A stretch of 58,954 nucleotides of DNA from Dehalococcoidia bacterium (GTDB taxonomy: Bacteria > Chloroflexota > Dehalococcoidia > SZUA-161). Position numbers and translations under genes: made by a program. Positions 1 through 58,954 of this stretch are shown here, one piece after another. The first letter of the stretch is position 1; each line of letters starts with the position of its first letter. Location: the NCBI GenBank assembly GCA_034409195.1, contig DAOUMT010000079.1, positions 1 through 58,954 of the forward strand, in the 5' to 3' direction. Under the pieces are notes generated by a model. It saw only the letters and a program-made list of their open reading frames with translations. It was not told the origin of the DNA and searched no databases.

Positions 1-483
1 GACTCCGAGCTCCCAGGGCTCAACAAGAAGCTCGGTCCCTGAAGCTGCCATTCTGCCTACCATGGTGGAGAACAGGGCATCCTCGGAGGCAATAATCAGG
101 TCGCACATGCTGGCAAGCATCACTCCGGCGGCGATACAATAGCCATGCACCTGGGCAATCGTCGGCTTGGGCAGGTTCCTGATGTAGAGACATTTTTCGA
201 CGAAAAACTTCTCCTCAAACTCCCGGTGTTCTTCGCTGCCAATCCGCCAGCCAGCCATGCCTCCCTCCGGTGCCATGCCGCTCATGTCATGTCCGCTGGA
301 AAAAGAGTGGCCGGCGCCGGCGAGCACGATAACCCGCACCTCTTTATCTTTTTCAGCCTCCTTCATGGCTTGTTCCAGCTCAACTATCATCCTGTAATTC
401 TGAGCGTTTCTCTTATCGGGACGGTTCAGTGTGATCTTTGCTACACTGCCCACTTTATCATAGAGAATTGTTTCCCACTTCAT
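1..483 (-). CDS. Enoyl-CoA hydratase/isomerase (crotonase) family protein, 3' end cut by window edge
   Basis: Open minus-strand frame from ATG at 481-483 to the window edge. It is absent from the ORF track because there is no stop in the window. AGGAGG RBS at 488-493. My hand translation starts MKWETILYDKVGSVAKITLNRPDKRNAQNYRMIVELEQAMK, a typical crotonase N-terminus. Confidence 0.7.
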   Translation of the reverse strand, partial: MKWETILYDKVGSVAKITLNRPDKRNAQNYRMIVELEQAMKEAEKDKEVRVIVLAGAGHSFSSGHDMSGMAPEGGMAGWRIGSEEHREFEEKFFVEKCLYIRNLPKPTIAQVHGYCIAAGVMLASMCDLIIASEDALFSTMVGRMAASGTELLVEPWELGV

Positions 484-534
484 ATCGCCTCCTGTTCATG
501 CCTCCCTATTTTTAATCCCAGCCATATTCCACAA

Positions 535-1731
535 TTACCAGCTTCGCGGCAGGCCCAGCCCCATTGAACATATAATATTTCTCATGATCTCCGACGAGCC
601 CCCGGCAATGTTCGAGCCCACGCACAACTGATATTCCCTTTCATATAACCCTTTTAATGGAGACCATCTTGATTCCCCTACCTGACCGTACAGTCCCATA
701 ATCTGGCAGCCGGCATAGATGAGACGCTGCATCAGCTCGGTGCCGTATACCTTTGCTGCGCAGGCCATAGGAGCAGCCACCACAAGCCCGCCTTTGATCT
801 GGCTCCACAGTATGAAATAAGACATAGCCCTTCCCACATCGATCTCCAATGCTAATTGGGCCAATTTATTGCGAACCAAGGGATTGTTTACCGGAATATC
901 GCCACCTTTTGTGGGCTTCTTGCTAAATTCTACCAGGTCCTCGAAATCACGCTTAAGCAGAGAAAACAGCTCTATCATGGAGCGCTCGAAATTGGATGTC
1001 ATCTGTGAGGCCACCCAGCCCTCGTTTTCCTCGCCCACCCTGTTGCGCGCCGGGATGCGGACATTATCCAGGAATACCTCGTTGAACATGTGAGAGCCTT
1101 CCAAACTAAGTATAGGCTTGATTGTGATGCCAGGAGATTTCAGATCGACGAGGAAGAAAGAGAGCCCGCGGCTTCTTCGCTCGGCGGGATTCGTTCTGGC
1201 AAGCAAAAAACCCCAGTCTGCGCGGTGGGCACCTGTGGTCCATGTCTTTTGCCCGCTGACGACGTAATCATCTCCCTCTCTTGTTGCACGAGTGGTAAGA
1301 GATGCCAGGTCCGAGCCGGCGCCAGGCTCGCTCCATAGCTGGGTCCAGAACCGCTCTCCTCTGGCTATGTAAGGTAAATGCTCCTTTTTTTGCTCATCGT
1401 TAGCACTGACCAGAAGCGTTGGAGCCAGCAAACTTACTCCCCAATGATCGAAACCTGCTCCTTTGTAGTACCCTATGACCTCGCTGAAGATGAACTGCTC
1501 TGTCAGGGGAGCGTCCTGTCCCACATATTCCGTCGGCCAGGGTCGAGATAGCCAGCGCTTCTCTCCCAGTTTCTTCGCCATCTGCCTGTGAAACTTCGCG
1601 CATGCGTCTCTACTGAGCATTGACTCCATAGCGGTTCCCCACTCGGGCGGGGCATTTTTCATCTCTTCTTTAAAAAGGTCGCTGAATTCTTTCCTGAGCG
1701 CCTCTTCTTTCGGAGTGAATTTGAAATCCAT
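535..1731 (-). CDS. Acyl-CoA dehydrogenase family protein
   Basis: 398-aa ORF. Begins MDFKFTPKEEALRKEF and contains WTQLWSEPGAGSDLASL and GQKTWTTGAHRADW, an ACAD-fold pattern. Confidence 0.8.
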   Translation of the reverse strand: MDFKFTPKEEALRKEFSDLFKEEMKNAPPEWGTAMESMLSRDACAKFHRQMAKKLGEKRWLSRPWPTEYVGQDAPLTEQFIFSEVIGYYKGAGFDHWGVSLLAPTLLVSANDEQKKEHLPYIARGERFWTQLWSEPGAGSDLASLTTRATREGDDYVVSGQKTWTTGAHRADWGFLLARTNPAERRSRGLSFFLVDLKSPGITIKPILSLEGSHMFNEVFLDNVRIPARNRVGEENEGWVASQMTSNFERSMIELFSLLKRDFEDLVEFSKKPTKGGDIPVNNPLVRNKLAQLALEIDVGRAMSYFILWSQIKGGLVVAAPMACAAKVYGTELMQRLIYAGCQIMGLYGQVGESRWSPLKGLYEREYQLCVGSNIAGGSSEIMRNIICSMGLGLPRSW

Positions 1732-1845
1732 CTATCTTCCTCCGCTGTTCGTTATCCTGGCGTCCCACTCAGCAAGCGATTACGTCCTTCACAATATAAC
1801 AACTCTTTATGTGTTAGCATCAAGTCCCGGCATAAGTCTAGAAGG

Positions 1846-1888
1846 AAATCAGGGCGTCAAAGTAGTACACCTATTGATGCCCTGATTT
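1846..1888 (-). terminator. Possible intrinsic terminator or stabilising hairpin between the crotonase and ACAD genes
   Basis: aaatcagggcgtcaa (1846-1860) pairs with ttgatgccctgattt (1874-1888), a ~14-15 bp stem with one G-U. The T-tract in the minus-strand sense is weak. Confidence 0.3.
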
Positions 1889-1994
1889 TACTATTTCTTG
1901 AAAGCCAATAGAACCGTCTAACGCCGAGCATTTCTGCCTGTTTTGCTGGCGCGCCAGACGTTATGTTAAGACAAGATTGTTGAAGCAGATGCTC

Positions 1995-2981
1995 CTATTT
2001 TCTTTTGTTCTTCTGCTGCTTGGTATCGATTGGTTTCGCCCTCGCTTTCTTCCACTCCTCGTCAAACCAGGCGAAAGGCGCATTAACAAAGTCATAAGCT
2101 GCCCTGGGTCCTTTCTCAATCATAAGGTTAAAGTACTCCCGCGCTTCCGGAGTCGTGTTGTTATGGAGGACTCCGCCAAGGATACCCATGATGTGCGCTC
2201 CGGAATAGTAACCCATCTCCATGTAGAGAACGCGTCTCTGCATTTTCATGTTGAATATGGCACGGGGTGTCATCAGAGAAACGGCTTTTGCCAGCCTCTT
2301 CACGCCCTTGTCCAAGTCCGCATAGGTGGGAAATACTTTATTAACCATGCCCCACTTATAAGCATCTTCGGCATTGATAAGGCCGCCGGTACACATCATT
2401 TCCATGACTTTCTTGGGGCCCATGCAATAGTACCACAGCGGACTGCAGAGGCTGCCCTCTATCCTGGTCACAGGATAACCGAACCAGGCATCCTCGGACG
2501 CATAGGTCACATCGCTGTGCAGAGCCAGCTCCAGACTGCCTGCTATGCAGAACCCCTGCACCTGGGCTATAAAGAATTTGTTCTCCTGCTCCCAGAAAGT
2601 CCTCCAATAGTTGAGGGCATAGGTGTTGAGATAATCGCTGATATGTGCATCGAAGGGGGTATTGGGGTCTCCCATCATGGGCGCTTTGCCCGAAGCTCCC
2701 CAGCCGACCGGTAGCTTTTCCCAGGTCGGTATTGCCTTGTTGAGTTCTTCAGAGCCTTCATAGCCGTACCCCGCGCCGAAAGCGCGCCCTTCGCCCTTTA
2801 TGATTACCACCTGGGTACCGTCATCCGTCCAGGCGGCTTCCCTGAGCTCAGGTAACAAATTATATGGAGGTATAGTATTCAGTGATTTAGGACGGGTGAA
2901 GGTCCATATGGCTATTTTGGGGTTGTCCTTATCTATCTCATACTTGAACCACTCATACTTCTTCACTTTGTTTCTAGCCAT
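1995..2981 (-). CDS. Enoyl-CoA hydratase/crotonase-fold protein
   Basis: ORF 1995-2990. Preferred start is the ATG at 2981 (MARNKVKKYEW), 9 nt after AGGAGG at 2991-2996. Contains GEGRAFGAGYGY and CIAGSLELALHSD crotonase oxyanion-hole-like motifs. Confidence 0.7.
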   Translation of the reverse strand: MARNKVKKYEWFKYEIDKDNPKIAIWTFTRPKSLNTIPPYNLLPELREAAWTDDGTQVVIIKGEGRAFGAGYGYEGSEELNKAIPTWEKLPVGWGASGKAPMMGDPNTPFDAHISDYLNTYALNYWRTFWEQENKFFIAQVQGFCIAGSLELALHSDVTYASEDAWFGYPVTRIEGSLCSPLWYYCMGPKKVMEMMCTGGLINAEDAYKWGMVNKVFPTYADLDKGVKRLAKAVSLMTPRAIFNMKMQRRVLYMEMGYYSGAHIMGILGGVLHNNTTPEAREYFNLMIEKGPRAAYDFVNAPFAWFDEEWKKARAKPIDTKQQKNKRK

Positions 2982-3121
2982 TTTTAACACCTCCTGTACT
3001 TTTGTGCTAAGAACTTTATGGATTTACTTCCGACTACTAAGTTCGCTTATTTCTCTGCTCACCTCCTTCTCAAATCATCTCACATATGCATTAAGGCAAA
3101 GGCATACTGCCTGAACACTGC

Positions 3122-4126
3122 CTAATTACTGCCCCGCTTATTTACCTTCTTCAGCTCTTCGGTAAGAAGAGGGAGGATAGTTCTCAGGTCTCCTACGATG
3201 CCTACATCGGCGACTTCAAAAATAGGTGCTTTGGGGTTCTGGTCTATGGCCAGGATAACTTTGGACCTCAAGAAACCCGTGGTAAAATGCATCGCTCCCG
3301 AGGCCCCGATGCTTATAAACAGTTTCGGGCTCACAGTTTTACCACTCTGCCCTATCATAGATTCCCGAGGAACCCACCCTTTGTCTGCGGCAGGTCGAGT
3401 TCCCCCTATCGCAGCCCCTAGAACCTCAGCTAGCTCTTTAACTGCTTCAAACCCACCCACGGAGTGTAGGCCCCAGCCCCCCGCCACCACCACACCCGCT
3501 CCCTCCAACTGCATTTCCGAAGGCGGCTCCTCAAACACCTCTACAGTCCTAGCTTTAGCATCCTCCGTTTTTGCCTCGAAAGCGAGGTTTACTATCTCCC
3601 CCGTTTTCTTCTCGCTTCTTTCCGGCCGTGGAAACACGCCCGGCCTGACGGTTGCCATCTGAGGACTTCTGAGGCAGCTGTACTCAACCAGTGTGTTCTC
3701 TGTTTGTCCGGGCACCACCTGGACGAGCCTGGATTCTTCATCGATATACAGGTCAATGCAGTGAGCGATAAGCCCGGTCCCGAGCCTGGCAGCCACTGCC
3801 GCCGAGAGCTCCCTTCCCAGTGCGGTAGCCCCCACCAACAATATCTTCGGCTCATGACTCTTCACGATTTCAGCGAGAAGCTTTGCATAGAGATTGCCTT
3901 CGTACATCCGGAGTGTCGGGTGCTCCAACAGATAGACCCTCCTCGCCCCATAATGCAAGAGCTCTCCGGCCAGGCCTTCGACCTCATCGCCCAGCATTAC
4001 AGCAGCAAGGTCCGCTCCCAGCTTCTCCGCCAGCTCCCGGCCATTGCCCAAAAGCTCCAGTGAGACGTCCATCAGCTTTCCCTGACGCTGCTCACTCCAG
4101 ACCCAGACCTCTTGGGCCACGCTCAT
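3122..4126 (-). CDS. etfA: Electron transfer flavoprotein alpha subunit
   Basis: ORF 3122-4240. The likely start MSVAQEVWVW at 4126 forms an ATGA overlap with the etfB stop. The C-terminal SGAMHFTTGFLRSKVILAIDQNPKAPIF is the EtfA FAD-binding signature. Confidence 0.85.
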   Translation of the reverse strand: MSVAQEVWVWSEQRQGKLMDVSLELLGNGRELAEKLGADLAAVMLGDEVEGLAGELLHYGARRVYLLEHPTLRMYEGNLYAKLLAEIVKSHEPKILLVGATALGRELSAAVAARLGTGLIAHCIDLYIDEESRLVQVVPGQTENTLVEYSCLRSPQMATVRPGVFPRPERSEKKTGEIVNLAFEAKTEDAKARTVEVFEEPPSEMQLEGAGVVVAGGWGLHSVGGFEAVKELAEVLGAAIGGTRPAADKGWVPRESMIGQSGKTVSPKLFISIGASGAMHFTTGFLRSKVILAIDQNPKAPIFEVADVGIVGDLRTILPLLTEELKKVNKRGSN

Positions 4127-4869
4127 ATCGCTCCTAGCTCGACGAGCCTGTCGACTGCTTTCCTCACCACTTCCTCCGGGGGCCCAGAAAGAATCTCTTT
4201 CCTGCGGTCGAAGGTCTTTTTGAACTCTCGGAGCGCACAACTGGGAGAGCCCTTGACTCCTATGTTCTGAGGTTCGGCAGCTATCTCGTTTGCTGTGCAG
4301 ATTTTTACCTCTTTCTCAGCCGCTGCCATTATCCCCCATACAGTAGCAAGCCGGGGCGTATTAATCTCCTTCACTACTGATAGCACAGCGGGCAGCTCCA
4401 CCTCCACTCTCATATAGCCATGCTCCAGAGCCCTCTCAATAAGGAACCTGTTTCCGTTTATGCTCTCGATCTTTCTCACAAAAGTGACGTGAGATATTCC
4501 AAGAAGCTCGGCCAATTGTGGGCCTACCTGACCTGTGGCGCCAGCCAAGGATTCATTGCCACAGAGAATCAAGTCAAAATGACCCTGGCTGCGTATGCCA
4601 TAGGAGAGCGCGTAAGCAGTTGCCAGACTATCAGCCCTAGCGAAGGCGTTATCACAGAGAAACATGGTCTCATCGGCACCCATCGCTACAGCCTCTTCAA
4701 GGGCTCGCCTCCCCGGAGGGGCATCCATGGTTAAAGCGGTAACCTTTCCTGACAACTTCTCTTTAAGCCTCAGCGCTTCCTCCAGGGCATTCCTGTCCAG
4801 CGGGTTCAGAATAGACTGGCCTGGCTGTGGCTCCTGCGTTATCCTCCTGATGCAGACAACGATGTCCAT
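4123..4869 (-). CDS. etfB: Electron transfer flavoprotein beta subunit
   Basis: 248-aa ORF. MDIVVCIRRI... and LILCGNESLAGATGQVGPQLAELLG are EtfB-like. The start overlaps the upstream ACAD stop by 1 nt (TAATG). Confidence 0.85.
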   Translation of the reverse strand: MDIVVCIRRITQEPQPGQSILNPLDRNALEEALRLKEKLSGKVTALTMDAPPGRRALEEAVAMGADETMFLCDNAFARADSLATAYALSYGIRSQGHFDLILCGNESLAGATGQVGPQLAELLGISHVTFVRKIESINGNRFLIERALEHGYMRVEVELPAVLSVVKEINTPRLATVWGIMAAAEKEVKICTANEIAAEPQNIGVKGSPSCALREFKKTFDRRKEILSGPPEEVVRKAVDRLVELGAI

Positions 4870-6002
4870 TATCTGGTGATGCCACCTCCAATGACCACCT
4901 TCATAATCTCCTGGGTTCCGGCAGCAGGCAGAAGCTCCAGTGCATCTCTCAGTCTGCGGGTGACCTGATACTCCGGGGTAGTCCCGGCTCCCCCGAGAAT
5001 CCTCACCGTCTTAAACGCTACGTCGTTGGCAAGGTCGCAAGCATAAAGCTTGGCTCTGGCTATTTCGGTTCCTGCCTCCCTGGCGTTTTTGCCTTGGTCC
5101 AGGAGACATGCAGCCTTGTAGGTCAGTAACCGTGCTGCTTCAATGCCGGTGCTTATGTCCACCAGCATAAACTGAATGCCTTGCAGGTCAGCGACCCGCT
5201 TGCCGTAAAGCTTTCTTTCCTTAGCAAATTTGAGAGCGATCTCATAGCATCCCTGGGCTATGCCTAGTCCTACACTTGCCGCACCCATTCTTCCCATAAC
5301 TGCAATGCCGCTCATGGTAACTCCCAATCCCTTGCCTTCCTGGCCAACCAGGTTTGCCTTGGGAACGCGGCAATTCGTTAAAGCAAACTCATTTACAGGA
5401 ATGGAACGAAGCCCTTCATGCTTATCTCTCCGGACAATCTCAAATCCAGGGGTCCCCTTCTCCACTATGAAGACGTTGAATTTGTCATCTGTCTTAGCCG
5501 TTACACAAACCAAATCTGCCGCTTCTACAAAGCTGATAAATTGCTTCCTTCCATTGAGAACATATACATCACCATCGGCTTTCGCCATCGTCTGCATAGC
5601 TGAGGGATCGGAGCCACCCGAGGCTTCGGTCAGGGCCATGGCCATGATCTTTTCACCTTTGCACAGGGGAGGAAGATATTTTTGCTTCTGGTCCTCTGTC
5701 CCTTCGGTCTGCAGCATGTACATGCCTATGGAGCCTACCTGCAGGAAGAAACCGAGGGGAGGATAGGCCTTTGACACCTCTTCTATAGCTATAACACGGG
5801 CCAGATGCCCCATCTCTGCGCCACCGTATTTCTTGGAGATGACTATCCCGACCAGGCCCAGCGCTGCGGCCCGTTTTACCTCCTCAAAAGGAAATTTCCC
5901 CTTTTCATCCAGTTCCAAGGCTTTAGGTGATAGCTCTGCCTGCGCAAACTCGCTCACCATGTTCCTGAGCATTTCGTGCTGTTTACTTAGACTAAAATCC
6001 AT
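4869..6002 (-). CDS. Acyl-CoA dehydrogenase (short/butyryl-chain-like)
   Basis: 377-aa ORF. MDFSLSKQHEMLRNMVSEFAQ..., ALTEASGGSDPSAM and the C-terminal YEGTxEI-like QEIMKVVIGGGI are classic ACAD features. Co-operonic with etfBA. Confidence 0.85.
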   Translation of the reverse strand: MDFSLSKQHEMLRNMVSEFAQAELSPKALELDEKGKFPFEEVKRAAALGLVGIVISKKYGGAEMGHLARVIAIEEVSKAYPPLGFFLQVGSIGMYMLQTEGTEDQKQKYLPPLCKGEKIMAMALTEASGGSDPSAMQTMAKADGDVYVLNGRKQFISFVEAADLVCVTAKTDDKFNVFIVEKGTPGFEIVRRDKHEGLRSIPVNEFALTNCRVPKANLVGQEGKGLGVTMSGIAVMGRMGAASVGLGIAQGCYEIALKFAKERKLYGKRVADLQGIQFMLVDISTGIEAARLLTYKAACLLDQGKNAREAGTEIARAKLYACDLANDVAFKTVRILGGAGTTPEYQVTRRLRDALELLPAAGTQEIMKVVIGGGITR

Positions 6003-6851
6003 TGTATCTACTACACCTCCTATCTTTCTTTTCAGTGGACTTTATCATATTTTCTTGCAACAGCCGACCTCTTTAGTATTTGGGCTTGGGGTGAGACATG
6101 AAAATGAATTTGCCACAAATCAGGGTCTGCAAATTGCGGCAGACCCAGTTTACAGCCGAATCCGCAAACTCGCAAGAGCTTTAGTTGGTATTTTCTCTGT
6201 GTCATTCAGCAGATTGTATCTATATCGTATTCGATATCGTACATGAATCCAACAAAATTATATCACTTGAGTCAAGAAACCAATTGCTACAATCCAGCCT
6301 CCATTTTGTTGTTTTTGCCGTCAAAAAGTCGAGGTTCTCCGTTATAAAACCAGTCTCGCTCCGGCCCTTGCAGGGATTTGAAGCCACAGTCGGATTGTCG
6401 CCTGGATTTATGCCGGTGCCTCCCTGCCCCTTTATCAAGGTCTCGGGAGTCGAGTGAAACTATTGACTTTTGTATTGCAACATGACATAATTTACGACGG
6501 CGACGCTCTCATAGAATTCACACCTTTTATCTTCTGCCGATTGATGATTGTAACTTAGTTGCTGGTGAAGGTAGCAAGGGCTCTGTACAAGTGATTTGCT
6601 CCTGTACAGAGGAGGGTGGCACGGTGGAAACGATAAGGGTGCTGATAGCTGACAATCAGGGCCCGTATTGCTCTGGGCTCGCCAGTATCCCAAAGGCTGA
6701 GCCCAACTTCCCCGTTTTTAGTGAAACCAGCGAAGACCTTCCAGTGATCGATAAGGCCCCAGCCCCATTATTCAGGCGCTGTACGCGTTCAGTTTTGGAG
6801 AGAATACAAAGCTGACCCATTTGTTAGTTGTGGCCTGCTGAGCTTGCGAAC

Positions 6852-7532
6852 ATGGAAAAGGTAAATTTACTGGCCAAAGTCCCCGTTTTTACTTCACTGA
6901 AGCCTGCCTATCTCGCAGAGCTTGCCAACAAGCTGACAACGCGGCATTACCGGAGAGGTGAGACTATTTTCCACAAAGACGACCCTGGTTCCATGCTTCA
7001 CATCATTAATGCCGGACAGGTAAAGATTACGACAACCTCCCCGGAGGGAGAGGAGGTAATCCTGGCCATCCTGACGGATAGCGACTTCTTTGGCGAACTC
7101 TCTCTGCTGGACGGCAGGCCTCGCTCAGCTAATGTAATAGCAATGGTAGACACTGAGGTTTTTACTTTGCACCGCGATGACTTCCTGGACGTTTTAGGCA
7201 AACACGCCGGGCTTGCCGCTGATATGCTGGCTGCTCTGAGCGACCGTTTGCGGCGCACTAATGTCTTGCTGGAGGACGCCATTTTTCTCGACCTGTCAGC
7301 GCGGCTTCGCAGGAGACTCATGGAGCTGAGTGAAAAGCACGGCCTCGTAACTAAAAGAGGTGTAGAGATAGACCTTCGTCTCACGCAGCAGGACTTAGCG
7401 AATTTCGTGGGAGCAAGCCGGGTTGCCATCAACAAACTGCTGGGCGTATTTCAAGATAAAGGGATAATCTGTATCGACAAGAAACGCATCACTATCCTCC
7501 GACCCGAAGAGATGCGAAAGCAAATACACTGA
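6852..7532 (+). CDS. Crp/Fnr family transcriptional regulator
   Basis: ORF 6828-7532, probable start MEKVNLL at 6852. The cNMP-binding-like FFGELSLLDGRPRSANV is followed by a C-terminal HTH (LTQQDLANFVGASRVAINKLL). Confidence 0.8.
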   Translation: MEKVNLLAKVPVFTSLKPAYLAELANKLTTRHYRRGETIFHKDDPGSMLHIINAGQVKITTTSPEGEEVILAILTDSDFFGELSLLDGRPRSANVIAMVDTEVFTLHRDDFLDVLGKHAGLAADMLAALSDRLRRTNVLLEDAIFLDLSARLRRRLMELSEKHGLVTKRGVEIDLRLTQQDLANFVGASRVAINKLLGVFQDKGIICIDKKRITILRPEEMRKQIH

Positions 7533-7664
7533 ACTGTCCCCCCGACTTTACTTAAGCCCCCTAAAATTAACAAAATGTAAACTGATTTACTTTTTTTGTG
7601 TAATCCCGTTAATAACCCTACCTGAAAAGCTTCGCTATGATAAAACTCGGAGGGGGTGAGTCCA

Positions 7665-8234
7665 ATGGCAAGCAAAGCAGGCGTAACCGATGACCCGACC
7701 ACGTGGAAGATGGAGCGCAGAGCCGACAGTGTGAAGCCGGCGAGAGGCATGGATGCTGAAGAGCACAACAACCTGGGAGTTGCCCACCACGTTCAAGGGC
7801 AGGTGAATTTAGCAATTGGCGAGTACGAGAGGGCCTTAATTGTTAACCCGGGTTTTGCTGATGCTCATAATAATCTGGGGGTTGCCTATTACGCCCTGGG
7901 CGATGCGGAGCAGGCCATCGCGGAATTTAAAGAGGCACTCAAAATAAACCCCGGCCTTGCCCAGAGCCACTATAATCTGAGCGTTGCATACAAGGCTACG
8001 GGCAACATTCACCTGACAATGGCTGAGTTGAAGGAAGCTTTAAATATAGACCCTGACGATGCCGCCACTAATTTCAGCCTCGGGGAAACCTACCAAAGTC
8101 AGGGGGAATCCCAAAAGGCTCTAGAGTTCTACGAGAGGTTCATCAAGTTGGCTCCACCGGACGATGCCCAATATGTCGAAGTAGCCATGGGTATGATTAA
8201 CCAGATTAGGAAAGAGACTGCATTAATAAATTAG
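7665..8234 (+). CDS. Tetratricopeptide (TPR) repeat protein
   Basis: ORF 7656-8234. The ATG at 7665 lies about 8-10 nt after GGAGGGGG. Four or five repeats of the pattern AxxNLGVAYxxxGxxxxAIxxxxxALxIxP. Confidence 0.75.
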   Translation: MASKAGVTDDPTTWKMERRADSVKPARGMDAEEHNNLGVAHHVQGQVNLAIGEYERALIVNPGFADAHNNLGVAYYALGDAEQAIAEFKEALKINPGLAQSHYNLSVAYKATGNIHLTMAELKEALNIDPDDAATNFSLGETYQSQGESQKALEFYERFIKLAPPDDAQYVEVAMGMINQIRKETALIN

Positions 8235-8322
8235 ATACTGGATTCATCCGATCTATCAAGTCAATCAGGGATCACCTTTTGACTAAGATTCAGGAACTGC
8301 TAATGAAATTCCAGGGGAAATA

Positions 8323-9066
8323 TCAGCAAGCCGCTATCTGTCCTTTATACCCGAGATGGAAAACGCATCCCTCTTTCAGACATTCCTTGTTCAAGGGGCT
8401 GAACTGGCACTGGATTTTGGGGGATATGTCCATCCGGACATTGAGGTTCTCCTTCAGAAACCGGGCAGCTTCCATAATGGCAAGATAAGTGTTCCGTTTA
8501 CAGCACCTGGGCCCGCCGTGGAGAGCAACGGACCTGAGAGACTCAGACGTCATCAGATTGGAAAGCCTCCAGCTATCCACAGAAAGGGGAGTGGCACCGG
8601 TAACAAGGCTCAAGAAAATGCCTGTGCCAACTGCGGCGCCGCAGTCTCCATAGAAGCCGCAGAAGCCCCCCAGTATCTGTTTAGCCCTCTTCTCTGCCTG
8701 TGCAATCTTCTCTTTCTTCTTCGCAGCATCCCCTTTTACATTATAGTAGGCAGCCAGTAATACCGCCGGTACCAGAAAATGGTGTTCGGGACCGTGCATA
8801 TTCACCGCGGGGTGCCGCATCAAGATGATAGCCATCTGCAAAGGATCGGTGAGCCCGCTCGAGTCGCAAAACTGCCTTATAATGTTGATTGCTGAAAGGC
8901 TGTGGCATGAGTCACATACATAGTGACCAGCAGCACATGTTACATTAGTCTCATAAGACTGTTTGCAATAGAAGCACTCACGGGATTCGTAGGTATCGTG
9001 GTATACAAGCTCCCTGCCACAGACCAAACAGCCGGACTTATGATTTTCAGAATCTTGTTTTTCCAT
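8323..9066 (-). CDS. Cysteine-rich metal/FeS-binding protein of unknown function (resembles DUF5714-type proteins, from memory only)
   Basis: ORF 8323-9138. The likely start MEKQDSENHKSGC at 9066 is preceded by AGGAG. Contains CLVCG..CFYC..CAAGHYVCDSCH, CGFYGDCG and a C-terminal CC/C motif. Lies directly downstream of acr3. Confidence 0.45.
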   Translation of the reverse strand: MEKQDSENHKSGCLVCGRELVYHDTYESRECFYCKQSYETNVTCAAGHYVCDSCHSLSAINIIRQFCDSSGLTDPLQMAIILMRHPAVNMHGPEHHFLVPAVLLAAYYNVKGDAAKKKEKIAQAEKRAKQILGGFCGFYGDCGAAVGTGIFLSLVTGATPLSVDSWRLSNLMTSESLRSVALHGGPRCCKRNTYLAIMEAARFLKENLNVRMDISPKIQCQFSPLNKECLKEGCVFHLGYKGQIAAC

Positions 9067-9088
9067 GTCAGATAGTCTCCTGGCAGAA

Positions 9089-10165
9089 TCAAGCCGTCTC
9101 AGCATGAAAATACCTTCGCTGGAAGTACAAGGCCACATTTACCAGGCTGATAAGCACCGGCACCTCCACCAGCGGCCCTATGACAGCGGCAAAGGCCTGA
9201 CCTGAGCCGATACCGAACACTGCTACAGCTACAGCGATTGCCAGCTCGAAGTTGTTACTGGCAGCAGTGAAGGAGATGGTCGCTGTCTTAGAGTAGTCGG
9301 CACCTATTCTCCTGCCCATATAGAACGATACCAGGAACATAACCACGAAGTAGATGAGAAGCGGGACAGCGATGCGCACCACGTCCAGAGGCAGGTCAAT
9401 AATGTATTCGCCCTTGAGGGAGGACATAACCACTATGGTGAAGAGCAAGGCTATGAGAGTTACAGGGCTGATTCTGGGGATGAACTTCTTCTCGTACCAT
9501 TCCCTTCCCCTCACCCTGATGAATGCGAAGCGCGTGAGCATTCCCCCGAAGAAGGGTATGCCCAGGTAAATAAATACGCTCTGGGCGATCTGGCCTATGG
9601 TGACATGTACTGCCGTGCCTTGAAGCCCGAACAAACCCGGAAGCACCGTTATGAAGACATAGGCGTATACGGAGTAGAAAATTATCTGAAAGATGGAGTT
9701 GAAGGCCACCAGCCCGGCGGCGTATTCGCTGTCTCCCTTTGCCAGTTCGTTCCACACAATCACCATGGCGATGCAGCGGGCTAGGCCTATCATGATCAGC
9801 CCTTGCATGTAGTCTGGATACGGCCACAGGAACCCGAGGAATCCGATTGCCAGGAAGAACATTAGCAGGGGCCCGATTACCCAGTTCTGCACCAGAGAAA
9901 GCAGCAGCACGCGCCAGTTTCGGAACACCTTGCCCAGTTCCTCATACTTCACCTTGGCCAGCGGGGGATACATCATGAGTATGAGGCCGATAGCTATAGG
10001 TATGGAAGTCGTGCCTACTTGAAAGCGATTGATAAAATCGGCTGTGCCGGGAATAAAGTAGCCCAGCCCCACGCCCAACCCCATCGCCAGGAATATCCAG
10101 AGCGTGAGGAAGCGGTCTAATAAGGCAAGCCGACGCATGCCGGCCATTGACCCAGCTTTATTCAT
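9089..10165 (-). CDS. acr3: ACR3-family arsenite efflux permease
   Basis: 358-aa multi-[36 protein letters not shown] and the later ARCIAMV segment (with the conserved Cys) are typical ACR3 features. Confidence 0.85.
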
Positions 10166-10186
10166 AATTATCGCTGATCTTTTTCT

Positions 10187-10303
10187 ATGTCATTGCGAGT
10201 CCATCCGCCTTAGCGGAGGCGAAGCAATCTCATCGTCTATGCTTTACATCAGCGTTGAGATTGCCACGTTGTCCTGATGAATCGGAACTCCTCGCAATGA
10301 CAT
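10187..10303. repeat. 117-bp imperfect palindromic intergenic element with perfect 13-bp terminal inverted repeats
   Basis: atgtcattgcgag (10187-10199) is the exact reverse complement of ctcgcaatgacat (10291-10303). Each arm also ends internally in gcaatctca. It fills the gap between the small ORF stop (10308) and the acr3 start (10165). Confidence 0.7.
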
Positions 10304-10307
10304 ATCT

Positions 10308-10517
10308 CTAGAGTTTCTGCCTGAATCTACCCACGGGGTCTTCGCCGGTATCGAGGTGCGATTTCAGTTTGCCCTGTTGAGAGTGAACCACCTTATCATA
10401 TACCGACTTCTTCAAGAAAATCAGTGCCTCTTTTTCATCGCGGTCAACTATTATCTGTTCCAGCTCCAGCAGTTCCTCTTCCTCGAGGGCTATGGCTGTC
10501 TTTCTGATTTCAAGCAC
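10308..10517 (-). CDS. Small conserved hypothetical protein (69 aa), paralogue of 10585-10737
   Basis: ORF 10308-10562. Preferred start is the GTG at 10517 (VLEIRKTAIALEEEELLELEQIIVDRDEKEALIFLKKSVYDK), preceded by AAGGAGGA. It aligns residue-for-residue with the upstream 50-aa ORF. Confidence 0.5.
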   Translation of the reverse strand: MLEIRKTAIALEEEELLELEQIIVDRDEKEALIFLKKSVYDKVVHSQQGKLKSHLDTGEDPVGRFRQKL

Positions 10518-10584
10518 GGTTATCCTCCTTGCCCAAGTCGTTTTCCGCAGTTTGTACCGCAAACCGAGTCGTTAGCTGCCCTTT

Positions 10585-10737
10585 TCACCTTCCCTGCTGA
10601 ATACGAACTGTCTTGTCGTAGATTGACTTTTTCAGGAAAGCGAAGGCTTTCTTTTCATTGCGCTCAATCAAGATGTGTTCCAGTTCAGATAACTCGTCTT
10701 TTTCGAGAGTTACGGCTGTTTTTCTGATTTCGAGCAT
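10585..10737 (-). CDS. Small conserved hypothetical protein (50 aa), paralogue of 10308-10517
   Basis: Not in the ORF track because it is under 60 aa. ATG at 10735-10737 follows AAGGAGG. My hand translation is MLEIRKTAVTLEKDELSELEHILIERNEKKAFAFLKKSIYDKTVRIQQGR, with a TGA stop at 10585-10587. Confidence 0.5.
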   Translation of the reverse strand: MLEIRKTAVTLEKDELSELEHILIERNEKKAFAFLKKSIYDKTVRIQQGR

Positions 10738-10756
10738 TTCATGCCCTCCTTATACA

Positions 10757-11482
10757 TTAGCCTCCCCTGCTCAACAGAGCCTTATACACGGTCTTACCCC
10801 TAACTCTTGGAATCGCCTTTTGATTGAGCTTTTCCAGCGATGTTACAATCTTGTACAGGTCTTTGAAGGGGAATCCCAGAACGCACTCGCTCTCAGCCAG
10901 ATTGGTTGCCTCGCGGCAGCCATAGCAGCCCAGCGAGGCATTGAGCCTCTGGTAGACAAATGGAGTTATCGTGGCATCAACGCATGTCGCTTGCAGAATA
11001 GCGGTATCGAGCGGCAGCCTTCCTCCAGTCTCGAAAAGAAGTGCCAGAGCCACCCACATCAGGTGCTCGACATCGGCCTCCAAAACTACCACATCAGGCT
11101 CGAAAGGGGCTTCTCCCAGAGGGCAACAGGCTACCATCTTGTATTTGCCCATTTCCAGTCTGGTCATAGTGCTCAACGTGTTCCTGACAGCCTCCGGGCT
11201 GCCAAAGATGCCCATTTTAAACGGCATCTCTCCGGAAAAAAGCGCGGGCGGCGGCTCCTTAAAGCCGATTGCCCATGCCGCAGCGGGACAGGCGATATTA
11301 TCCGCGGTGAGAAGGTACTTCTTGCCCTCCCTGGCGCCCATCAACACCTGACAATATCGTCGTTCGCTGGGTAATTCGAAGCCCTCCAAATCAACCCTGT
11401 GTTCGAAGAACTTCACCGCCACAGGTTCATATGCTATATCCAGTATTTCCTTTATTTTTACTGCTAAACTCTGAATGTCCAT
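10757..11482 (-). CDS. DUF169 domain-containing protein
   Basis: 241-aa ORF. The N-terminus MDIQSLAVKIKEILDIAYEPVAVKFFEH and the later CPAAAW / GCYGCR motifs match my recollection of DUF169 (COG2043). Confidence 0.65.
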   Translation of the reverse strand: MDIQSLAVKIKEILDIAYEPVAVKFFEHRVDLEGFELPSERRYCQVLMGAREGKKYLLTADNIACPAAAWAIGFKEPPPALFSGEMPFKMGIFGSPEAVRNTLSTMTRLEMGKYKMVACCPLGEAPFEPDVVVLEADVEHLMWVALALLFETGGRLPLDTAILQATCVDATITPFVYQRLNASLGCYGCREATNLAESECVLGFPFKDLYKIVTSLEKLNQKAIPRVRGKTVYKALLSRGG

Positions 11483-11504
11483 TTTTCACCTTTTGGAGAT
11501 TTCT

Positions 11505-12308
11505 TCAGGTAATAAACACATTTGCCGCCATCCAGGCCGATGCTATGATAATAACGACAGCCAGCAGCATCCTGAGGCGCCGCACATCAGTCTTGAGCGA
11601 GATGCTGGGCCCGATACGCGCACCGACGAAGGCGGCGGCAGCCAGAGGCAGTGCTGACCAGGGGTCGAAGTGTCCGCTGACTACGTGGCCGAGGAAGCCA
11701 GCGACGGCTGCTATTCCGACATAGGTTGAGGAGATACCCACCCCGATGCGCATAGGGCATCCTGCCAGCAACACCAATAGGGGCAAGACGAACAGACCTC
11801 CACCGACTCCAATCATGCCGGCGATGAAGCCGGCTAGGGCCGTGCCTGGCAAAATCAGAAGCATCGAGATGCTGTACTTGTACTCGCCGCAACATCTGTT
11901 CGAGCATCCCCAGGCGGGAACGAACCTGGGCCGAGTCGCAGTATCTGACGCAGGCCGCAGCAGGAAGATCGCTGCAATAATAAGCACTGCGGCAAAGATG
12001 ATTTTCAACACGGTCACAGCTACAAACTGCGCGATATAGCCTCCGAGGAAAGAGGTTCCGAGAGCCAGTGGAGTGATAGCGAGCAGAAGCTTCCAGTCGA
12101 CTACCCTCTTTCGCGCATATATCAGAGTCGCGGAGAGACTGGCAACTATGATGATAAAAAGGCTGGTGGTGGAGGCAGTATGGAAGCTTACTCCCAGTGC
12201 CAGTAGGATGGGCACGTAGAGCGCCCCCCCTCCCTGGCCCACCATGGAGAAGACTATGGACACAGCTATCATGGCCGCGCAGCCGATGATTACAGCTGTC
12301 GCTGACAT
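11505..12308 (-). CDS. TauE/SafE (DUF81) family anion permease
   Basis: 267-aa, 7-8 TM ORF with Gly-rich motifs in both halves (VGQGGGALYVPILL and IGVGGGLFVLPLLVL), typical of TauE/SafE. Confidence 0.8.
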   Translation of the reverse strand: MSATAVIIGCAAMIAVSIVFSMVGQGGGALYVPILLALGVSFHTASTTSLFIIIVASLSATLIYARKRVVDWKLLLAITPLALGTSFLGGYIAQFVAVTVLKIIFAAVLIIAAIFLLRPASDTATRPRFVPAWGCSNRCCGEYKYSISMLLILPGTALAGFIAGMIGVGGGLFVLPLLVLLAGCPMRIGVGISSTYVGIAAVAGFLGHVVSGHFDPWSALPLAAAAFVGARIGPSISLKTDVRRLRMLLAVVIIIASAWMAANVFIT

Positions 12309-12360
12309 CTCGCACCTCCAGGGTTATATAGACCTGAATGCCATATCTCGGATGAAAAAC

Positions 12361-12954
12361 CTATGAGGAATATCCGGAGCACGGTATGCAGTGTGGTTCA
12401 CCACCGACCATCCGCACGTACCTCTCAAAAACGTACTCGCCGCACTTAACACACTTGGCCTTGTTGAAAGACCCCTTCACCCGGTTGAACTGATAGTCCG
12501 GAAGCTTTTCGACCTTGAAGACTTTATCATCATGCTGAGCTTCAGTCCACTCTATGGCTTCGTTGGTAACATTGGCCGGAACCTGCGATGGCTCGACCCC
12601 CTTCTTGCGATAGGCGAAGAACTCCACCTTGCCGAAATCATCCAGGAAGTCTGCTTTCAATGACAACCGCACTGCTCCCTTCTCCGGATGGTAGAAGACC
12701 GCCGCCAGCTTCCCCCAGAAGGTTTTCTCCATCAGCGATTTGCCGTAGGTAGCGCCAGTGGCTATCTGGATGCCGTCCATGAGGCAAGTCTGGGGATGTC
12801 CTACCCCCAGCTCAGGAATGACAAAGAATCCGTGGTCTTTCTCGTGCTCCACTCCAAGTTCCTGCATTGCCCTCTTTGCCAGACGGTAGCCGAGTGGCAT
12901 GAAAGGGCAACGGTGGCCGTGAAACTCCCATGCCCACTTTGGTACAGTATCCAT
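12361..12954 (-). CDS. FmdE/FwdE-domain protein with C-terminal zinc ribbon
   Basis: ORF 12361-12981. The ATG at 12954 lies 6 nt after AGGAGG. FHGHRCPFMPLGYRLAKRA is the FmdE signature. The C-terminal CVKCGE...HCIPC is a CxxC..CxxC ribbon. Confidence 0.7.
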   Translation of the reverse strand: MDTVPKWAWEFHGHRCPFMPLGYRLAKRAMQELGVEHEKDHGFFVIPELGVGHPQTCLMDGIQIATGATYGKSLMEKTFWGKLAAVFYHPEKGAVRLSLKADFLDDFGKVEFFAYRKKGVEPSQVPANVTNEAIEWTEAQHDDKVFKVEKLPDYQFNRVKGSFNKAKCVKCGEYVFERYVRMVGGEPHCIPCSGYSS

Positions 12955-13046
12955 TTCCGTCCTCCTTCTAATAATTGACATTCGTAGACTTGCAAAGTCC
13001 TTGCTTAGATGCGCAATAACGCATATTCATGGCAAAAAGAGAGAGG

Positions 13047-13406
13047 CTATTTAGCACATTTCCGTAGGCAGCCAGGGCCTACGCGCCTGGCTTTTTTGAG
13101 CCGCTCTCTATCCTGTGCCACCAGTTCATTGCCCTTAAGCCCTTTCCTCACAGCCTCGACCAGGTCGGCGTAATACGGCTTAAATCCTTCTCTGTCAATG
13201 GAATACAACGACCACAGGCCGTCCTTCCTCAGTTTGAGGAAACCGGCATCGTAAAGTGCGCTCAGGTTGCGGGAGGCCCTGGTCTGTGAGATGTCCAGCG
13301 CCTGCATAACCTCACAAACGCAGCACTCTCTCACCAGGAGCAGGTTTAATATCCTGAGCCTGGTCTCGTCAGACAGCGCTCTCATAGCTTTGACCAAATC
13401 CCTCAT
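13047..13406 (-). CDS. arsR: ArsR/SmtB-family metalloregulator with ECCVCE (As(III)-type CVC) motif
   Basis: 119-aa ORF. LSDETRLRILNLLLVRECCVCEVMQALDISQTRASRNLSAL is a canonical ArsR wHTH. The Cys pair sits at the position of the E. coli ArsR ELCVCDL motif. Confidence 0.85.
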   Translation of the reverse strand: MRDLVKAMRALSDETRLRILNLLLVRECCVCEVMQALDISQTRASRNLSALYDAGFLKLRKDGLWSLYSIDREGFKPYYADLVEAVRKGLKGNELVAQDRERLKKARRVGPGCLRKCAK

Positions 13407-13640
13407 TCCATCTCCCTATATGCGCATCTACGCTTATAATATAAGACATTTTATAGTTGCTGTCAAGCAGCGGGAAGTGGTTATCCTATACCTCAGGTGG
13501 TATGGTTCTTGCTCTGCCAGTTTATTTCTGGCCGTTGCTTCGGAGGACAATTTGAATCTTAAATAAAGGAAAGTAAACAGATAGCTTACTTGAACTCAGC
13601 AACACGCTCTTCAAGCATCCTGCACCGTTGGCCTGGAGGC

Positions 13641-13778
13641 TTACCTTTTCCGGGCGCATAGCTCCTTATATTTCTCGACGCATACAATTTTGTCACCGCA
13701 CTTGGGGCAAAACTTCCAGTCCGACCTTATTTCAGAGCCGCACTTCTTGCATTTTACTACTGCTGCTATTACTGGCAT
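13641..13778 (-). CDS. Possible 45-aa zinc-ribbon protein
   Basis: Not in the ORF track. My hand translation is MPVIAAVVKCKKCGSEIRSDWKFCPKCGDKIVCVEKYKELCARKR (CxxC-N11-CxxC), with a TAA at 13641-13643. It sits 10 nt after the stop of the upstream ArsR-family gene. Confidence 0.35.
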   Translation of the reverse strand: MPVIAAVVKCKKCGSEIRSDWKFCPKCGDKIVCVEKYKELCARKR

Positions 13779-13790
13779 CTGGGCTCTCCT

Positions 13791-14171
13791 TTAAGTTTTA
13801 TCTTCTTGCTTCGCCTTCAGGGGGCAATGTTTAGTGCAAAATTCTTCGTCTAGGCTTTGCTCTTCTATCGTTAAAGCTTGCAGAACCTCCTCGCGCCAGC
13901 GCTCCAGAGTATCGTGGTTAATAAAGTAGTGAATGTGGTAGCCGCGCCTCAGCCCTTTGACCAGTCCGGCAGATTTAAGCACCCGTATATGCTGGGAAAC
14001 GGCAGACTGGGTAACTCCCAGAAAACCTGCCAGCGCGTTCACACACAGTGCATCAGGGTCGCGCTGTTGACAGAGCAATCTCACCAGTCTCAGACGGGTA
14101 GGGTCGGCGAGTGCGCTGAAAACCGCAGCTTGCTCTTCAATATTGCCCTGTCTATTTTCTTTCATATTCAT
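13791..14171 (-). CDS. ArsR/SmtB-family transcriptional regulator
   Basis: 126-aa ORF. ALADPTRLRLVRLLCQQ...LAGFLGVTQSAVSQHIRVLKSAGLV is the ArsR wHTH. No SD precedes the ATG. Confidence 0.8.
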   Translation of the reverse strand: MNMKENRQGNIEEQAAVFSALADPTRLRLVRLLCQQRDPDALCVNALAGFLGVTQSAVSQHIRVLKSAGLVKGLRRGYHIHYFINHDTLERWREEVLQALTIEEQSLDEEFCTKHCPLKAKQEDKT

Positions 14172-14393
14172 CAGCTTATAAGCATATACTAATATATTTT
14201 AATTATCTGTTCAAGACCGCTTTTTGTCAAGTGCTCTTATCAGAAAATTAGGTAGAAATACGTATCTTCAACGGACAATAAGATACTAGCCCTGCTCGGA
14301 TAAGATATGCTACAAATAGAGCTGGTGGAATATAGGCGTTCTCTCTGGGTAGCCAGAGTGTGGTGGTACCTGAACAGAAAGGAGTCTGAAAAC

Positions 14394-15056
14394 ATGAAAA
14401 TCAACCTGAAAGACAAAGCCTATGAAGTGGACGAGTTGGGTTTCTTAACAAATCATGACCATTGGGACGAAAATTTCGCATCGGAAATGGCATCTAGATT
14501 GAAAATACCCGAAGGGCTCTCCAAGAGGCACTGGGATGTAATTTATTTCATTAGAAAATATTTTTTCAAAAACGGCGTATGCCCTAGAGTTTTTGAAACA
14601 TGCAAAGCAAATAGATTAGCCATCCGAGACTTAGAGAAGCTCTTTCCCAGCGGCTACCAGCGAGGTGCCTGCCTGCTGGCAGGAATAAGTTACAAAGACC
14701 GTCTGGTGAATTACTACGGGGAACCCGTTCCTATACGTGTTGCTGAAAAAGAAGTGGCTAAACCAAAAGGTAAAGTTTACAGAATAGACGTATATGGATT
14801 TTTGGTGGATCCCGGTGAATGGGACGAAGACTACGCTGTAAATAAAGCATTGGAGATGAAGATTCCGGGAGGATTAACCAAAAAACACTGGGAAATAATA
14901 CAATATCTTCGCGATAGCTGGCAAAAGAATAGCCTTGTACCGACCGTATACGAGTGCTGTAAATCAAACAATATCGAGTCAGAGGACCTGGGAAAGCTAT
15001 TTCCAGACGGCTATCAAAGGGGAGCGATAAAAATCGCAGGATTAAGAATAATATAA
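14394..15056 (+). CDS. Tandem (fused) DsrC/TusE-like protein with two domains, both lacking the C-terminal Cys arm
   Basis: ORF 14307-15056. The ATG at 14394 follows AAAGGAG. Residues 1-100 and 126-220 each align with the DsrC encoded at 25009-25329 (E/DxxGFL, HW.VI.F.R, LFP.GYQRGA..AG). Domain 1 keeps GAC; domain 2 has GAI. Neither has the PKPTGCV tail. Confidence 0.75.
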   Translation: MKINLKDKAYEVDELGFLTNHDHWDENFASEMASRLKIPEGLSKRHWDVIYFIRKYFFKNGVCPRVFETCKANRLAIRDLEKLFPSGYQRGACLLAGISYKDRLVNYYGEPVPIRVAEKEVAKPKGKVYRIDVYGFLVDPGEWDEDYAVNKALEMKIPGGLTKKHWEIIQYLRDSWQKNSLVPTVYECCKSNNIESEDLGKLFPDGYQRGAIKIAGLRII

Positions 15057-15058
15057 GC

Positions 15059-15178
15059 CCTGCTCATTATACTCAGGATGATTTACCTACATCCTGAACC
15101 GCTTTGAACTCATGCCTAGAATTATTAGATTTTTCTAGGCATTATTGCCTATGCCATAATAAGCCGATTAGCCGATGT
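15059..15178 (+). promoter_or_regulatory. Copy A of a ~120-nt conserved upstream element shared with the sat operon; contains a candidate promoter and palindromic operator
   Basis: About 96 of 121 columns are identical, by hand alignment, to the reverse complement of 38649-38769. Inside: -35-like TTGAAC (15104-15109), a 16-nt spacer and -10-like TAGATT (15126-15131). These are bracketed by the inverted repeat TGCCTAGAA (15113-15121) / TTCTAGGCA (15133-15141). Confidence 0.6.
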
Positions 15179-15242
15179 CTGCTACCTAGCCTTAGAGTAT
15201 CATTTTCCTTAGGTTGTCGAATCACTATGTTATTGTTAAACC

Positions 15243-15776
15243 ATGGCTCTGAAAACGCTTTTAACGCAGAATAAAAACTCCATTTTGCAAAGATGGTTCA
15301 ATCTGATAGCAGATACGTATCCCACAGGCGTCTCAGGCTTTCTCAAGGATAACGACAGATTCACCAATCCGGTAGGCCATACAATCTCCCAGGAAATAAA
15401 CTCTCTTTATGATGAACTACTGCAGGACCGGGTAGACTCCGATAAAGCCGCAGCATCTCTGGACAATATTATTAAAATCAGAGCAGTTCAAGACTTCTCC
15501 CCTCAGAAAGCTATCTCCTTTGTTTTCCTGTTGAAAAAAGCTATAACAGATGAACTGGGGAGCGAGCTAGAGAAAAAACAGTCTTTCGGGGAATGGCTGA
15601 AGTTTGAGCCCGGGATAGACAAACTGGCATCTATAGCGTTCGACAAATACATGGAAAGCCGCGAGAAAATCTGCGAACTCCGGGTAAATGAGGTGAGGGC
15701 TGACAGAGAGATAGCTTTCAGGCTGCTCAGGTTGATGGGAGGTAAAAACGGGAAGCACGGCGAGGCTGTGGAATGA
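15243..15776 (+). CDS. RsbRD_N-like (globin-type sensor N-terminal) domain protein, translationally coupled to dsrM
   Basis: 177-aa ORF. ILQRWFNLIADTYPTGVSGFLKDNDRFTNPVGHTISQEINSLYDELL matches my memory of the RsbRD N-terminal domain. ATGA overlap with dsrM. No SD precedes its ATG. Confidence 0.5.
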   Translation: MALKTLLTQNKNSILQRWFNLIADTYPTGVSGFLKDNDRFTNPVGHTISQEINSLYDELLQDRVDSDKAAASLDNIIKIRAVQDFSPQKAISFVFLLKKAITDELGSELEKKQSFGEWLKFEPGIDKLASIAFDKYMESREKICELRVNEVRADREIAFRLLRLMGGKNGKHGEAVE

Positions 15777-16705
15777 ATGCCGTGTATCTTGTTTTCGGAA
15801 TCATCATACCCTATGCGGCCCTCTTCATCTTCGTCGTAGGACTTGTCTATCGCGTCGTGAGATGGGCAAGCTCGCCTGTTCCCTTCCGCATACCTACAAC
15901 CTGCGGGCAGCAAAAATCTCTCCCCTGGATCAAGTCAAAAAAAATCGAAAACCCTTACAACACTGCCGGCGTCATCGGCAGGATGGCACTCGAAGTGCTC
16001 GTGTTCCGGTCGCTGTTGCGGAACACGAAAACCGAACTGAGACGAGGGATTCAGAAACTCGTCTACAAAGACAGCAAGTTACTCTGGCTGGGGGCATTCG
16101 TCTTCCACTGGAGTCTTCTTATCATTCTACTGAGGCATTTAAGACTGTTCGTCGAGCCTGTGCCCGCTTTTGTCATCTCCCTTCAGAGATTGGATGGCCT
16201 TTTTCAGATAATGTTACCCACTCTGTACGTAACCGATATCCTCATTGTATTGGCACTGGGTTACCTCTTACTGAGAAGGATGGCGGGTGCGCAACTACGC
16301 TATATCTCACTGTTCTCCGACTACTTCGCAGTCTTGCTGCTGTTGAGCATAGCTCTTTCCGGCATTTTTATGCGGTACATTTTCAGAGTAGACCTAGTGA
16401 GTGTAAAGGAACTGGCGCTGGGAGTCTTGAGCTTCCATCCCTCTATTCCTGCAGCCGGAATCGGCCTGGCCTTTTATGTCCATCTTTTCCTCGTCTGTAC
16501 TCTATTTGCCTACTTCCCATTCAGTAAAATGGTTCACATGGCAGGGATCTTCCTCAGCCCGACGAGAAACCTGGCGAACAACAGCCGCATGCGCAGGCAT
16601 ATTAACCCCTGGAACTACTCTGTCAAGGTTCACACATATCAAGAGTGGGAGGACGAGTTCAGAGAGCACATGAAAGACGCCGGGTTGCCTTTGGAAAAGG
16701 AATGA
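15773..16705 (+). CDS. dsrM: DsrM, NarI-like membrane dihaem cytochrome b of the DsrMKJOP complex
   Basis: 310-aa multi-TM ORF immediately upstream of dsrK. The RVVRWASSPVPFRIPTTCGQQKS motif and conserved His in the TM helices fit DsrM. Confidence 0.85.
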   Translation: MNAVYLVFGIIIPYAALFIFVVGLVYRVVRWASSPVPFRIPTTCGQQKSLPWIKSKKIENPYNTAGVIGRMALEVLVFRSLLRNTKTELRRGIQKLVYKDSKLLWLGAFVFHWSLLIILLRHLRLFVEPVPAFVISLQRLDGLFQIMLPTLYVTDILIVLALGYLLLRRMAGAQLRYISLFSDYFAVLLLLSIALSGIFMRYIFRVDLVSVKELALGVLSFHPSIPAAGIGLAFYVHLFLVCTLFAYFPFSKMVHMAGIFLSPTRNLANNSRMRRHINPWNYSVKVHTYQEWEDEFREHMKDAGLPLEKE

Positions 16706-16706
16706 G

Positions 16707-18314
16707 ATGACGGATACAACAAAAAAACCAGAAGAATTATTGAAGTTAGATTACACCCCCCCTGAAAAGGGTTGGATGGAAACCCCCGTTGATTTCAAAA
16801 AGGGCACCTATTGCTACAGTGCGCCGCAGAAACATCAGGAATACCTGGGACTCCCGTATCCGAGACAATGGCAACCTTTCGATGCCGACTGGAAGCTGCC
16901 AGAGAACTGGAAACAGATAATACTCGAAGGAATGAATGAGCGCCTGAAAAAATATCGGTCCTTTCGGCTCTACATGGATATCTGCGTACGATGCGGTGCC
17001 TGCGCTGACAAGTGTCACTTCTTCATCGGCACCGGAGACCCCAAGAATATGCCGGTGCTCAGGGCCGAGCTGCTCCGGTCAGTTTACAGGAAGTATTTCA
17101 CCCTGGGGGGAAAGCTCTTCGGCAAAATAGGTGGAGCCAGGGAACTGACAGAGGACGTGCTGAAAGAATGGTACTACTACTTCTATCAGTGTACTGAGTG
17201 TCGCCGCTGCTCGGTCTTCTGCCCGTATGGCATTGATACCTGTGAAATAACGATGATGGCGCGAGAGCTGCTCAGCCTGGTCGGCTGCAACGTAGGCTGG
17301 GTCATCGAGCCGGCGTCTAACTGTTTCAGGACAGGAAATCACCTCGGCGTACCGCCTCACGCGTTTAAGGACACGCTGGATTTTGCCATAGATGAGGTAG
17401 AGGACCTAACTGGCGTCAAAGTTGAAGCTTCTGTCAACAGGAAAGGCGCGGAACTGCTCTTCATCACTCCTTCCGCCGATTACTTCGCCAGCCCCCACTG
17501 GTATACCTTCCTGGGATATTTAATGCTTTTCCATGAAATCGGGCTTGATTACACCTGGAGCGCCTATGCTTCTGAAGGAGGTAATTTCGGCCTCTTCCAC
17601 TCCGCTGAGATGATGAAAAGGCTGAATGCTAAGATGTACGCCGAAGCCAAAAGGCTGGGAGTGAAATGGATCCTCGGGGGAGAGTGCGGCCATATGTGGA
17701 GGGTTGTCCACCAGTATATGAACACCGTCAACGGGCCTGCCGATTTTCTGGAGGAACCGGCATCTCCGATAACGGGTACGAAGTTTGAAAACGCGAAAGC
17801 CACAAAAATGGTTCATATCTGCGAATTTACCGCCGACCTTATCAAGAACAATAAACTGAAGCTAAATCGCAGCCGCAATGACCATTGGAAGATGACCTTC
17901 CATGATTCCTGCAATCCGGCCAGGGCTATGGGGCTTTTTGAGGAGCCGAGATACATAATCAAGAATGTATGCAACAATTTCTATGAGATGCCGGAGAATA
18001 CCATAAAAGAATACACCTTCTGCTGCGGCAGCGGGGCCGGGCTGGGTTCGGATGAGAATATAGAAATGAGGTTGAGGGGCGGCCTTCCCAGGGCGAACGC
18101 TGTAAAGTATGTTAAGGAAAAACACGGAGTGAATCTCCTCACCTGTATTTGCGCCATTGATAGAGCCGTGCTTCCAACCCTACTGCAATACTGGGTTCCC
18201 GGGGTAGAGGTCAGCGGTCTTCATGAACTGGTTGGGAACGCGCTGGTGATGAAGGGCGAGAAGGAGCGAACAACCGATATGCGCGGCACACCCTTCAAAA
18301 AAGAGGGAAGCTAA
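16707..18314 (+). CDS. dsrK: DsrK, HdrD-like catalytic FeS subunit
   Basis: 535 aa. Two ferredoxin motifs (CVRCGACADKCH, CTECRRCSVFCPYG) and a C-terminal CCG domain (HDSCNPAR...FCCGSGAG). Confidence 0.9.
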   Translation: MTDTTKKPEELLKLDYTPPEKGWMETPVDFKKGTYCYSAPQKHQEYLGLPYPRQWQPFDADWKLPENWKQIILEGMNERLKKYRSFRLYMDICVRCGACADKCHFFIGTGDPKNMPVLRAELLRSVYRKYFTLGGKLFGKIGGARELTEDVLKEWYYYFYQCTECRRCSVFCPYGIDTCEITMMARELLSLVGCNVGWVIEPASNCFRTGNHLGVPPHAFKDTLDFAIDEVEDLTGVKVEASVNRKGAELLFITPSADYFASPHWYTFLGYLMLFHEIGLDYTWSAYASEGGNFGLFHSAEMMKRLNAKMYAEAKRLGVKWILGGECGHMWRVVHQYMNTVNGPADFLEEPASPITGTKFENAKATKMVHICEFTADLIKNNKLKLNRSRNDHWKMTFHDSCNPARAMGLFEEPRYIIKNVCNNFYEMPENTIKEYTFCCGSGAGLGSDENIEMRLRGGLPRANAVKYVKEKHGVNLLTCICAIDRAVLPTLLQYWVPGVEVSGLHELVGNALVMKGEKERTTDMRGTPFKKEGS

Positions 18315-18682
18315 TGTACGACAAAGGCAAAATCATTGCCGGAATTGTAATCTTCCTAATTCTGATTACCTTTCCTATATGGTATCTCACGGCTCACAGT
18401 CAAACCAGTCATGTGCCCCAACTCCAGGCTGCCGCGGGTAATGAGTGTGTAGAGTCCACAAGCTACATGTTAGATAACCACATGAAATTGCTAGATGAGT
18501 GGAGGACTCTGGTTGTCCGTGATGGGAATGACACCTACATAGCAAGCAATGGGCAAGAGTGGAATATAAGCCTGACCGGGACGTGTCTGACTTGCCATGA
18601 TAAGACCCAATTCTGCGACCAATGCCACACCTATGAAGGAGTAACTCCCAATTGCTGGAGCTGTCACTTTGCCGGATATTAA
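18314..18682 (+). CDS. dsrJ: DsrJ, trihaem cytochrome c
   Basis: 122 aa. N-terminal TM anchor and three CxxCH motifs (CLTCH, CDQCH, CWSCH). Start overlaps the dsrK stop. Confidence 0.85.
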   Translation: MYDKGKIIAGIVIFLILITFPIWYLTAHSQTSHVPQLQAAAGNECVESTSYMLDNHMKLLDEWRTLVVRDGNDTYIASNGQEWNISLTGTCLTCHDKTQFCDQCHTYEGVTPNCWSCHFAGY

Positions 18683-18693
18683 TACCTGCCTTG

Positions 18694-18727
18694 CCTATGA
18701 GGGAGTAACTCCCAATTGCTGGAGTTG
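18694..18727 (+). repeat. 34-bp direct repeat of the dsrJ 3' end (second copy, in the dsrJ-dsrO spacer)
   Basis: 18630-18663 (cctatgaaggagtaactcccaattgctggagctg) versus 18694-18727 (cctatgagggagtaactcccaattgctggagttg). Two mismatches, 64-nt offset. Confidence 0.85.
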
Positions 18728-18773
18728 CCAAATCAGTGACACCGGCAGTGGCAATATTACTGGGGAGCAGTAG

Positions 18774-19544
18774 ATGGACGTCGATAGGCGAGGATTTATA
18801 AAAATGGCGGGAATTGCCTTCGTTGGGCTTCTCGCAGTAAAGCCGATTATTGATGTATTCTCGAGAACTGAAGCGCCGAAAAAGTCTGTAGTAGCGGAAG
18901 TATCGAGCCAGACAAAGTGGGGCATGGCTATTAAAATCGCTAACTGCAAAGATGGATGCACAGAATGCATAGCTGCCTGTAATTCCGTCCATAACGTGCC
19001 TGACATCCCTAACCCGAAGCATGAGATTAAATGGATATGGGACGTTAATTATGAGGATGTATTCCCTGAACAAAACAGCCCCTTCCTTGCCAATTCGTTG
19101 AAAGGGCTACCCGTTCTCGTACTCTGCAATCACTGTGATCACCCCCCCTGCGCGAGGGTTTGCCCGACAGCCGCTACGTGGAAGCGCGCAGACGGAATAG
19201 TTATGATGGACTATCACAGGTGTATCGGATGCCGATACTGCATGGCTGCCTGTCCCTACGGGGCACGCAGCTTCAACTGGGTAGACCCGCGACCCTACAT
19301 CAAGCAGATCAATCCAGATTACCCGACGCGAACCAAAGGTGTGGTGGAGAAGTGCGACTTCTGTGAGGAAAGGCTTGCCAAAGGCTTGATTCCGGCATGC
19401 GTAGAAGCGTGCACGGAGAAGGCTCTGGTTTTTGGCGACCTGAATGACCCAAGCTCGGATATCAGAAAGCTCCTCGCAGCAAACTACAGCATTCAGCGTA
19501 AAGCTGAACTGGGGACAGGGCCCAACGTTTATTATGTAATCTAG
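18774..19544 (+). CDS. dsrO: DsrO, periplasmic FeS ferredoxin-like subunit with Tat signal
   Basis: 256 aa. Twin-arginine motif MDVDRRGFIKMAG. Multiple CxxCxxCxxxC clusters (CNHCDHPPCARVCP, CIGCRYCMAACP). Confidence 0.85.
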   Translation: MDVDRRGFIKMAGIAFVGLLAVKPIIDVFSRTEAPKKSVVAEVSSQTKWGMAIKIANCKDGCTECIAACNSVHNVPDIPNPKHEIKWIWDVNYEDVFPEQNSPFLANSLKGLPVLVLCNHCDHPPCARVCPTAATWKRADGIVMMDYHRCIGCRYCMAACPYGARSFNWVDPRPYIKQINPDYPTRTKGVVEKCDFCEERLAKGLIPACVEACTEKALVFGDLNDPSSDIRKLLAANYSIQRKAELGTGPNVYYVI

Positions 19545-19554
19545 GATAGTCATA

Positions 19555-20745
19555 ATGATAGAAAAAGCGTTTACCGGAAGTCGAAAATATTGGGCATGGA
19601 TACTTTTCCTGCTTGTTATTATAGCTATAGGTTTTGGCTACTATCTTTTGCAATGGTACCGTGGATTAGGAGTAACCGGCATGAGCCGGGATGTCTCCTG
19701 GGGCCTTTATATAGCCAATATGACCTTCCTCGTCGGAGTAGCAGCCGGGGCGGTCATGGTAGTCTTGCCCTACTACCTGCATAACTACAAAGCATTCGGA
19801 AAGGTTACTACTTTCGGTGAGTTCCTGGCTGTAGCTGCGGTAATCATGTGCATGTTGTTCGTCACTATAGACCTTGGTCAACCGACGCGACTTGTAAATC
19901 TCTTTATCCACCCACAACCCCACTCCATTCTTTTCTGGGACATAGTTGTCCTGTCAATTTACCTTCTGCTTAATCTGGTGGTAGGCTGGTATTTACTGAG
20001 GTCCCAGTATTATGGGGAACAGCCGAAGGCCTGGGTCAAACCACTGATCCTGATTTCCATCCCCTGGGCCATCAGCATTCACACGGTTACAGCTTTCATC
20101 TATAGCGGACTGGCTTCGAGGCCTTTCTGGTTGACAGCGCTTATGGCGCCCCGCTTCCTATCTTCAGCGTTCGCTGCCGGCCCCGCTCTGCTAATCATAG
20201 CCTGCCTGGTCATGAAAAGATTCGCCCATTTCGATGTCGGGAAGGAAGCGCTGCAAAAGCTGGCACAAATTGTGCTCTATGCAACAATCATCACTGTGTT
20301 CTTCCTCATAGTAGAGGGTTTTACCGTCTATTATAGTCAGGTTCCGGAGGACATGAGTCACCTTGACTACTTCTTCGTAGGCCTGAATGGACAAACAACA
20401 CTTATACCCTGGATATGGACTTGCCTTATATTCTGGGTAGCAGCCATCGTCTTGCTGATCAACCCCAGGACACGCAAGAATGAAAAAACTCTGGTACTCG
20501 CTGCCGCCATGGTATTCGTTTCCATGTGGCTAGACAAGGGATTGGGTTTGCTTGTGCCCGGATTTACTCCCTCGCCTCTAGGTACAATAACTCAATACCT
20601 GCCTACAGTGCCCGAGATATTAATCTCTCTGATGGTCTGGGGAATAGGTGCCCTGATACTTACCATCTTCTATAAAATAACCATCGGGGTCAAAGAAGAG
20701 AGGGGAGAAGAGGAATCACATGCTATCTCTTTCTCATCGCAGTGA
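19555..20745 (+). CDS. dsrP: DsrP, NrfD/PsrC-like integral membrane subunit
   Basis: 396-aa, ~10 TM ORF following dsrO. NrfD-like topology. Confidence 0.85.
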   Translation: MIEKAFTGSRKYWAWILFLLVIIAIGFGYYLLQWYRGLGVTGMSRDVSWGLYIANMTFLVGVAAGAVMVVLPYYLHNYKAFGKVTTFGEFLAVAAVIMCMLFVTIDLGQPTRLVNLFIHPQPHSILFWDIVVLSIYLLLNLVVGWYLLRSQYYGEQPKAWVKPLILISIPWAISIHTVTAFIYSGLASRPFWLTALMAPRFLSSAFAAGPALLIIACLVMKRFAHFDVGKEALQKLAQIVLYATIITVFFLIVEGFTVYYSQVPEDMSHLDYFFVGLNGQTTLIPWIWTCLIFWVAAIVLLINPRTRKNEKTLVLAAAMVFVSMWLDKGLGLLVPGFTPSPLGTITQYLPTVPEILISLMVWGIGALILTIFYKITIGVKEERGEEESHAISFSSQ

Positions 20746-20783
20746 ACGTCGCCCTGTCATATTCTTTAAGATAGTCGAACGCG

Positions 20784-20813
20784 TTGACATAGCCAGAAAT
20801 AGGCTGCTATACT
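20784..20813 (+). promoter_or_regulatory. Candidate sigma70-type promoter of dsrABD
   Basis: TTGACA (20784-20789), an 18-nt spacer and TATACT (20808-20813). It lies about 50 nt upstream of the dsrA ATG, with a GGGAGG RBS at about 20853. Confidence 0.5.
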
Positions 20814-20865
20814 GAAGCCGCTACTTAAATAATATAGAACGTTTTTATATCAGGGAGGTTGATAT

Positions 20866-22029
20866 ATGGATGATAAAACACCCATGGTAGACGAGCTCGA
20901 AAAAGGACCGTGGCCCAGCTATGTGAAAGAACTAAAGCGGGCTGCAAAGAAGCATGACTCGGTAAAGGACCTGATAAAGGTCCAGGAACGGTCTTTCCAG
21001 AGGAAGATGACCCAATGGAAGCACGGCGGCATCGTTGGCGTCAAGGGCTACGGCGGTGGTGTCATCGGGAGATACATTCAGAACCCCGAGGACTTCCCCA
21101 ACGTGGCGGCATTCCATACCCTGCGTGTCAACCACCCGTCGGGATGGTTTTATGACACGAAGGCGCTGAGAACTATCTGTGATATCTGGGACAAGCACGG
21201 CAGCGGGATGACTAATTTCCACGGCTCGACCGGCGATATAATCCTCCTGGGGTGCACCTCTGAGGAGCTCCAGCCAACCTTTGATGAGTTGAGCGAGCAC
21301 GGGTTTGACCTGGGAGGCTCAGGATCCGACCTGAGGTCACCCACAGCCTGTGTCGGCCCGGGACGCTGTGAATGGGCGTGCTTCGATACCCTGGACTTAA
21401 TCTACGACATAACCAAGTCCTATCAAATGGAGCTTCATCGGCCCCCCTTCCCCTATAAAACCAAGATCAAGGCCTCTGGCTGCCCCAACGACTGCGTGGC
21501 TGCCATAGCCAGGTCTGATTTCAGCTTAATCGGCACCTGGAGAGATAATTTGAGGATCGACCAAGACGCGGTCAAAAAGTACGCAGATAGTGGATTCGAC
21601 ATCCAGCGTCTGGTTGTCGCCAAGTGCCCCACCGAGGCAATAGAGCTGGTGAAGGGCAAACTCGAACTGACACATCCCGAGGACTGCGTCAGATGCATGC
21701 ACTGCATAAACCTGATGCCAAAGGCAATCAGGCCCGGTGTTGACACCGGCGCAACCGTGCTGGTCGGTGCCAAAGCGCCCATAATCCACGGTGCCGTCCT
21801 CTCCACAGTACTCATTCCTTTTATCAAGGTACAACCTCCCTACACTGAGATAAAGCAGCTTTGGGAGAAAATCATGGAATGGTGGGATGAAAACGGCAAG
21901 ACCAGGGAGAGGTTAGCCGAGCTTATTGACAGGGTGGGAATGCCTGCATTTCTGAAGGCTATAGAGGTAAAGCCTTCTCCCCAGATGGTATACACACCCA
22001 GAGCAAATCCGTACTTCTTCTGGGGATAG
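20866..22029 (+). CDS. dsrA: Dissimilatory sulfite reductase alpha subunit
   Basis: 387 aa. ELEKGPWPSYVKELK, sirohaem-FeS motif CVGPGRCEWAC...GCPNDC and the ferredoxin insert CPTEAI...CVRCMHC. Confidence 0.92.
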   Translation: MDDKTPMVDELEKGPWPSYVKELKRAAKKHDSVKDLIKVQERSFQRKMTQWKHGGIVGVKGYGGGVIGRYIQNPEDFPNVAAFHTLRVNHPSGWFYDTKALRTICDIWDKHGSGMTNFHGSTGDIILLGCTSEELQPTFDELSEHGFDLGGSGSDLRSPTACVGPGRCEWACFDTLDLIYDITKSYQMELHRPPFPYKTKIKASGCPNDCVAAIARSDFSLIGTWRDNLRIDQDAVKKYADSGFDIQRLVVAKCPTEAIELVKGKLELTHPEDCVRCMHCINLMPKAIRPGVDTGATVLVGAKAPIIHGAVLSTVLIPFIKVQPPYTEIKQLWEKIMEWWDENGKTRERLAELIDRVGMPAFLKAIEVKPSPQMVYTPRANPYFFWG

Positions 22030-22112
22030 CCTGAAGTGTTGGATGGCAGAATGAAGCAGGACAAGTCTGTTTTAGATTAATAAACCAGAGAATTTAGAGG
22101 AGGAAGATATTA

Positions 22113-23195
22113 ATGTGCCCGACTGATATTGGCCCCCCCGATTTTAAGACGATGCTCCCCGATGTGATTAAGAAGAACTATGGTAAATGGAAGTATCACG
22201 AGATACTAAAGCCCGGAGTTATGAAGCATGTCGCCGAGTCCGGAGACGAGCTTTATACGGTAAGGGCCGGGTCACCCAAGCTGGTGAGCACAGACTTTAT
22301 TCGCGATCTCTGTAATGTAGCTGACAAGTACTGTGACGGACATCTCAGGTTCACCAGCCGGTATAACCCGGAGTTTCTGACCCCCAAAAAGGAGAATGTC
22401 GAACCTATAATCAAAGAGCTGAATAAGCTTGGATTGCCTGTGGGCGGCACTGGAAGTGGCCCGGGGGCCTGCCTGTCTAATGTTATTCATACCCAGGGGT
22501 GGATACATTGCCACGGCGCAGCCTCGGATGCCTCGGGGATTGTCAAAGCGATGATGGATGAGCTTTACGACTATTTCGTTGGCAAGAAGACGCTTCCTGC
22601 CAAAATGAGGCTTTCACTTGCTTGCTGCCTTAACATGTGTGGAGCCATTCACGCCAGCGACGTGGCCGTAGTGGGAATGCATACAAGGGTGCCCAATATA
22701 GACCATGAGAAGATGCGTGCCATGTGCGAGATACCTACGGTTGCGGCAGCCTGCCCCACAAAGGCTATCCGGCGCCATCCTGACCCCAATATAAAGAGCG
22801 TGGTCGTCGATGAGTCGAAGTGCATGTACTGCGGCAACTGCTTTACAGTCTGCCCTGCGATGCCCCTGGCAAATGCTGAGGGAGACGGGGTCGCTATTTT
22901 TGTGGGCGGCAAGGTATCCAATGCTCGCAAGCCGCCTATGTTGTCCCGCGTAGTTGTGCCCTACCTGCCCAATAATCCGCCCCGCTGGCCGGAGGTGGTG
23001 AATACTGTCAAAAACATCATTGAAGTATACGCAGAAAATGCCCGGTGGGGTGAGCGTATGGGCGAGTGGATACAGAGAGTAGGTTGGGAGAGATTCTTTA
23101 AGCTTACGGACCTTCCTTTCTCTGTGCAGCTTATTGACGACTTCGAGTTAGCCCGAGACACGTTCAGAAGCACAACCCAGTTCAAATGGACCTAG
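22113..23195 (+). CDS. dsrB: Dissimilatory sulfite reductase beta subunit
   Basis: 360 aa. [48 protein letters not shown] closely matches the canonical DsrB N-terminus. ACCLNMCG and [12 protein letters not shown] are present. Confidence 0.92.
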
Positions 23196-23207
23196 GAGGG
23201 AGGGGGA

Positions 23208-23432
23208 ATGAGCAATGATGAGGAGCTGAAGCAGAAGGTCATAGAGTGGTTCCAGAAACACTCCAAAGAAGGCCACACGAAGTTCTACATGAAGGACGTC
23301 GTGCATGACCTCTGCGGACAATACGAGAAGCGCGCGATTCAGAAAGCGCTCAACGACTGTACAGTCGATGGGACGCTTAAGTACTGGTCCACGGGCAGCT
23401 CGACGATGTTCTGCTTACCAGAGAATTTCTAG
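23208..23432 (+). CDS. dsrD: DsrD, small winged-helix protein of reductive-type dsr loci
   Basis: 74 aa, located directly after dsrB. TKFYMKDV and LKYWSTGSSTMF motifs. Confidence 0.85.
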   Translation: MSNDEELKQKVIEWFQKHSKEGHTKFYMKDVVHDLCGQYEKRAIQKALNDCTVDGTLKYWSTGSSTMFCLPENF

Positions 23433-23510
23433 GGATACGGAGAGTCATCGCAACTCTGCGGAACCCGCTATAAGTGCATGACTGTCTGTGTCCGCCGGAG
23501 AAGAGCGAGC

Positions 23511-23544
23511 CTGAAACGAAGCTGCATCCTCGCAGAAGTTTCAG
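23511..23544 (+). terminator. Possible attenuating hairpin after dsrD
   Basis: ctgaaac...gtttcag outer stem with an inner ctgc/gcag stem, followed by ctaataagcttttg. The T-tract is weak. Confidence 0.3.
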
Positions 23545-23569
23545 CTAATAAGCTTTTGCGGTTGTATTT

Positions 23570-24973
23570 ATGAAAAGTACTAAAAGAATGTGTTCCAGCG
23601 TATTAATATCCGCACCGCAGGGCCGTTCGGGGAAGACGGTTGTGAGCCTGGCCTTGTGTGCTCTTCTCAGAAGGCAGGGCCTATCGGTTCAGCCATTCAA
23701 GAAGGGGCCTGACTATATTGACCCCTCGTGGCTTTCCGGTGCTGCCGGCAGAAGCTGCCGAAACCTCGACCTTTTCTTCATGCCGGAGGAGACAGTGTTA
23801 GCTTCCTTTCAGCAGGCTTGCCAGGGAGCAGACGTGGCTCTTATTGAGGGCGCTATGGGGCTCTATGATGGTTTAGACTCAGCGGGATGGGGAAGCACAG
23901 CCCACCTGGCCCGTCTCCTGAACCTTCCTGTTATCCTGGTGGTCAATACAACCCGCATGACTGGCAGCATAGCTGCCATGGTGATGGGATACCAGCATTT
24001 CCAGCCGGACGTCAAGATTGCCGGAGTCATTCTAAACAATGTTTCAGGCAGCCGGCATAAGCGTAAGCTGACAACTGCAGTAGAGCAATATTGCCACATA
24101 CCTGTGGTGGGGAGCATACCCCGGGACACAGACCTATGCGTGAGAGAACGTCACCTGGGCCTCATCCCATTCCCCGAAGCTGAAAAGGCGGAATCCACGG
24201 TGGAACGGATTTGCCGCAAGCTGGAACCCCACCTTGATATAGACGGCATTTTAAACATCGCCCGAAGCTTTGTGGCCACACCAGGCATTCCTTTAACTGG
24301 TCTTAAAAACAAGACCGGTCTGGCTAAGATCGGAGTCATGCTGGATCGAGTATTCAACTTCTACTACCCAGAGAACTTCGAGGCATTGGGCCGGGCTGGT
24401 GCTGACCTGGTTTTTATTGATTCATTGCGAGACCGATTGCCCGAGGTTGATGGGCTTTATATTGGGGGCGGCTTCCCCGAGCTTTTCCTGAAAGAACTGG
24501 AAGCGAATCGCTCACTTCGTTCAGATATAGCCAACGCCATTGAGGACGGCCTGCCAGTATATGCGGAATGTGCCGGGCTGATGTATCTATGCCGGGGTAT
24601 CCGCTGGCAAGGGCAGCGGCATGAAATGGTCGGCATAATCCCTGCTGAGGTGGATATGTCTGTGCGGCCTCAAGGTCATGGCTATGTGGAAGCCGAAGTA
24701 ATCCAGGAAAATCCGTACTTCCCCATCGGCTTAACCCTGCGAGGTCATGAATTCCATCATTCGAAGCTATCAAAACTGGGCGACGTTAAGTTTGCCTATC
24801 GTATAAGGCGAGGACACGGGATAGATGGCGAGTTAGACGGTATCATATATAAGAATGTATTTGCAGCTTACACTCATCTGCATGCTCTGAGCATACCCGG
24901 GTGGGCCGAGGCTTTCGTATCCCTGGCATCCCAGGAACGAAAAAGTCCCTTGACTTCAGCGCTAAGAAATTAA
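23570..24973 (+). CDS. dsrN: DsrN, cobyrinic acid a,c-diamide synthase-like sirohaem amidase
   Basis: 467 aa. CbiA-type N-terminal P-loop (SAPQGRSGKTVVSLAL) and a C-terminal GATase-like domain (ECAGLMYL). Positioned between dsrD and dsrC. An alternative start lies at 23588. Confidence 0.8.
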   Translation: MKSTKRMCSSVLISAPQGRSGKTVVSLALCALLRRQGLSVQPFKKGPDYIDPSWLSGAAGRSCRNLDLFFMPEETVLASFQQACQGADVALIEGAMGLYDGLDSAGWGSTAHLARLLNLPVILVVNTTRMTGSIAAMVMGYQHFQPDVKIAGVILNNVSGSRHKRKLTTAVEQYCHIPVVGSIPRDTDLCVRERHLGLIPFPEAEKAESTVERICRKLEPHLDIDGILNIARSFVATPGIPLTGLKNKTGLAKIGVMLDRVFNFYYPENFEALGRAGADLVFIDSLRDRLPEVDGLYIGGGFPELFLKELEANRSLRSDIANAIEDGLPVYAECAGLMYLCRGIRWQGQRHEMVGIIPAEVDMSVRPQGHGYVEAEVIQENPYFPIGLTLRGHEFHHSKLSKLGDVKFAYRIRRGHGIDGELDGIIYKNVFAAYTHLHALSIPGWAEAFVSLASQERKSPLTSALRN

Positions 24974-25008
24974 TGAGATAGCGGCAAAATCAATCGAGGA
25001 GGTGTAAA

Positions 25009-25329
25009 TTGCCGAAGGCTAAACTTGCTGGAATGGAAATCGAGATCGATGAGGACGGTTTCATCCAGGAACCGGACAAGTGGTCCAAAGAGGTGGCCGA
25101 GGACCTGGCCAAAGAGGAGAGCAGCGTTCACCCCATGGGCGAGGACCACTGGAGACTAGTAAACTATATCAGGGACTACTACATCAAATTTGGGGTAGCT
25201 CCGCCGGTGCGGATGCTGTGCAAACAGAATAAATTCGAACTGAAATATGTTTACGAGATGTTTCCCAAGGGGCCAGCGGCAGGGGCTTGTAAGGTAGCCG
25301 GACTGCCCAAACCTACCGGTTGTGTGTAG
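25009..25329 (+). CDS. dsrC: DsrC with both conserved C-terminal cysteines
   Basis: 106 aa. The TTG start lies 7 nt after GAGGAGG. Ends ...GACKVAGLPKPTGCV, the canonical CysB-X10-CysA arm. Confidence 0.92.
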   Translation: MPKAKLAGMEIEIDEDGFIQEPDKWSKEVAEDLAKEESSVHPMGEDHWRLVNYIRDYYIKFGVAPPVRMLCKQNKFELKYVYEMFPKGPAAGACKVAGLPKPTGCV

Positions 25330-25543
25330 GCGAAACTGACCCGATTTGAACTTATCGGTTAGAGGGAACGACAGAAGAGGGAAGCGTAAGGAGGGCCCGT
25401 GTCGCTGTGGGTTGTAATTACGCTTTCCTCATGCTCTAGCTTTCGTATTATCCTAACAAACTGCAATGCCGCTTCTGTTTGATCTACCGCTTTATACCTG
25501 CGTACTGGAGAAAGAACTCGATAAGCAGTTCGCTTTGCCTAAA

Positions 25544-26350
25544 TTACCAATGGGTCGATATCCGCATCTTAGAATTAATTTCCTTTACGCCCGGCACCTT
25601 CCTGGCTATCTCTCTTATCTTATCAGCTTCCACTAATGACCCCACAGACCCACTGATAGTGATAGCACCCCCGTTTGCCTCAATTTCAATGCCGCCGTCT
25701 GCGTTGTCTGCATCCCTGGCAACTGCGGCTCTAACCTCGGTGCCCAGCACCATATCATCCATAATCTTTTGCGACTCAGGAGTCGGCTTGAATTTATCCA
25801 GGTTTGATATATAAGATACAAGCCCACAGGCATCGTCAATGCTTATATGCTCAAGGTTAATAACAACATCGTATAGCGCAGGGTCATACCAATCTGCATG
25901 GTAAAGGAACCTTGTCCACTTGACCCTTTTCTCATCGATATCCTTGATGAATTTTATGGCTTTTTCCCGGCTTAAATTGTTACGCTCCATAGCAGCTTTT
26001 ATCCGGAATTCCATATCTGCAATAACCCTGACTCTCAAGACAAGCGGAATTTCCTTGAGCAGTAAATGCCCTGCATGCCCGTGGTAAACGACTTTATCAT
26101 TCCTGACCTCTTTGTAAATAGCTGCCCGAATGTAGGCAAGATAGTGAACCCTTTCTGTAGTTAAACGTTCCAGAAATCCCGGCGGTTCGGCAAGTGCATC
26201 AGACAGCTTCTCCAATGGCGCACCATATTGCCGGGCGGCTCTAACTATCACTTCCCTGGATATACAGCGATAGCCGAGTTTTTCGGCCAGGCATTCAGCC
26301 AGGGTCTGCCCACCACTGAATGTGCCCCTCGATATGGTAATTATTGCCAT
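25544..26350 (-). CDS. Cytidylate kinase-like (AAA-type NTPase) protein with C-terminal BON-like domain
   Basis: 268 aa. MAIITISRGTFSGGQTLAECLAEKLGY is typical of the cytidylate-kinase-like family. The C-terminal ITISGSVGSLVEADKIREIARKVPGVKEI is BON-like. Confidence 0.6.
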   Translation of the reverse strand: MAIITISRGTFSGGQTLAECLAEKLGYRCISREVIVRAARQYGAPLEKLSDALAEPPGFLERLTTERVHYLAYIRAAIYKEVRNDKVVYHGHAGHLLLKEIPLVLRVRVIADMEFRIKAAMERNNLSREKAIKFIKDIDEKRVKWTRFLYHADWYDPALYDVVINLEHISIDDACGLVSYISNLDKFKPTPESQKIMDDMVLGTEVRAAVARDADNADGGIEIEANGGAITISGSVGSLVEADKIREIARKVPGVKEINSKMRISTHW

Positions 26351-26503
26351 CGCACCCTCCTATTCTCCACGCCCTGATTATAATCAATGAATGGGTCTGT
26401 GACAATAAATACACCCGGAAGGCATTAAGGGTCATCTTTTAGCGACTTCAGGAAAGCGGCAATAACTCTCAATATTGCAGGATATCTGATATCGAAGACG
26501 GTG

Positions 26504-26941
26504 TTATTCTTTGATAACTATAAGCCCGGCCGCAGCCAGAGTCAGAATTACTGCTATTATAAGGGCAAATACAATATATATGCCCCCTTTGCTTCGAATC
26601 ATTCCGATGAACCCGCCCCACATTCCAAGCACTGCGGCAGAGCAAGAAACAGCTATACCCAGCATGGCTATTCCATCGCCATAGGACAGCTTACTCAGGT
26701 ACCAATGCCCTTCAGGAGTTTTGAGGACGCCGGCACACCCACTCCAGATGGCGTCCACACTGGTGCCCCTCCAGAGTTCGTTGAGAGAGCATGTCAGGTT
26801 TACGTAGCCATTGGATACCATGTAGATTATTATGCCGACTATTGAAATTAATATACCAAGAAGGGCAACCCAGTAGGCAATTTCTCCGTAAATGACTCCT
26901 GTGACCGGTACTTCCGAAGCCTTTTCCTTTTCCTTGTCCAT
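26504..26941 (-). CDS. Small integral membrane protein (3-4 TM), family uncertain
   Basis: 145-aa hydrophobic ORF, 15 nt downstream of the TauE gene. It may be the kind of small membrane partner often found beside TauE permeases. I cannot confirm DUF1634. Confidence 0.45.
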   Translation of the reverse strand: MDKEKEKASEVPVTGVIYGEIAYWVALLGILISIVGIIIYMVSNGYVNLTCSLNELWRGTSVDAIWSGCAGVLKTPEGHWYLSKLSYGDGIAMLGIAVSCSAAVLGMWGGFIGMIRSKGGIYIVFALIIAVILTLAAAGLIVIKE

Positions 26942-26956
26942 AGCCCATCACCTGAG

Positions 26957-27934
26957 TTACAACTTATTAAACCCATCAATAACCAGTTTGACCCCTGCAC
27001 CGATCATTACCAGTATAATCATCCATCGGATAAATTGCGCCTTCACTGTGAACATTAACCTGGCCCCTATGCTCGTTCCAATCACTACTCCAATTATGCA
27101 CGCTACAGCGAATAGTGGAAAGATACCTCCACGCATGATGTAGGGCCAGACAGCAGCAGTGTCACCCATGCCTATCAAGACCTTACTGGAAGCAGCCGCA
27201 ACCTTAAGCGGAGCAAGCATGACCAGATTGAATACTGGAACCATAGCCCAGCCGGCCCCCACGCCAAACATACCCGAGACTATTCCGCATCCGCAAAACA
27301 GAATGATCCCGATGGGTGCCTTGGTAACCTTATAGTGTACAACCTTATCCATCGATTGTTCCCAGTAAGACATGGCTAGCCCCAGCCTTTTTGTAAAGCC
27401 GTCCTCTTTCTTTACTTCGGGATACTCGACTTTCTTCCCACCAAAAAGTATCAGAAATGCAATGAATATTACCAGGAAACCCAAAATAAGCCTTATCAAA
27501 GCCTCGCCGAAATCACCCGCTGAAGCTTCAACATAGCCAGCTAGTAGAGCACCCACTACAGCAAAGATAGTGTAAGGGAGGGCTGCAAAGAAGAGCATCT
27601 TTACGTTCGCCAGCCCCCTGCGCAGGAACGGACGAGCGGCAATTAGTGACCCGGCCATAGCTACGACCAATCCAGTTGCCCGGATAATGAACGAATTTAT
27701 GGGTGTAAAACCCATCATCAGAGGTGTGAACACAACCCCACCGCCCACACCACCCAGCACAGCAATAATACCTATTACTGTGCATATAGCTACAAACACG
27801 AAGAAGAACGCCACTGGACTTAAACCCATACCGCTTGGGTCTGCTGTTTCTGCAGCATAGCCTATGCCACTGCTGAACAGAAATATCATTACAGCAAGGA
27901 GGACGACGACGGAAAGCTTTGATAGCCTCATCAT
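26957..27934 (-). CDS. TauE/SafE (DUF81) family anion permease, last large gene of the qmo operon
   Basis: ORF 26957-28039. The probable start MMRLSKLSVVVLL at 27934 avoids overlap with qmoC. Contains the duplicated Gly-rich motifs GGVGGGVVFTPLMM and FGVGAGWAMVPVF. Confidence 0.75.
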   Translation of the reverse strand: MMRLSKLSVVVLLAVMIFLFSSGIGYAAETADPSGMGLSPVAFFFVFVAICTVIGIIAVLGGVGGGVVFTPLMMGFTPINSFIIRATGLVVAMAGSLIAARPFLRRGLANVKMLFFAALPYTIFAVVGALLAGYVEASAGDFGEALIRLILGFLVIFIAFLILFGGKKVEYPEVKKEDGFTKRLGLAMSYWEQSMDKVVHYKVTKAPIGIILFCGCGIVSGMFGVGAGWAMVPVFNLVMLAPLKVAAASSKVLIGMGDTAAVWPYIMRGGIFPLFAVACIIGVVIGTSIGARLMFTVKAQFIRWMIILVMIGAGVKLVIDGFNKL

Positions 27935-27953
27935 CTTAATAATGAATCTCAGG

Positions 27954-29084
27954 TTACCTAACTGCTCTCCCGACTTGCCTGGCATAGGCCATAGCCAGCG
28001 TCCTGTAAATGATGTGAGCTCCTTTGGAGAATGGAGCATATATAAGCAGACTGAACAAAAGCCAGAGGTGAACCAGATATACCGAGTAGGTCGCTGTGGA
28101 CAGCTTAGCCAGTCTAACCACTTCGGTAGCTATCCCGCTGATAGTAACTAAGGAAAGCAGCAGGATGAGAAACCAGTCGAAATAGGTCGTATTGCTTCTG
28201 TTACTACCTGTGGTGGAAAACCTCCTGTAGACTGCCAACACACAGCCAGCAAGAAGCAGAAGAGAGCCCAGATTCCCTGCTATCTTGATAGGACTGGTCA
28301 ATGGATATGGTGAATCGATCCCCGATAAATGATAGACCGCGCCTAGAAAGGCAGCGAGCAGGAGAAGGATAAATCCGTAGAAGATCGCTAAATGCGTATA
28401 ACGGTTGATTTTATTCGCCTGACATTTGCCGAAATCGCCATGTTTAAATATATCTACTGCGGCAAAGGCAAAGCTCTTGAGCCAGCCACTCCGGGCGCCG
28501 GATGTCGGCGGTGGGTCTGCTTCAAACTCGTTGATACCTTTCCAGAATCTGACGCCCCCGACAGCAGCCACGACTGCGACGAAGGCAACTATTATAGCCA
28601 TACCGATGTAGGCGTCGGGGTTTGGAATCATATGATTTTCGACAATCGCACCTTTGGGAAGCGTAAGGTCACCCGCGATACCGAGAAAGGCAAATAGAAG
28701 CGCCGCAGGAAGGGCAAGCATAGGCAGCAGATACATAGGTGATGAAAATGCTTTTCTCAAAAAGCCCGGGAGAGCATAACTCATAATTGCATAGCTTCTG
28801 ACGGCAGCCAGGACATCTCCCGGTTTGGCGTCCCGGGGACAGTATGCTGTGCAGTCATTACATCGATGGCATAGCCACACATCGGGGTCCTTCAGCAATC
28901 TATCCTTCAACCCCCGCTGAGCCCACATCATCTCTTTCCTTGGGAAAGGTTTACCGTCAGGAGACAGAGAACAGACCACCGAGCAGGTGCCGCACTGAAA
29001 GCATTTTTTCAGTGACTCGCCACCAAGGCCAATTACATCTCTGACGAATTCACTGTCAGGTTTAATAACGTTTCGTTTCTCCAT
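27954..29084 (-). CDS. qmoC: QmoC, HdrC-like FeS domain fused to an HdrE/NarI-like membrane cytochrome b
   Basis: 376 aa. CFQCGTCSVVCS and CHRCNDCTAYCP at the N-terminus, followed by about 6 TM helices. Confidence 0.85.
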   Translation of the reverse strand: MEKRNVIKPDSEFVRDVIGLGGESLKKCFQCGTCSVVCSLSPDGKPFPRKEMMWAQRGLKDRLLKDPDVWLCHRCNDCTAYCPRDAKPGDVLAAVRSYAIMSYALPGFLRKAFSSPMYLLPMLALPAALLFAFLGIAGDLTLPKGAIVENHMIPNPDAYIGMAIIVAFVAVVAAVGGVRFWKGINEFEADPPPTSGARSGWLKSFAFAAVDIFKHGDFGKCQANKINRYTHLAIFYGFILLLLAAFLGAVYHLSGIDSPYPLTSPIKIAGNLGSLLLLAGCVLAVYRRFSTTGSNRSNTTYFDWFLILLLSLVTISGIATEVVRLAKLSTATYSVYLVHLWLLFSLLIYAPFSKGAHIIYRTLAMAYARQVGRAVR

Positions 29085-29094
29085 ATGACCTGTT

Positions 29095-30297
29095 CTACAA
29101 TGCTTCCAGGACCAGTTCCGAGATATCCTTTATCTCGATTGTGCTTTCTTTCCCTATACTAAGAAGACTATCATCAAACATCAACATGCAATAAGGGCAG
29201 GCCACCGCAAGCACATCCGCTCCGGCATCGATGGCCTCCTTCAGCCTCAAATCGCAGAACCTTTCCTCCTTGGGCGTCTCCATCCAGACCCTTCCGCCGC
29301 CGCCACCGCAGCAAACTGAGGACTTCCTCGAACTCTGAAACTCCATCAATTGCACGCCTGGAATCGCCTGAAGCACCCGGCGTGGCTCATCGTATATCTC
29401 ATTGTGCCGTCCCAGATATCAGGGGTCATGATAGATGACCTTCTTCTTGATCTCCTTCGAGGGCTTCAGTTTACCTTCACGAATAAGCTGGTCTAGCAAC
29501 TGGGAAAGGTGAATAACTTCGAACTGGGCTCCTAGCTCCGGATATTCCTTCTTGAAAGTATGATAGCAGTGCGGAGAATTGACCACCACCCTTTTCACGC
29601 CGCTCTCGGCGAATGCCTGAATATTGCTCTTAGCCAACTCCTGGAATATTGTCTCGTTGCCAGATTTGCGAACGCTCTCACCGCAGCAGCGCTCTTTTGC
29701 GCCCAATACACCATAGTTTATTCCAGCCTTGTTGAGAATCCCCACGGTAGCCCGGGCAATCCTTCTTACCTTGGCGTCAAACGCCGGGACGCAGCAGGTA
29801 TAATAAAGCAGCTCAGTGCCCGGTGTAAAAGGTTTCACGCCCAAATCCTGAGCCCAGCTACCCCGCTCCTTCTCCGGCTCGCCCTGCGGATTGCCGACAT
29901 AAGAGATGTTCTTCACACTCACGCGGAGGGAGTCAGGCACCTTGGCCACGCCCATCTCAGCAATTACCTTTCGCATCGCCCTGATGACATCGATCATCTC
30001 CACGCCTCGCGGGCAGCGAACGGCGCAGGCGCCGCAAGTGGCGCAGGTCCAGATATCTTTGTCTCCGAAATCTATCAAACCGAGCTGAGCCCGATGCATC
30101 ATCCTGCGAGGGAGAAAAGTGCGCACCAGGTTCCACGGGCAAGTCCCGGTGCAAGTACCGCACTGATAGCATATCTTGAGCGTGTCGCCGCCCATCTCCC
30201 GAATAATATCGACCGTCTCTTTATCAGGAACCGCTGGACTCATCTCCGCCTTCTTTCGTGCATTGTTTGGTTCATGGCCCGGCCCAAACTCAACCAA
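29095..30297 (-). CDS. HdrD-like (HdrC+HdrB fusion) CCG-domain FeS oxidoreductase interrupted by one in-frame TGA (candidate selenocysteine; alternatively a pseudogene or sequencing error)
   Basis: ORFs 29419-30297 and 29095-29376 are in the same frame, separated only by a TGA at 29419-29421. The read-through sequence is [32 protein letters not shown]. The TGA falls where the CCG-domain Cys sits (compare HDSCNPAR in dsrK). Two ferredoxin motifs (CYQCGTCTGTCP, CATCGACAVRCP) and two CCG motifs (ERCCGES, VCCGGGGG) are present. An alternative start lies at 30243. Confidence 0.6.
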
Positions 30298-30333
30298 ATC
30301 GTTATCTTCAGGTCAGCAACTCTGCCAAGCCAA

Positions 30334-32553
30334 CTACATCTCCTTGTAGGGGTTGGGGCCAACTCTCTTTATTGTCTCCATGAACTCGTCAAAAATCTGC
30401 GGTATCTTTTTAAATTCTGATATTGAAAGCTCTTCCACCCTGATCCTCTCAGATTCAAGCACAAGTCTCTGCAATGTCTCCTGGACCTTCCCCATCCTCG
30501 TACTTGCCAGCTCGCTGCCTTTTACATAGTGACACTGGTAATCATCGCCGTGCTTGCATCCAATCATAAGTATGCCGTCGATGCCTTTGGAAAGCGAGTC
30601 AGCGATCCAAACGATGTTCACCGAACCAAGACATCTCACCGGGATCACCCTTATAAACGGGTTGTAAGTGATGCGGTTGATGCCGGCCATGTCGAGAGCC
30701 GGATAGGCATCGTTCTCGCAGAGAAAGGCCACCACCCTCGGCTTCTCTTCATCCGGCTCGGGCACCTCTATAGCCTTGAGCATGGAGCTAATTATGTCAA
30801 CTGAATAATCCTTAAACGAGATAATTCTCTCAGGACATGAACCCATGCAGATGCCACACCTTCGGCATCGGGTCGGATTGGGTACGGGATTGAATTTATC
30901 ATCTTCGTTGTACATGCCAAAGGGGCATTCCTCAGTGCATCTCTTGCATTGAGTACACCTTTGCATGAACAGGCTCGGATAGCTCATGTCCCACGTTCTG
31001 GGATGTACCGCCTGCCCTCTTGCAGTCTGCTCTACGCATTGGATAGCCTTAAGCGCCGCTCCGGCTGCATCATCCATGGATGCGGCAATGTCCTCGGGCT
31101 GCCGCACGCAGCCGGCAGCATATATGCCTGTTCGCCGCGTTTCGTACGGGAAGCAGATGAAGTGGGAATCGGGGAATCCGTATTTCAGAGTAGGGATTTC
31201 AGGCCCCTGCCTGTATTGGAGATGCAGCGCAGGAGTCGCGTAGCGCCCCGAATCCGGAGCAACCTCAGTGACCTTCTTTTCGCCTTCCGCAGTCACTGTC
31301 TCTACCTGAGGCATGACCTCTGGCATAGAGTTGGATACTATCCCGGCCGCAAGCACTACCAGGTCCACGTTGACTGCTATGTCCTCTCCCAGCAACACAT
31401 CGTAGACCTCAACAGTGACCTTTCCGCCTTCTTCGGAAATGCCTTTAACATCGCCCTTGGCAAGAAAGACCCCTGGCTCCTCCTGTACTCTCTTGTAAAA
31501 GTCTTCGTACTGTCCAGGGGTCCGCATATCCTTGTAGAATATATAGACCTGAGCTTCGGGATTCTGCCCTGTTACGTAGAGCGCCTGTTTCAGCGAAGTC
31601 ATACAGCAAAAAGCCGAGCAGTAAGCCAGATGGGCCTGGTCCCGCTGACCGGCGCACTGAATGAATGCCACGCTTGAGACTTCCTGCCCGTCGGAGGGAC
31701 GCGTTATTTTGCCTTTCCGCGCCATCTCCTCCATCTGGACATTGGTGATAACATCCTTATACTTGCCGTACCCCAGGTATTCCAGTTTGCCGGGGTCGTA
31801 GGGCTTGAACCCAGTCGCCTGAACGATAGAGCCGATTTTGAGAGAGGTCGAAGTGCCCTTTTGTTTCAGAGAAACGTTGTACATCCCCGGAGCGCCTTCT
31901 ATCTTCTCGATCTCGGCCCCGGTGAAGACCTTGATTTTAGAGTTACCTTCCACCTCTTTGACCTTGGCAGCGACGCCTGTGTCCTCCAACTCGCGATAGG
32001 GAGGATGCTTGGGATATTGCTTTCGCAGTTTGGCTATCCAGCCGCCTAGAGCGGGCTCCTTCTCTACAAGGCAGACATTATATCCTGCCCCAGCCGCTTC
32101 GAGGGCCGAGGTCATTCCGGCTATCCCGCCGCCGACCACCAGAATGGTCTTATCCATGGCTTCAGAGAAAGGCTCCGGTGCCTCAGCCTTCTGTGCCCTG
32201 GCCAGGCCCATCCTGAGATAGTCCTCCGCCAGCATCTGAGTGTCTTCATCTTTGGGCGGGTGAACCCAAGCAACCTGCTCTCTAAGATTGACCCTCTCGA
32301 CGTATACGGATGGCCCATAGCTGAACACGTCCATTTTCGCCCTGGGAGAACAGGCAGCTATAACCGCAGTGTTGGTGCCCTCCTGAATATCCTGCGCTAT
32401 AAGCTTCGCTCCCTCTGCTCCACACAAGAAGGGATGGTTCTTGCAGTTCTCAACCTTAAACTCTTTGGTGGCTACCCCGCAGAGTTTGTCTACATCCAGG
32501 GCATCACCGATTCCGCAGCCACCGCAGATATAAACTCCGAGCTTTTTAGCCAT
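30334..32553 (-). CDS. qmoB: QmoB, HdrA-like flavoprotein with C-terminal MvhD-like domain
   Basis: 739 aa. MAKKLGVYICGGCGIGDALD, FAD motif VVGGGIAGMTSALEAA, ferredoxin motifs CTQCKRCTEECP / CRRCGICMGSCP, and a C-terminal VVAFLCENDAYP (MvhD-like). Confidence 0.9.
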   Translation of the reverse strand: MAKKLGVYICGGCGIGDALDVDKLCGVATKEFKVENCKNHPFLCGAEGAKLIAQDIQEGTNTAVIAACSPRAKMDVFSYGPSVYVERVNLREQVAWVHPPKDEDTQMLAEDYLRMGLARAQKAEAPEPFSEAMDKTILVVGGGIAGMTSALEAAGAGYNVCLVEKEPALGGWIAKLRKQYPKHPPYRELEDTGVAAKVKEVEGNSKIKVFTGAEIEKIEGAPGMYNVSLKQKGTSTSLKIGSIVQATGFKPYDPGKLEYLGYGKYKDVITNVQMEEMARKGKITRPSDGQEVSSVAFIQCAGQRDQAHLAYCSAFCCMTSLKQALYVTGQNPEAQVYIFYKDMRTPGQYEDFYKRVQEEPGVFLAKGDVKGISEEGGKVTVEVYDVLLGEDIAVNVDLVVLAAGIVSNSMPEVMPQVETVTAEGEKKVTEVAPDSGRYATPALHLQYRQGPEIPTLKYGFPDSHFICFPYETRRTGIYAAGCVRQPEDIAASMDDAAGAALKAIQCVEQTARGQAVHPRTWDMSYPSLFMQRCTQCKRCTEECPFGMYNEDDKFNPVPNPTRCRRCGICMGSCPERIISFKDYSVDIISSMLKAIEVPEPDEEKPRVVAFLCENDAYPALDMAGINRITYNPFIRVIPVRCLGSVNIVWIADSLSKGIDGILMIGCKHGDDYQCHYVKGSELASTRMGKVQETLQRLVLESERIRVEELSISEFKKIPQIFDEFMETIKRVGPNPYKEM

Positions 32554-33826
32554 TTGCCCCCCTTCTTACGATGGACTGAATCGCCTTGAGCGCTGCCCTG
32601 GTCCCGTCCTGTACTGAAGTGGAAACATCGGTTGGCCTCCTGACACAACCGGCTGCATAAACACCGGCAGCCTCGGCGGCAACGAAGCCGTAGTTATCAT
32701 ATACCAGGTTCGCCGGTATCTTCGCCTCCGCAGTATTGGGAACCATGCCTGTTGCCAGCACCACCATGTCGAATGATTCTTTTATCTTTTCGCCTGCTGC
32801 TGTGTCTTCGGCATGTAATATCAGGTTCTTGGTCGCCGGGTCTTCTTCGATCTTGGCGACTTTGCCTCTCACCAGGGTAACCCCCTCGATTCCCTGAACA
32901 CGCTGGAGGAAATCTTCCAGAATACCTAACGCACGTACGTCAATGTAGAAGATGGAGACCTTGGTTTCCGGGCTCTGGTCCTTGACATAGGTGCACTGTT
33001 TCAGGGAACCCATGCAGCACACCCCTGAGCAATAGGGCAGGTGATTCTGGTCCCGTGAGCCAGCGCACTGGACAAAGGCGATACTTTTCACCTCTTTCCC
33101 ATCTGAGGGACGAACAATCTTACCCTGGGTTGGCCCGTCGGCAGCTGCTAATCTTTCCATTATTACATTGGTTATTACGTTCGGATACTTGCCATAGCCC
33201 AGATTATCAAGTTTGGTAGCATCGTATGGTTTCCAGCCGGTAGCCAAAACAATCGACCCGACCTTCATGTGCAGGGTTTCCGCAGACATGCCCAGGTCGA
33301 TGGCCTGATACTGGCAAGCGGAAACACATTTAGCACACTCAGCACCAAGACAGACCTTGGTATCAATCACATACTTCAAGGGAAACGCCATCAGACTGGT
33401 CAGGTAGGCAGCCTTAGTTTTATCCAATCCGAAATTATAATCGTTCGGTCTCTCGACCGGGCAGACCTCGGCACACTTGCCGCATGCAGTGCAATTATCA
33501 TTAACCAGGCGCGGGTTCAGCTTGACAGTAACGTCGTAATCACCCTCTTTGCCTGAAATATTCTCAACTTGCGCCAGAGTAAAAACCTTAATTTTCGGAT
33601 TTGTCTTGATCCTCCTGAAATTTATCTCAAGCCCGCAGTAAGGGGCACAAAGTTTGGGGAAATATTTATTCGCCCTCGCTACTCGCCCGCCCAGATAAGG
33701 GCTCTCCTCTACTAAAAATACTTCGTAGCCTACTTCGGCGGCCTCAATTGCTGCTGTCAGGCCGCTCATCCCTCCTCCGATAACAAGGATGCCGTTGGGA
33801 GAGTTTATACTTTCTATGTTCCCCAT
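32546..33826 (-). CDS. qmoA: QmoA, HdrA-like flavoprotein
   Basis: 426 aa. ILVIGGGMSGLTAAIEAAEVGYEVFLVE FAD fold and CTACGKCAEVCP. Overlaps the qmoB start by 8 nt. Confidence 0.9.
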   Translation of the reverse strand: MGNIESINSPNGILVIGGGMSGLTAAIEAAEVGYEVFLVEESPYLGGRVARANKYFPKLCAPYCGLEINFRRIKTNPKIKVFTLAQVENISGKEGDYDVTVKLNPRLVNDNCTACGKCAEVCPVERPNDYNFGLDKTKAAYLTSLMAFPLKYVIDTKVCLGAECAKCVSACQYQAIDLGMSAETLHMKVGSIVLATGWKPYDATKLDNLGYGKYPNVITNVIMERLAAADGPTQGKIVRPSDGKEVKSIAFVQCAGSRDQNHLPYCSGVCCMGSLKQCTYVKDQSPETKVSIFYIDVRALGILEDFLQRVQGIEGVTLVRGKVAKIEEDPATKNLILHAEDTAAGEKIKESFDMVVLATGMVPNTAEAKIPANLVYDNYGFVAAEAAGVYAAGCVRRPTDVSTSVQDGTRAALKAIQSIVRRGANG

Positions 33827-33836
33827 GTAGTTCTCC

Positions 33837-34658
33837 TCATTGGATAGAATCGAGGCCCAACTCTTTCATCTTTCCCTCCGCCACATCACTTCTTATTTTA
33901 AGGGTTTTTTCTGCAAATAGACTAAACCTCAACCACTTAAACCCAAAATCGAGTAACGCTTCATCGTCTTTCTTAATTTTCTTTAGAACCTCATCCTCAA
34001 TTTCAAAGCGTTTAAGGAAGCTGCTATTAAAAATTAGCTTTCTAAACCTGTCAAGATCATAACAGGTTAAATAAAACATCTGACTCTTTGCCGGCCCCAG
34101 TCCTTTGCCCTCGACGAAAAGCTTATGCAGTGTAATTTCCTTATAGGGCTCATTTTTTTGGTTATATTCGTCTATCCCCTGATCCTTCCACCACTCCTCA
34201 ACCGTCCACTCCTGTCCATCTTTAAAACCCAGACAAGAGGACTCTTCGTCAACGATAAAGCAAAACTCCTCGCCATCTGTCCTCTGAGAGGTTTTGGATG
34301 ATGCCATCCCCAGAGGATACATGCGACAGGCCCACGGCCTGTCCTCATAAATAGAGCACCCTTCCGTAGTTACAAAGGGGCAACTCTTGCGAGCGTCATT
34401 CTTCATTCTCAGTAAAACTATGGGGAGCTTCTGGTCCGCTAAAATTGGCGGAAGAGTATATTTTTGGAGAAATTTTCCCGAAGTAATCTTTAACGCCCTT
34501 TTCATACGTAGGACATCATAGGGCGAAAGAAAGATGTTTACATCACCACAACACTGGGTAAAACATGAAAGCCCTTTGCGACAAGAGAACCTGAACTTGC
34601 TTCCCGGGGAAAGTCTGGGGTATTCCTTCAGTATGATTTCTTTCCAACTTTTAACCAT
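33837..34658 (-). CDS. YkgJ/UPF0153-like CxxCxxCC cysteine-cluster protein
   Basis: 273 aa. FSCRKGLSCFTQCCGD fits the CxxCxxCC-type putative Zn/Fe-chelating domain. More Cys follow (CPFVTTEGCSIY, WACRMYP). Lies between aprA and qmoA. Confidence 0.55.
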   Translation of the reverse strand: MVKSWKEIILKEYPRLSPGSKFRFSCRKGLSCFTQCCGDVNIFLSPYDVLRMKRALKITSGKFLQKYTLPPILADQKLPIVLLRMKNDARKSCPFVTTEGCSIYEDRPWACRMYPLGMASSKTSQRTDGEEFCFIVDEESSCLGFKDGQEWTVEEWWKDQGIDEYNQKNEPYKEITLHKLFVEGKGLGPAKSQMFYLTCYDLDRFRKLIFNSSFLKRFEIEDEVLKKIKKDDEALLDFGFKWLRFSLFAEKTLKIRSDVAEGKMKELGLDSIQ

Positions 34659-34748
34659 AGCACCTCATTAGGACTCCAGGTACCGTTGGCGATACCTGGA
34701 GTCCTTTGCACTCAATCAACCTTTATTTTTAGCTGCGGACTCACCAGA

Positions 34749-36656
34749 TTAATCAACTATCTGGATTATGTCCCTCTTGAATACGTCCCAATTATTGGTC
34801 TTGGGGTCCCACTTGCAGTTGACGAATACCTTCCACTTGTCATTATCCATTTTAGGAGTATCCGCCCTGAAGTAGTAACCCGGCCACCTAGTCTCCTCGC
34901 GGAACAGCATGGTTCTCACGTGGGACTCTGCCTGCCACATTCGGTGTATGTTTTCCCAGCATCTCATCAGCTCATGAAGATTCTCAGCGGCCAGCTTCTC
35001 GGAATCTTCTTTCAATAACCTGAGAAGCTCGATAGCTGTTTCCAGGGCGGGCTTGTTGGTGGTAAACATGGTCGAAGCTCCCCCTGCGTACTCATCCATG
35101 AGTTTCTGGAGACGGAACATGAACTGCTTGGGCCGAATGTAGTTTTCGTTGACGTCCGGATTGTCCGTCTGACCCTTGAATTGCGCAAAAATGTCCAGCG
35201 GCTTGAGAATCTGCTTCTTGAGAGCCTCGACCGTCGCCGCCTCCACTTTTGGCTGGGTGGGATTGTCAACGATGTAGGCCAGGGCTGATTTGGCACGGAT
35301 TCGACCCTCTGCGTGAGAACCATCGGAGAACTTGTGGCTGGAAGCCCCTGCGGCATCGCCGGCACAGAAGAGTCCCTTAACAGTGGCCATGCCGTTGTAG
35401 CCCCAGAAGTACTCCTTCTTGGACTTTTCAGTCTGCAGGTCCTCGGGGCCACTTATCCAGGCGCCTGAAGCACCCGAATGTGAACCAATGAAGTAGGGCT
35501 CACAAGCCTGCATTTCTGAGGCTCTCTGCTCGGGGGCAATATCGCTGCCCGCCCACAGCAGTGCCTGCGAAATGGTCATATCCAGGAAGTCCTCCCAGGC
35601 CTCAGACTCTACTTCCTTTAGCCTCTTTTTCCGCTCTTTCTCATCGGGCACAGAGCTTACGATGTTCCCGATAGCCTCTTCTGTTCTCATGTATGTTGGA
35701 CCTTTGCCTTCTTTCTGGTCCAGCATCATCAGGTAGTTTCTCAGATTGGCGGGAACAGGCTTGACCAATCCATAGGGTGCCCAGTTCTGCAATTCCGGCC
35801 TTCGCTCGACCATATAGTCGCCGCCCAATGCAGTAGTCGCCCTAGACTTAAACAGAAGGAACCAGGCTCCTACCGGGCCATACGCATCCTTAAACCGAAC
35901 GGGGATGAAGCGGACTTCCTGGCAGGTCATTTCAGCGCCGGACTTCATAGTGAAGTAAGCGCTCGATCCGGTGTTAAACGGGGGATACCATGACCTTCCC
36001 AGACCCTCACCGACTGAGCGGGGTCTGAATACGTGGACCGCTCCACCCATAGCAACTACTACTGCCTTAGCTTTGAACACATAGAACTTTTCTTCCCTGA
36101 CACTGAATCCAACAGCTCCGGCAATCCGGTCTCCATCCAGCAGGGGTTCTGTAATAAAGACCCTCTCATATATCTTGCCGTTGTCGCCCAGTTGGGCTAT
36201 GGCGTTCTTGGCTGCTTCTGAGATCACGATTTTATAAGACTCGCCGTTGATCATGAGCTGCCAGGGGCCTTCAAATACATAATTGCCTTCTTTATCCTTC
36301 CAGATAGGCAAGCCCCATTTTTCAAACAGGTGGACTGAACCATCTACATGCCGGGCAATGTCAAAGACCAGGTCATCCCTGGTAACACCCATAAGGTCAC
36401 TTCTGACATAGCGAACATAGTCCTCAGGTGTCCTGCCTTTCGCCTTCATACCCACATACTGGTTGAGAGCTGAAAGACCCATGGCAAAAGCGCCACTTCT
36501 ATCCATGGCTGCTTTGTCCACCACAGCCACCTTAAGATTATGTTTCTTCGCCCAGTAAGCTGCTTCAACAGCAGCCCCGCACGCTGCCATACCGCCACCG
36601 ATAATCAATAAATCGGTGGTTACTTCAACAGTTTCAAATGCTGCCATATTCATCAC
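34749..36656 (-). CDS. aprA: Adenylylsulfate (APS) reductase alpha subunit
   Basis: 635 aa. TDLLIIGGGMAACGAAVEAAYW FAD fold, fumarate-reductase-like body, directly downstream of aprB. Confidence 0.92.
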   Translation of the reverse strand: MMNMAAFETVEVTTDLLIIGGGMAACGAAVEAAYWAKKHNLKVAVVDKAAMDRSGAFAMGLSALNQYVGMKAKGRTPEDYVRYVRSDLMGVTRDDLVFDIARHVDGSVHLFEKWGLPIWKDKEGNYVFEGPWQLMINGESYKIVISEAAKNAIAQLGDNGKIYERVFITEPLLDGDRIAGAVGFSVREEKFYVFKAKAVVVAMGGAVHVFRPRSVGEGLGRSWYPPFNTGSSAYFTMKSGAEMTCQEVRFIPVRFKDAYGPVGAWFLLFKSRATTALGGDYMVERRPELQNWAPYGLVKPVPANLRNYLMMLDQKEGKGPTYMRTEEAIGNIVSSVPDEKERKKRLKEVESEAWEDFLDMTISQALLWAGSDIAPEQRASEMQACEPYFIGSHSGASGAWISGPEDLQTEKSKKEYFWGYNGMATVKGLFCAGDAAGASSHKFSDGSHAEGRIRAKSALAYIVDNPTQPKVEAATVEALKKQILKPLDIFAQFKGQTDNPDVNENYIRPKQFMFRLQKLMDEYAGGASTMFTTNKPALETAIELLRLLKEDSEKLAAENLHELMRCWENIHRMWQAESHVRTMLFREETRWPGYYFRADTPKMDNDKWKVFVNCKWDPKTNNWDVFKRDIIQIVD

Positions 36657-36663
36657 CTCAATT

Positions 36664-37113
36664 CTACTTCTTTAATGTCGGTAGCGCTGCGACGCGCAAC
36701 GACTCGGGCTCAGTAAACAACAATGGGCTCTTCAGGTTGTCTGCCTCCGGAGCAGTCTTGAATCCTCCGTCAGGCACAGCAGAGCCCTCAGGAGTGGTTC
36801 TGGTGGGAAACCTGAATCTCTTAAGGCTCTTATTCCGGAATTTGACAGTCCACATGATGTCTTCCGTCCCACGGAGGGGTGTCACACTCGCGCCCATAGG
36901 TATGAAGTCAGCATAACCTCTGATAGCCATAGCCTGCTGGGGGCAAAGCTTGACACAGCACATACATTCCCAGCACATCGCCGGGTCGCGGTTGTAAGCC
37001 TTCATGGTGGCCTTATTCAAAACCATGAGGTCATTGGGACAAATATGCTGGCAAGCAGTCTTATCTTGCCCCTTACAACCGTCACACTTCTCCAAGATTA
37101 CATAACTTGGCAT
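36664..37113 (-). CDS. aprB: Adenylylsulfate (APS) reductase beta subunit
   Basis: 149 aa. MPSYVILEKCDGCKGQDKTACQHICPNDLM and CWECMCCVKLCPQQA, plus the extended C-terminal tail characteristic of AprB. Confidence 0.92.
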   Translation of the reverse strand: MPSYVILEKCDGCKGQDKTACQHICPNDLMVLNKATMKAYNRDPAMCWECMCCVKLCPQQAMAIRGYADFIPMGASVTPLRGTEDIMWTVKFRNKSLKRFRFPTRTTPEGSAVPDGGFKTAPEADNLKSPLLFTEPESLRVAALPTLKK

Positions 37114-37134
37114 CCATTGCCTCCTTTCTCATTA

Positions 37135-37163
37135 ATTATTATCGAGCCAAGTTTTCGTTTCAA
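37135..37163 (-). promoter_or_regulatory. Weak candidate internal promoter for aprBA
   Basis: Minus-strand TTGAAA (37158-37163), a 17-nt spacer and AATAAT (37135-37140). The leader to the aprB ATG would be very short. Confidence 0.25.
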
Positions 37164-37289
37164 AATACTTTGAATCTTTTCTTTTTCACCACCCCCTCTA
37201 GCAGGATTGCATCCTTACATCCAGACTTACCTTTTTAAACTTTCAGGTGAATACCTGTTACTTTACCCCTTGGGAACAACTCGCCGGGC

Positions 37290-38492
37290 CTACTCCTTCG
37301 CTCTATCGCTCTGGTAATAATCCATCAGTATCTTGGCCACTTCGGGGCGGCTGAATTCGGGTGGAGGAGCTTCGCCCTTGGAAAGCATTTCACGGACCTT
37401 AGTGCCGGACAGCATCAAGTAGTCCTCCTGAGTATGAGGGCAATTGCGAACCATAACGATACCCTGGCATTTGTTGCACCACACAGTGTTGTCGCCTCGG
37501 TAGATGCCAATCTTGAGGGCATTCTTGGGAATCTTATCGAATATGGTCTGGGCATCGAAAGGTCCGTAATAACTGCCAACTCCAGCGTGGTCACGGCCGG
37601 TAATCAGAGTTGTTGCTCCCATATTCTGACGGAAGACGGCATGCAGCAAAGCCTCACGCGGGCCGGCATACAGCATGTCATATCCATAGCCAGTGACCTC
37701 AACTGAGTTAGGTGGGAAATAACGTTCCACCATCTTTCTAATTGCCATATCGCGCACATCGGCAGGAATGTCGCCCTTCTTCAATTTGCCCAGCAGCATA
37801 TGAATCACCGCGCCGTCAGCGCCTTCTTCTTTCATCGCCATTTTGACAAGCTCTTCGTGCGCCCGGTGCATGGGGTTACGGGTCTGGAACGCCACCACCT
37901 TCTTCCAGCCATGTTTCCCGATCATTTCTCGTATTTGTGCCGCTGTTCGGAAGGTCTCAGGAAATTCGGCGGCAAAATAGGAGTAGTTCAATACCCGAAT
38001 GGGACCGGAGATGAAGGTTCTTCCTGCGTTCATCCAGTTGGCGACACCGGGGTGTTTCTCATCGAGAGTACCGAATATCTTCTCTGCCATAAATTTCATC
38101 TGGTCTTCGGTTGCTTCCTCGATAGCCTGCACATCCTGGATAGCGATAACCGGGTTACCGGCAACGTTGCAGTCTTTGAGCGCAATGCGCTTAGCGCCCT
38201 TGATTGAACTGGCATCTTTGACCACGTTCACAATGGGAACAGGCCAGAAGAGGCCATCCTTGGCCTCCATTTTCTCAGCTACCTTCAGAGCCTCCTGGAG
38301 CCCCATGTATCCCTTCAATGGATTGAAATATCCGGCTCCCAGCATCACGGCGTTTGCCGCCGCCTGCGAACATATAACTATAGATGGTAGAGTTTGTGCT
38401 TCTTTCAAAAGTTTTGCTCTCTCTGCATCATCCGCCACGTAGAGTGGATTTAGAGTGTCTGAGCCATGGGGTTTTATAAGTTTATCTGCCAT
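37290..38492 (-). CDS. sat: Sulfate adenylyltransferase (ATP sulfurylase)
   Basis: 400 aa. LIKPHGSDTLNPLYV, VAFQTRNPMHRAHEEL and GRDHAGVG are ATP-sulfurylase signatures. Confidence 0.9.
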   Translation of the reverse strand: MADKLIKPHGSDTLNPLYVADDAERAKLLKEAQTLPSIVICSQAAANAVMLGAGYFNPLKGYMGLQEALKVAEKMEAKDGLFWPVPIVNVVKDASSIKGAKRIALKDCNVAGNPVIAIQDVQAIEEATEDQMKFMAEKIFGTLDEKHPGVANWMNAGRTFISGPIRVLNYSYFAAEFPETFRTAAQIREMIGKHGWKKVVAFQTRNPMHRAHEELVKMAMKEEGADGAVIHMLLGKLKKGDIPADVRDMAIRKMVERYFPPNSVEVTGYGYDMLYAGPREALLHAVFRQNMGATTLITGRDHAGVGSYYGPFDAQTIFDKIPKNALKIGIYRGDNTVWCNKCQGIVMVRNCPHTQEDYLMLSGTKVREMLSKGEAPPPEFSRPEVAKILMDYYQSDRAKE

Positions 38493-38648
38493 ACTATCTC
38501 CTTATTTCTTTAAATTCTGGCATTTACTGGGATTTAAGGCAATTACTCTCAGGTTAACCCTCTTACTACGCATGAGAGTATTCGCGGATTATCATCCCCC
38601 TTTCTGCCCAACTTTGTAATAAATGTTAGCATTTACATTTATAAGTAT

Positions 38649-38769
38649 ACATCGACTAATCGGCTTATTCTCATTTAAGCAATAATGCTTAGAAAAATAT
38701 AAGAATTTCTAGGCATATGTTCGAAGTTGTTTCGGATGTAGGCTAATCGCCTTGAGCATAATGAGCAGG
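38649..38769 (-). promoter_or_regulatory. Copy B of the ~120-nt conserved upstream element (upstream of sat); candidate promoter plus palindromic operator
   Basis: Its reverse complement aligns with 15059-15178 at about 80% identity. Minus-strand TCGAAC (38719-38724), a 17-nt spacer and TATATT (38696-38701). Inverted repeat TGCCTAGAA (38707-38715) / TTCTAAGCA (38686-38694), with one mismatch. It ends 157 nt upstream of the sat ATG. Confidence 0.6.
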
Positions 38770-38840
38770 CTGACCTGAGAGGCAGTCAGCGATTGCCCCT
38801 TAGGTTGAACCTTTGGGCTATCTGAGGTACAATAATACGC

Positions 38841-39542
38841 ATGGATAAGAGTTTAGAAAAAATCAGAATCATCATTGCCGATGACCATGCAGTGGTGCGT
38901 GAAGGCACCCGGGAGCTGCTGCAAAAGGAACCAGACCTGGAGGTTGTGGGCGAAGCCGGTGATGGTGAAGAAGCAGTGAGGCTCGTCAAAGAGCTTATTC
39001 CGGATGTTGCCATATTGGACATCGCCATGCCCGGCCTCAACGGTATTGAAGCAACCAAGCAGATCAAAGCCATATTACCGAGCACGGCAGTGCTTATATT
39101 GACCGCTTACGAGTACGACCAGTACGTCTTTGCCCTTCTCGAGGCAGGAGCTGCCGGCTATCTGCTAAAGGATGTCCCCAGCCAAAAGCTGGTTGAGGCC
39201 GTTCGTGCAGTGCACGCCGGTGAATCGGCACTTCACCCGGTTATCGCGCGCAAGGCACTCAACCACTTTGTGCATAGTTCTAATAAGGCAGGTGAACTGC
39301 AAACCCAACCCCTGACTGATAGGGAAGCGGAGGTGCTCCGGCTAGCTGCCAAGGGGCAAAGCAACAGGCAAATAGCTAATAAGCTGGGGCTGAGCGTACG
39401 CACCGTTCAGGCTCATCTGAGCAATGTCTTCAACAAGCTCAAGGTTGGTTCGCGCACCGAGGCGGTGATCTCCGCATTAAAGACCGGACTGCTTACCTTG
39501 CAGGATATAACTGATTCCTTGGACGAGTCAGAAGCTCCATGA
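38841..39542 (+). CDS. NarL/LuxR-family response regulator
   Basis: 233 aa. REC domain (IRIIIADDHAVVREG...DVAILDIAMPGLNG) plus LuxR HTH (LTDREAEVLRLAAKGQSNRQIANKLGLSVRTVQAHLSNVFNKL). Divergent from sat. Confidence 0.9.
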   Translation: MDKSLEKIRIIIADDHAVVREGTRELLQKEPDLEVVGEAGDGEEAVRLVKELIPDVAILDIAMPGLNGIEATKQIKAILPSTAVLILTAYEYDQYVFALLEAGAAGYLLKDVPSQKLVEAVRAVHAGESALHPVIARKALNHFVHSSNKAGELQTQPLTDREAEVLRLAAKGQSNRQIANKLGLSVRTVQAHLSNVFNKLKVGSRTEAVISALKTGLLTLQDITDSLDESEAP

Positions 39543-39722
39543 CGCTGTTTACTACCGACACAAATATATTCGTTATGTTAAGAGGAGATTGTAAATACCA
39601 CATCTCAGTTCTAAATAAATTCAAACAGGTGGCTCACAACTCCAAAACTGAAAACAATTATATTTTATCAAACTTCATAATTACAGCCCAATGTTAACAT
39701 CTCTTTTTAAGAGGAGGAGGTT

Positions 39723-41399
39723 ATGGATAAGAGGAAGGACGACGGGCCTCAGAAAGCGCCATCAAGGCTAATAGTTAACTGGGATGAATTGCAGCAGCAC
39801 GTTTCTGTTTTCAAGGAAAACGAGCAATCACTGGCGGCTTTGAACGCCATCTCCGACCTTATTAATCAGCCTCTGGAAATCCGACAGGTTCTAACGCTTG
39901 TGGCTGATAAGACCATGGAAGTAATGAGTGTGGATGCTATTCTTATATTCCTCATAGATGAAGAAACGCAGGACCTTCGCCTGGAAGTAAGCAAGGGAGT
40001 CTCGGAGGAATTCGTGGCTGGCGTCAGGAAAATGAAAGTGGGGGAAGGCTTTAATGGAACAGTAGCGCAAACAGGGAAACCCCTATTTGTGGATGATGCC
40101 AGTACCGATCCGCTGCTAAGCAGACGGGTGGTAGTTGTCGAGGGAATAAGGTCACAGCTTATTGTTCCTTTGCGGTCCAGAGGCAAAATGGTGGGAACCA
40201 TCTGTGTTGCCAGGCGCAAGCCGGGGAAATTCCAGATGGCTGAAGTGGCGTTGCTGAGCAGTATTGGAAACGCCCTCGGAGCTGGCCTCGAGAATGCTAT
40301 ACTTTACCAGGAGATGGAACAGGCGCTAACGTTATTGCGACAGTCCGAGGAAAAATATCGAGACCTTTTCGAGAACGCCTATGATGCTATCTGGCTGCAT
40401 GATTTGGATGGCAATCTGCTCGCTGCGAATAAGGCATGCGAAAAGCTCACCGGTTATACGTCAGATGAATTACTTAATGTACATATCTGCCAACTGATTC
40501 CCGAGTGCAGCCGGTCGAGTATCGAGCAGACAGAGCGTAAATTAATTCTGGACCAGCATGTTGAACATCGTTGTGAAGGAGAACTGATTAAGAAAGGTGG
40601 AACGAAGGCTCTCGTCCAGATTACAACAAGCTTGATAGCTCACGATGGCGAAATAGTCGGTTTCCAGCATTGCGCCCGAGATATAACGGAAGAGAGACAA
40701 CTGCAGCAAAACCTTCGCTATTACCTGCAGCAGGTCACCCGGGCTCAGGAGGAAGAACGTAAGCGAATCGCTAGGGAATTGCATGATGAAACTCTGCAAA
40801 ATCTAATTGCTATCTCGCGTCAGTTGGAGAAGATCACTTCCAGCGATGCGTTATGGGAGGAGAGCGTTGAAGCCGTACGCAGCTTCAAAAAACAAATCGA
40901 AGTTGCAGTGCAGGAGATACGCCGTTTCAGCCACGACCTGCGCCCGTCGGTGCTGGACGACCTCGGACTGCTGCCTGCGCTGGAACTGCTGGCTGACGAT
41001 CTGAACAAACAAGGAATTACTACTAGTTTCAAGGTAACCGGCGAATCAAGGCGGCTTGCGCCTGAGGAAGAGGTGATGCTATTTCGTATTGCACAGGAGG
41101 CAGTGAGGAACATCTGGCGCCATTCCCATGCTTCGTCCGCAGAACTTGTCATAGAGTTTAGCGATGCTTTGGTCAAACTGAATATCAAAGACGACGGCAG
41201 CGGTTTTAGATTACCGAAAAGGGTAGGAGATCTGGCTGGCCTGGGAAAGCTGGGACTGGCAGGAATGTACGAGCGAGCCAGATTGCTGGGCGGAACTCTA
41301 ACGCTGACATCCAACGAAGGCAAGGGAACAACAGTAACTGTCGAAGTGCCCGTTTTGGCCTTCAAGGAAAGGAAAACTATCAGCTTTGGGGATAAATGA
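39723..41399 (+). CDS. Sensor histidine kinase (GAF-PAS-HisKA_3-HATPase)
   Basis: 558 aa. GAF-like region, PAS (YRDLFENAYDAIWLHD), H-box RIARELHDETLQNL, and HATPase with G-box DDGSGF...GLAGMYERARLLGG. Confidence 0.88.
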   Translation: MDKRKDDGPQKAPSRLIVNWDELQQHVSVFKENEQSLAALNAISDLINQPLEIRQVLTLVADKTMEVMSVDAILIFLIDEETQDLRLEVSKGVSEEFVAGVRKMKVGEGFNGTVAQTGKPLFVDDASTDPLLSRRVVVVEGIRSQLIVPLRSRGKMVGTICVARRKPGKFQMAEVALLSSIGNALGAGLENAILYQEMEQALTLLRQSEEKYRDLFENAYDAIWLHDLDGNLLAANKACEKLTGYTSDELLNVHICQLIPECSRSSIEQTERKLILDQHVEHRCEGELIKKGGTKALVQITTSLIAHDGEIVGFQHCARDITEERQLQQNLRYYLQQVTRAQEEERKRIARELHDETLQNLIAISRQLEKITSSDALWEESVEAVRSFKKQIEVAVQEIRRFSHDLRPSVLDDLGLLPALELLADDLNKQGITTSFKVTGESRRLAPEEEVMLFRIAQEAVRNIWRHSHASSAELVIEFSDALVKLNIKDDGSGFRLPKRVGDLAGLGKLGLAGMYERARLLGGTLTLTSNEGKGTTVTVEVPVLAFKERKTISFGDK

Positions 41400-41428
41400 T
41401 GCCCTCTGTTCGGAGGACAGTATGATGG

Positions 41429-41455
41429 CCCGCAGTCGGTGTCTACCACTGCGGG
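41429..41455 (+). terminator. Possible intrinsic terminator after the histidine kinase
   Basis: cccgcagt (41429-41436) pairs with actgcggg (41448-41455), an 8-bp GC-rich stem with an 11-nt loop, followed by atatattt. Confidence 0.4.
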
Positions 41456-41610
41456 ATATATTTGAGAGGAAAGTCGAGACAAACACAGGAAGCGGTGAGG
41501 GTATAAAGCAGATCAGGGAAACTCTTGATTATTACAACGAAAACCTTTTAGGTTTTCGGCACCCTAATCAATGAGAAAACTACTGAATCCGTCAGCCCCC
41601 AGGAGCACAC

Positions 41611-42750
41611 GTGATTTCCGTTTCAAAACTACTCTGCAATATCAGTTCGCCTGGCGACAATCTTCGCTATGGAGCACCACAGCCACCTATAGTTGTGTGG
41701 AACTGCACTCGACGCTGCAATTTGAAATGTCTTCATTGCTATGCCCGGTCTCAAGACAAGGTTTACCGGGATGAATTGACCACCGAAGAGAGCAAAGCCT
41801 TCTTACAGGACCTCGCAGACTTTAAAGTCCCTGTCATTCTATTCTCCGGAGGCGAACCTACACTCAGAAAGGACATCATTGAACTTGCTGGACGGGCGAA
41901 GGAATTGGGAATCAGGGTTGTCCTTTCCACCAATGGTACATTGATCACCGATAAACTGGCTGAGGAAATAATCAAAGTAGGGTTTGGCGAGGTAGGCATA
42001 AGTCTCGACGGTATTGGAGCCGTAAACGACCATTTCCGTGGTCAGGAAGGTGCTTTTGAAGCTGCCCTGGAGGGTTTCCGGCGGCTGGTGGCTCTTAAAC
42101 AAAGGGTATCCTTGAGGCTGACCATCACACGGCACAACTATCGGGAGATACCAGCCATATTTGACCTTGTGGAGCGTGAGAGAATTGACCGCATCTGCTT
42201 CTATCACCTGGCCTATGCCGGACGCGGGAGCAGTATGCAAGCTCAAGATATATCACCTCAGGATACGCGAGAGGCCGTAGACCTTATCTTTGACAGAACC
42301 CTGGACCTGCACCGACGCGGTCTGGACAAGGACATCTTAACCGTTGATAACCACGCCGATGGTGTATACCTGTATCTGAAGGTGAAACGCGAGAATCCAG
42401 ATAGAGCCTCCAGAGTTCTCGAGCTACTGCGGCGAAACGGGGGCAACAACTCGGGAATCCGCATTGCAGCGGTAGACAACCTGGGCTACGTGCACCCCGA
42501 CCAGTTCTGGTGGCACTACTCGCTGGGCAATGTGCGGCAGCGAAAATTCGGCGATATCTGGTCTGATACTTCAGAACCATTGCTGCAGGGTCTGAGGAAC
42601 CGTAAACCCTTGCTCAAAGGGCGCTGCGGGCGGTGTCAGTATCTCGATTTGTGCAACGGCAACCTGCGGGTACGAGCAGAATCAGTATACGGCGATGTTT
42701 GGGCCGATGATCCTGCCTGTTATCTCACCGATGAGGAGATCGGACTTTGA
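41611..42750 (+). CDS. Radical SAM/SPASM haem-biosynthesis enzyme, NirJ-like (AhbC or AhbD; cannot tell which by eye)
   Basis: 379 aa, GTG start. CNLKCLHCY radical-SAM motif and a C-terminal SPASM-like CGRCQYLDLCNG. Located in the ahb/hem operon. Confidence 0.75.
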   Translation: MISVSKLLCNISSPGDNLRYGAPQPPIVVWNCTRRCNLKCLHCYARSQDKVYRDELTTEESKAFLQDLADFKVPVILFSGGEPTLRKDIIELAGRAKELGIRVVLSTNGTLITDKLAEEIIKVGFGEVGISLDGIGAVNDHFRGQEGAFEAALEGFRRLVALKQRVSLRLTITRHNYREIPAIFDLVERERIDRICFYHLAYAGRGSSMQAQDISPQDTREAVDLIFDRTLDLHRRGLDKDILTVDNHADGVYLYLKVKRENPDRASRVLELLRRNGGNNSGIRIAAVDNLGYVHPDQFWWHYSLGNVRQRKFGDIWSDTSEPLLQGLRNRKPLLKGRCGRCQYLDLCNGNLRVRAESVYGDVWADDPACYLTDEEIGL

Positions 42751-43868
42751 CTGAAAGCGAATCACCGTCGGGGGGAAACGACCAGGCAAAACCGCGGCTG
42801 GTAGCCTGGGAGATAACGAAAAGCTGCAACCTCCATTGCGCGCACTGCCGGGGTTCCTCTGGCAGCGGCACCTATACTGGAGAGCTGTCTTGCCAGGAAT
42901 GCTTTGCCCTCATCAATGATATCCTCAAAGTAGGACGGCCGATACTTATCCTCACCGGAGGCGAGCCGCTGAAAAGGGAGGACTTCTTTGACATTGCCGG
43001 GTATGCAGCAGGCAAAGGAATCCGGGTTGTGGTGGGGAGCAATGGCACTCTCATAACAAAGGAAATAGCCACCAAGATGAAGGAGGTCCCTATCTCACGA
43101 GTGGGTATAAGCCTGGATTTTCCCAATCGAGAGCTTCAAGATAAGTTCCGGGGCTCGCGCGGAGCCTTCGATGCCGCTCTTGCCGGGATAGAGTGTGCCC
43201 GCAACGCAGGCATCGAAGTCCAGATTAACAGCACCATCACCCGTCTCAACGCTCACTATCTGGATGACCTGGTCTCTCTGGCCCTAAATGTGGGGGCGGT
43301 GGCCTTTCATCCCTTCCTGTTAGTACCGACCGGCCGCGCCAAAGGCCTCCAGGAACATGTCCTCTCAGCGCAAGATTACGAGCAGCTTCTTATCCAAATC
43401 TATGAGAAACAGCAGCAGCTCGGCAATCGCCTCTTCTTCAAACCTACCGATGCCCCCAGCTATATGCGCGTAATACAACAACAGGAGATGCTGAGACGCT
43501 CCCCGGAGCAGAAGCTATCCTCACCCGATACAAACGTACGGCATCCCGGCCACGCTTCCATGAATGCGGTGAGCAGGGGGTGCCTCGGAGGTATCAGCTT
43601 CTGTTTCATATCACATGTCGGGCGGGTGCAGGCCTGTGGCTACCTTGACGTGGAAGCAGGGAATATTAGGGAACAGCCATTCCACCGGATATGGCAAGAT
43701 TCACCATTGTTTAACCGGTTGCGTGACTACTCCCTGATTAAAGGCAAATGTGGCCTTTGCAAGTACAAGGCAGTCTGCGGCGGCTGCCGTGCCCGTGCCT
43801 ATGAGGCGACAGGGGACTACCTGGCGGCTGAACCGTATTGTCTCTATCAACCAAACGGTGATAATTGA
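42747..43868 (+). CDS. Radical SAM/SPASM haem-biosynthesis enzyme, NirJ-like (AhbD or AhbC)
   Basis: 373 aa, TTGA overlap start. CNLHCAHCR radical-SAM motif and a C-terminal CGLCKYKAVCGGCRARA SPASM region. Confidence 0.75.
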   Translation: MTESESPSGGNDQAKPRLVAWEITKSCNLHCAHCRGSSGSGTYTGELSCQECFALINDILKVGRPILILTGGEPLKREDFFDIAGYAAGKGIRVVVGSNGTLITKEIATKMKEVPISRVGISLDFPNRELQDKFRGSRGAFDAALAGIECARNAGIEVQINSTITRLNAHYLDDLVSLALNVGAVAFHPFLLVPTGRAKGLQEHVLSAQDYEQLLIQIYEKQQQLGNRLFFKPTDAPSYMRVIQQQEMLRRSPEQKLSSPDTNVRHPGHASMNAVSRGCLGGISFCFISHVGRVQACGYLDVEAGNIREQPFHRIWQDSPLFNRLRDYSLIKGKCGLCKYKAVCGGCRARAYEATGDYLAAEPYCLYQPNGDN

Positions 43869-43869
43869 T

Positions 43870-44853
43870 ATGTTGCTGGATATTACCGATAAAAAATTAC
43901 TGAACCTGGTGCAGTCAGAGTTCCCGCTTTGCCGCGAACCCTTTGCCGAATTGGGCAGCATTCTGGATATCAGCGAAGGCGAGGTGCTCAAGCGCCTGCA
44001 AGAACTCAAGAACGAGAAAATCATCCGCATCATCAACGCTGTCTTCGAATCAGCTCGGCTGGGCTATCACAGTACTCTGGTGGCTATGCATGTGGACGAG
44101 CAGCATGTGGAGGAAACAGCCGCTTTTATCAACCGTCAGGCAGGAGTAAGCCACAATTACCTGCGGGACCATTATTTCAATCTCTGGTTCACCTTGAGCG
44201 CACCCAGGGATACTGGTCTTGATGCTGTTGCTGCTCAACTCGGAGAGGCTGTCGCTGCTGAGCACACCCTGTCCCTGCCTGCTCGCCAGGTATTTAAAAT
44301 TATGGTATACTTCAACATGCTGGACGAGTGTGAGGAGCGGCTCTCCGAAGAGGAAGTCCAGCCTCCGAATAGAACCCCAGGACGTTTAAGCGAGGGCGAA
44401 AAAGGGCTGGTGCGGGAGCTGCAACGGGACTTACCTCTCGAAAGACGCCCCTTCGATAAAATGGCGGCCCATCTGGGTATGGACATCGACGAATTTCTGC
44501 GCCGGGCGGTTTCTCTCAGGGAGAGAGGGGTCATGAGACGTTTTGCCGCCCGCTTAAATCACCGCGAGGCTGGCTTTTCATCTAATGCACTGTCCTGTTG
44601 GAAGGTGGCACCGGATAAGCTGGCTCAAGTAGGACAGGCCATAGCAAGTCACTCCCAGGTGAGTCATTGCTACGAGAGGCGAACCGCACCGGAGTGGCAT
44701 TACAATGTATATGCCATGATCCATGGACATAGCAGAGAGGACTGCGGTTCCCTGGCGCTCCGCATCTCTGAGGAGACCGGAATCAAAGATTATGTTCTTC
44801 TCTATAGCATTAAGGAGTACCTCAGACGCACTGTCAGGTATTTCATTGACTGA
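43870..44853 (+). CDS. ahbAB: Sirohaem decarboxylase, fused AhbA-AhbB (NirDL-like, two AsnC/Lrp-type modules)
   Basis: ORF 43750-44853, real start MLLDITDKKLLNLVQSEFPL at 43870. The second module begins about GRLSEGEKGLVRELQRDLPLERRPF. Each module ends in a VSHNYLR/VSHCYER-type motif. Confidence 0.75.
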   Translation: MLLDITDKKLLNLVQSEFPLCREPFAELGSILDISEGEVLKRLQELKNEKIIRIINAVFESARLGYHSTLVAMHVDEQHVEETAAFINRQAGVSHNYLRDHYFNLWFTLSAPRDTGLDAVAAQLGEAVAAEHTLSLPARQVFKIMVYFNMLDECEERLSEEEVQPPNRTPGRLSEGEKGLVRELQRDLPLERRPFDKMAAHLGMDIDEFLRRAVSLRERGVMRRFAARLNHREAGFSSNALSCWKVAPDKLAQVGQAIASHSQVSHCYERRTAPEWHYNVYAMIHGHSREDCGSLALRISEETGIKDYVLLYSIKEYLRRTVRYFID

Positions 44854-44858
44854 GAAGT

Positions 44859-45509
44859 ATGATGGCAAGTTACTATCCTATCTTCCTGGATTTGAAAGGC
44901 AAAAGGTGCATAGTGGTTGGTGGAGGTTCGGTGGCAGAGCGCAAGGTCGACATGTTTCTTGAACACCAGGCATCGGTGACAGTGATAAGTCCGACGCTAA
45001 GCCGAAGGTTGCACCATCTTGCGGACCAGGGTGCCATTCAAACGATTAACCGGAATTACCGCGCAGGCGACCTTAAAGGAGCCTTCCTGGTTATCGCTGC
45101 TACCGATGACCCGTCTGCCAACGCTGCCATAGCAGAGCAATGCAGAAAACAGGGGGTGCTGGTAAATGTCGTTGATGACCCCAGGCACTCGGATTTTATC
45201 GTTCCGTCAATGGTGCGCCGCGGCGACATCACAATTGCAATCTCCACGTCAGGTAAGAGCCCGGCGCTGGCCCGCAAGCTTCGCACGCTGCTGGAGCAAG
45301 CTTTACCTGCAGAGTACGCTTCCCTGGTAACACTTGTCTCAGAAGTACGACAGGAACTAGCTCAACGACGGAGTCCGGTGGACAGCGATGTTTGGCAGAG
45401 ATGCCTTGATATTGATATACTAATAGAGATGATAAAGAAAGGCCAGCTTAAAGAGGCGCGCCAAAAACTCGTTGACGACCTGCTCGCCGCAGAAAGTACA
45501 ACACGGTAG
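44859..45509 (+). CDS. sirC: Precorrin-2 dehydrogenase / sirohydrochlorin ferrochelatase (CysG N-terminal-like)
   Basis: 216 aa. YYPIFLDLKGKRCIVVGGGSVAERKV is the hallmark N-terminus. Confidence 0.8.
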   Translation: MMASYYPIFLDLKGKRCIVVGGGSVAERKVDMFLEHQASVTVISPTLSRRLHHLADQGAIQTINRNYRAGDLKGAFLVIAATDDPSANAAIAEQCRKQGVLVNVVDDPRHSDFIVPSMVRRGDITIAISTSGKSPALARKLRTLLEQALPAEYASLVTLVSEVRQELAQRRSPVDSDVWQRCLDIDILIEMIKKGQLKEARQKLVDDLLAAESTTR

Positions 45510-45511
45510 CT

Positions 45512-46762
45512 ATGACGAAGGAAAAAATCGCGGTTGTAGGGCTGAACCACAAGACGGCACCCGTTTCTCTTAGGGAGAGAGTAGCTTTAAGTCCCAGCCT
45601 TTTGAAAGATGCTCTGGAAACGCTCCCCAAATATATGAACCAGGGTGTTATTCTCTCTACCTGTAACCGCACAGAAGTGTATACAACTTGTGGCACGAAA
45701 TCTTCTTCCGTCAAGGCCCTTGAATTTCTCAGTGCTCAGAGTGGAATACCAACTGAGGAACTCACGCCTCACCTGTATACCCTCTGGGAGAAAGAAGCAG
45801 TGAGCCACCTTTTCCGGGTAGCAGCGGGGCTGGAGTCCATGATACTGGGTGAATATGAGGTGCTGGGCCAGGTGAGACGGGCAGCGGAGGAGGCTAAGAG
45901 CAGCGGCCTCGTTGGTTATTCCTTGTTCGAACTCTTTGGACAGGCAGTCAGAGTTGGCCGAAAGGTGCGGGAGGAGACCGATATAAGCAAAAATGCTGCC
46001 TCCGTTAGCTCGGCAGCAGTGATGCTGGCAAAAAAACTATTTGGCGACCTGGGGCACCGTCAGGTACTTCTGATCGGTGCTGGTGAGGCGGGAACGCTGG
46101 CGGCCAAGGCGCTGGTCAAGGTTGGGGCATGCCAGGTCACAGTAGCAAACCGCTCCTACTCGAAATCAGCCGCTCTGGCGGCTGAAGTGAAAGGTGCCGC
46201 TATCCCCTTCCAACAGCTGAGCGAGGCGCTGAGCCAGGCCGATATACTTATCGGTTGCAGTGCTGCCCCACATTACATCATCAAGCCCCCTATTGTTCGC
46301 CAGGTGATGGGGGCTCGCCCATCACGTCCACTTATGGCTATCGATAGCGCTGTGCCTTGTAACATAGACCCGAAGGTTAAGAACATAGACGGGGTCACCC
46401 TGTATAACATAGATGACCTCAGCTCGGTGGCCGAGGTGAACCTTCAGCTCAGAGAGCAGGAAACAACGAAGGCAACAGCCATTATCGATGCTGAAGTAAG
46501 CAAGTTTATGGACTGGCGCAATACGCGGGATATGACACCCATTATCAAGGCACTGGTAGACAGGGCTGAAGAAATACGCACCGCTCAACTATCCAGAGCC
46601 CTGGGAGAAATCCACGACCTATCCGCGGAGGATAGGGTGCGTCTGGATGCCATGACGCGAGCCATAGTCAAAAATCTGCTGCACAAACCTATCTCATGTC
46701 TCAAAAAACAGAATGGACATAATATTCAAGCTATTAAGGAAATTTTCGACCTAGAGGTCTGA
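45512..46762 (+). CDS. hemA: Glutamyl-tRNA reductase
   Basis: 416 aa. VVGLNHKTAPVSLRE, LSTCNRTEVY and ILGEYEVLGQV motifs. Confidence 0.9.
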   Translation: MTKEKIAVVGLNHKTAPVSLRERVALSPSLLKDALETLPKYMNQGVILSTCNRTEVYTTCGTKSSSVKALEFLSAQSGIPTEELTPHLYTLWEKEAVSHLFRVAAGLESMILGEYEVLGQVRRAAEEAKSSGLVGYSLFELFGQAVRVGRKVREETDISKNAASVSSAAVMLAKKLFGDLGHRQVLLIGAGEAGTLAAKALVKVGACQVTVANRSYSKSAALAAEVKGAAIPFQQLSEALSQADILIGCSAAPHYIIKPPIVRQVMGARPSRPLMAIDSAVPCNIDPKVKNIDGVTLYNIDDLSSVAEVNLQLREQETTKATAIIDAEVSKFMDWRNTRDMTPIIKALVDRAEEIRTAQLSRALGEIHDLSAEDRVRLDAMTRAIVKNLLHKPISCLKKQNGHNIQAIKEIFDLEV

Positions 46763-46766
46763 TGGT

Positions 46767-47705
46767 TTGGCAGCAGCAAAGCGGCTGGTAGTCGGTTCCA
46801 GGGGCAGCAGGCTCGCAGTGATACAAGCAGAGGAACTCATAGGGCAACTGAGAAATGCAGTGCCTCAGCTTGAACTCAGCCTCGTTAAGATAAGAACTCA
46901 GGGCGATAGAGACCGCAAATCCCCCCTCAGCCAAATAGGCGGACGCGGAGTCTTCGTAAAGGAACTGGAAAACGCCTTGCTCAAGGGCAAGATAGATGTG
47001 GCCGTGCATAGCCTTAAGGATATGCCCAGCCAGCTTGACCCCGGGCTTCAATTGGCAGCAGTGCCAGTGCGACGGGACCCGCGGGACGCCCTGGTCTCAG
47101 GCTCAGGCAAGACTCTATCCCGATTACCTGCCGGGGCACGCATCGGTACCGGCAGCCAGCGACGGGCTCTGGAACTGCAGGCTTTCCGTCCCGACCTCGA
47201 GGCATGTCCGTTGAGAGGTAATATCGATACACGAGTGAGCAAGGTATGTCCCGGAGGGTTAGATGGGGCTATTATCGCTGCTGCTGCTCTGGAACGCATG
47301 GGATGGCAGGACAAAGTGACTGAATACTTACCTGTCAAGTTTTTTTTGCCCGCGGCATGCCAGGGAGCACTGGGAGTAGAAACGAGAGCAGGAGACGGGG
47401 CAGCAGAAACAGTAGCTATAGTAAATGATGAAGTTAGCTGGCAGACCACTGCTGCTGAGCGTGCATTCCTGCGCACTCTGGGTGGCGGCTGCCGGTCTGC
47501 CATAGCTGCTATGGCGCGCGTGGAAGGTGATATACTGCAGATAGAGGGGATGGTAGCAGGATTGCTATCGGGCAAGACCATCAGAGCAAAACTAACGGGC
47601 TCGCGGCAGATGCCCGACGAGCTCGGTAAGAAGCTGGCTGAGAAGCTGTTAGATATGGGTGCTGCAAAGCTTATTGAGGAGACGCCGCTATCTACGAGTC
47701 AGTGA
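46767..47705 (+). CDS. hemC: Hydroxymethylbilane synthase (porphobilinogen deaminase)
   Basis: 312 aa, TTG start. VGSRGSRLAVIQAE, AVHSLKDMPS and the C-terminal GGGCRSAIAA with the cofactor Cys. Confidence 0.9.
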   Translation: MAAAKRLVVGSRGSRLAVIQAEELIGQLRNAVPQLELSLVKIRTQGDRDRKSPLSQIGGRGVFVKELENALLKGKIDVAVHSLKDMPSQLDPGLQLAAVPVRRDPRDALVSGSGKTLSRLPAGARIGTGSQRRALELQAFRPDLEACPLRGNIDTRVSKVCPGGLDGAIIAAAALERMGWQDKVTEYLPVKFFLPAACQGALGVETRAGDGAAETVAIVNDEVSWQTTAAERAFLRTLGGGCRSAIAAMARVEGDILQIEGMVAGLLSGKTIRAKLTGSRQMPDELGKKLAEKLLDMGAAKLIEETPLSTSQ

Positions 47706-49228
47706 AGGGCAAAGTATATCTCGTGGGCGCCGGGCCTGGTGACCCTGAACTCATCACACTCAAGGCTGCCAGGTATCTGGCTGAGGCTGATGTTGTCATT
47801 TACGACAGGTTAATAGACAACCGTCTGCTCGAAGAGGTTCCGGCCAAAGCGGAGTTGATATATGTGGGCAAGAAAGCGGGACATCACACCCTTAAACAGC
47901 CTGAAATAAACCAGCTTCTGGTAAACAAGGCCAAAGAGGGTAAGACTGTTGTGAGGCTCAAAGGGGGAGACCCCTTTCTTCTGGGACGCGGCGGTGAAGA
48001 GGCCGAGGCTCTGGCGGAAAATGATATCCCCTTCGAGGTAGTCCCCGGCGTTACTTCCGCGACGGCGGTGCCCGCTTACGCTGGCATACCGGTAACTCAT
48101 CGCAGTTTCGCTTCGTCATTAGCTATAATTACAGGGCATGAGGACCCCACCAAGGGTGATTCCAGCATTGCCTGGGATAAGCTAGCCACCGGTGCTGATA
48201 CCCTGGTTTTCCTTATGGGGATGGGCAATCTGGCGCAGATAGCCGATGAGTTGATAAAGAACGGTCGTTCACCGTCGACTCCAGTCGCTGTCATTCGAGA
48301 CGGTACCACACCTCGCCAGCAGACTATTGTGGGCACGATCGCCGATATCGCTGCCAAAGCCGCCAACAGCGGTATCGAGTCCCCGGCGTTAATCGTGGTC
48401 GGAGATGTGGTACGGCTCAGGGAGCGATTGAGCTGGTTCGATAACCAACCCCTCTTCGGTAAACGGGTGCTGGTGACCAGGACAAGAAAGCAGGCCAGTA
48501 TCCTGAGCCAACTCCTTGCCCGTCACGGTGCCTTCGCGGTAGAATTACCCACCATTGAGATAGAGGTTATCCCTGACAGCAAAGAGCTTGACCGAGCTAT
48601 TAGCCGCCTGTCAGACTACTTATGGCTCATCTTCACCAGCGCTAATGGTGTCGAAATCTTCTTTGGACGTCTGCGCGCACTGGGCCGCGATGTGAGGGCA
48701 TTGGGTCAAATCAAATTATGCGCCATCGGCCCCGCTACGGCCGCTGCCCTGGAGCGCTTCGGACTCATAGCTGACCGCATCCCCCGCGAGTATGTTAGCA
48801 AGGCTATAGCAGACAGCTTCAAGGACGAAGACCTATCAGGTAAGCGTATTCTCCTGCCGCGAGCGGCAGGTGCCACACCTGAACTGGCTAACAGGCTCAG
48901 TGAACTTGGAGCTAAAATAGATGAGATAGCCATCTATCGAGCCGTTTCACCAAAATCAGGCACAGCGGACGGTAAACAAATGTTGCTTGCGGGTGAAATT
49001 GATATCACTACCTTTACCAGCTCGTCCACAGTTGAGCATCTGGTTTACCTGCTCGGCTCAAAGTGGGAAGCTGTGAACCGGACCAGGATTGCCTGTATCG
49101 GACCTGTCACAGCGGCAACTGCTGCCAGGCTGGGTGTGCGCGTAGATGTGGTAGCAAAAGAGCATACTATACCCGGCTTGGTTCAAGCCATAATCGAGGA
49201 CTGCCGAAAAGGCGAGGAGGTTTCCTAG
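47702..49228 (+). CDS. cobA: Bifunctional uroporphyrinogen-III C-methyltransferase / uroporphyrinogen-III synthase
   Basis: 508 aa, GTGA overlap start. N-terminal [18 protein letters not shown] and [10 protein letters not shown] (SUMT). The C-terminal half is HemD-like. Confidence 0.85.
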
Positions 49229-50202
49229 TGGCTTCATTTCCTCAGCTTAGACTTCGCCGCTTGCGCCGCACCGATGCACTCAGAAAGATGCTGCAAGAGA
49301 CCACGCTGCATGTGAACGATCTTATCTATCCTCTGTTCATCGTCCCGGGACGCGGCGTCAGGAAGGAGATTTCCTCTCTTCCAGGTAATTTCCATCTTTC
49401 CTCTGACCTTCTGGCTAAAGAGGCCGAGAGCATAGCGAAGCTGGGCATCCCGGCCATACTGCTCTTCGGCTTACCTCAAACCAAGGATGAAATAGGTTCC
49501 GGCGCCTACAACGCAAAAGGAGTTGTCCAGAAGGCAATCAAGGAGATTAAGCGGGCTGTGCCGGAAATGGTCATAGTCACCGATGTCTGCCTTTGCGAGT
49601 ATACCGAGCACGGGCACTGCGGGGTGGTAATAGACGGGCATGTAGATAATGACAGCACTCTGGAGCTTATAGCCCGGACTGCCCTGTCACATGCCGAAGC
49701 AGGAGCGGATATGGTAGCACCTTCCGCTATGATGGATGGCCAGGTGGCTGCCATCCGCAGCGAACTGGATGCCAATGGATTCAAGGACACCATTATCCTA
49801 TCCTATGCAGCCAAATATGCCTCGGCCTTCTACGGACCTTTTCGGGAGGCGGCTGAGTGCGCTCCGCGCTTCGGTGACCGCCGCCCCTATCAACTCGACC
49901 CTCCCAACATGCGCCAGGCTCTACGCGAGGTGGAGCTGGATATACAGGAGGGGGCTGATATCATTATGGTCAAACCGGCGCTTGCCTATCTGGATATCAT
50001 CGCCCACGTGCGCTATCGTTTCCACTACCCTGTAGCCGCCTATAATGTCAGCGGTGAGTTCGCCATGGTCAAGGCAGCCGCCCGAAAAGGCTGGCTCGAT
50101 GAGAAAGCCTGCGTCAGGGAGGTGCTTACGGCGATAAAGAGGGCAGGCGCAGACCTCATCATCACCTACCATGCGAAGGAGGCAGCCCGTTGGTTGAAAT
50201 AG
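49228..50202 (+). CDS. hemB: Porphobilinogen synthase (ALA dehydratase)
   Basis: ORF 49063-50202. The GTG at 49228 lies 8 nt after [21 protein letters not shown], the Cys-rich Zn site [14 protein letters not shown], and active-site MVKPA. Confidence 0.88.
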
Positions 50203-51515
50203 GGCATACCGATATAGGGGCAGGACTAGACAGAAAGGGCTCCGACAGGCTGTTCGCCGAGGCAAAGCGCTATATTCCCGGCGGAGTCGACAGCCCGGTG
50301 AGGGCCTTTCGCGCCGTGGGCGGCAGACCGCTCTTCATCAGTAAGGGGCAGGGGTCTCATATCTACGATGTTGACGGCAACGCTTTCATAGACTACGTCT
50401 GCTCCTGGGGACCGCTTATCCTGGGCCATGCCCATCCGCGAATAGTCGCTGCCCTAAATAGCGTCATCGAAAAAGGAACTAGCTTCGGCGCGCCTACAGA
50501 AAGAGAAACCATCCTCGCCAAGATGATAACCAGCGCCATGCCTTCCATGCAGCTCGTGCGCTTTGTCAATTCAGGCACGGAAGCTACTATGAGCGCCCTT
50601 CGGCTGGCACGGGCCTTCACAGGCAGGGACAAGATATTGAAATTCTCCGGCTGTTACCACGGACACTCCGACGGCCTTCTGGCTAAAGCAGGGTCAGGAA
50701 TTACGACTTTGGGTCTGCCCGACAGCGCCGGCGTGACGAAGGCTTATACCAGAAACACCATCGTCGCAGCTTATAATAACCTGGAAGGGGTAAGAAAGAT
50801 TTTCAGCCGCTTCGGCAGACAGATCGCAGCTATCATCATTGAGCCAGTGGCAGCTAACATGGGCGTAGTGCTGCCCAAGCCCGGTTTCCTGGAAGGCTTG
50901 CGCCGTATTTCTGCTGACAACGGCAGCTTGCTTATTTTCGATGAAGTGATAACCGGCTTCCGCCTTGCCTACGGCGGAGCGCAGAGCTTATATGGGGTGA
51001 CACCCGACCTGACCTGTCTGGGCAAGATTATCGGTGGAGGCCTGCCCGTAGGCGCCTATGGTGGGCGAAAGGATATCATGGAACTGGTGGCTCCTCTCGG
51101 GCCCGTATACCAGGCTGGCACTCTGTCAGGCAATCCCTTAGCTATGGCTGCCGGGATTGAGACCCTGAATATTCTGCGTGAGCCAGGCACCTATGAGAAG
51201 CTGGATAAGCAAACTGCTCTGCTGGCTCAAGGGCTGGAGAGAGCAGCGGCAAAGGCCGGAGTTCGGCTGTCAGCCACCCAGGCAGGCTCTATGCTGACCC
51301 CATTCCTCAACCCCGGCGATGTGACCGACTACGACTCAGCTCTGTCTTCGGACACAGCTCTCTACGCCCGTTTCTTCAATCACATGCTGGAGCAAGGTAT
51401 CTATCTGCCGCCATCGCAATTTGAAGCAGTTTTCACATCTTTAGCCCATACTGAGGAAGACATTGATAAAACTCTCGCTGCAGCTTCTGTGGCTTTTGGT
51501 GCCTGTGGAGCATGA
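50190..51515 (+). CDS. hemL: Glutamate-1-semialdehyde 2,1-aminomutase
   Basis: 441 aa. The TTG start lies 7 nt after [28 protein letters not shown] and the PLP-lysine region CLGKIIGGG. Confidence 0.88.
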
Positions 51516-51558
51516 AGCAGTCCCCTGCAAAAGCCGGGGGAGGAGGTGAAGATGAAGG

Positions 51559-51996
51559 ATGAAGGAGACACAAACTGAGCAGGCGTCCCATAGAAAGAAC
51601 GTCCCGCTGCTGAAGAGAAAGCGGTTTATCTTCGTCGGCGCGATCGTGTTAATAGCCATAGCCTTCGTGGCCTATATAGGTTTCAGCAAATTCGCCACAT
51701 ACGATATTACTGTGAGCCAATTCGTGGCACAAAGTGATTCCTATGCTGGCAAACAGGTGCGGGTAGTCGGTGAGGTCGTCCCTGGCTCTGTGAACCAAGA
51801 TAGCCAGAATTTCACCCTTAGCTTCATTATGGCTGACGGTAACACAAGCCTTCCTGTCGTCTATCAGGGTGTCGTACCCGATACATTCAAAGAGGGCACT
51901 GATATCGTGGTAGAAGGTAAAAGCGACCAACAGGGAGTGTTCCATGCAAGCCAGCTAATCACCAAATGCCCGTCCAAATACGAGCCTTCGAGTTAG
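51559..51996 (+). CDS. ccmE: CcmE haem chaperone, CxxxY variant
   Basis: 145 aa. N-terminal TM anchor and OB-fold body. The C-terminal LITKCPSKYEPSS has Cys where proteobacterial CcmE has the haem-binding His (HxxxY). Confidence 0.8.
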   Translation: MKETQTEQASHRKNVPLLKRKRFIFVGAIVLIAIAFVAYIGFSKFATYDITVSQFVAQSDSYAGKQVRVVGEVVPGSVNQDSQNFTLSFIMADGNTSLPVVYQGVVPDTFKEGTDIVVEGKSDQQGVFHASQLITKCPSKYEPSS

Positions 51997-52030
51997 GTTT
52001 GTCCATGCAGCGTGAGCAGGAGTTTGGTCT

Positions 52031-53995
52031 GTGGCTGATATCGGTTATATTGCGTTAGCTCTGGGCTTTTTTGTCTCTATCTGCACAGCAGCTGCCTTAT
52101 TCTGGGGGCAGATGCGGAAAAACTCGAAACTGACAGCCACTGCCCAAATCGGTGTATTTGCCGTTTTCGGGTTGGTTTCCTTATCTGCGATAGTCCTCAT
52201 CTATGCCCTGATGGCCCATGATTTTCAGCTGGAGTATGTTGCCTCGTATACCAGCCGAGATATGTCCTGGCCCTACCTGTTCAGTGCCTTCTGGGCCGGT
52301 AACGCCGGCTCGCTGCTATTATGGGGTTGGCTACTCACTTTCCTTGCAGTGGTCATGGTGCTCTGGAGAAGAAAGACTACCAGAGAGCTGCTCCCTTATG
52401 CTTCATCAGTGGTGATGCTGGCTGTTGCCTTCTTTTTGCTATTGCTCGCTTTTATTGTCAACCCGTTCGCGAAGCTATCTGTGGTACCGGCTGATGGCAA
52501 CGGACTGAATCCTTTGCTGCAAAACGCGGGCATGATTTTCCATCCGCCGGCTCTGCTGGCTGGATTCGCTGCATTGACGCTTCCCTTCGCTATTGCTATG
52601 GCTGCTCTGATAGCCAGAAGGAAAGACCGTGACTGGCTGGTCGATCTGAGACGATGGTCATTGATTGCCTGGATATTCCTGAGCATAGGCAATGTGCTGG
52701 GGGCCTGGTGGGCTTACGTCGAGCTGGGGTGGGGAGGATACTGGGGCTGGGACCCTGTAGAGAACATGTCGTTTATACCCTGGGTGGCAACAACTGCTTT
52801 GCTTCACTCCATAATCCTGCAGCGTACAAAAGGAGGAAACAGGACTTGGACTATCGGCCTCGCCATTGTTGCTTTCAACCTGGCCATTCTCGCTACTTTT
52901 ATCACCCGGACGGACGTGCTTTCCTCGGTACATGCTTTCAACAACACAGGCATAGGGCCGGCATTACTTGGCTTCATAGCATTATGTCTGATTATTCCTT
53001 TGGTTTTACTCTTCAGCCGCCGCAACCTTCTCAAGGGTGACCGGAAACCAAGCCCCATAGTCTCCAAAGAAAACGGTTTTCAAGCCATCAACATCATTTT
53101 CATTATTGCGTCCGCCATTGTTTTAATAGCAACACTAGCCCCTCTTATCACCCAACTGGCAAACGGGAGTAAAGCCAACCTGTCACCTTCTTTCTACAAC
53201 GTAGTAGTCGGCCCTATCTTCCTGGTGATAATCCTGCTCATCGGAATCTGCACCCTCACAGGATGGCGGCATGAAGCAGCCCTGACCTTACTGCGAAGGT
53301 TAAGCCTTCCACTGATAATATCCGTCATACTGGGTATAACACTGGTGCTCGCCACGTCGATAGCAAGCTGGGCTGCAATTTCTTTTGCTTTGTGTTTCTT
53401 TGCAGCCTGCACTATTCTTATCGAGTCGTACCGCATGATAAAGGCGCGGAGCCAGGCAAGGGGCGAGAATCCTGTCAAAGCGCTCGCAGGGTCACTCAGC
53501 GGGAGCAGAGTGCGTTACGGCGCGATGGTAATCCATTTAGGTATTATCCTTATCGCTGTCGGCGTTATCGGCTCTTCGGCCTTGACAGCACAGAAGAATG
53601 TCTCCCTTTCTCCCGGGCAGTCAACAAATCTGAACCAGTACACTCTTACCTATGACGACCTGGAGAGTCGCTCCACATCTTCCACATACGATGTGAGAGC
53701 CATCGTGTCCGTGCAAAATGGCGGGCAGGTTATCGATCAACTCACGCCCGAGAAGGTATTTTACATCAACTCCATGCAGCCGGTGACCGAAGTCGCCATC
53801 CGGTCTACACTGCGCGAAGATTTATACGTCATTCTGGCCGGGTGGAGCAACGATAACACCGCCCAATTTACCATAATGGTCAGACCGGCTGTAAAATGGA
53901 TATGGATTGGCGGCGGATTTCTTATGTTCGGAGGTATCATTGCCCTTTGGACGCCAAAGAGGAGAAAAGATTTGCCTGACCAAATGGACACGTAG
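52031..53995 (+). CDS. ccmF: CcmF cytochrome c haem lyase subunit
   Basis: 654-aa polytopic ORF with the WGGYWGWDPVEN tryptophan-rich (WWD) motif. Confidence 0.88.
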   Translation: MADIGYIALALGFFVSICTAAALFWGQMRKNSKLTATAQIGVFAVFGLVSLSAIVLIYALMAHDFQLEYVASYTSRDMSWPYLFSAFWAGNAGSLLLWGWLLTFLAVVMVLWRRKTTRELLPYASSVVMLAVAFFLLLLAFIVNPFAKLSVVPADGNGLNPLLQNAGMIFHPPALLAGFAALTLPFAIAMAALIARRKDRDWLVDLRRWSLIAWIFLSIGNVLGAWWAYVELGWGGYWGWDPVENMSFIPWVATTALLHSIILQRTKGGNRTWTIGLAIVAFNLAILATFITRTDVLSSVHAFNNTGIGPALLGFIALCLIIPLVLLFSRRNLLKGDRKPSPIVSKENGFQAINIIFIIASAIVLIATLAPLITQLANGSKANLSPSFYNVVVGPIFLVIILLIGICTLTGWRHEAALTLLRRLSLPLIISVILGITLVLATSIASWAAISFALCFFAACTILIESYRMIKARSQARGENPVKALAGSLSGSRVRYGAMVIHLGIILIAVGVIGSSALTAQKNVSLSPGQSTNLNQYTLTYDDLESRSTSSTYDVRAIVSVQNGGQVIDQLTPEKVFYINSMQPVTEVAIRSTLREDLYVILAGWSNDNTAQFTIMVRPAVKWIWIGGGFLMFGGIIALWTPKRRKDLPDQMDT

Positions 53996-54013
53996 CAGGA
54001 GTTCCGGTTAATA

Positions 54014-54748
54014 ATGGATGTTATGGCTGCACAGACGGATGGGAACGCCATCGAGGTCAAACGGCTGACTAAGGTCTATGGTGAACATTACGCCCTGAGG
54101 GGCATAGACCTGAGCGTCAAATGGGGTGATTTCCTTGCCATTTTCGGCCCCAACGGAGCCGGTAAGACCACTTTACTCAAGGTGTTAGCCACCATAGTCA
54201 AACCCTCCTCAGGCGACGTATCAGTGGCCGGATTCAATTTAAGTGAAGATGCAGTCAAGGTCAGGAACCGAATCGGGGTCGTCTCTCACCAGACGCTGTT
54301 GTATGATGACTTAAGCGCCTACGAGAACCTGAAATTCTATGGTAAGATGTACGAGGTTATCGATTTGAAAAACAGGATAAACCAACTGGTGACGCAGGTC
54401 GGACTTGAATCCCGCCTGCACGAGCCCGTACGCACCCTGTCCCGAGGAATGCAGCAGCGGCTGGCTATCGCCCGGGCATTGATTCACGACCCGCCCATCC
54501 TGCTTCTCGATGAGCCGGGCACTGGCCTGGACCAACAGGCAAGCGCTATGCTTGCCAACATCATTATTTCGACACTCACCAGACAACGCACTGTAATTAT
54601 GACCACCCACAGTTTGGAACAGGGGGCAGCCCTGAGCAACCGCGTAATAATTATGGCCGATGGCAAGATTGCTTATGAAGGAACCAAACAACAGAACCTC
54701 GGCAGCCTGCGAGAAGCCTATTACCAACATACAGGGGTGAAGAATTGA
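54014..54748 (+). CDS. ccmA: CcmA, ABC ATPase of the haem exporter
   Basis: 244 aa. Walker A GPNGAGKTT, signature LSRGMQQRL, Walker B LLLDEP. Followed by ccmB and ccmC. Confidence 0.8.
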   Translation: MDVMAAQTDGNAIEVKRLTKVYGEHYALRGIDLSVKWGDFLAIFGPNGAGKTTLLKVLATIVKPSSGDVSVAGFNLSEDAVKVRNRIGVVSHQTLLYDDLSAYENLKFYGKMYEVIDLKNRINQLVTQVGLESRLHEPVRTLSRGMQQRLAIARALIHDPPILLLDEPGTGLDQQASAMLANIIISTLTRQRTVIMTTHSLEQGAALSNRVIIMADGKIAYEGTKQQNLGSLREAYYQHTGVKN

Positions 54749-55416
54749 GAGGTGCTGCCAGCAAAACTCTGGCCATAGTGTGGAAGGATATCACCTCTGA
54801 GATGCGAACGAAGGAGATTGCAACCTCGCTGATTGCCTTCGCACTGCTCGTAATAGTAGTGGTCAGCTTCACCCTGGAGCCAGGCGAGAATAATGGCTCG
54901 TTTGCTGCGGGTATCCTTTGGGTTGCCCTTACCTTTGCCGGGGTATTAGGCTTGAGCCGTTCTTTTATCATAGAGAAGGACAAGGGCTGCCTTCAGGGGC
55001 TGATGTTATGTCCAGTAGATAGAAGTATCCTCTATCTGGGGAAAATGCTCAGTATCCTGGTCTTTATGATAGTGGTAGAGATAATCATATTGCCTGTTTT
55101 CATCGTCCTTCTCGACCAGTCGGGTTTTCCACCTCAACTGGCAGTCATTGCGCTTCTTGCCACCATCGGTTTCGCTGCTGTGGGAACATTGTTCTCAGCC
55201 ATGGCAGTCAACACCAGGGCACGAGAGGTGATGATGCCCCTTCTCTTCCTTCCCATAGCATCGCCAGTAATCATTGCAGCCATAAAATCCACCGCGCTCG
55301 TTCTATCAGGCGAATCCTGGGGTGCTATAGCATCGTGGCTGGGAGTGATGGCAGCTTTCGATGTAATCTTCCTGGCAGTATCACCGCTGGTATTCGAGTT
55401 TGTAATCGAGGAATGA
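54745..55416 (+). CDS. ccmB: CcmB haem exporter membrane subunit
   Basis: 223 aa, about 6 TM, TTGA overlap with ccmA. Confidence 0.75.
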   Translation: MRGAASKTLAIVWKDITSEMRTKEIATSLIAFALLVIVVVSFTLEPGENNGSFAAGILWVALTFAGVLGLSRSFIIEKDKGCLQGLMLCPVDRSILYLGKMLSILVFMIVVEIIILPVFIVLLDQSGFPPQLAVIALLATIGFAAVGTLFSAMAVNTRAREVMMPLLFLPIASPVIIAAIKSTALVLSGESWGAIASWLGVMAAFDVIFLAVSPLVFEFVIEE

Positions 55417-56123
55417 GAAAGCAAGAACAAATGAAGAGCCGGAAACAAAATGCGCGTATCATCAATGGCCTTCTCGGACTCACCTTCCTGACCATGTTGG
55501 CAGCGCAGTTCCTCATCTTTGTTTACGTACCCACTGAGCAGACAATGGGCGTAGTGCAGAGGATATTCTACTTTCATGTTCCTCTGGGCTGGAACGCATT
55601 TCTTGCCTTTGCGGTTGTCTTTGTATGCAGCATTCTCTACCTGCTGCGGAGGGACAAGAAATGGGACAGGCTGGCCCGTTCCTCAGCAGAAATTGGCTTG
55701 ATCTTCACCACTCTGGTCCTTATAGCGGGTACAATCTGGGACAAGCCAGCGTGGGGGACCTGGTGGACATGGGACCCCCGCCTTACCACTACCCTTATCC
55801 TGTGGTTTATCTACCTTGCCTACCACCTTGTGACTGTGTATGCTACGGAGGAATCCCAGGGCGCCAGATATGCTGCAGTGGTAGGCATTATCGGTTTTCT
55901 GGACGTCCCCATAGTTGCCCTGGCTATTGTTCTCTGGCCAACTCAGCACCCCAGCCCGCTCATATTCGAAGGCGGGTTAACAGGCTCCATGATGCTGACT
56001 CTTATGGTCTCCATTGTCGCCTTCACTCTGTTGTATGTCAGCTTACTTATCCTGAGAACTTCGCTCAGACACGATACAGATGAGATAAAAAAATTGAAGC
56101 AATATATGGAAGAAAGGAACTAA
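55413..56123 (+). CDS. ccmC: CcmC haem exporter/haem-handling protein
   Basis: ORF 55335-56123. The start MRKQEQMKSRK at 55413 forms an ATGA overlap with ccmB. WWD-type motif WGTWWTWDPRLT. Confidence 0.82.
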   Translation: MRKQEQMKSRKQNARIINGLLGLTFLTMLAAQFLIFVYVPTEQTMGVVQRIFYFHVPLGWNAFLAFAVVFVCSILYLLRRDKKWDRLARSSAEIGLIFTTLVLIAGTIWDKPAWGTWWTWDPRLTTTLILWFIYLAYHLVTVYATEESQGARYAAVVGIIGFLDVPIVALAIVLWPTQHPSPLIFEGGLTGSMMLTLMVSIVAFTLLYVSLLILRTSLRHDTDEIKKLKQYMEERN

Positions 56124-56255
56124 ATGGACTACCTGATAGCAGCTTATACTATAATCTGGGTTGTGCTCTCTATCTACATATTTACCCTTTACCGCAACCA
56201 AAGGCGATTGCGGCGGGAGATCGATTCCCTGAAGGATAAGTTGAAGGGGAGTTGA
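56124..56255 (+). CDS. ccmD: CcmD-like small membrane protein
   Basis: Not in the ORF track. My hand translation is MDYLIAAYTIIWVVLSIYIFTLYRNQRRLRREIDSLKDKLKGS (43 aa): one TM helix plus a basic tail. It starts immediately after the ccmC TAA. Confidence 0.6.
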   Translation: MDYLIAAYTIIWVVLSIYIFTLYRNQRRLRREIDSLKDKLKGS

Positions 56256-56256
56256 A

Positions 56257-57420
56257 CTAAACCTTAACGACTCTTCTCCGCAGGGCGTGATAGAGCGCCA
56301 GCCCGGCAACGAATGCTATACCAATATTGATGATGGCAATGCCTGCGGTAACCAGCAGAACATAGATGTCCTCTTTCTTCCTTCCGATATCCCACACGAT
56401 AGAAGCGAGTTCCAGTCCGGCAAAGAACAGGATAACACCCAGCACAGCTTCAGGAATCATATTGAAGAGCAGCCCTACAGATTGGCTGAAGAACAGGCCC
56501 AGCACCAGGAGAATGATGCCCAGCATCACCAGTGCACCGCCCGTTCTGGCCCCGAACCTTACATGACCGGCCATACCTCCGGCGCCGTGACAAACCGGTA
56601 TCCCCCTCAGCACCAGACTGACAATATTTATCAGCCCATGGCTTAAAGCAATTTTCTTTACTGTTATCGGTTTATTCGGGAAGAGCTCATTGTTTTCTGC
56701 CGTAGTGCCCAGAACTGCATTGCCCAGTGTCAGAGGGACTTGAGGCACTCCAAGCACAAGTGACCCAATAAGAAGATCATGCCAGCTGATCTGGCCAAAA
56801 ACCAGCTGTGGCAATTTGAAATGAACAGATACTTGCTTCAACTGACTCAACAAACCATGGTCAATAATTAACGAAGCTGCGATTCCCATACACAGCAAGA
56901 CCAGCATCGCCGGCAGCCGCTTACTTGCCAGCAGCAGGAAAGCAATAACCATGGCAATTACCGCTATCTCCCACTGATCTCTCATCATCCTCAGTCCCTC
57001 AATAACAAAGCTGAGCCCCAGGCCGAGCATAATGCCGCGCATGACCGGCTTGCCTATTATCTTGTTCAAGAGATCAGCTGCGCCGGTCAAAGCCAGTACT
57101 ATCCATGCTACAGCGGTGAAAAGGCCGGCACCCCAGATCACCCCCGGTGTCATAGTCTCGGGATTAGCGATAGCCGCAGCACCTATGGCCTTCATCGGCT
57201 GTATGGGGACTGGAGTTTTGTAATACAGACCGACGAAAATCTTAAGCAGCCCCAGGGATACAAGTATGCCTACTGGATCAAGTTTGTTGACAGCAATATA
57301 CCCGACGACGAAAGGGATCAGCGTTCCCAGGTCGCCAAACGCCCCCGCAAGCTCAGTCGCATCATAGACATTGCCACCAAAAACGGCTGTACGTATCCTG
57401 CCGAATACCTTAGCCTGCAA
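56257..57420 (-). CDS. Putative sulfate/molybdate transporter (MOT1/SulP-related)
   Basis: 387-aa polytopic ORF, TTG start. ELAGAFGDLGTLIPFVVGYI matches my recollection of the MOT1-type putative sulfate/molybdate transporter family. Confidence 0.6.
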   Translation of the reverse strand: MQAKVFGRIRTAVFGGNVYDATELAGAFGDLGTLIPFVVGYIAVNKLDPVGILVSLGLLKIFVGLYYKTPVPIQPMKAIGAAAIANPETMTPGVIWGAGLFTAVAWIVLALTGAADLLNKIIGKPVMRGIMLGLGLSFVIEGLRMMRDQWEIAVIAMVIAFLLLASKRLPAMLVLLCMGIAASLIIDHGLLSQLKQVSVHFKLPQLVFGQISWHDLLIGSLVLGVPQVPLTLGNAVLGTTAENNELFPNKPITVKKIALSHGLINIVSLVLRGIPVCHGAGGMAGHVRFGARTGGALVMLGIILLVLGLFFSQSVGLLFNMIPEAVLGVILFFAGLELASIVWDIGRKKEDIYVLLVTAGIAIINIGIAFVAGLALYHALRRRVVKV

Positions 57421-57958
57421 GTTCGTTTCCTTTGGTAAAAGTTGGGGTTATTCCATCACTTCCGCATTGCTTATTTCCGAATTGTCCTTTGCGTATAAGT
57501 ATACACTAATATAGTTATATAATGCATGAGGAGGGCTGACGTGTCAAGGCTATCAGATGAAACGTCTTATACTCTGGGCATTACAATACCCCAACCGTAC
57601 CGAAATTGACAGGCAAAAGTTTTGAAAAGGGGGAAGAGTCGCTGCCAAGCACTATTTTAGTATTTATTGGGCACGCCGTATCAACAAACTCGATTTCCAA
57701 ATGTGAAAGAATTCATGCTCCCGCGCGAGCGTTTCTCTCCAAAACAGGAAAGCCTTGCAGAATATTGCAGAGGTTTTATAATATTTAGGGAAAAACAAAA
57801 AAACTGGGGGAACAAATTATATGTTATAATAAAGTTAAACAAGGGGGAATAGGGATGCCGCCCTTATTAACCCGGTGAGATGACGTTCAGAGTGGTTAGT
57901 TACTCCGCAAGGCTAGGCCCACCGTCTGGCATTCGAGAAAGATAGATGGAGGATATCT

Positions 57959-58912
57959 GTGAGTACACCCACTGTCATGGTACTGCAAATTTTCATCATT
58001 GTGTCCTATTTATACATCGTCAGCGCTTACTCCTACAGGCTCATCAAATACATCAGAATGCCAGTCCACCTGAGATGGGAGATTTATCCGGTTCCACATG
58101 AAAAAGGGAGTAAATACGGCGGGTCCTATCTGGAAGAGCTGGAGTGGTGGAAGAAGACCAGGAAGAAAAACACCATCAAAGACATCTTCTACATAATAAA
58201 GGACTACCTCTTTTTTATACAATATTACGCTCGGAACAGAAAATACTGGTCTACATTATATCCCTGGCATGTCTCGTTCTACTTAATCGTCGCTTTCCAC
58301 GTTTTTATTGCTTTCGGCGCCCTGGGTCTGATCTTCGGTCTTAATGTATCCACTGCTGCCTCAGCGAACGCTCTGGGACAGGCCCTGTATTACATAGCTC
58401 TGGGATGCGGGATTGCCGGCTTCATAATTGGCTGTCTCGCCAGTATCGGCATGCTCGTAAGAAGGTTAACTGATGCAGACCTGAAAAAGTTTGCCAACCC
58501 CCGCCTTTATTTCAGCTATATATTTTACTTTGCGGTGTTCCTCAGCGGTCTGATAGTCTGGATAGTATTCGACCCCACTTTCGCAGACTACAGGGAGTTC
58601 TACAAGAGCGTGGCTACTTTCCACAACATAAATCTTGCCCCGGCGTTGATTGTCCATGCTGTCCTCTTTGCCCTGTTCCTGGTTTACATGACATTCACCA
58701 AGGCTTCGCATTATGTAACCAAATTTGTCATCTTCTTCGCCACACGCTGGAATGATATTCCAAACCGCAGGGGAAGCAAGATGGAGCAGAAAATTCAAGA
58801 ACGTCTCGGCCACGCTGTGAGCTGGTCAGCTCCCCATATCCAGACCGGTGAAAAATGGAGCGAGGTAGCCGTAGAATCACCATTTTCAGATAAGAAGGAA
58901 AATGCGAAATGA
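57959..58912 (+). CDS. NarI/DsrM-like membrane cytochrome b (second paralogue)
   Basis: 317 aa. The GTG start lies 6 nt after GGAGG. YRLIKYIRMPVHLRWEIYPVPHE parallels YRVVRWASSPVPFRIP of dsrM. About 5 TM helices with conserved His. Confidence 0.55.
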   Translation: MSTPTVMVLQIFIIVSYLYIVSAYSYRLIKYIRMPVHLRWEIYPVPHEKGSKYGGSYLEELEWWKKTRKKNTIKDIFYIIKDYLFFIQYYARNRKYWSTLYPWHVSFYLIVAFHVFIAFGALGLIFGLNVSTAASANALGQALYYIALGCGIAGFIIGCLASIGMLVRRLTDADLKKFANPRLYFSYIFYFAVFLSGLIVWIVFDPTFADYREFYKSVATFHNINLAPALIVHAVLFALFLVYMTFTKASHYVTKFVIFFATRWNDIPNRRGSKMEQKIQERLGHAVSWSAPHIQTGEKWSEVAVESPFSDKKENAK

Positions 58913-58954
58913 CAGAGAAAATCACGGTACAAGACCTGGGCAAGCCCTGTGAGC
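58909..58954 (+). CDS. 5' end of an unidentified gene translationally coupled (ATGA) to the DsrM-like gene
   Basis: ATG at 58909-58911 overlaps the upstream TGA. It reads MTEKITVQDLGKPCE and then the window ends. By context it could be a DsrK/HdrD-like partner, but this is unproven. Confidence 0.3.
   Translation, partial: MTEKITVQDLGKPCE

Follow-up and report, generated by a model that had tools for sequence, protein, structure and literature searches.

A tandem DsrC-fold protein without the redox-active arm

The gene at positions 14394-15056 of the window (the whole 58,954-nucleotide stretch of Dehalococcoidia DNA analysed here) encodes a 220-amino-acid protein made of two fused DsrC-fold modules. 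Judged from its sequence, this protein cannot do the job of DsrC as the trisulfide substrate of DsrAB and DsrK, and it belongs to a large family whose members may instead be thiol-bearing sensors or co-regulators acting through partner transcription factors—a reading that we favor while placing it somewhat below an even chance. The plus-strand frame runs from an ATG at 14394 through 220 codons to a TAA stop at 15054-15056 and is supported by Pfam and NCBIfam matches and by orthologues in the three closest loci (L001-L003). It is preceded, 9 nt 5' of the start on the same strand, by a ribosome-binding site (AAAGGAG, 14378-14384) that is kept in those three loci. The mechanical list of open reading frames offers an alternative upstream ATG at 14307; homologues begin at the position of 14394.

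Both Pfam DsrC (PF04358; E 2.9e-41, 140.6 bits versus a cutoff of 24.9) and NCBIfam TIGR03342 (114.2 bits versus 53.5) matched the protein in two stretches, and together with AlphaFold2 and Foldseek they bear out the original prediction of two DsrC-fold modules. Module 1 (aa 1-103; 14394-14702, plus strand; Pfam stretch 5-99) and module 2 (aa 126-220; 14769-15053, plus strand) are 46% identical to one another. Each is also about 33% identical, over about 97 residues, to the product of our comparison gene, the canonical dsrC encoded 10 kb downstream (25009-25329, plus strand), which is assigned by Pfam, NCBIfam, and alignment, retains both arm cysteines, and ends in GACKVAGLPKPTGCV. The linker that joins the modules (aa 104-125; 14703-14768, plus strand) is predicted to be disordered, varies in length and sequence across the family, and is gapped in the alignment.

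DsrC carries a CysA-S-CysB trisulfide for DsrAB and DsrMK by means of a flexible C-terminal arm. In functional DsrC this arm reads AGLPKPTGC(V/A), bearing CysA, with CysB ten residues upstream (PMC8477390), and neither module of the tandem protein has such an arm: PKPTGC is absent from both, in a direct reading of the sequence as well as in the alignment. Module 1 keeps the CysB position as Cys93 (14670-14672), within GACLLAG, after which the chain continues as the linker; module 2, without CysA and CysB, terminates in GAIKIAGLRII. Because DsrC can do its job only with CysA and CysB spaced by ten residues on a mobile arm, carriage of the trisulfide is impossible, as had been proposed. The earlier account of the cysteines holds for the missing arm cysteines and for the retained CysB-equivalent, and needs amending elsewhere, since module 1 also has Cys63 (14580-14582) and Cys70 (14601-14603) and module 2 has Cys188 and Cys189 (the latter at 14958-14960).

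The predicted structures contained two confident DsrC folds (AlphaFold2 pLDDT 86.6 with 36 sequences and 88.7 with 149) separated by a segment with pLDDT below 50 at residues 104-123 in one model and 105-122 in the other, a predicted disordered linker. With the deeper alignment, pTM rose from 0.48 to 0.66, which lends moderate support to a modelled arrangement in which the two modules would be fixed relative to each other. The top PDB matches in Foldseek were the DsrC chains of DsrAB-DsrC complexes (2xsj_C, 3or1_C, and 2v4j_C), with target-normalised TM-scores of 0.86-0.89 and rmsd of 1.2-2.3 Å (1.2 Å to 2xsj_C); across matches including 1sau and 1yx3, E ranged from 2e-6 to 3e-5 and the target-normalised TM-score from 0.71 to 0.89. 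Direct-coupling analysis of 335 members gave no usable signal for module-module or cysteine contacts, with gap and clade effects dominating among about 200 effective sequences.

Distribution and conservation of the tandem family

A first homologue search (E <= 1e-5) recovered 356 clusters at 90% identity, and nearly all of the listed matches were 210-240 aa long and spanned the whole query at 50-60% identity. Using a Syntrophobacter member as query (E <= 1e-20), a second search recovered more than 1,071 clusters at 90% identity, and 417 encoding loci came to light when one genome per GTDB species was scanned. When 1.84 billion representatives at 50% identity were searched exhaustively with a profile, 73 clusters were retrieved at E <= 1e-30; thus, the tandem family is tight. 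The architecture of about 220 aa spans at least eight phyla. The best 80 of the 417 loci, all from metagenome-assembled genomes, belong to Dehalococcoidia/Chloroflexi, Desulfobacterales, Syntrophobacteraceae, Zixibacteria, Gemmatimonadota, Ignavibacteria, Acidobacteriota, NC10, Calditrichota, and Abyssobacteria, and no cultured isolate was found among the named matches within the best 98-120 of each of the three homologue searches.

We computed conservation on 335 unique full-length members. At least 97% conservation was seen in 33 alignment columns, a pattern consistent with purifying selection, and the cysteines were retained at high frequency: Cys93 and Cys189 each in 99% of members, Cys63 in 93%, and Cys70 in 82%. 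Both modules carry LFP-x-GY-x-RG where DsrC has LFP-x-GP-x-(K/A)G, and most members end no more than three residues after AGL, typically as KIAGLRVR. That module-specific features are family-wide suggests one ancient duplication and fusion before the family spread. Adjacent copies are common, in arrays of two or three, and their mutual identity of only 48-65% marks them as paralogues that diverged long ago, not products of recent amplification. The modules differ in charge among the 335 members—module 1 is near neutral, with a mean charge of +1.5 on the third helix of its HTH-like motif, and module 2 is acidic (net -2.6), with a mean of -2.8 on the equivalent helix.

These data bear on the concern that the gene might be an artefact, either two adjacent dsrC-like genes read as one through an overlooked stop codon or a frameshift, or a duplicate in decay, an explanation for which we found no supporting point and to which we assign a negligible probability. 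The frame is continuous, and the same architecture recurs in hundreds of independent assemblies; the orthologues in L001-L003 (94, 86, and 83% identical to the window protein) and hundreds of further proteins share it, so the fusion is genuine, as originally predicted. The strongly conserved columns and the confident folding of both domains in the model also speak against an artefact.

Neighborhood of the gene in the window

The window contains a complete sulfate-reduction island, with the tandem gene at its edge. Before the gene, on the minus strand, are TauE, FmdE-like, ArsR, and ArsR genes; after it, a 186-nt spacer leads to dsrT-dsrMKJOP-dsrA-dsrB-dsrD-dsrN-dsrC, with qmo, aprBA, and sat on the minus strand farther along, followed by siroheme and haem biosynthesis genes. 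Gene order is the same in the closest locus, L001 (94%, a Chloroflexi metagenome-assembled genome). The gene had been described as directly upstream of dsrMKJOP; it does stand beside the operon (dsrT-dsrMKJOP, 15243-20745, plus strand, by domain annotation), but dsrT (15243-15776, with an RsbRD_N domain) intervenes before dsrM. Diverging from the tandem gene is an ArsR/SmtB-family regulator gene (13791-14171, minus strand), identified by Pfam HTH_5, NCBIfam NF033788, and synteny. L001 and L002 retain this pairing; in L003 the alignment covers only about half of the regulator, at 67% identity. We consider its product a candidate partner or controller of the tandem gene.

Between the tandem gene and dsrT lies a conserved element of about 125 nt (15059-15183, plus strand). 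A second copy, in the same relative orientation, precedes sat (38644-38769), and L001-L003 keep the element upstream of dsrT. The perfect palindrome of the element, ATGCCTAGAA-N11-TTCTAGGCAT (15112-15142), occurs in the window only upstream of dsrT and sat. An exact 10-mer, AGCCCTGCTC, lies upstream of the tandem gene (14288-14297, plus strand), and a second exact copy at 15056-15065 opens the downstream element, although we treat this coincidence as weak evidence. An Rfam scan of 13000-16000, which includes the element, gave no match, and a promoter and terminator scan, which yielded consensus-level matches only, found no terminator after the tandem gene. A gene for a NarL-type response regulator and that of its kinase diverge from the sat copy of the element. 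This regulator is a rival candidate for acting on the element and weakens the proposal that the tandem protein does so.

Base composition sets the tandem gene apart from its neighbors. It sits in a GC trough of 40-45% between flanks of 50-59%, and its GC3 of 0.43 is the lowest of the 36 genes in the window (canonical dsrC, 0.64). Measured against a reference set of dsrAB, aprAB, sat, and dsrC, its codon adaptation of 0.68 is nearly the lowest of the 36, compared with 0.75 for canonical dsrC. Low GC3 and low codon adaptation together argue against an abundant carrier.

Genomic context in related loci

Clustering the neighboring open reading frames of the best 80 of the 417 loci, and then annotating the clusters, revealed that the setting in the window is exceptional. 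Genes of the dsr system were found within 10 kb in 3 of the 80 loci (L001-L003, all from the window's own Dehalococcoidia clade) and were missing from the other 77, and dsrTMKJOP adjoined the gene only in that clade. [NiFe]-hydrogenase structural or hyp maturation genes were far more common, occurring within 7 kb in 21 of the 80 loci from at least six phyla, the structural genes representing group 3b HydBGDA-like, group 3c HdrB-HdrA-MvhDGA, and group 4 enzymes. The expectation that the protein is specific to the dsr system therefore fails for the family at large. In the Dehalococcoidia genome B_CHL_03, from a pit lake, one copy linked to dsr (L003) occurs together with another linked to hydrogenase genes (L004); the metatranscriptome supplement for this genome (as MAG CHL_03) gives dsrC per KEGG orthologue rather than per gene (PMC9326234).

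This distribution also weighs on the idea that the protein is a decoy, which would throttle sulfite reduction by filling the sites on DsrAB or DsrK where DsrC docks while supplying no cysteines. The model would allow it, in that neither module departs far from the DsrC core fold (rmsd 1.2 Å to 2xsj_C), and the gene is near dsrTMKJOP and dsrAB in the window's clade. With 77 of the 80 related loci away from dsr genes, and with the substitution of GY-x-RG for GP-x-KG altering the region that leads into the arm, we regard such a decoy as very improbable.

Several other contexts recur. Hmc-like membrane complexes, with a multihaem cytochrome c and an FeS/NrfD-like subunit, are encoded directly 3' of the tandem gene in L014, L020, and L065; those in L014 and L020 also include a cytochrome b and a DsrK-like CCG subunit, and the L065 locus ends before the DsrK-like subunit. 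In two loci (L067 and L069), the gene is embedded in a sulfate ABC-transporter operon, in the order Sbp-CysT-CysW-gene-CysA. An APS kinase gene, a receiver-FNT channel fusion, or a rhodanese gene adjoins it in a few loci. Among the 80, response regulators are neighbors in 11 loci and histidine kinases in 8, and six Syntrophobacteraceae loci have an Rrf2 gene 195-300 nt upstream on the same strand.

Taken with the near-invariant cysteines, the hydrogenase and Hmc-like contexts could point to a thiol or redox partner, an alternative "heterodisulfide" for CCG-domain or hydrogenase-linked modules (DsrK, HmcF, or HdrB-HdrA-Mvh) in which Cys63, Cys70, Cys93, and Cys189 would take the place of the CysA/CysB arm. 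About 12 of the 21 hydrogenase or hyp loci have the tandem gene directly 3' on the same strand, HdrB-HdrA-MvhDGA clusters included; it immediately precedes Hmc-like complexes with a DsrK-like subunit at two loci (L014 and L020), and dsrTMKJOP in the window; conservation across phyla is very high; and multi-copy arrays are also seen for abundant carriers. Against this, the protein is without the arm that presumably enters DsrK-type CCG sites, CCG-domain proteins were found within 7 kb in only about 11 of the 80 loci (a weak indication, from a regular-expression count whose pattern misses DsrK itself), codon usage in the window is unlike that of the highly expressed dsrC, and fusions to Rrf2 domains, described below, have no obvious place in such a scheme. 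We consider a role of this kind unlikely, though it is the main rival to the reading that we favor.

Rrf2 fusions and a proposed co-regulatory role

Three proteins—P0124 (369 aa), P0134 (364 aa), and P0389 (369 aa)—begin with an N-terminal Rrf2 DNA-binding domain that is followed by DsrC and DsrC. They are diverged relatives, colinear at 43-46% identity (43% between P0124 and P0134), and six contigs carry P0389, the four of them shown coming from four samples. The colinearity of the proteins and the recurrence of P0389 across contigs indicate that the fusion is real and old, if rare (three clusters among more than 1,000). Proteins with three (P0004) and five (P0157) DsrC modules were also found.

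The Rrf2 fusions, the adjacency of Rrf2 and ArsR genes, the low codon adaptation, and the near-invariance of Cys93 and Cys189 point to a thiol-based sensor or co-regulator acting with a DNA-binding partner, and the regulatory role suggested in the original prediction is accordingly plausible in view of the three fusions, the upstream Rrf2 genes of the six Syntrophobacteraceae loci, and the divergent ArsR-type gene. Response regulators and histidine kinases among the neighbors, the size and conservation of the family, and an analogy with CymR-CysK (below) also favor this reading. Several observations sit less comfortably with it. Fusions to Rrf2 are scarce, and an adjacent regulator is missing at most loci; arrays of 48-65% identical paralogues, and 50-60% identity across phyla despite varied neighbors, are unusual for regulators and would fit one universal enzymatic partner; and the gene's frequent position at the 3' end of hydrogenase or hyp operons, on the same strand, might just as well reflect a structural or redox partner.

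Under the co-regulator reading, Cys93 of module 1 and Cys189 of module 2, helped by Cys63 and Cys70, would report sulfur or redox state, possibly by oxidation or persulfidation. The signal would then be passed to a partner DNA-binding regulator rather than the protein itself binding as a classical HTH dimer. In other lineages this partner may be of the Rrf2 type, and in the window it would probably be the divergently encoded ArsR-type protein. The copy in the Dehalococcoidia clade may have been recruited to the sulfate-reduction island, where its proposed role is the tuning of dsrTMKJOP and possibly of sat; in other genomes, paralogues accompany hydrogenase, Hmc-like complex, or sulfate-uptake operons.

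The original prediction had instead suggested that the protein might bind DNA directly, with the two modules forming an intramolecular HTH pseudo-dimer on the two copies of the conserved element (here delimited as 15059-15183 and 38644-38769). A match to LexA_DNA_bind (PF01726) at residues 160-196 of module 2 hints in this direction, although it is sub-threshold (E 0.0015, 18.7 bits versus 23.7), and many members carry a precomputed assignment to this Pfam family. Foldseek matched LexA (3k2z; probability 0.97 over 54 residues, E 0.28), the rise in pTM hints at a defined arrangement of the modules, the window protein is basic (pI 8.65), and the DsrC of Allochromatium reportedly binds DNA. The family-wide pattern speaks against a symmetric pseudo-dimeric binder: module 2 is acidic, down to its would-be recognition helix, module 1 is near neutral, and the median pI of the family is 6.3. 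Moreover, the HTH-like core is common to catalytic DsrC and TusE, the palindrome is restricted to the regions upstream of dsrT and sat, with the NarL-type regulator and kinase diverging from the sat copy, and three lineages needed an added Rrf2 DNA-binding domain. Direct binding thus seems to us quite improbable.

Extending the co-regulator reading to the whole family, we can envisage an undescribed class of cysteine-based signalling proteins that would sense sulfur or redox state and coordinate the transcription of operons via Rrf2- or ArsR-type partners, sometimes fused, with the window copy dedicated to dsr and sat. We put this forward as a possibility that we doubt more than we believe. 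If it is true, hydrogenase, sulfate-uptake, and dissimilatory sulfate-reduction operons would be coordinated across many anaerobic phyla.

Relation to known systems

The tandem family is best classed as a variant within the DsrC/TusE/RspA family. It resembles DsrC in the fold of both modules (TM-score 0.86-0.89 at about 30-33% identity, for example to 2V4J chain C of Desulfovibrio vulgaris), in belonging to the same Pfam and TIGR families, in the CysB position of module 1, and in the dsr island of the window's clade. Unlike DsrC, its members have two modules per chain, neither C-terminal arm nor CysA (nor, in module 2, CysB), cysteines of their own (63, 70, and 189), and GY-x-RG motifs; most are encoded away from dsr genes, and the window copy has low codon adaptation. 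TusE (YccK of E. coli, in the sulfur relay for tRNA 2-thiouridine) shares superfamily and fold, but it is not a tandem protein and uses the arm cysteine CysA, which the tandem family lacks; in line with this, the TusE equivalog of NCBIfam (NF008562) scored well below its cutoff (59.1 bits versus 191).

RspA proteins, known as single-domain proteins of roughly 100 aa, form a branch that the 2014 review of DsrC by Venceslau et al. is said to have defined as DsrC homologues without functional arm cysteines. The tandem family is like them in having a DsrC fold without these cysteines and in its suspected regulatory role, and differs from them in its obligate tandem architecture, in conserved cysteines that are its own, and in the Rrf2 fusion of some members. 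The name RspA is also used in PMC8477390.

CymR of Bacillus subtilis is a cluster-less Rrf2 regulator that senses sulfur status only in complex with CysK. The likeness is one of working principle only: an Rrf2-family repressor depends on a sulfur-metabolism protein as partner, and in the tandem family cluster-less Rrf2 genes lie directly upstream and some members are fused to Rrf2. CysK, however, is an enzyme of unrelated fold, and the partnership between tandem proteins and Rrf2 is only proposed. DsrT and Cys-less DsrC homologues are only suspected regulators, and to our knowledge almost nothing is known about the regulation of dissimilatory sulfate reduction. DsrD and DsrT, too, are small products of dsr islands that have no catalytic activity and adopt helical or winged-helix-like folds; DsrD is an allosteric activator of DsrAB (PMC8794893), and DsrT is suspected of a regulatory role (PMC6018805). 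Their folds are unrelated to that of the tandem family, and both track dsr genes closely across taxa, whereas the tandem family mostly does not.

A tandem or fused DsrC is not mentioned in the comparative dsr literature that we searched (PMC6018805, PMC10504309, PMC8477390, PMC10591310, PMC6018796, PMC6129605, PMC13047784, and PMC9326234), in agreement with the original statement that a covalent tandem had not been described. We found no description of a tandem arm-less DsrC family, and an earlier mention in Venceslau et al. 2014 or Pereira et al. 2011 is possible. The window copy is an ordinary member of a family carried by at least 417 species. Their lineages are noted for the metabolism of sulfur and hydrogen (Desulfobacterota, Zixibacteria, Gemmatimonadota, Ignavibacteria, Acidobacteriota, and Dehalococcoidia), and the family is a lead into the regulation or redox wiring of that anaerobic metabolism. 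A fold taken from the central sulfur carrier of the pathway, minus its catalytic arm and sometimes fused to a DNA-binding domain, offers a concrete and testable entry point. Members are already in databases under misleading names, all of them generic ("TusE/DsrC/DsvC family sulfur relay protein" or "tRNA 2-thiouridine synthesizing protein E"), and marker-based surveys may count these proteins as dsrC although they are unable to act as DsrC.

Sequence elements around the tandem gene and sat

An element of ~125 nt occurs twice in the window, upstream of dsrT (15059-15183) and upstream of sat (38644-38769), with ~80% identity between the copies and the same relative orientation. The counterpart upstream of dsrT is kept in L001-L003, the dsr-linked orthologous loci of the window's own clade. 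Inside the element lie a perfect palindrome, ATGCCTAGAA-N11-TTCTAGGCAT, at 15112-15142, and a direct repeat, GCCGAT-TA-GCCGAT; a search of Rfam returned no match for the element. Candidate regulators are encoded divergently from the sat copy, namely a response regulator of the NarL type together with a GAF-PAS kinase (38841-41399).

The tandem gene itself, which encodes two DsrC-fold modules, is bracketed by two exact copies of a 10-mer, AGCCCTGCTC—one at 14288-14297 and the other at 15056-15065, where it forms the start of the conserved element. Both positions are partially conserved in L001-L003. The 10-mer could serve as a shared operator half-site, or recombination could have left it behind as a scar. 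Base composition is also distinctive here: a GC trough (14050-15550; 40-45%, compared with 50-59% in the flanks) takes in the tandem gene and the spacer and runs on into the 5' part of dsrT, and the GC3 of the tandem gene (0.43) is the lowest among the 36 genes examined.

Tandem DsrC genes and multi-module proteins at other loci

Among the other loci with family members, two (L067 and L069) carry a sulfate ABC-transporter operon interrupted by the tandem gene, in the order cysW-[tandem DsrC]-cysA. Six more (L015, L016, L035, L036, L046 and L059) contain HdrA-MvhD-MvhG-MvhA-protease clusters, with the exception that HdrA was not detected in L035. An HdrB-like gene lies ahead of the cluster in L015, L036 and L059, hypA or hypAB comes after it in L036, L046 and L059, and Zixibacteria, Ignavibacteria and unclassified MAGs have between one and three tandem DsrC paralogues after these clusters.

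Three homologues (P0124, P0134 and P0389; 364-369 aa; loci L081-L085) join an Rrf2 DNA-binding domain, containing a four-cysteine Fe-S-type motif, to both DsrC modules. These fusions share 43-46% pairwise identity, and their genes are surrounded by housekeeping genes (tilS, ftsH); L081 also includes genes whose products bear a sorting domain for type IX secretion (Por_Secre_tail). Other proteins carry additional modules—three in P0004 (359 aa) and five in P0157 (541 aa), the latter assigned to a separate subfamily in which LFPYGP...AC-like motifs are kept.

Other features of the dsr island and its flanks

A 44-nt direct repeat (18623-18666 and 18687-18730; copies 86% identical) straddles the dsrJ stop codon and codes for an NCWSC haem-binding-like motif; it may mean that a C-terminal haem site has been duplicated, that the frame has shifted or that dsrJ is truncated. 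The flanks of the island (11505-13406 and 26957-29084) encode two TauE/SafE sulfite-exporter-like proteins, an FmdE-like zinc-finger protein, a DUF169 protein and a second ArsR, which bears an ECCVCE motif. In the 375-aa protein encoded at 27954-29084, a 4Fe-4S domain occurs together with a weak nitrate-reductase-gamma-like match; this protein may be QmoC-like.

Follow-up and report, generated by a model that had tools for sequence, protein, structure and literature searches.

A non-coding block of about 125 nt stands in the same orientation before the sat-aprBA-qmoABC and dsrT-dsrMKJOP operons of a sulfate-reducing Dehalococcoidia bacterium (Chloroflexota), and before the F1Fo ATP synthase operon in its relatives. 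This cassette marks core energy operons. It is probably a paralogous promoter region, that is, cis-regulatory DNA reused before core energy operons that are under common control. One ancestral upstream region would have been copied by segmental duplication before sat-aprBA-qmo, dsrT-dsrMKJOP(-dsrAB) and the F1Fo ATP synthase operon of a Dehalococcoidia lineage, and in some relatives before dsrAB and a TauE-like permease operon. The copies would since have been kept by selection, and it is proposed that the operons therefore share one transcriptional control.

The two copies in the window

The window, the whole 58,954-nt stretch of DNA analysed, contains copy 1 at 15059..15183 (+ strand) and copy 2 at 38644..38769 (- strand), which are about 80% identical over 121-125 nt. 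The repeat was recovered alike by MAFFT, a repeat search, blastn and nhmmer, and thus the block of about 120 nt that an earlier sequence-only reading had noticed upstream of dsrM and sat is confirmed. By blastn the two copies are 80.2% identical across 121 nt and need a single 1-nt gap, in agreement with the hand alignment of that reading (about 96 of 121 columns, one 1-nt gap). The repeat search returned two arms of 63-64 nt, 15059-15121/38707-38769 at 79% and 15120-15183/38644-38707 at 81%, and ranked the cassette as the longest and best repeat anywhere in the window. The repeat does lie at the limits first proposed (15059-15178 and 38649-38769), but identity runs about 5 nt further 3', to 15183 and 38644. 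A two-copy nhmmer model found exactly two matches in the window (E ~1e-41 each; next E > 5), which bears out the claim that no other non-coding sequence there is comparable. A 10-mer at 14289-14298 (14288/9-14297/8) had also been suggested as a degenerate third site. It was rejected because chance alone should produce such 10-nt matches: blastn-short gives E = 5.4 with many equal matches, and the closest relative, L017, alone retains the 10-mer, which L016 and L022 lack.

Both copies are in sense orientation toward their downstream operon. Copy 1 starts 3 nt past the stop codon of a tandem-DsrC gene and precedes an RsbRD_N-domain gene, which from its position before dsrM we take to be dsrT, followed by dsrMKJOP (15243..20745, + strand) and dsrAB (20866-23195, + strand). 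The dsrT ATG at 15243 is 64-65 nt beyond 15178, and orthologous copies are found in L016, L017 and L022. Copy 2 lies in the intergenic region between sat and a divergent NarL-type response-regulator gene, with orthologous copies in L001, L011, L024, L026 and L031. Downstream of it, a string of genes (25544..38492, - strand) comprises sat, aprBA, a CxxCxxCC protein, qmoABC-like genes, an Fe-S protein, a TauE-like permease and a cytidylate-kinase-like/BON protein; the sat ATG at 38492 is 156-157 nt beyond 38649. These coordinates agree with the earlier statement that each copy faces its own operon, 65 and 157 nt before the ATG. Only internal palindromes were found, with no terminal inverted repeats at the cassette ends, as had been noted when a MITE was discounted.

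Distribution in relatives

Further copies were gathered from public genomes and metagenomes by protein-guided look-ups and two DNA-pattern scans. The 41 distinct copies belong to Dehalococcoidia/Chloroflexi only, and all 41 are intergenic and in sense to the downstream operon, which is of five kinds. By context, 14 precede sat, one an ATP sulfurylase gene of another type, eight dsrT, 15 atp, one dsrA and two TauE-like genes. The most frequently recovered target is therefore the F1Fo ATP synthase operon, which carries the third copy per genome in relatives and falls outside the window; dsrAB and the TauE-like permease operon are occasional targets. In five or more species-level genomes the cassette precedes the same three operons. 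Between the core and the first start codon lie anywhere from 65 to ~230 nt, depending on the copy.

The sequence-only reading had named conservation upstream of sat and dsrM in related genomes as a check of a regulatory role, and many scattered copies as a sign of a generic repeat. Relatives with Sat 85-95% identical keep the cassette before both the sat and the dsrT operons. Among 185,579 species genomes scanned, the exact core pattern occurs in this clade only, at three copies or fewer per genome, which together with the uniform sense orientation does not describe a generic scattered repeat. The proposed cis-element shared by sat/apr/qmo and dsrMKJOP thus stands as conserved and orientation-locked, but it is not specific to sulfate reduction, because the F1Fo ATP synthase operon is among its targets.

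An nhmmer search of the window and 0.53 Mb of flanking sequence added nothing to the copies listed, apart from a second one in L019 and, in L057, a weak trace. No recognisable cassette was present at the distant sat loci L055/L056 and L059, and plasmid and phage collections gave no match. Eight further metagenome loci (five distinct sequences) were discarded as unrelated chance matches, given that the flanks were absent. Assemblies often break at the cassette (L005, L006, L007, L024, L049 and L051), and the L003 assembly (RBG_13_48_17) has runs of N exactly over the cassette position.

Palindromes and conserved blocks

Copy 1 contains a 31-bp palindrome, ATGCCTAGAA-N11-TTCTAGGCAT (15112..15142, + strand), which in copy 2 reads ATGCCTAGAAA-N10-TTTCTAAGCAT with one mismatch (38685..38716, - strand). 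A diverged version, ATGCCTAC-N15-GTAGGCAT, is located upstream of dsrA in L057. Across copies the 3' arm is nearly invariant and the 5' arm decays. The 3' arm overlaps a 16-bp inverted repeat with 7-2-7 geometry, TAGGCAT-TA-TTGCCTA (15136..15151, + strand), a candidate dimer operator. Copy 2 has TAAGCAT-TA-TTGCTTA at 38676..38691 (- strand), with a matching change in both half-sites, and the half-sites differ by at most two mismatches in 31 of 38 copies and by five in group 2. The block to which this repeat belongs, 15132-15151, at 1.61 bits per column, is among the three most conserved and is largely unconstrained by the search pattern. Further downstream are tandem 8-mers, AGCCGATT-AGCCGATG in copy 1 (15162..15177, + strand) and AGCCGATTAGTCGATG in copy 2 (38650..38665, - strand), which read AGCCGATTGGTCGATG in other lineages; this tandem GCCGAT block reaches 1.86 bits per column, in columns partly fixed by the search pattern. 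The three conserved blocks (1.61, 1.86 and 1.49 bits per column) are set against 0.6-1.1 elsewhere and a variable spacer, and conservation in the core is partly ascertainment, given that most copies were found by a pattern fixing part of it. In the group 2 genomes (L004, L008 and L019) the palindrome and the adjacent regulator gene are absent and the 3' core is kept.

The 7-2-7 palindrome, the TGCCTA half-sites in the 31-bp palindrome and the tandem GCCGAT repeats may serve as protein-binding sites, placed upstream of and abutting a weak -35 and a conserved -10. A common regulator bound at these blocks would activate or repress all of the operons together.

Candidate promoters

The -10-like hexamer TAnnnT lies at a fixed 20-21 nt from the conserved CGATG in 38 of 38 aligned copies (T137, A138 and T142 invariant), at a position left unconstrained by the search pattern. 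It fits a sigma-70-type -10 hexamer, in which a T stands at -12, an A at -11 and a T at -7, and is one of the few parts still recognisable in the distant sat leaders of L057 and L059. In copy 1 it is TATCAT (15198..15203, + strand), 20 nt after CGATG, the candidate dsrT core promoter with a predicted start at ~15210. In copy 2 it is the extended -10-like TGC-TAACAT (38623..38631, - strand), 21 nt after CGATG, the candidate sat core promoter with a predicted start at ~38616. No -35 near TTGACA was found 16-18 bp upstream of TAnnnT, where the best sequences, ATGnnn and TGCAGC, agree at 2-3 of 6 positions; in contrast, dsrA in the window has TTGACA-N18-TATACT. In neither upstream region did a simple sigma-70 consensus scan report a promoter on the relevant strand.

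The sequence-only reading had placed a promoter-like core elsewhere, at TTGAAC-N16-TAGATT in copy 1 (15104..15131, + strand), which is below the threshold of the consensus scan, and at TCGAAC-N17-TATATT in copy 2 (38696..38724, - strand), which is absent from the scan output. The -10 of the copy 1 core falls in the loop of the 31-bp palindrome. This core exists in the window-like lineage, where it outscores other promoter-like sites, but only there: groups 2 and 3 lack a TTGAAC-type core and have a GGAGGG-like sequence in place of the -10, whereas TAnnnT is retained on the 3' side throughout. Other signals were considered and set aside. An alternative -10 in the loop (nAnAAT, with -35 TTTCTA) looks good in the pattern-selected set, but the search pattern partly forces it and L057 and L059 have lost it, so it was dropped. 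A sigma-54-type -24/-12 element in GGCATTATTGC has the wrong spacing, and a leader peptide was rejected since the short ATG-initiated ORFs within the palindrome shift in frame and length between copies.

Candidate regulator

A NarL/VraR-family response regulator is encoded divergently from sat (38841-39542, + strand), beside a GAF-PAS-HisKA_3 kinase (39723-41399, + strand). Synteny of this pair with sat is conserved in L001, L011, L012, L024-L026, L031, L034, L057 and L059, and the divergent arrangement is retained down to 77% Sat identity. On conserved synteny and site geometry only, the response regulator is the best candidate for the trans-acting factor. Two ArsR proteins (13047-13406 and 13791-14171) and a Crp/Fnr protein (6828-7532) are also encoded in the window. 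In Escherichia coli, NarL and NarP recognise 7-2-7 heptamer sites with the heptamer TACYYMT. The cassette resembles such sites in having two inverted 7-bp half-sites 2 bp apart, and one of its targets lies beside a gene for a regulator of the NarL/VraR family. The resemblance is a lead: TAGGCAT, a candidate half-site, fits TACYYMT at only five of seven positions, and group 2 is without the palindrome.

RNA structure, duplication and alternative explanations

Some features sit awkwardly with a promoter cassette: its 20-nt blocks are invariant in paralogues and orthologues, which is unusually strict for regulator sites, and an excess of G-T among one-sided changes in the short stems would fit RNA. 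A rather unlikely alternative is that the cassette or its 3' half is a transcribed 5'-leader RNA, made from TTGAAC-N16/17-TAnATT with a start at ~15138/38689. Such a leader would act in cis. It could be a stabilising hairpin at the 5' terminus (GGCAUUAUU...AAUAAGCC), or it could bind a ligand or protein and so couple the expression of sat, dsr and atp. If the TTGAAC-type pair is used, the 3' half of the cassette is transcribed, and the GGC.TTATT/AATAAGCC stem would sit exactly at the RNA 5' end; this pair scores best in the window-like group, but groups 2 and 3 lack the promoter that the leader requires. The hairpin that the sequence-only reading had described as conserved in its stem (GC-A-TTATT...AATAA-GC) exists and pairs in 96% of cells, and such strict conservation of sequence is what RNA elements typically show. 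In the two short stems (this hairpin and TAGGC/GCCTA), changes on one side only are mostly G-T, compatible with G-U pairing on the sense strand, rather than A-C (14 vs 2 and 32 vs 1), although these counts reflect few independent events. No pair in either stem has changed on both sides in the 38 copies and the shuffle controls are not exceeded. The long palindrome is 82% paired with a covariation score of 0.199 against 0.188 in shuffles, and its mismatches (G-T 38, A-C 32, other 47) show no sense-strand bias. RNAalifold gave a 5-pair stem only (-4 kcal/mol; covariation term -0.22), from an alignment of limited diversity in which weak structure could escape detection. Both window copies fold better than shuffles (z = -3.05 and -2.20), but most of this folding stability is contributed by the long palindrome, whose 5' arm decays with G-T and A-C about equally. 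Rfam returned no match in the window at the gathering score and only noise of E > 4 for both regions at a permissive threshold, and no terminator-like sites were found in the two window leaders. The variable distance between core and start codon offers no constant link to a ribosome-binding site and suits a promoter rather than a ribosome-binding-site switch. Thus, where the earlier reading had left open an operator or a 5'-leader RNA, the conserved cis-element is retained, and the leader RNA is left without an Rfam family or two-sided changes and with almost no consensus fold. It is improbable that the 3' half (GGCAUUAUUGCYUA-N7-AAUAAGCCGAUUGGUCGAUG onward) is a leader RNA of a new class that senses energy or sulfur status. 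Such an RNA would bind a metabolite or protein (e.g., adenylates, APS or sulfite) and would set the output of ATP sulfurylase/APS reductase, the Dsr membrane complex and ATP synthase in cis.

The copies arose through segmental duplication of upstream regions. The atp copies in L023 and L045 retain a truncated, divergent 5' piece of the sat-adjacent response-regulator gene, those of the window-like group retain ~100 nt of frameshifted dsrT coding sequence, and the copied segments differ in length (125 nt; 260-290 nt; one with a response-regulator fragment). These scars, in which whole upstream segments were copied with dead gene fragments included, could also mean that the copies are neutral remains of a recent segmental duplication, or of gene conversion between upstream regions, and have no shared regulatory role. 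Paralogous cassettes are 77-94% identical and the presumably dead dsrT remnant is 72-87% identical to dsrT, and because the remnant is about equally similar, paralogue similarity alone is not proof of selection. In addition, the paralogous copies of B_CHL_03 are 90-94% identical, which suggests gene conversion. Neutral leftovers are nonetheless quite improbable, as the core blocks are nearly invariant despite ~15% divergence of Sat and ~50% of AtpB while the flanking leader is not alignable, the cassette recurs before the same three operons in several species, and the conservation falls into blocks around a variable 7-nt spacer, unlike the uniform pattern of a young duplicate. A small mobile repeat (MITE, REP or Correia-like) carrying a promoter would account for the repetition of a ~125-nt non-coding block that has internal palindromes and at which assemblies often break. 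This explanation is close to refuted by the lack of terminal inverted repeats, the few exact-core copies per genome, the orthologous and always sense positions, the unequal copied segments that include neighbouring gene fragments, and the failure to match plasmid or phage collections; no target-site duplication was seen.

Comparison with known systems

The closest precedent for a duplicated promoter region is the survey of promoter reuse by putative mobile promoters, in which non-coding stretches at least 80% identical across 50 nt or more stand before unrelated genes in one genome (Matus-Garcia, Nijveen, van Passel 2012; PMC3575422). These sequences were proposed to rewire regulation, correspond to no known insertion sequence or Rfam family, and were sought from -150 to -50 before the start codon (PMC3575422). 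The cassette reaches that identity, at 80.2% over 121 nt and 79-81% in its 63-64 nt arms, and its downstream genes (RsbRD_N protein, ATP sulfurylase and ATP synthase subunits) are likewise not paralogues. With respect to the surveyed interval, the dsrT copy (-184 to -65) overlaps it and the sat copy (-277 to -157) lies outside. However, the cassette copies are old and hold orthologous positions in several species-level genomes. The operons that they link (sat/apr/qmo, dsr and atp) are related in function, and the copies carry scars of the donor locus in the form of dsrT and response-regulator gene fragments. Rfam leader RNAs and riboswitches also share a conserved, orientation-locked block upstream of several functionally related operons, but the cassette has no Rfam match, covariation, terminator or fixed relation to the start codon.

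Little is known of how sulfate-reduction genes are controlled beyond Desulfovibrio, for which Rex has been the main lead: sat, qmoABCD, adk and ppaC respond to it, and dsrABD, apsAB and dsrMKJOP are predicted targets (PMC4045070). As in the Rex regulon, one cis-signal is common to sulfate-reduction and energy-conservation operons, and the pathway would be controlled as a unit. The Rex box has the 18-bp consensus TTGTGAA-N4-TTCACAA. At three or fewer mismatches it has three matches in the window against 2.2 expected, none of them in the two upstream regions, and no Rex-type protein is present among the window ORFs scanned. Furthermore, the cassette is a 125-bp homologous block, whereas the 18-bp Rex operator arises independently at each promoter.

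Significance

Sulfate-reducing Chloroflexota are known solely from metagenome-assembled genomes (PMC10591310). For this uncultured clade, the cassette is a concrete conserved cis-signal that ties together sulfate activation, the Dsr membrane complex and ATP synthase, and such a shared signal therefore predicts a single energy-metabolism regulon. It offers a defined DNA probe for the regulator, comprising the 16-bp palindrome and the GCCGAT repeats. It also illustrates with unusual clarity how a regulon can grow in nature by whole-promoter copy-and-paste, in which the donor locus can be recognised from gene fragments. On the practical side, the repeat breaks and mis-joins metagenome assemblies exactly at sulfur-cycle marker loci.

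A conserved cassette and its targets

The ~125-nt non-coding element ahead of dsrMKJOP and sat is real, conserved and previously undescribed, and most likely a cis-regulatory cassette, of a kind with reused promoter regions and regulon signals. Copy 1 (15059-15183, plus strand) aligns in MAFFT with the reverse complement of copy 2 (38644-38769), at 80.2% identity over 121 nt with one gap by blastn. A repeat search resolved the pair into two adjoining arm pairs (63 and 64 nt, 79 and 81%) and ranked it as the strongest repeat of the entire window, and a two-copy profile matched these two places only (E about 1e-41; runner-up E > 5). Copy 1 starts 3 nt past the stop codon of the tandem-DsrC gene (14307-15056) and ends ~60 nt ahead of dsrT (15243-15776, plus strand), the RsbRD_N-domain gene that heads dsrMKJOP and dsrAB. 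Copy 2 lies between sat (38492-37290, minus strand), encoding ATP sulfurylase, and a divergent NarL-type response-regulator gene (38841-39542) with a GAF-PAS kinase gene after it; sat is followed by aprBA, a CxxCxxCC protein, the qmo genes, a TauE-like permease and a cytidylate-kinase-like/BON gene. Each copy is oriented towards its own operon. The sequence-only reading had reported this shared, sense-oriented element, and all four methods bear it out. It had also noted the absence of terminal inverted repeats, correctly: none were found at the element ends, and the palindromes are internal. A 10-nt match that it offered as a degenerate third site is no better than chance (E 5.4, a value shared by many other matches), and the 10-mer is retained in the closest relative only.

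Sat is most similar (up to 95% identity) to proteins from Chloroflexota/Dehalococcoidia metagenome bins, RBG_13_48_17 among them, and of the genomes found "Chloroflexi bacterium DBS2-1.bin62" is nearest (RsbRD_N protein 98% identical). Metagenomes are the sole source of such sulfate-reducing Chloroflexota, for which a reductive Dsr pathway has been inferred (PMC10591310). Among protein-guided loci, the related contigs L001/L002 (Sat 95%) carry the entire element ahead of sat. Gene order differs from the window in L004 and L008/L009 (Sat 85-86%), where dsrT-dsrMKJOP is divergent from the cytidylate-kinase/BON gene and sat; despite this rearrangement, the 3' core stands in sense ahead of both operons.

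A degenerate core pattern derived from these loci was scanned against one genome per species (185,579 species), giving 16 matches, all in Dehalococcoidia/Chloroflexi bins and at most three per genome. Three genomes have three copies each, ahead of sat, dsrT and the F1Fo ATP synthase operon (atp; ATPase_gene1, ATP-synt_A, C, B, delta by position, and alpha). A metagenome scan with a slightly relaxed pattern returned 28 loci, 20 of them true with matching flanks; the other eight (five distinct sequences) lack such flanks and are chance matches, in roughly the expected number. A new context appeared in L039, with one copy between dsrP and dsrA, and in L043 and L053 the element precedes the TauE-like permease and kinase/BON genes. 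A hidden Markov model of the alignment, run on 0.53 Mb of fetched sequence, yielded just two additions, a copy ahead of dsrT in L019 and a weak match ahead of sat in L057 (Sat 79%). By target, the distinct copies precede sat (14), another ATP sulfurylase type (1), dsrT (8), atp (15), dsrA (1) and TauE-like genes (2), every one intergenic and in sense to the downstream operon. This is thus not a generic repeat, and not a signal specific to sulfate reduction either; the element is a marker of core energy operons. The proposed co-regulatory module of sulfate reduction thus holds for the orientation-locked sharing by sat and dsrT, which recurs in relatives, but not for its specificity, as atp is also a target. 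The genome-wide check for the core pattern likewise found few copies per genome, in sense and in fixed context, rather than a scattered repeat. A MITE or REP element was rejected: core-pattern copies are few and keep their context, the ends lack terminal repeats, the copied length varies, and plasmid and phage collections gave no match.

Anatomy of the element

Conservation across alignment A3 (38 distinct copies) falls into blocks. At 15132-15151 TTTCTAGGCATTATTGCYTA carries 1.61 bits per column, followed by a variable 7-mer (15152-15158, 0.91 bits), ATAAGCCGATTRGYCGATG (15159-15177, 1.86 bits, its columns partly fixed by the search pattern), a variable stretch of 20-21 nt (15178-15197, 0.78 bits) and a hexamer (15198-15203, 1.49 bits); the upstream part has 0.7-1.1 bits per column. 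The element contains a 31-bp palindrome (ATGCCTAGAA-N11-TTCTAGGCAT), a 16-bp 7-2-7 inverted repeat (TAGGCAT-TA-TTGCCTA) and a tandem repeat (AGCCGATT-AGCCGATG). The 7-2-7 half-sites have at most two mismatches in 31 of the 38 copies, and the window sat copy shows a matching change in both (TAAGCAT/TTGCTTA); the repeat is lost in sequence group 2 (L004, L008, L019). TAnnnT lies exactly 20-21 nt past CGATG in 38/38 copies, outside the search pattern, where chance would give about 0.04 per independent sequence at those two offsets. CGATG-N21-TAnnnT also precedes sat in the distant L057 (TGT-TAGCAT) and L059 (TAGAAT), and a diverged copy before dsrA in L057 retains ATGCCTAC-N15-GTAGGCAT and GCCGATG-N4-GCCGATG.

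Promoter position

A consensus scan found no sigma-70 promoter on the relevant strand in either window region. The promoter-like core proposed from sequence (TTGAAC-N16-TAGATT; TCGAAC-N17-TATATT) does score highest in the window by a simple weight matrix, but groups 2 and 3 have a GGAGGG-like sequence in place of its -10, which falls in the loop of the long palindrome. Only the TAnnnT past the element is a promoter feature that every copy has, and its -35 is poor (2-3 of 6). We infer that this shared hexamer serves as the -10 and that transcription begins near 15210 and 38616. The element would then form the control region upstream of a promoter that depends on an activator, with the GCCGAT block abutting the -35 position. 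Use of the lineage-specific promoter would instead put the 7-2-7 palindrome at about +1 to +13, where it would serve as a repressor operator. Either way, the element would be a promoter/operator cassette, with a putative promoter position.

Window dsrAB, in contrast, has a canonical promoter-like site to itself (TTGACA-N18-TATACT, 20784-20813, plus strand) in the dsrP-dsrA spacer, so the organism uses standard promoters. This spacer has no element copy, and L039 has one at the same place. Another promoter-like sequence (TTGAAC-N17-TACAAT, 38805-38833, plus strand) ends 8 nt before the response-regulator ATG (38841), which suggests a leaderless or nearly leaderless mRNA.

Function as DNA or RNA

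Action as a 5'-leader RNA had been the other option offered, and some folding evidence favours it. The window copies fold better than shuffled sequences (z -3.05 and -2.20), mostly because of the long palindrome, and in the two short stems most one-sided changes are G-T, though from few events. The conserved hairpin reported earlier does pair in 96% of cells of the alignment, but a covariation check found no pairs with two-sided change and shuffles scored equally; the TAGGC/GCCTA stem behaved likewise. The long palindrome is paired in 82% of cells, with a nearly invariant 3' arm and a decaying 5' arm, and its two-sided changes amount to a single lineage split (GAAAT/ATTTC to GAAGC/GCTTC). Its mismatches (G-T 38, A-C 32, other 47) favour neither strand. 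RNAalifold returned five pairs at -4.0 kcal/mol, with a covariation term of -0.22, and from 65 to about 230 nt separate the core from the first start codon, depending on the copy. An Rfam search of the window and both element regions gave no family match, and neither window leader has a terminator-like site. On balance, function at the DNA level is favoured and the leader-RNA option is disfavoured; no described RNA family includes the element.

Beyond the element, the remaining sat leader may form an RNA structure of its own. Its sat-specific part (38535-38585, minus strand) has a possible long-range helix, AATACTCTCA ... TGAGAGTAATT, seen by eye, with GAGGG as an alternative partner; L004 has ATATTC ... 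GAATGT at the corresponding place.

Candidate regulators

A common regulator may act on all element-bearing operons. A NarL/VraR-family regulator and a kinase are encoded beside sat, a pairing kept down to 77% Sat identity. The 7-2-7 geometry is that of NarL-type dimers, and the half-site matches the NarL heptamer at only 5/7 positions; by synteny and geometry the NarL-type regulator is a candidate lead for the protein that reads the site. Further candidates are a Crp/Fnr gene (6828-7532) and two ArsR-family genes that precede the tandem-DsrC gene. Group 2 genomes keep the 3' core without the palindrome and without an adjacent regulator gene; the element may therefore be read by several factors or by RNA polymerase directly. 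No Rex box is present near these window operons, which matters because sat, qmo and (predicted) dsr genes of Desulfovibrio have Rex sites in common (PMC4045070). By analogy, the element would likewise act as a regulon operator, yet it is no member of the Rex system.

Origin of the copies

Within one genome, homology extends about 125 nt between the sat and dsrT copies and between sat and atp, and 260-290 nt between dsrT and atp. The extra dsrT-atp homology comprises the dsrT leader and about 100 nt of frameshifted dsrT coding sequence. Such remnants (first 25-35 codons; tblastn up to 95% over 22 residues) lie in the atp leaders of the window-like genomes L014 (1162-1227), L015 (5099-5194), L020 (1245-1310), L028 (6174-6260) and L032 (11323-11394), and are scars of promoter-region duplication. 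Outside that lineage, L023 (3837-4090) and L045 (1256-1444) instead have a truncated, divergent 5' fragment of the sat-adjacent NarL-type regulator gene ahead of the atp copy (63-85 codons; one frameshift in L023), plus sat-type upstream sequence. The atp operon therefore received copies of whole upstream segments of the dsrT or sat locus. Element identity is 77-94% between paralogues and 75-95% between orthologues, and the three paralogues of B_CHL_03, at 90-94%, suggest some gene conversion. Across the three sequence groups, copies resemble one another by lineage and not by operon: GATTAGYCGATGT occurs in all window-like copies and GATTGGTCGATGC in all group-3 copies. A block directly ahead of the dsrT start codon (ACTATGTTAYTGT; 15227-15274, plus strand) is also kept in the L014 and L020 atp leaders, and no Shine-Dalgarno-like sequence lies upstream of the dsrT ATG (15243).

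The closest described concept is that of putative mobile promoters, sequences of at least 50 nt and at least 80% identity upstream of unrelated genes in one genome (PMC3575422). The element shows this identity and length. However, its sat copy lies farther upstream than that survey's window (PMC3575422), and the element is old and orthologously conserved, links functionally related operons and carries donor-locus scars. What can be taken as settled is that the repeat exists, which operons it targets (ATP synthase among them) and which way it faces, that it arose by segmental duplication, and that evidence for an RNA structure is lacking.

Neighbouring genes and assembly

In L019 (CAZNSC010000138.1) the element precedes an ATP sulfurylase 30% identical to window Sat, then normal aprBA; here the sat gene was swapped while the upstream cassette remained. 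L008 (11318-16176), like L009, has two successive aprBA pairs after sat, one about 86% and the other 56-63% identical to window AprBA. The cytidylate-kinase-like/BON protein (window 25544-26350, minus strand; also L004, L008, L019, L043, L053, L055, L056) goes with sat, the TauE-like permease or both in all these genomes, its gene lying at the sat operon end, right before sat or within the permease operon that has the element ahead of it. Downstream of the kinase, 41611-49228 (plus strand) holds a gene set with homologues in L001 (Radical_SAM, NirdL-like/AsnC, sirohaem-synthase, GlutR, porphobilinogen deaminase and TP_methylase/HEM4 domains), which looks like an alternative haem or sirohaem biosynthesis cluster adjoining the sat locus.

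Contigs L005, L006, L007 and L049 start inside or beside the element and L024 and L051 end there, while L003 (9500-10000, a RBG_13_48_17 scaffold) has runs of N across it. In L030 the upstream half is of sat type and the downstream half of atp type, so this contig is probably chimeric. The repeat thus interferes with assembly at loci that serve as sulfur-cycle markers.

Follow-up and report, generated by a model that had tools for sequence, protein, structure and literature searches.

The window analysed here, a contig of 58,954 nucleotides from a Dehalococcoidia bacterium (DAOUMT010000079.1, assembly GCA_034409195.1), carries on its minus strand a string of genes that begins with sat (ATP sulfurylase; 37290..38492), a 400-aa ORF whose syntenic gene in two other loci (L108 and L138) carries the ATP-sulfurylase domain PF01747. 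It is followed by aprB (36664..37113) and aprA (34749..36656), which score 191.5 bits against TIGR02060 (cut-off 135.65) and 881 bits against TIGR02061 (cut-off 641.75), respectively. Between aprA and qmoA lies a gene for a CxxCxxCC protein (33837..34658; PF03692, Pfam E 2.4e-10), which is found at the same site in a Syntrophales locus (L107) and in three Chloroflexota loci without hdrD (L136-L138). Pfam and NCBIfam matches, together with synteny, identify the next two genes, which adjoin aprBA, as encoding two HdrA-like flavoproteins: qmoA (32546..33826) codes for an FAD/FeS protein of 426 aa and is 59-97% identical to the relatives' gene placed after aprBA and before qmoB-qmoC, and qmoB (30334..32553) codes for a protein of 739 aa with a C-terminal FlpD/MvhD domain (PF02662, E 6.5e-44).

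The three-gene unit with qmoC straight after qmoB is not found here; a gene of 1149 nt and 382 codons (29095..30243) intervenes, encoding an HdrD-like protein, hereafter HdrD, with a Fer4 dicluster and two CCG domains (PF02754), and containing one in-frame TGA (29419..29421). Its start was set by homologues, as the ATG yielding 382 aa. The spacer between qmoB and hdrD (30244..30333) measures 90 nt, longer than the other junctions, and when read directly it shows a Shine-Dalgarno-like GAAGGCGGAG immediately upstream of the ATG; the gap between hdrD and qmoC is 10 nt, and a minus-strand scan of both spacers gave no terminator-like or promoter-like site. qmoC itself (27954..29084) is full length, its 376-aa product combining an HdrC-like domain for two [4Fe-4S] clusters with a membrane di-haem cytochrome-b domain. 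The string continues with a TauE/SafE-type permease gene (26957..27934; PF01925, E 2.1e-35), whose true start probably lies near 27934, as the long ORF from 28039 overlaps qmoC and homologue alignments begin at query residue 35, and it ends with a 145-aa membrane protein (26504..26941), the syntenic gene of which is marked PF27327 AF_1016 in L100, L101, L136 and L137. The preliminary description of this stretch had placed qmoA, qmoB, an HdrD-like gene with two ferredoxin motifs and two CCG domains, and qmoC between 27954 and 33826; the ORFs, Pfam and NCBIfam matches bear this out, the outer coordinates are exact for qmoA to qmoC, and the operon does encode, as had been claimed, a soluble protein of the HdrC+HdrB type alongside a complete membrane QmoC.

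QmoC matches the NCBIfam qmoC model (NF038018) over model positions 1-360 of 360 with 381 bits (cut-off 300), and its 8 FeS cysteines and 4 histidines are all present and vary neither between phyla nor among the HdrD-bearing loci. Where relatives lack HdrD, qmoB and qmoC are separated by 4-64 nt (4-19 nt in L136-L138). Within the HdrD-bearing clade QmoC has evolved unusually fast, with identities of 45-48% while QmoB keeps 68-76%.

For HdrD, Pfam finds Fer4 and CCG domains on both pieces of the interrupted gene, the alignment to 382-aa homologues extends over the full length, and the protein has no Pfam match to a membrane or cytochrome-b domain. Its N-terminal domain scores 82 bits against the HdrC model TIGR03290 and 79 bits against NF038018, where it matches the N-terminal part of QmoC; the protein falls below the cut-off of every NCBIfam model for Hdr, DsrK, TmcB and TfrB, the best being TfrB with 152 bits vs 385. 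All its cysteines and His243 are invariant in an alignment with 15 homologues. Compared with the two CX(31-39)CCGX(35-36)CXXC motifs that bind noncubane [4Fe-4S] clusters in HdrD/HdrBC-type subunits, the first CCG motif consists of C168-C169, C204-C205-G and S241-P-H-C244, with Ser replacing the first Cys of CXXC; the second is complete except for the TGA, which takes the place of its first Cys (HDP-C-YLGR). By closeness, the solved relatives are the soluble part of mycobacterial EtfD, then LutA and HdrB. The best match among them is M. smegmatis EtfD (PDB 9OJN; phmmer E 7.6e-71, residues 73-399), with His243 aligning to EtfD His583, and Foldseek also ranks EtfD first (E 4.2e-22, vs 1e-8 or weaker for HdrB) with an AlphaFold model that served solely for this ranking (mean pLDDT 67, the CCG half alone being confident and residues 1-139 poor). 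The 120 best database matches of HdrD, where they carry a taxon name, are all from Chloroflexota.

The TGA stands in a column that is an invariant Cys in the 15 homologues and corresponds in the alignment to EtfD Cys637, which ligates the noncubane [4Fe-4S] cluster D2; as assembled, the product would miss the whole second CCG domain. At this site TGC or TGT is found in 61 of 61 motif-carrying loci and in 9 of 9 further loci, and TGA in none of these 70. An exact-sequence look-up of truncated products returned the window's own 274-aa product only, the 11 other members of the 90% cluster all being full length. The possibility of a decayed pseudogene, raised in the preliminary description, does not fit these data: there is one stop only, and the remaining gene is under purifying selection, with 56 synonymous and 11 non-synonymous differences from its closest relative.

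The codon might instead be read as selenocysteine (Sec), which in this population would take the place of the Cys that ligates the cluster in the second CCG domain and yield a seleno-HdrD. It falls exactly on the codon of an invariant ligand Cys; only 19 of the 143 single-base nonsense changes possible in the gene hit Cys codons; all 8 window-specific changes downstream of it are synonymous; and the genome encodes tRNA-Sec, selA, selB and a Sec-containing selD and reads in-frame TGA as Sec in HdrA, MvhD and the large subunit of a [NiFe] hydrogenase. Seleno-HdrD is also known from Desulfobacterium autotrophicum (hdrD4, hdrF2; PMC2702500). There is thus an in-frame UGA where homologues have Cys, in a genome with selABCD, but neither a SECIS hairpin near the UGA nor a UGA common to orthologues or independent assemblies was found. 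The 41 nt from the UGA form no SECIS-like hairpin (MFE -4.0 kcal/mol, z = +0.22; a 76-nt fold was also tried), and the sole GC-rich stem begins ~39 nt past the U of UGA, whereas the genome's three real Sec sites (HdrA, MvhD, SelD) have clear hairpins of -8.6 to -17.5 kcal/mol that start 7-19 nt past that U. An Rfam search at a permissive threshold gave no SECIS, with a chance lncRNA match alone (E 5.9). The RNA downstream is essentially as in Cys-encoding relatives (94% nt identity), and the TGA recurs in no other assembly, neither at the 70 loci nor in the 11 cluster members. We consider selenocysteine unlikely; judging from these sequence comparisons, the TGA is probably a nonsense mutation of very recent date or an error in the assembly consensus, rather than decoded Sec or an old pseudogene. 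The hdrD copy of the source MAG differs by one C-to-A substitution, which turns TGC into TGA at the cluster-ligand cysteine; for this MAG, annotating the stop as selenocysteine would call for support from reads.

A comparison of gene neighborhoods, as proposed in the preliminary description, reveals that this is no isolated arrangement. The order qmoB-hdrD-qmoC is also present in no fewer than 11 further genomes of Dehalococcoidia/Chloroflexota at species level (GTDB species representatives), in 6 of 6 QmoC-bearing genomes among 50 from the order to which the window belongs, and in two closely related metagenome contigs (L100 and L101). In 13 of 13 loci spanning the clade, hdrD lies strictly between qmoB and qmoC, at HdrD protein identities down to 66%, and the cofactor ligands of both HdrD and QmoC are all retained across the HdrD-bearing genomes. 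The arrangement is far beyond chance. Other Chloroflexota (L136-L138) have operons of the same frame, with the CxxCxxCC gene and without hdrD, and in two of the three TauE and AF_1016 are present too; hdrD is likewise absent from Syntrophales, delta-proteobacterial and L109 operons; its absence outside the clade is based on 9 HdrD-less loci, which include the nearest non-Chloroflexota QmoC contigs. Three MAGs labelled Desulfobacteraceae (L073, L075, L088) contain no true QmoC, and their HdrD proteins fall among the Dehalococcoidia family in the tree. Across the phylum QmoC is rare, 3 of 401 sampled Chloroflexota genomes scoring above the cut-off of the qmoC model. We found no description of qmoAB-hdrD-qmoC in the literature, although the synteny table of Neukirchen et al., the part of which considered here has no Chloroflexi rows, could list one; this conserved four-gene Qmo variant, in one clade of uncultured sulfate-reducing Dehalococcoidia, is thus apparently undescribed.

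In a tree of QmoA+QmoB, the HdrD-bearing operons form one clade (SH-aLRT 96) that is sister to the HdrD-less Chloroflexota, and in a quick tree of HdrD with SH-aLRT support (94 rows) the qmo-linked copies likewise fall into one clade (SH-aLRT 95) that branches within a Dehalococcoidia family. Of the 94 sampled family members, 54 adjoin HdrA-like genes, as in L039, where the order is [NiFe] hydrogenase ... hdrD-hdrA; two genomes carry both qmo-linked and hdrA-linked copies, and in L075, of the same HdrD clade, hdrD stands behind acd-acd-etfB-etfA. The latter locus implies that the HdrD family is not tied to HdrA-type partners, and the family as sampled shows at least three flavoprotein contexts, namely HdrA, QmoAB and ETF. 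The two trees indicate a single late gain, in which a resident Dehalococcoidia hdrD was inserted into a canonical type-I qmoABC. The donor gene, which elsewhere lies directly upstream of hdrA, would have entered the short qmoB-qmoC junction of a sat-aprBA-qmoABC cluster once, and HdrD and an intact QmoC would both have been maintained since. The preliminary description had offered another view, that of an evolutionary intermediate between QmoABC and QmoAB-HdrBC/HdrD, and the operon does hold parts of both architectures. The trees point the other way: because the sister Chloroflexota and the nearest Desulfobacterota operons are without hdrD, the four-gene operon is a derived state, young and gained once within Chloroflexota, and the inserted gene is nested in a Dehalococcoidia-specific family whose named best database matches are all Chloroflexota. 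We therefore regard an intermediate as extremely improbable.

On the electron supply of APS reductase, Ramos et al. [quoted passage not shown] We infer that HdrD works either as a third redox port on QmoAB or as an EtfD-like electron wire. QmoA and QmoB are both HdrA homologues, but the classical complex has a single HdrC-type partner, QmoC. On the former model HdrD, whose N-terminal domain is a homologue of HdrC and of the corresponding domain of QmoC, would take the second HdrC-type docking site. The clusters of its two CCG domains would then form a third port, next to the route to quinol over the QmoC haems and the outlet to AprBA, and through it a cytoplasmic thiol/disulfide couple or a redox protein might share electrons with menaquinol in the reduction of APS. 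Such a port would answer to the sort of third partner postulated by Ramos et al. A more specific version is a three-port enzyme in which the CCG site of HdrD oxidizes or reduces a thiol/disulfide carrier (DsrC or a low-molecular-weight thiol), QmoC exchanges with menaquinol, and the QmoAB flavins confurcate onto APS reductase; we hold this version to be rather unlikely, but if true it would be a natural, operon-encoded case of the postulated partner, and the membrane and soluble Qmo variants would be compatible modules rather than alternatives.

A point against the third port comes from EtfD itself, the nearest solved relative, whose clusters D1 and D2, the counterparts of those in HdrD, are shielded from solvent and have no catalytic role, with His583 closing D2 (PMC13083937); with this His conserved as the invariant His243, an electron wire is favored over thiol chemistry. 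HdrD would in that case have no substrate of its own and would dock on the cytochrome-b domain of QmoC, much as HdrD does on HdrE, DsrK on DsrM and the soluble portion of EtfD on the membrane portion of the same protein, merely relaying electrons between the QmoAB flavins and the haems or menaquinone and altering either the path of the quinol link or its potential. The sequence and structure rankings led by EtfD, the end of hdrD 10 nt upstream of qmoC, the clade member that follows etfBA and the fast evolution of QmoC, which fits a remodeled interface, all speak for such a wire. On the other hand, HdrD still has the Hdr-type Cys-Cys (C204, C205) in its first CCG domain, while EtfD has Cys-Thr, which binds a linear [3Fe-4S] cluster (PMC13083937); the parent family adjoins genes for Mvh hydrogenase and soluble HdrA, and none in the vicinity encodes a cytochrome b, a setting in which a terminal acceptor site is needed; and QmoC already has its own two-cluster domain for such a relay. 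We think the wire fairly unlikely. That HdrD is not a Qmo subunit at all, being co-located with qmo but working elsewhere with HdrA/Mvh or in DsrC recycling, would be in line with HdrA being the partner of the parent family, with the 90-nt gap upstream of hdrD and with the presence of an hdrCBA-mvhDGA cluster in the source genome. That cluster, however, has its own HdrC and HdrB, genomes with an hdrA-linked copy still retain the qmo-linked one, the position between qmoB and qmoC is kept at all 13 loci despite the divergence to 66% identity, and neither spacer shows a terminator or promoter signal; we find this explanation very unlikely. The reading that we favor, a lineage-specific qmoA-qmoB-hdrD-qmoC operon that arose by a single insertion, with HdrD as a third port on QmoAB and the TGA as a recent variant or error, is as a joint claim somewhat probable on balance.

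The membrane (QmoABC) and soluble (QmoAB-HdrBC/HdrD) forms have hitherto been treated as alternatives, and a clade that keeps both modules in one operon through long divergence shows that they can coexist. The four genes offer a defined co-expression set for locating the docking site of an HdrC/HdrB-type module on QmoAB and for asking if a thiol/disulfide couple participates. They also document the modification of a laterally spread sulfate-reduction island with a gene of the host lineage.

Mycobacterial EtfD (Rv0338c homologue; 9OJN) passes electrons from a flavoprotein to haem b and menaquinone (PMC13083937), and HdrD shares with it two [4Fe-4S] motifs and two CCG domains, the HDPC(Y/F)LGRHN, CCG and CPxC motifs and the cluster-closing His. 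EtfD has a fused membrane domain, whereas HdrD is a soluble protein of 382 aa with no membrane segment, its alignment starting at EtfD residue 402; it also has CCG rather than CTG, Ser for EtfD Cys581, and the extra Cys168. With HdrBC of HdrABC-MvhAGD (5ODC) and HdrD of HdrDE it has in common the HdrC-like and HdrB-like domains and a gene family whose members lie next to hdrA and, in the single locus inspected, also close to a [NiFe] hydrogenase gene; the fold resembles HdrB (TM 0.64-0.66 normalized to HdrB) but the sequence similarity is weak (E 1e-6 to 1e-5). The seleno-HdrD/HdrF proteins of Desulfobacterium autotrophicum HRM2 (PMC2702500) illustrate that HdrD-type proteins can carry Sec in selenoprotein-rich organisms, unlike the present case, in which the TGA is found in no orthologue and lacks a SECIS-like structure behind it.

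Among Qmo systems, the QmoAB-HdrBC and QmoAB-HdrD variants of Gram-positive sulfate reducers, some Deltaproteobacteria and sulfur oxidizers are explicitly discussed in PMC10504309 as lacking QmoC. The present operon resembles them in placing QmoAB and a soluble HdrC+HdrB-type CCG protein in the apr locus; it differs from them, as they are described there without QmoC and hence without a membrane link, in its intact, conserved qmoC 10 nt after hdrD, and its HdrD stems from the Dehalococcoidia hdrD-hdrA family, the distinction from these variants being drawn from their descriptions. With type-I QmoABC of Desulfovibrio, Archaeoglobus and Chlorobi (Pires 2003, Ramos 2012, Neukirchen 2023) it shares qmoA, qmoB with its MvhD-like tail and a full qmoC behind sat-aprBA, and QmoC passes the NCBI qmoC equivalog model with all FeS and haem ligands present; what sets it apart from type I is the fourth gene, for a soluble HdrD-like protein of 382 aa, that stands between qmoB and qmoC in every member of the clade.

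Our comparison of gene neighbourhoods indicates that qmoA-qmoB-hdrD-qmoC is a real and conserved four-gene Qmo variant shared by a single clade of uncultured Dehalococcoidia. ORFs and domain searches give, on the window's minus strand, an unbroken gene string that runs from sat (37290-38492) through aprB (36664-37113), aprA (34749-36656), a gene for a CxxCxxCC-domain protein (PF03692; 33837-34658), qmoA (32546-33826; 426 aa), qmoB (30334-32553; 739 aa, with an MvhD/FlpD tail), the HdrD-like gene (hdrD; 29095-30243) and qmoC (27954-29084; 376 aa) to a TauE-type permease gene 3' of qmoC and, last, a membrane protein gene (145 aa). ORFs upstream on the opposite strand fit dsrA, dsrB, dsrN and dsrC of two closely related metagenome contigs (L100 and L101) in size and position; a dsrD ORF falls below the size of our ORF listing. 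The window is contig C79 of its MAG, which comprises 2.5 Mb in 326 contigs and is 87% complete with 7% contamination. Window QmoC scores 381 bits over the entire length of the NCBI qmoC equivalog model (cut-off 300) and retains 8 cysteines and 4 histidines, all invariant from Chloroflexota to Archaeoglobales, while the HdrD-like protein combines two ferredoxin-type [4Fe-4S] motifs with two CCG domains (PF02754); the preliminary description was thus correct, coordinates included, in placing an HdrD-like gene between qmoB and a full-length qmoC. A consensus scan of the spacers around hdrD found no terminator-like or promoter-like site on the minus strand, which is weak evidence. The CxxCxxCC gene occupies the same aprA-qmoA slot in a Syntrophales contig (L107:2528-3352) and in HdrD-less Chloroflexota (L136:1067-1897, L137:2664-3527 and L138:2664-3527), and is therefore an older and wider apr-qmo companion, not peculiar to this genome.

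A survey for HdrD-like relatives, with each GTDB species represented by one genome, yielded 425 stretches; among the best 80 of these, which we inspected, hdrD has a true qmoB and/or qmoC as immediate neighbour at 11 loci (L020-25, L027, L029, L031, L033 and L038). Where the contig permits, sat, aprBA, the CxxCxxCC gene and qmoA precede the unit at these loci and TauE follows it; gene order is identical in L100 and L101, whose hdrD has ~94% nucleotide identity to that of the window. Relatives of the HdrD-like protein that carry a taxon name all come from Dehalococcoidia or Chloroflexota. Within the taxonomic order of the window's genome, true QmoC occurs in 6 of 50 genomes, and hdrD lies between qmoB and qmoC in all six. 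Operons lacking hdrD were found in two more Chloroflexota sampled across the phylum (G364 and G220), in four loci reached via the closest QmoC proteins (L109, L136, L137 and L138), and in the nearest non-Chloroflexota operons, from Syntrophales (L107) and a delta-proteobacterium (L108). The CxxCxxCC frame is present in three of those four loci, two of which also have TauE and AF_1016; the qmoB-qmoC gap is 4-19 nt in the hdrD-less Chloroflexota loci with this frame. In L136 (8161-13580), an F-type ATP synthase operon directly follows qmoC-tauE-AF_1016. The distribution of the sulfate-reduction island itself is patchy: of six genomes of the genus, three have QmoC, and a 99%-complete member is without it. 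The island is thus an accessory trait, probably mobile or laterally moving in these Dehalococcoidia. We also noted, in non-sulfate-reducing Dehalococcoidia, a soluble Qmo look-alike without apr genes or QmoC (L028, L037, L059 and L081), where a second hdrD-like gene (~33-35% identity) is followed by qmoA-like and qmoB-like genes.

In a tree of concatenated QmoA and QmoB, every HdrD-bearing operon falls into one clade (SH-aLRT 96), sister to HdrD-less Chloroflexota, with L109 and Desulfobacterota outside. In a quick IQ-TREE run with SH-aLRT support on 94 HdrD-like proteins, the qmo-linked copies likewise form one clade (SH-aLRT 95), nested in a Dehalococcoidia family of which 54 sampled members adjoin HdrA-like genes. 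The parent context is seen in L039, with a [NiFe]-hydrogenase large subunit, small ORFs, hdrD and a 650-aa hdrA; two sulfate-reducing genomes carry both the qmo-linked hdrD and a second copy adjoining HdrA-like genes. The agreement of the two trees points to a single event, in which an hdrD resident in the lineage was inserted between qmoB and qmoC in a canonical type-I qmoABC operon, the classical membrane form. One insertion into qmoABC makes the four-gene operon a derived variant, and not, as had been proposed, an evolutionary intermediate between QmoABC and QmoAB-HdrBC. The comparison of aprBA-qmo neighbourhoods called for in the preliminary description is in line with this: among the loci compared, the insert occurs in one Dehalococcoidia clade, and the sister and outgroup operons sampled are without hdrD. 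The variant is apparently undescribed so far; the searchable papers on sulfate-reducing Chloroflexota or Qmo make no mention of hdrD between qmoB and qmoC, and an instance may be tabulated in Neukirchen et al. (synteny table) or in Pereira et al. 2011.

The window's hdrD, 382 codons long, contains a single in-frame stop, TGA at codon 275 (29419-29421), where homologues encode the first cysteine of the second CCG motif (HDPCYLGR). In a sequence alignment, this codon matches Cys637 of the mycobacterial membrane oxidoreductase EtfD (PDB 9OJN), a ligand of its noncubane [4Fe-4S] cluster D2 (PMC13083937). The eight substitutions downstream of TGA that are specific to the window's lineage are all synonymous, so that the stop must have arisen very recently, be an artefact, or be read through; an old, decayed pseudogene, a possibility raised earlier, is excluded by these changes and by the 56 synonymous vs 11 non-synonymous differences from the closest relative. 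That TGA encodes selenocysteine is suggested by the tRNA-Sec, selA, selB and selD (with its own TGA) of this genome, by in-frame TGA codons, interpreted as Sec, in its HdrA, MvhD and [NiFe] hydrogenase large subunit, by seleno-HdrD proteins known elsewhere (PMC2702500), and by the fact that Cys codons are the target of only 13% of possible nonsense changes in hdrD. However, the 41 nt from UGA form no SECIS-like hairpin (-4.0 kcal/mol, z = +0.2), whereas the genome's own Sec sites used as positive controls (HdrA, MvhD and SelD; n=3) fold at -8.6 to -17.5 kcal/mol, with hairpins that begin 7-19 nt past the U of UGA. The RNA 3' of TGA is moreover nearly identical to that of Cys-encoding relatives, all 70 other loci examined have TGC or TGT at this codon, and all 11 other members of the 90% protein cluster are full length. 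The stop is most likely not selenocysteine, which we regard as an unlikely reading; a recent nonsense variant or a consensus error is highly probable. The same genome has a canonical hdrC-hdrB-hdrA-mvhD-mvhG-mvhA cluster (contig C40:5012-11303) with an in-frame TGA in each of HdrA (CSAU), MvhD (CGUH) and the hydrogenase large subunit.

The cysteines of all four HdrD cluster motifs and His243 are invariant in a 16-sequence alignment, and all QmoC ligands are retained in every HdrD-bearing locus; together with the substitution pattern of hdrD, this argues that both modules are maintained. Within the HdrD-bearing clade, QmoC is only 45-48% identical to that of the window (27954-29084, compared with L023, L027, L029, L031 and L038), against 68-76% for QmoB and 75-86% for AprA, while QmoC of the HdrD-less L136 is 70% identical. 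Insertion of hdrD may have been followed by remodelling of the QmoC surface. The QmoC ORF of L024, L025 and L033 reaches ~450 aa through an insertion that separates the FeS domain from the membrane domain.

HdrABC pairs each HdrA with an HdrC. QmoA and QmoB are both HdrA homologues, and classical Qmo has a single HdrC-type domain, the QmoC N-terminus. Since the HdrD N-domain is homologous to HdrC and to the QmoC N-domain (NCBIfam model scores), we propose that HdrD would occupy a second HdrC-type docking site on QmoAB. The complex would then have three ports: quinol via the QmoC haems, AprBA, and the HdrD CCG clusters, the last serving a cytoplasmic thiol/disulfide or protein partner. Ramos et al. 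argued that Qmo needs an extra partner, menaquinol alone being unable to drive APS reduction (PMC3333476); if our proposal is true, the HdrD port would supply it. The main rival places HdrD on the cytochrome-b domain of QmoC, as an EtfD/HdrDE-like wire with no substrate of its own, and is favoured by the similarity to EtfD, the 10-nt spacing between hdrD and qmoC, and the rapid divergence of QmoC.

The HdrD-like protein stays below the cut-off of every NCBIfam model (TfrB 152 bits, cut-off 385; LdhH 104, GlpC 85, HdrC 82, QmoC N-domain 79, TmcB 67, DsrK 59, HmcF 55, HdrB 38). Among solved relatives, the cytoplasmic part of Mycobacterium smegmatis EtfD (9OJN) is by far the best match (phmmer E 7.6e-71, Foldseek E 4.2e-22), followed by LutA and HdrB (TM 0.64-0.66 normalised to HdrB). 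The clusters of EtfD wire ETF to haem b and menaquinone; they comprise two cubane clusters, a linear [3Fe-4S] and a noncubane [4Fe-4S] that His583 closes, none of them catalytic (PMC13083937). Our protein shares the cluster-closing histidine (His243) and a complete second motif, but its first motif is Hdr-type Cys-Cys instead of Cys-Thr, EtfD Cys581 is replaced by Ser, and Cys168 is extra; from this mixture, sequence alone does not tell whether the site is catalytic, as in Hdr, or a closed relay. An HdrD of the qmo-linked clade also occurs without qmo genes in a MAG labelled Desulfobacteraceae that has no true QmoC (L075:3729-9254); this copy is broken, with TGA at a Pro position and a shortened glycine run after the second CCG motif, and it immediately follows a string of two acyl-CoA dehydrogenase genes and etfB-etfA. 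Such a neighbourhood suggests that the HdrD family may also partner ETF, like EtfD.

Follow-up and report, generated by a model that had tools for sequence, protein, structure and literature searches.

Within the window, by which is meant the whole analysed stretch of 58,954 nt of DNA from a Dehalococcoidia bacterium, an element of about 150 nt occurs twice, once upstream of dsrT-dsrMKJOP and once upstream of sat-aprBA-qmo, and each copy carries a 9-bp inverted repeat, here called IR1. The question raised by this locus is what the repeat does and which protein, if any, reads it. An earlier note on this DNA had proposed that IR1 is a repressor operator wrapped around a promoter, and that the NarL-type two-component system encoded beside sat is its candidate regulator. 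The answer reached here keeps the regulator and changes the operator: IR1 is probably made up of two of at least three to four TARGYA half-sites, belonging to an operator array for the sat-linked NarL/FixJ-type regulator or a close paralogue and lying near a TAnnnT promoter, where we infer the binding protein, the position of the promoter and the sign of the regulation.

The inverted repeat, TGCCTAGAA-N11/12-TTCTAGGCA, is borne out in both copies of the element. On the plus strand, copy A has TGCCTAGAA at 15113-15121 and TTCTAGGCA at 15133-15141 with 11 nt between them, and this perfect repeat is the sole match in the window, none being found in 100 dinucleotide shuffles (0 expected by chance). 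Copy B, on the minus strand, reads TGCCTAGAA at 38715-38707, 12 nt, and TTCTAAGCA at 38694-38686, with one mismatch. The elements that surround them, hereafter cassettes, are ~80% identical to each other, and their features are collected in Table 1. The separate AT-rich inverted repeat that had been noticed in the sat leader, at 38619-38642, is present as well. The 18-nt spacer within IR1 is itself symmetric, in the cassettes of sulfate reducers only, and reads GAAAT...ATTTTTC or GAAGC...GCTTTC. No intrinsic terminator was called in the region of copy A or of copy B, where the IR1 stem is followed by TATTGCC; a role as terminator of the upstream DsrC-like gene was rejected on this ground, and also for the lack of a T run and of a co-directional upstream gene in copies B and C.

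Table 1. Coordinates of the features discussed, in window positions unless a contig is named
Feature	Position	Strand	Remarks
ArsR/SmtB-type regulator gene	13791-14171		upstream of copy A
11/12 box, TAGGTAGAAATACGTA	14249..14264		between the ArsR-type gene and the double-DsrC gene; from the genome-wide scan; only a lead, most matches at such a score being chance
Armless double-DsrC protein gene	14307-15056		immediately upstream of copy A
Cassette copy A	15057..15215	+	upstream of dsrT-dsrMKJOP, with dsrAB directly after at 20866-23195; nhmmer and covariance model
Candidate further half-site, TACCTA	15084..15089		in block 1 of copy A; read from sequence
IR1, copy A	15113..15141	+	perfect 9-N11-9
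16-bp box (IR2), copy A	15136..15151		TAGGCA-TTAT-TGCCTA
Favoured -10, copy A	15198..15203	+	TATCAT; putative start near 15210, 33 nt before the dsrT ATG (15243)
sat (ATP sulfurylase)	37290..38492	-	first gene of sat-aprBA-qmo; Pfam ATP-sulfurylase and PUA_2
Cassette copy B	38616..38773	-	upstream of sat-aprBA-qmo; nhmmer and covariance-model matches
Favoured -10, copy B	38623..38628	-	TAACAT after TGC (extended -10); putative start near 38616, giving a sat 5' UTR of ~124 nt
16-bp box (IR2), copy B	38676..38691		TAAGCA-TTAT-TGCTTA; core operator candidate; 12/12 match to TARGYA-N4-TRCYTA; 6-bp overlap with IR1
IR1, copy B	38686..38715	-	outer half-site TGCCTA(GAA), 18 nt, half-site TAAGCA; the 17-18 nt spacing is that of the regulator-family promoters
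Earlier-proposed -35/-10, copy B	38696..38724	-	weak; no scanner call; sister clades do not conserve it
Candidate further half-site, TAGGCT	38739..38744	+	AGCCTA in the sat sense, then TTGAGC; read from sequence
Promoter-like site of the regulator gene	38805..38833	+	TTGAAC-17-TACAAT; called by the promoter scanner; ends 7 nt before the ATG; same arrangement in G002
NarL/FixJ-family response regulator gene	38841..39542	+	REC and GerE HTH; recognition helix ...LSVRTVQAHLSNVFNKL...; Pfam Response_reg E = 6.6e-29, GerE E = 6.7e-22
Histidine kinase gene	39723..41399	+	GAF-PAS-HisKA_3-HATPase (Pfam); no hydrophobic N-terminal segment in the first ~50 residues
Cassette copy C	contig C185		before a small atpI-like ORF and ATP synthase genes
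Cassette copy D	contig C77		before a TauE/SafE-type permease gene

The right arm of IR1 is at the same time the left half of a second palindrome, TAGGCA-TTAT-TGCYTA, a 16-bp box that forms the most conserved part of the cassette and whose centre, GCATTATTGC, is invariant in all 28 cassette copies. The outer gap of IR1, between TGCCTA and TAGGCA, measures 17 nt in copy A and 18 nt in most copies; of the 28, 21 have a half-site at the 18-nt gap with a score of 5/6 or better. The divergent-clade sat copies, which adjoin the regulator gene, have lost the outer half-site, and their box carries TACGCA. IR1 would thus consist of an outer half-site plus the near half of the 16-bp box, an architecture common to dozens of unrelated promoters, and the operator is better described as the box with its flanking half-sites than as a single 9-N11-9 palindrome. 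The candidate half-site at 38739-38744, taken with the TTGAGC that follows it, may resemble the layout 'half-site then -35' of the regulator family, here facing the regulator gene.

Perfect boxes are scarce and concentrated. Six congeneric genomes contain 4-6 each, against 0-1 for a mirrored control, which is about a 10-fold excess. In this genome (G000) they are those of cassette copies A, B and C and one on contig C40, next to the gene of a regulator paralogue that also has two 11/12 boxes ahead of it; several of the non-cassette perfect boxes in congeners adjoin regulator paralogues too. Two sets of direct repeats, GCTCA-N4-GCTCA and WAGCCGAT (twice), are also among the most conserved parts of the cassette, and the half-site model leaves both unaccounted for; together with the symmetric 18-nt spacer they suggest further binding partners.

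The strongest indication of which protein may bind the box comes from relatives of the regulator. Eighty loci encoding proteins 57-96% identical to it were collected, almost all from MAGs of Dehalococcoidia or Chloroflexota, and 78 of them were usable. TARGYA-N4-TRCYTA (at least 11/12 matching) lies no more than 200 nt upstream of the regulator gene in 43 of the 78, compared with 0.44 expected from shuffles, counts that overstate independence because the loci are interrelated, and it is found in none of 80 coding control windows of equal length. The family consensus of the box is TAGGCATTTATGCCTA, at a median distance of 87 nt from the start codon. Extra half-sites recur at fixed distances: a perfect one in reverse orientation stands 17-18 nt upstream of the box in 12 of 42 loci and one in forward orientation 18 nt downstream in 8 of the 42, where ~0.04 would be expected per offset, and the sequence between the half-sites is not conserved among these promoters. 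The array of the family's own promoters stands upstream of TTGAGn-N17-(TG)TATGAT. The presence of the recognition helix RTVQAHL, which the regulator of the window shares, goes with that of the box, at 35 of 52 against 7 of 27 loci (Fisher p = 7e-4, kinship ignored).

Pfam agrees with the gene neighbourhood that had been described, that is, a NarL-type regulator and a GAF-PAS kinase divergent from sat, with sat, aprB and aprA on the minus strand. Full-length structure matches of the regulator include VraR/LiaR, NarL (1a04, E = 4e-37), DevR (3c3w, E = 2e-36) and DesR, the closest being VraR/LiaR, NarL and DevR. Against the NarL equivalog NF007935 it scores 161.3 bits, below the cut-off of 250, nor does it attain the NCBIfam equivalog cut-off of any other named regulator, the highest score being that for MadR, 179 against 300. 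At least eight paralogous regulators with at least 50% identity are encoded in the genome. Downstream of copy A, Pfam identifies dsrT (RsbRD_N domain), dsrM and dsrK, after which come ORFs whose sizes suit dsrJ, dsrO and dsrP.

In three sulfate-reducing clades (g1-like, divergent and third), sat and the regulator-kinase pair are transcribed divergently. In the third (L058-L061), where the regulator is 75-77% identical, the order is aprBA-sat, box, regulator-kinase, box, dsrA; similarity to the cassette is only faint there, and IR1 is still recognisable as TGCTTAGAAGC-N6-GCTTTCTAGGTC. The link of the pair to sulfate reduction is thus independent of the cassette. This conserved arrangement, and the occurrence of the box ahead of the family's own genes, make the adjacent two-component system a good candidate for the regulator, as the earlier note had surmised.

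A search of the full 2.5-Mb assembly with BLAST and nhmmer gives four cassette copies and no more, all sense-oriented and each upstream of an operon. With a sequence-only covariance model, the cassette was recovered from three of five congeneric genomes (G001, G002 and G004), each time before dsrT, sat and atp, and the same model gave nothing but one weak match in the other 56 of the 61 relatives searched. The two congeners that lack it also lack a dissimilatory-type sat, and three other members of the taxonomic family that do have such a sat (G013, G017 and G022) are without the cassette. One pattern scan of metagenome contigs added 18 loci, some of them near-identical to those of this genus; others represent a divergent sister clade, in which the cassette stands before atp, sat, dsrT and dsrA. 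The palindrome is kept in these relatives, as the operator call of the earlier note had demanded.

How the cassette came to precede such different operons is recorded in its flanks. The double-DsrC gene found before copy A has left a decayed 3' fragment ahead of copy D; the g1-type atp copies have a remnant of dsrT (its first ~30 codons) 3' of the cassette; and in L055, a divergent-clade atp copy, 63 codons of the regulator gene, a 5' remnant, are found ahead of it. The copies therefore arose by segmental duplication, after which the co-duplicated flanks have decayed, whereas the cassette is still ~80% identical between paralogues and is kept across clades. A MITE or other mobile repeat was rejected, there being only four copies, all oriented with their operons, and no convincing terminal repeats were seen on inspection.

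With regard to transcription initiation, the 3' edge of the cassette is the most likely place of the core promoter, where we put, by comparison, a TAnnnT hexamer that often has a G at -14 and is coupled with a poor -35. Its placement is favoured because TAnnnT, usually with the G at -14, occupies one aligned position in 28 of 28 copies (TGTATGAT in copy D), because it resembles GGGTGTATGAT, the -10 of the regulator family's own promoters, and because the identity between paralogues falls just past it from 63-91% to 45-59% (random, 52%), which implies that the shared block ends at the presumed start site. In a position-weight scan of all copies, this hexamer, ~55 nt downstream of the box, has a mean score of 7.0 and a minimum of 3.0. 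A promoter at this site would put the centre of the box at -66.5 or -67.5. The outer half-site would then fall near -95, and a weak half-site (TAGCCG/TGGTCG) adjoins the poor -35. With the array ahead of the core promoter, activation is a better fit than occlusion. We infer activation with reserve, since two other candidates exist. The sequence nAGAAT, just 5' of AAGCCGATT and with TTTCTA as its -35, scores equally well (mean 7.1, minimum 0.3); the spacer of this promoter would contain the 16-bp box, the geometry of a repressor. In L051, a dsrA copy, a perfect TTGACA-N18-TATAAT precedes the entire array. A sigma-54 promoter in GGCATTATTGC was rejected on inspection, as its GG-to-GC spacing is 9 and not 12.

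It had been argued in the earlier note that a sigma-70 promoter (TTGAAC/TCGAAC, 16-17 nt, TAGATT/TATATT) is embedded in IR1 and that a repressor bound to both arms blocks RNA polymerase. The hexamers do exist where they had been placed (TTGAAC at 15104-15109, a 16-nt spacer and TAGATT at 15126-15131 in copy A; TCGAAC at 38724-38719, a 17-nt spacer and TATATT at 38701-38696 in copy B), they are correctly spaced in all g1-type copies, TAnAnT is kept in 11 of 13, and in several g1 copies (A_G000, B_G000, B_G001 and D) they form the top-scoring candidate, at 10.5-12.0. The promoter call fares worse than the hexamers, however, because each pair agrees with the consensus at only 8 of 12 positions, the promoter scanner called neither, and the '-35' is not constant at its critical G (TTGAAC, TCGAAC, TCAAAC, TCCAAT, TCTAAC in different copies). 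The loop of IR1, moreover, is GC-rich and devoid of TAnnnT in the sister clades, being AAGCTCGGAGGGCTT in the divergent clade, where no -10-like hexamer is left, and AAGCCTAAAAGCTT in clade 3, so that the in-repeat -10 averages 4.1 over all copies, with a minimum of -7.4, as against 7.0-7.1 for the positions of TAnnnT and nAGAAT. As the family's own promoters also carry the same array ahead of their core promoter, a promoter inside the repeat is improbable, and the occlusion geometry loses its support along with it; another -10-like box downstream is kept in every copy. Equally improbable is a rival in which transcription starts at a promoter within or ahead of block 1, the operons share a long 5' leader, and IR1 acts in it as an RNA hairpin that serves attenuation, protein binding or stability. 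Such a leader would suit a cassette of more than 150 nt that is conserved beyond what a core promoter needs, the -10 of the L051 promoter, which aligns with block 1, the several G-U pairs, and the change of the inner stem from AAAT/ATTT to AAGC/GCTT between clades. Folding also slightly favours the sense strand, in 20 of 29 copies and with a mean of -11.2 kcal/mol against -10.4 for the antisense strand, but the copies disagree, the antisense strand folding better in B_G000, B_G004 and the divergent sat copies. Covariation is absent from the nine IR1 pairs, none of which is altered on both sides and which are paired in 88.8% of cases, against 89.3% after shuffling. It follows that the arms are conserved as sequence and not as pairing. 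RNAalifold on 28 distinct copies retains neither the IR1 hairpin nor any long-range helix, keeping only the 6-bp stem TAGGCA/TGCYTA of the 16-bp box; a helix between block 1 and the core, which had appeared with four copies, is gone with 28. The four cassette loci have no match in Rfam at E <= 1, and a structured cis-regulatory RNA (riboswitch or leader) was dismissed for want of an Rfam family and of an IR1 helix backed by covariation. In copy A, furthermore, the cassette begins 2 nt past the stop codon of the upstream gene, with no conserved promoter ahead, and dozens of other loci show the same half-site geometry ahead of their core promoters, with spacers of unrelated sequence. All this favours a role at the level of DNA, as had been predicted.

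A DNA operator could nevertheless serve another protein, such as the ArsR/SmtB-type regulator, the double-DsrC protein, a NarL-type paralogue, or a second factor recognising GAAGC...GCTTTC. The genes of the first two lie immediately upstream of copy A, a fragment of the DsrC gene has travelled with copy D, the spacer symmetry is peculiar to the cassettes of sulfate reducers, and the paralogous regulator on C40 has near-identical boxes. Comparative signal connects none of these proteins with the box, however, whereas for the NarL-type family it is strong, and it is the regulator-kinase pair that keeps its synteny with sat in three clades; a different binding protein is thus unlikely. Hardly credible is the proposal that IR1 is a functionless part of duplicated or mobile DNA, whether a recent segmental duplicate or MITE-like. 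Duplication did produce the copies, as the remnants at copy D, the g1-type atp copies and L055 indicate, but their small number and uniform orientation upstream of operons, the persistence of the cassette next to decayed flanks, and the excess of the box over its mirror control in six genomes all speak against it.

The operator array for the sat-linked regulator, as favoured here, would work as follows. The 16-bp palindrome TAGGCA-TTAT-TGCYTA, of a 7-2-7-like size that fits one dimer of GerE domains, would be its core; the left arm of IR1 would act as an auxiliary half-site 17-18 bp away, with weaker sites on the opposite side. The box near -67 and the auxiliary half-site near -95 would correspond to the layout of an activator. 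Segmental duplication would have spread the cassette to positions before dsrT-MKJOP(-dsrAB), sat-aprBA-qmo, the ATP synthase operon and the gene of the TauE-type permease, and in the sister clade before dsrAB, so that these operons would share one input, the soluble GAF-PAS histidine kinase, for which redox or energy state would be a guess at the signal. A wider proposal, which may be entertained but which we hold to be somewhat less probable than not, is that an uncharacterised NarL-type family, whose operator has four parts (half-site, N17-18, 16-bp box, N18, half-site), serves as a general switch of respiratory and energy operons across Dehalococcoidia, from which sulfate reducers would have built a regulon of sulfate respiration and ATP synthase by repeated copying of the cassette before sat-apr-qmo, dsrTMKJOP, dsrAB, atp and the permease gene.

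Several known systems offer points of comparison. The heptamer consensus of NarL is TACYYMT, which the half-site consensus found here, TAGGCAT (TARGYA), does not match. In geometry, and in geometry only, the 16-bp box agrees with a NarL-type operator, as TAGGCA(T)-TA-(T)TGCCTA spans 16 bp and has auxiliary half-sites at fixed spacing. Operators of the NarL type consist of two inverted elements, 16 bp in all (7-2-7), with room for a dimer, some of them having further single elements as well, and NarL activates from 7-2-7 sites at -44.5, -67.5 and -77.5 (PMC7419079). The likeness to NarL/NarP of E. coli therefore comprises the REC and GerE HTH domains, the inverted pair sized for one dimer and the single elements nearby, with -67.5 close to the -67 proposed here; the half-site sequence differs, and the kinase is a soluble GAF-PAS protein instead of the membrane sensors NarX/NarQ. 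A fixed gap of 17-18 bp to outer half-sites is, to our knowledge, not a described feature of NarL. The DevR(DosR)-DevS/DosT system of Mycobacterium likewise joins a NarL-family regulator to a cytoplasmic, GAF-containing HisKA_3 kinase, in which a haem-binding GAF domain senses redox, and DosR binds palindromic boxes, often several per promoter, is subject to positive autoregulation and governs a respiration/redox regulon. The present system differs from it in having a GAF-PAS instead of a GAF-GAF kinase, an unrelated box sequence, and sulfate respiration and ATP synthase as its presumed targets.

In Desulfovibrio, sat and energy genes are reported to be controlled by Rex, which would be a functional analogue, one regulator co-ordinating sulfate activation and reduction with energy-conservation operons, although it belongs to another protein family and responds to another signal. 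The absence of resemblance to the Rex operator that had been remarked on is confirmed, since a TTGTGAA-N4-TTCACAA-like box (no more than 3 mismatches) is missing from all four cassette regions, and Rex-like matches elsewhere in the window are at chance level. A Rex-type gene adjoins the atp operon. The CIRCE element, bound by HrcA, is a 9-bp inverted repeat whose halves are ~9-12 nt apart. It precedes several operons that form one regulon, lies across the promoter or start site and has a function in the mRNA too. IR1 resembles it in arm length, in spacer and in its position ahead of several operons, but would be a by-product of the half-site array, and its loop is not conserved. Putative mobile promoters, and promoter propagation in general, provide a further parallel, with one non-coding upstream block reused before unrelated operons and, in the present case, with duplication evidenced by gene remnants. 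The difference is that the block copied here carries an identifiable candidate operator for a specific two-component system, so that copying it would recruit operons into a regulon.

Sulfate-reducing Dehalococcoidia are uncultured and widespread in sediments, and we know of nothing that has been established about the control of their respiration; no paper describing the box or the site of this regulator family was found in the literature searched for either. If the reading proposed here holds, it provides a concrete regulator-operator pair that can be synthesised from its sequence and tested in vitro, together with a candidate regulon composed of sat-aprBA-qmo, dsrT-MKJOP-dsrAB, ATP synthase and the TauE-type permease. 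The cassette would also be a clean case of regulon growth through duplication of an operator-promoter unit, in which gene remnants record the direction of copying. The box could then be used to predict targets of the family in other Dehalococcoidia, including organohalide-respiring relatives, and if the wider proposal is true as well, the whole pathway answers to one cytoplasmic GAF-PAS sensor. What the two cassettes of this window may represent is therefore a candidate NarL-type two-component regulon, and with it a master switch, open to testing, by which an uncultured lineage would control its sulfate respiration.

The remnants of genes that flank the cassette, the conserved upstream block of ~150 nt, record the donor copy of each duplication at the copies that precede the ATP synthase operon (atp). 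Three such copies of the g1-type clade, which is close to this genus (L039, L043 and L050), carry on the 3' side of the cassette a dsrT remnant consisting of the first ~30 codons, and one atp copy of the divergent sister clade (L055:1256-1444) retains 63 codons of the regulator gene on its 5' side. In the genome under study (G000), copy D is preceded by a decayed fragment from the 3' part of the double-DsrC gene (...SNNIDSENLGKLFPDGYRRRAIRIPGVRI), and therefore this copy derives from the locus of copy A, which stands before dsrT-MKJOP, with flanking coding DNA included.

Features of the cassette, its regulators and the box
Feature	Location	Remark
GCTCA-N4-GCTCA direct repeat	window 15064-15082; 38748-38766	cassette block 1 (5' part); strongly conserved
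(A/T)AGCCGAT x2 direct repeat, 8-bp period	window 15159-15177; 38650-38668	cassette core; strongly conserved
Promoter-like site TTGAAC-17-TACAAT of the regulator gene	window 38805-38841	ends 7 nt before the ATG
11/12 box TAGGTAGAAATACGTA	window 14249-14264	divergent intergenic region, ArsR-type regulator gene / double-DsrC gene
Cassette copy D	G000 contig C77:5472-5883 (L004/L018)	upstream of a TauE/SafE-type permease
Paralogous NarL-type regulator	G000 contig C40:3186-4124 (L140)	55% identical

The box, a 16-bp palindrome scored out of 12, is the candidate operator of the NarL-type regulator, and the model of its TARGYA half-site leaves both direct repeats of the cassette unexplained. The promoter-like site of the regulator gene ends so close to the start codon that the mRNA is predicted to be leaderless or nearly so, and the same layout is found before the regulator gene of the congener G002. 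At a dsrA copy of the divergent clade (L051:~2590-2660) there is a perfect TTGACA-N18-TATAAT, whose -10 is aligned with block 1 of the cassette (CATTATGCT); judged from this alignment, it may be a second, upstream promoter that would transcribe through the operator array. In the sat 5' leader (window 38500-38600), which follows the cassette, some stretches are kept between G000 and G002, among them a strong Shine-Dalgarno sequence, AAGGAG, and a stem around TACTCTCATGCGTAGTAAGAGGGT. No obvious Shine-Dalgarno sequence was found for dsrT.

Two 11/12 boxes, one of them (CAGGCATTATTGCCTA) almost identical to that of the cassette, lie 130-152 nt upstream of the paralogous regulator gene, and a perfect box lies ~60 nt past its stop codon, before a 128-aa ORF; this paralogue may take part in cross-talk or may itself bind the cassette instead. 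A gene of the Rex type (G000 contig C185:6471-6617, L137; 71 bits to Pfam Put_DNA-bind_N) lies ~900 nt past the ATP synthase operon on its 3' side, where atpD stops at position 7551, and is encoded on the opposite strand; none of the four cassette regions of G000 contains a Rex-like box. On the same contig (9832-11340), the ATP synthase alpha subunit is seemingly encoded in two same-strand ORFs (149 and 306 aa), a split that either a frameshift or a misassembly could explain. Boxes also occur elsewhere: at the score level of the one beside the ArsR-type gene, matches in the genome are mostly due to chance, and the three identical TAGGCAGAGTTGCCTA boxes of G005, a congener without sulfate reduction (C1:263678-265073), have an exact spacing of 690 nt and probably reflect a larger unit that is repeated in tandem, not an operator.

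The regulator family was also compared in Dehalococcoidia without sulfate reduction (L066, L069, L085, L093, L109, L130 and L134), where the box-bearing regulators adjoin ORFs that, assigned by N-terminal sequence only, are formate-dehydrogenase-, Hdr-, hydrogenase- and NuoE/F-like. The partner kinases at these seven loci have a hydrophobic N-terminus and are apparently membrane-spanning, whereas the regulators of the sulfate reducers are paired with a soluble GAF-PAS kinase.
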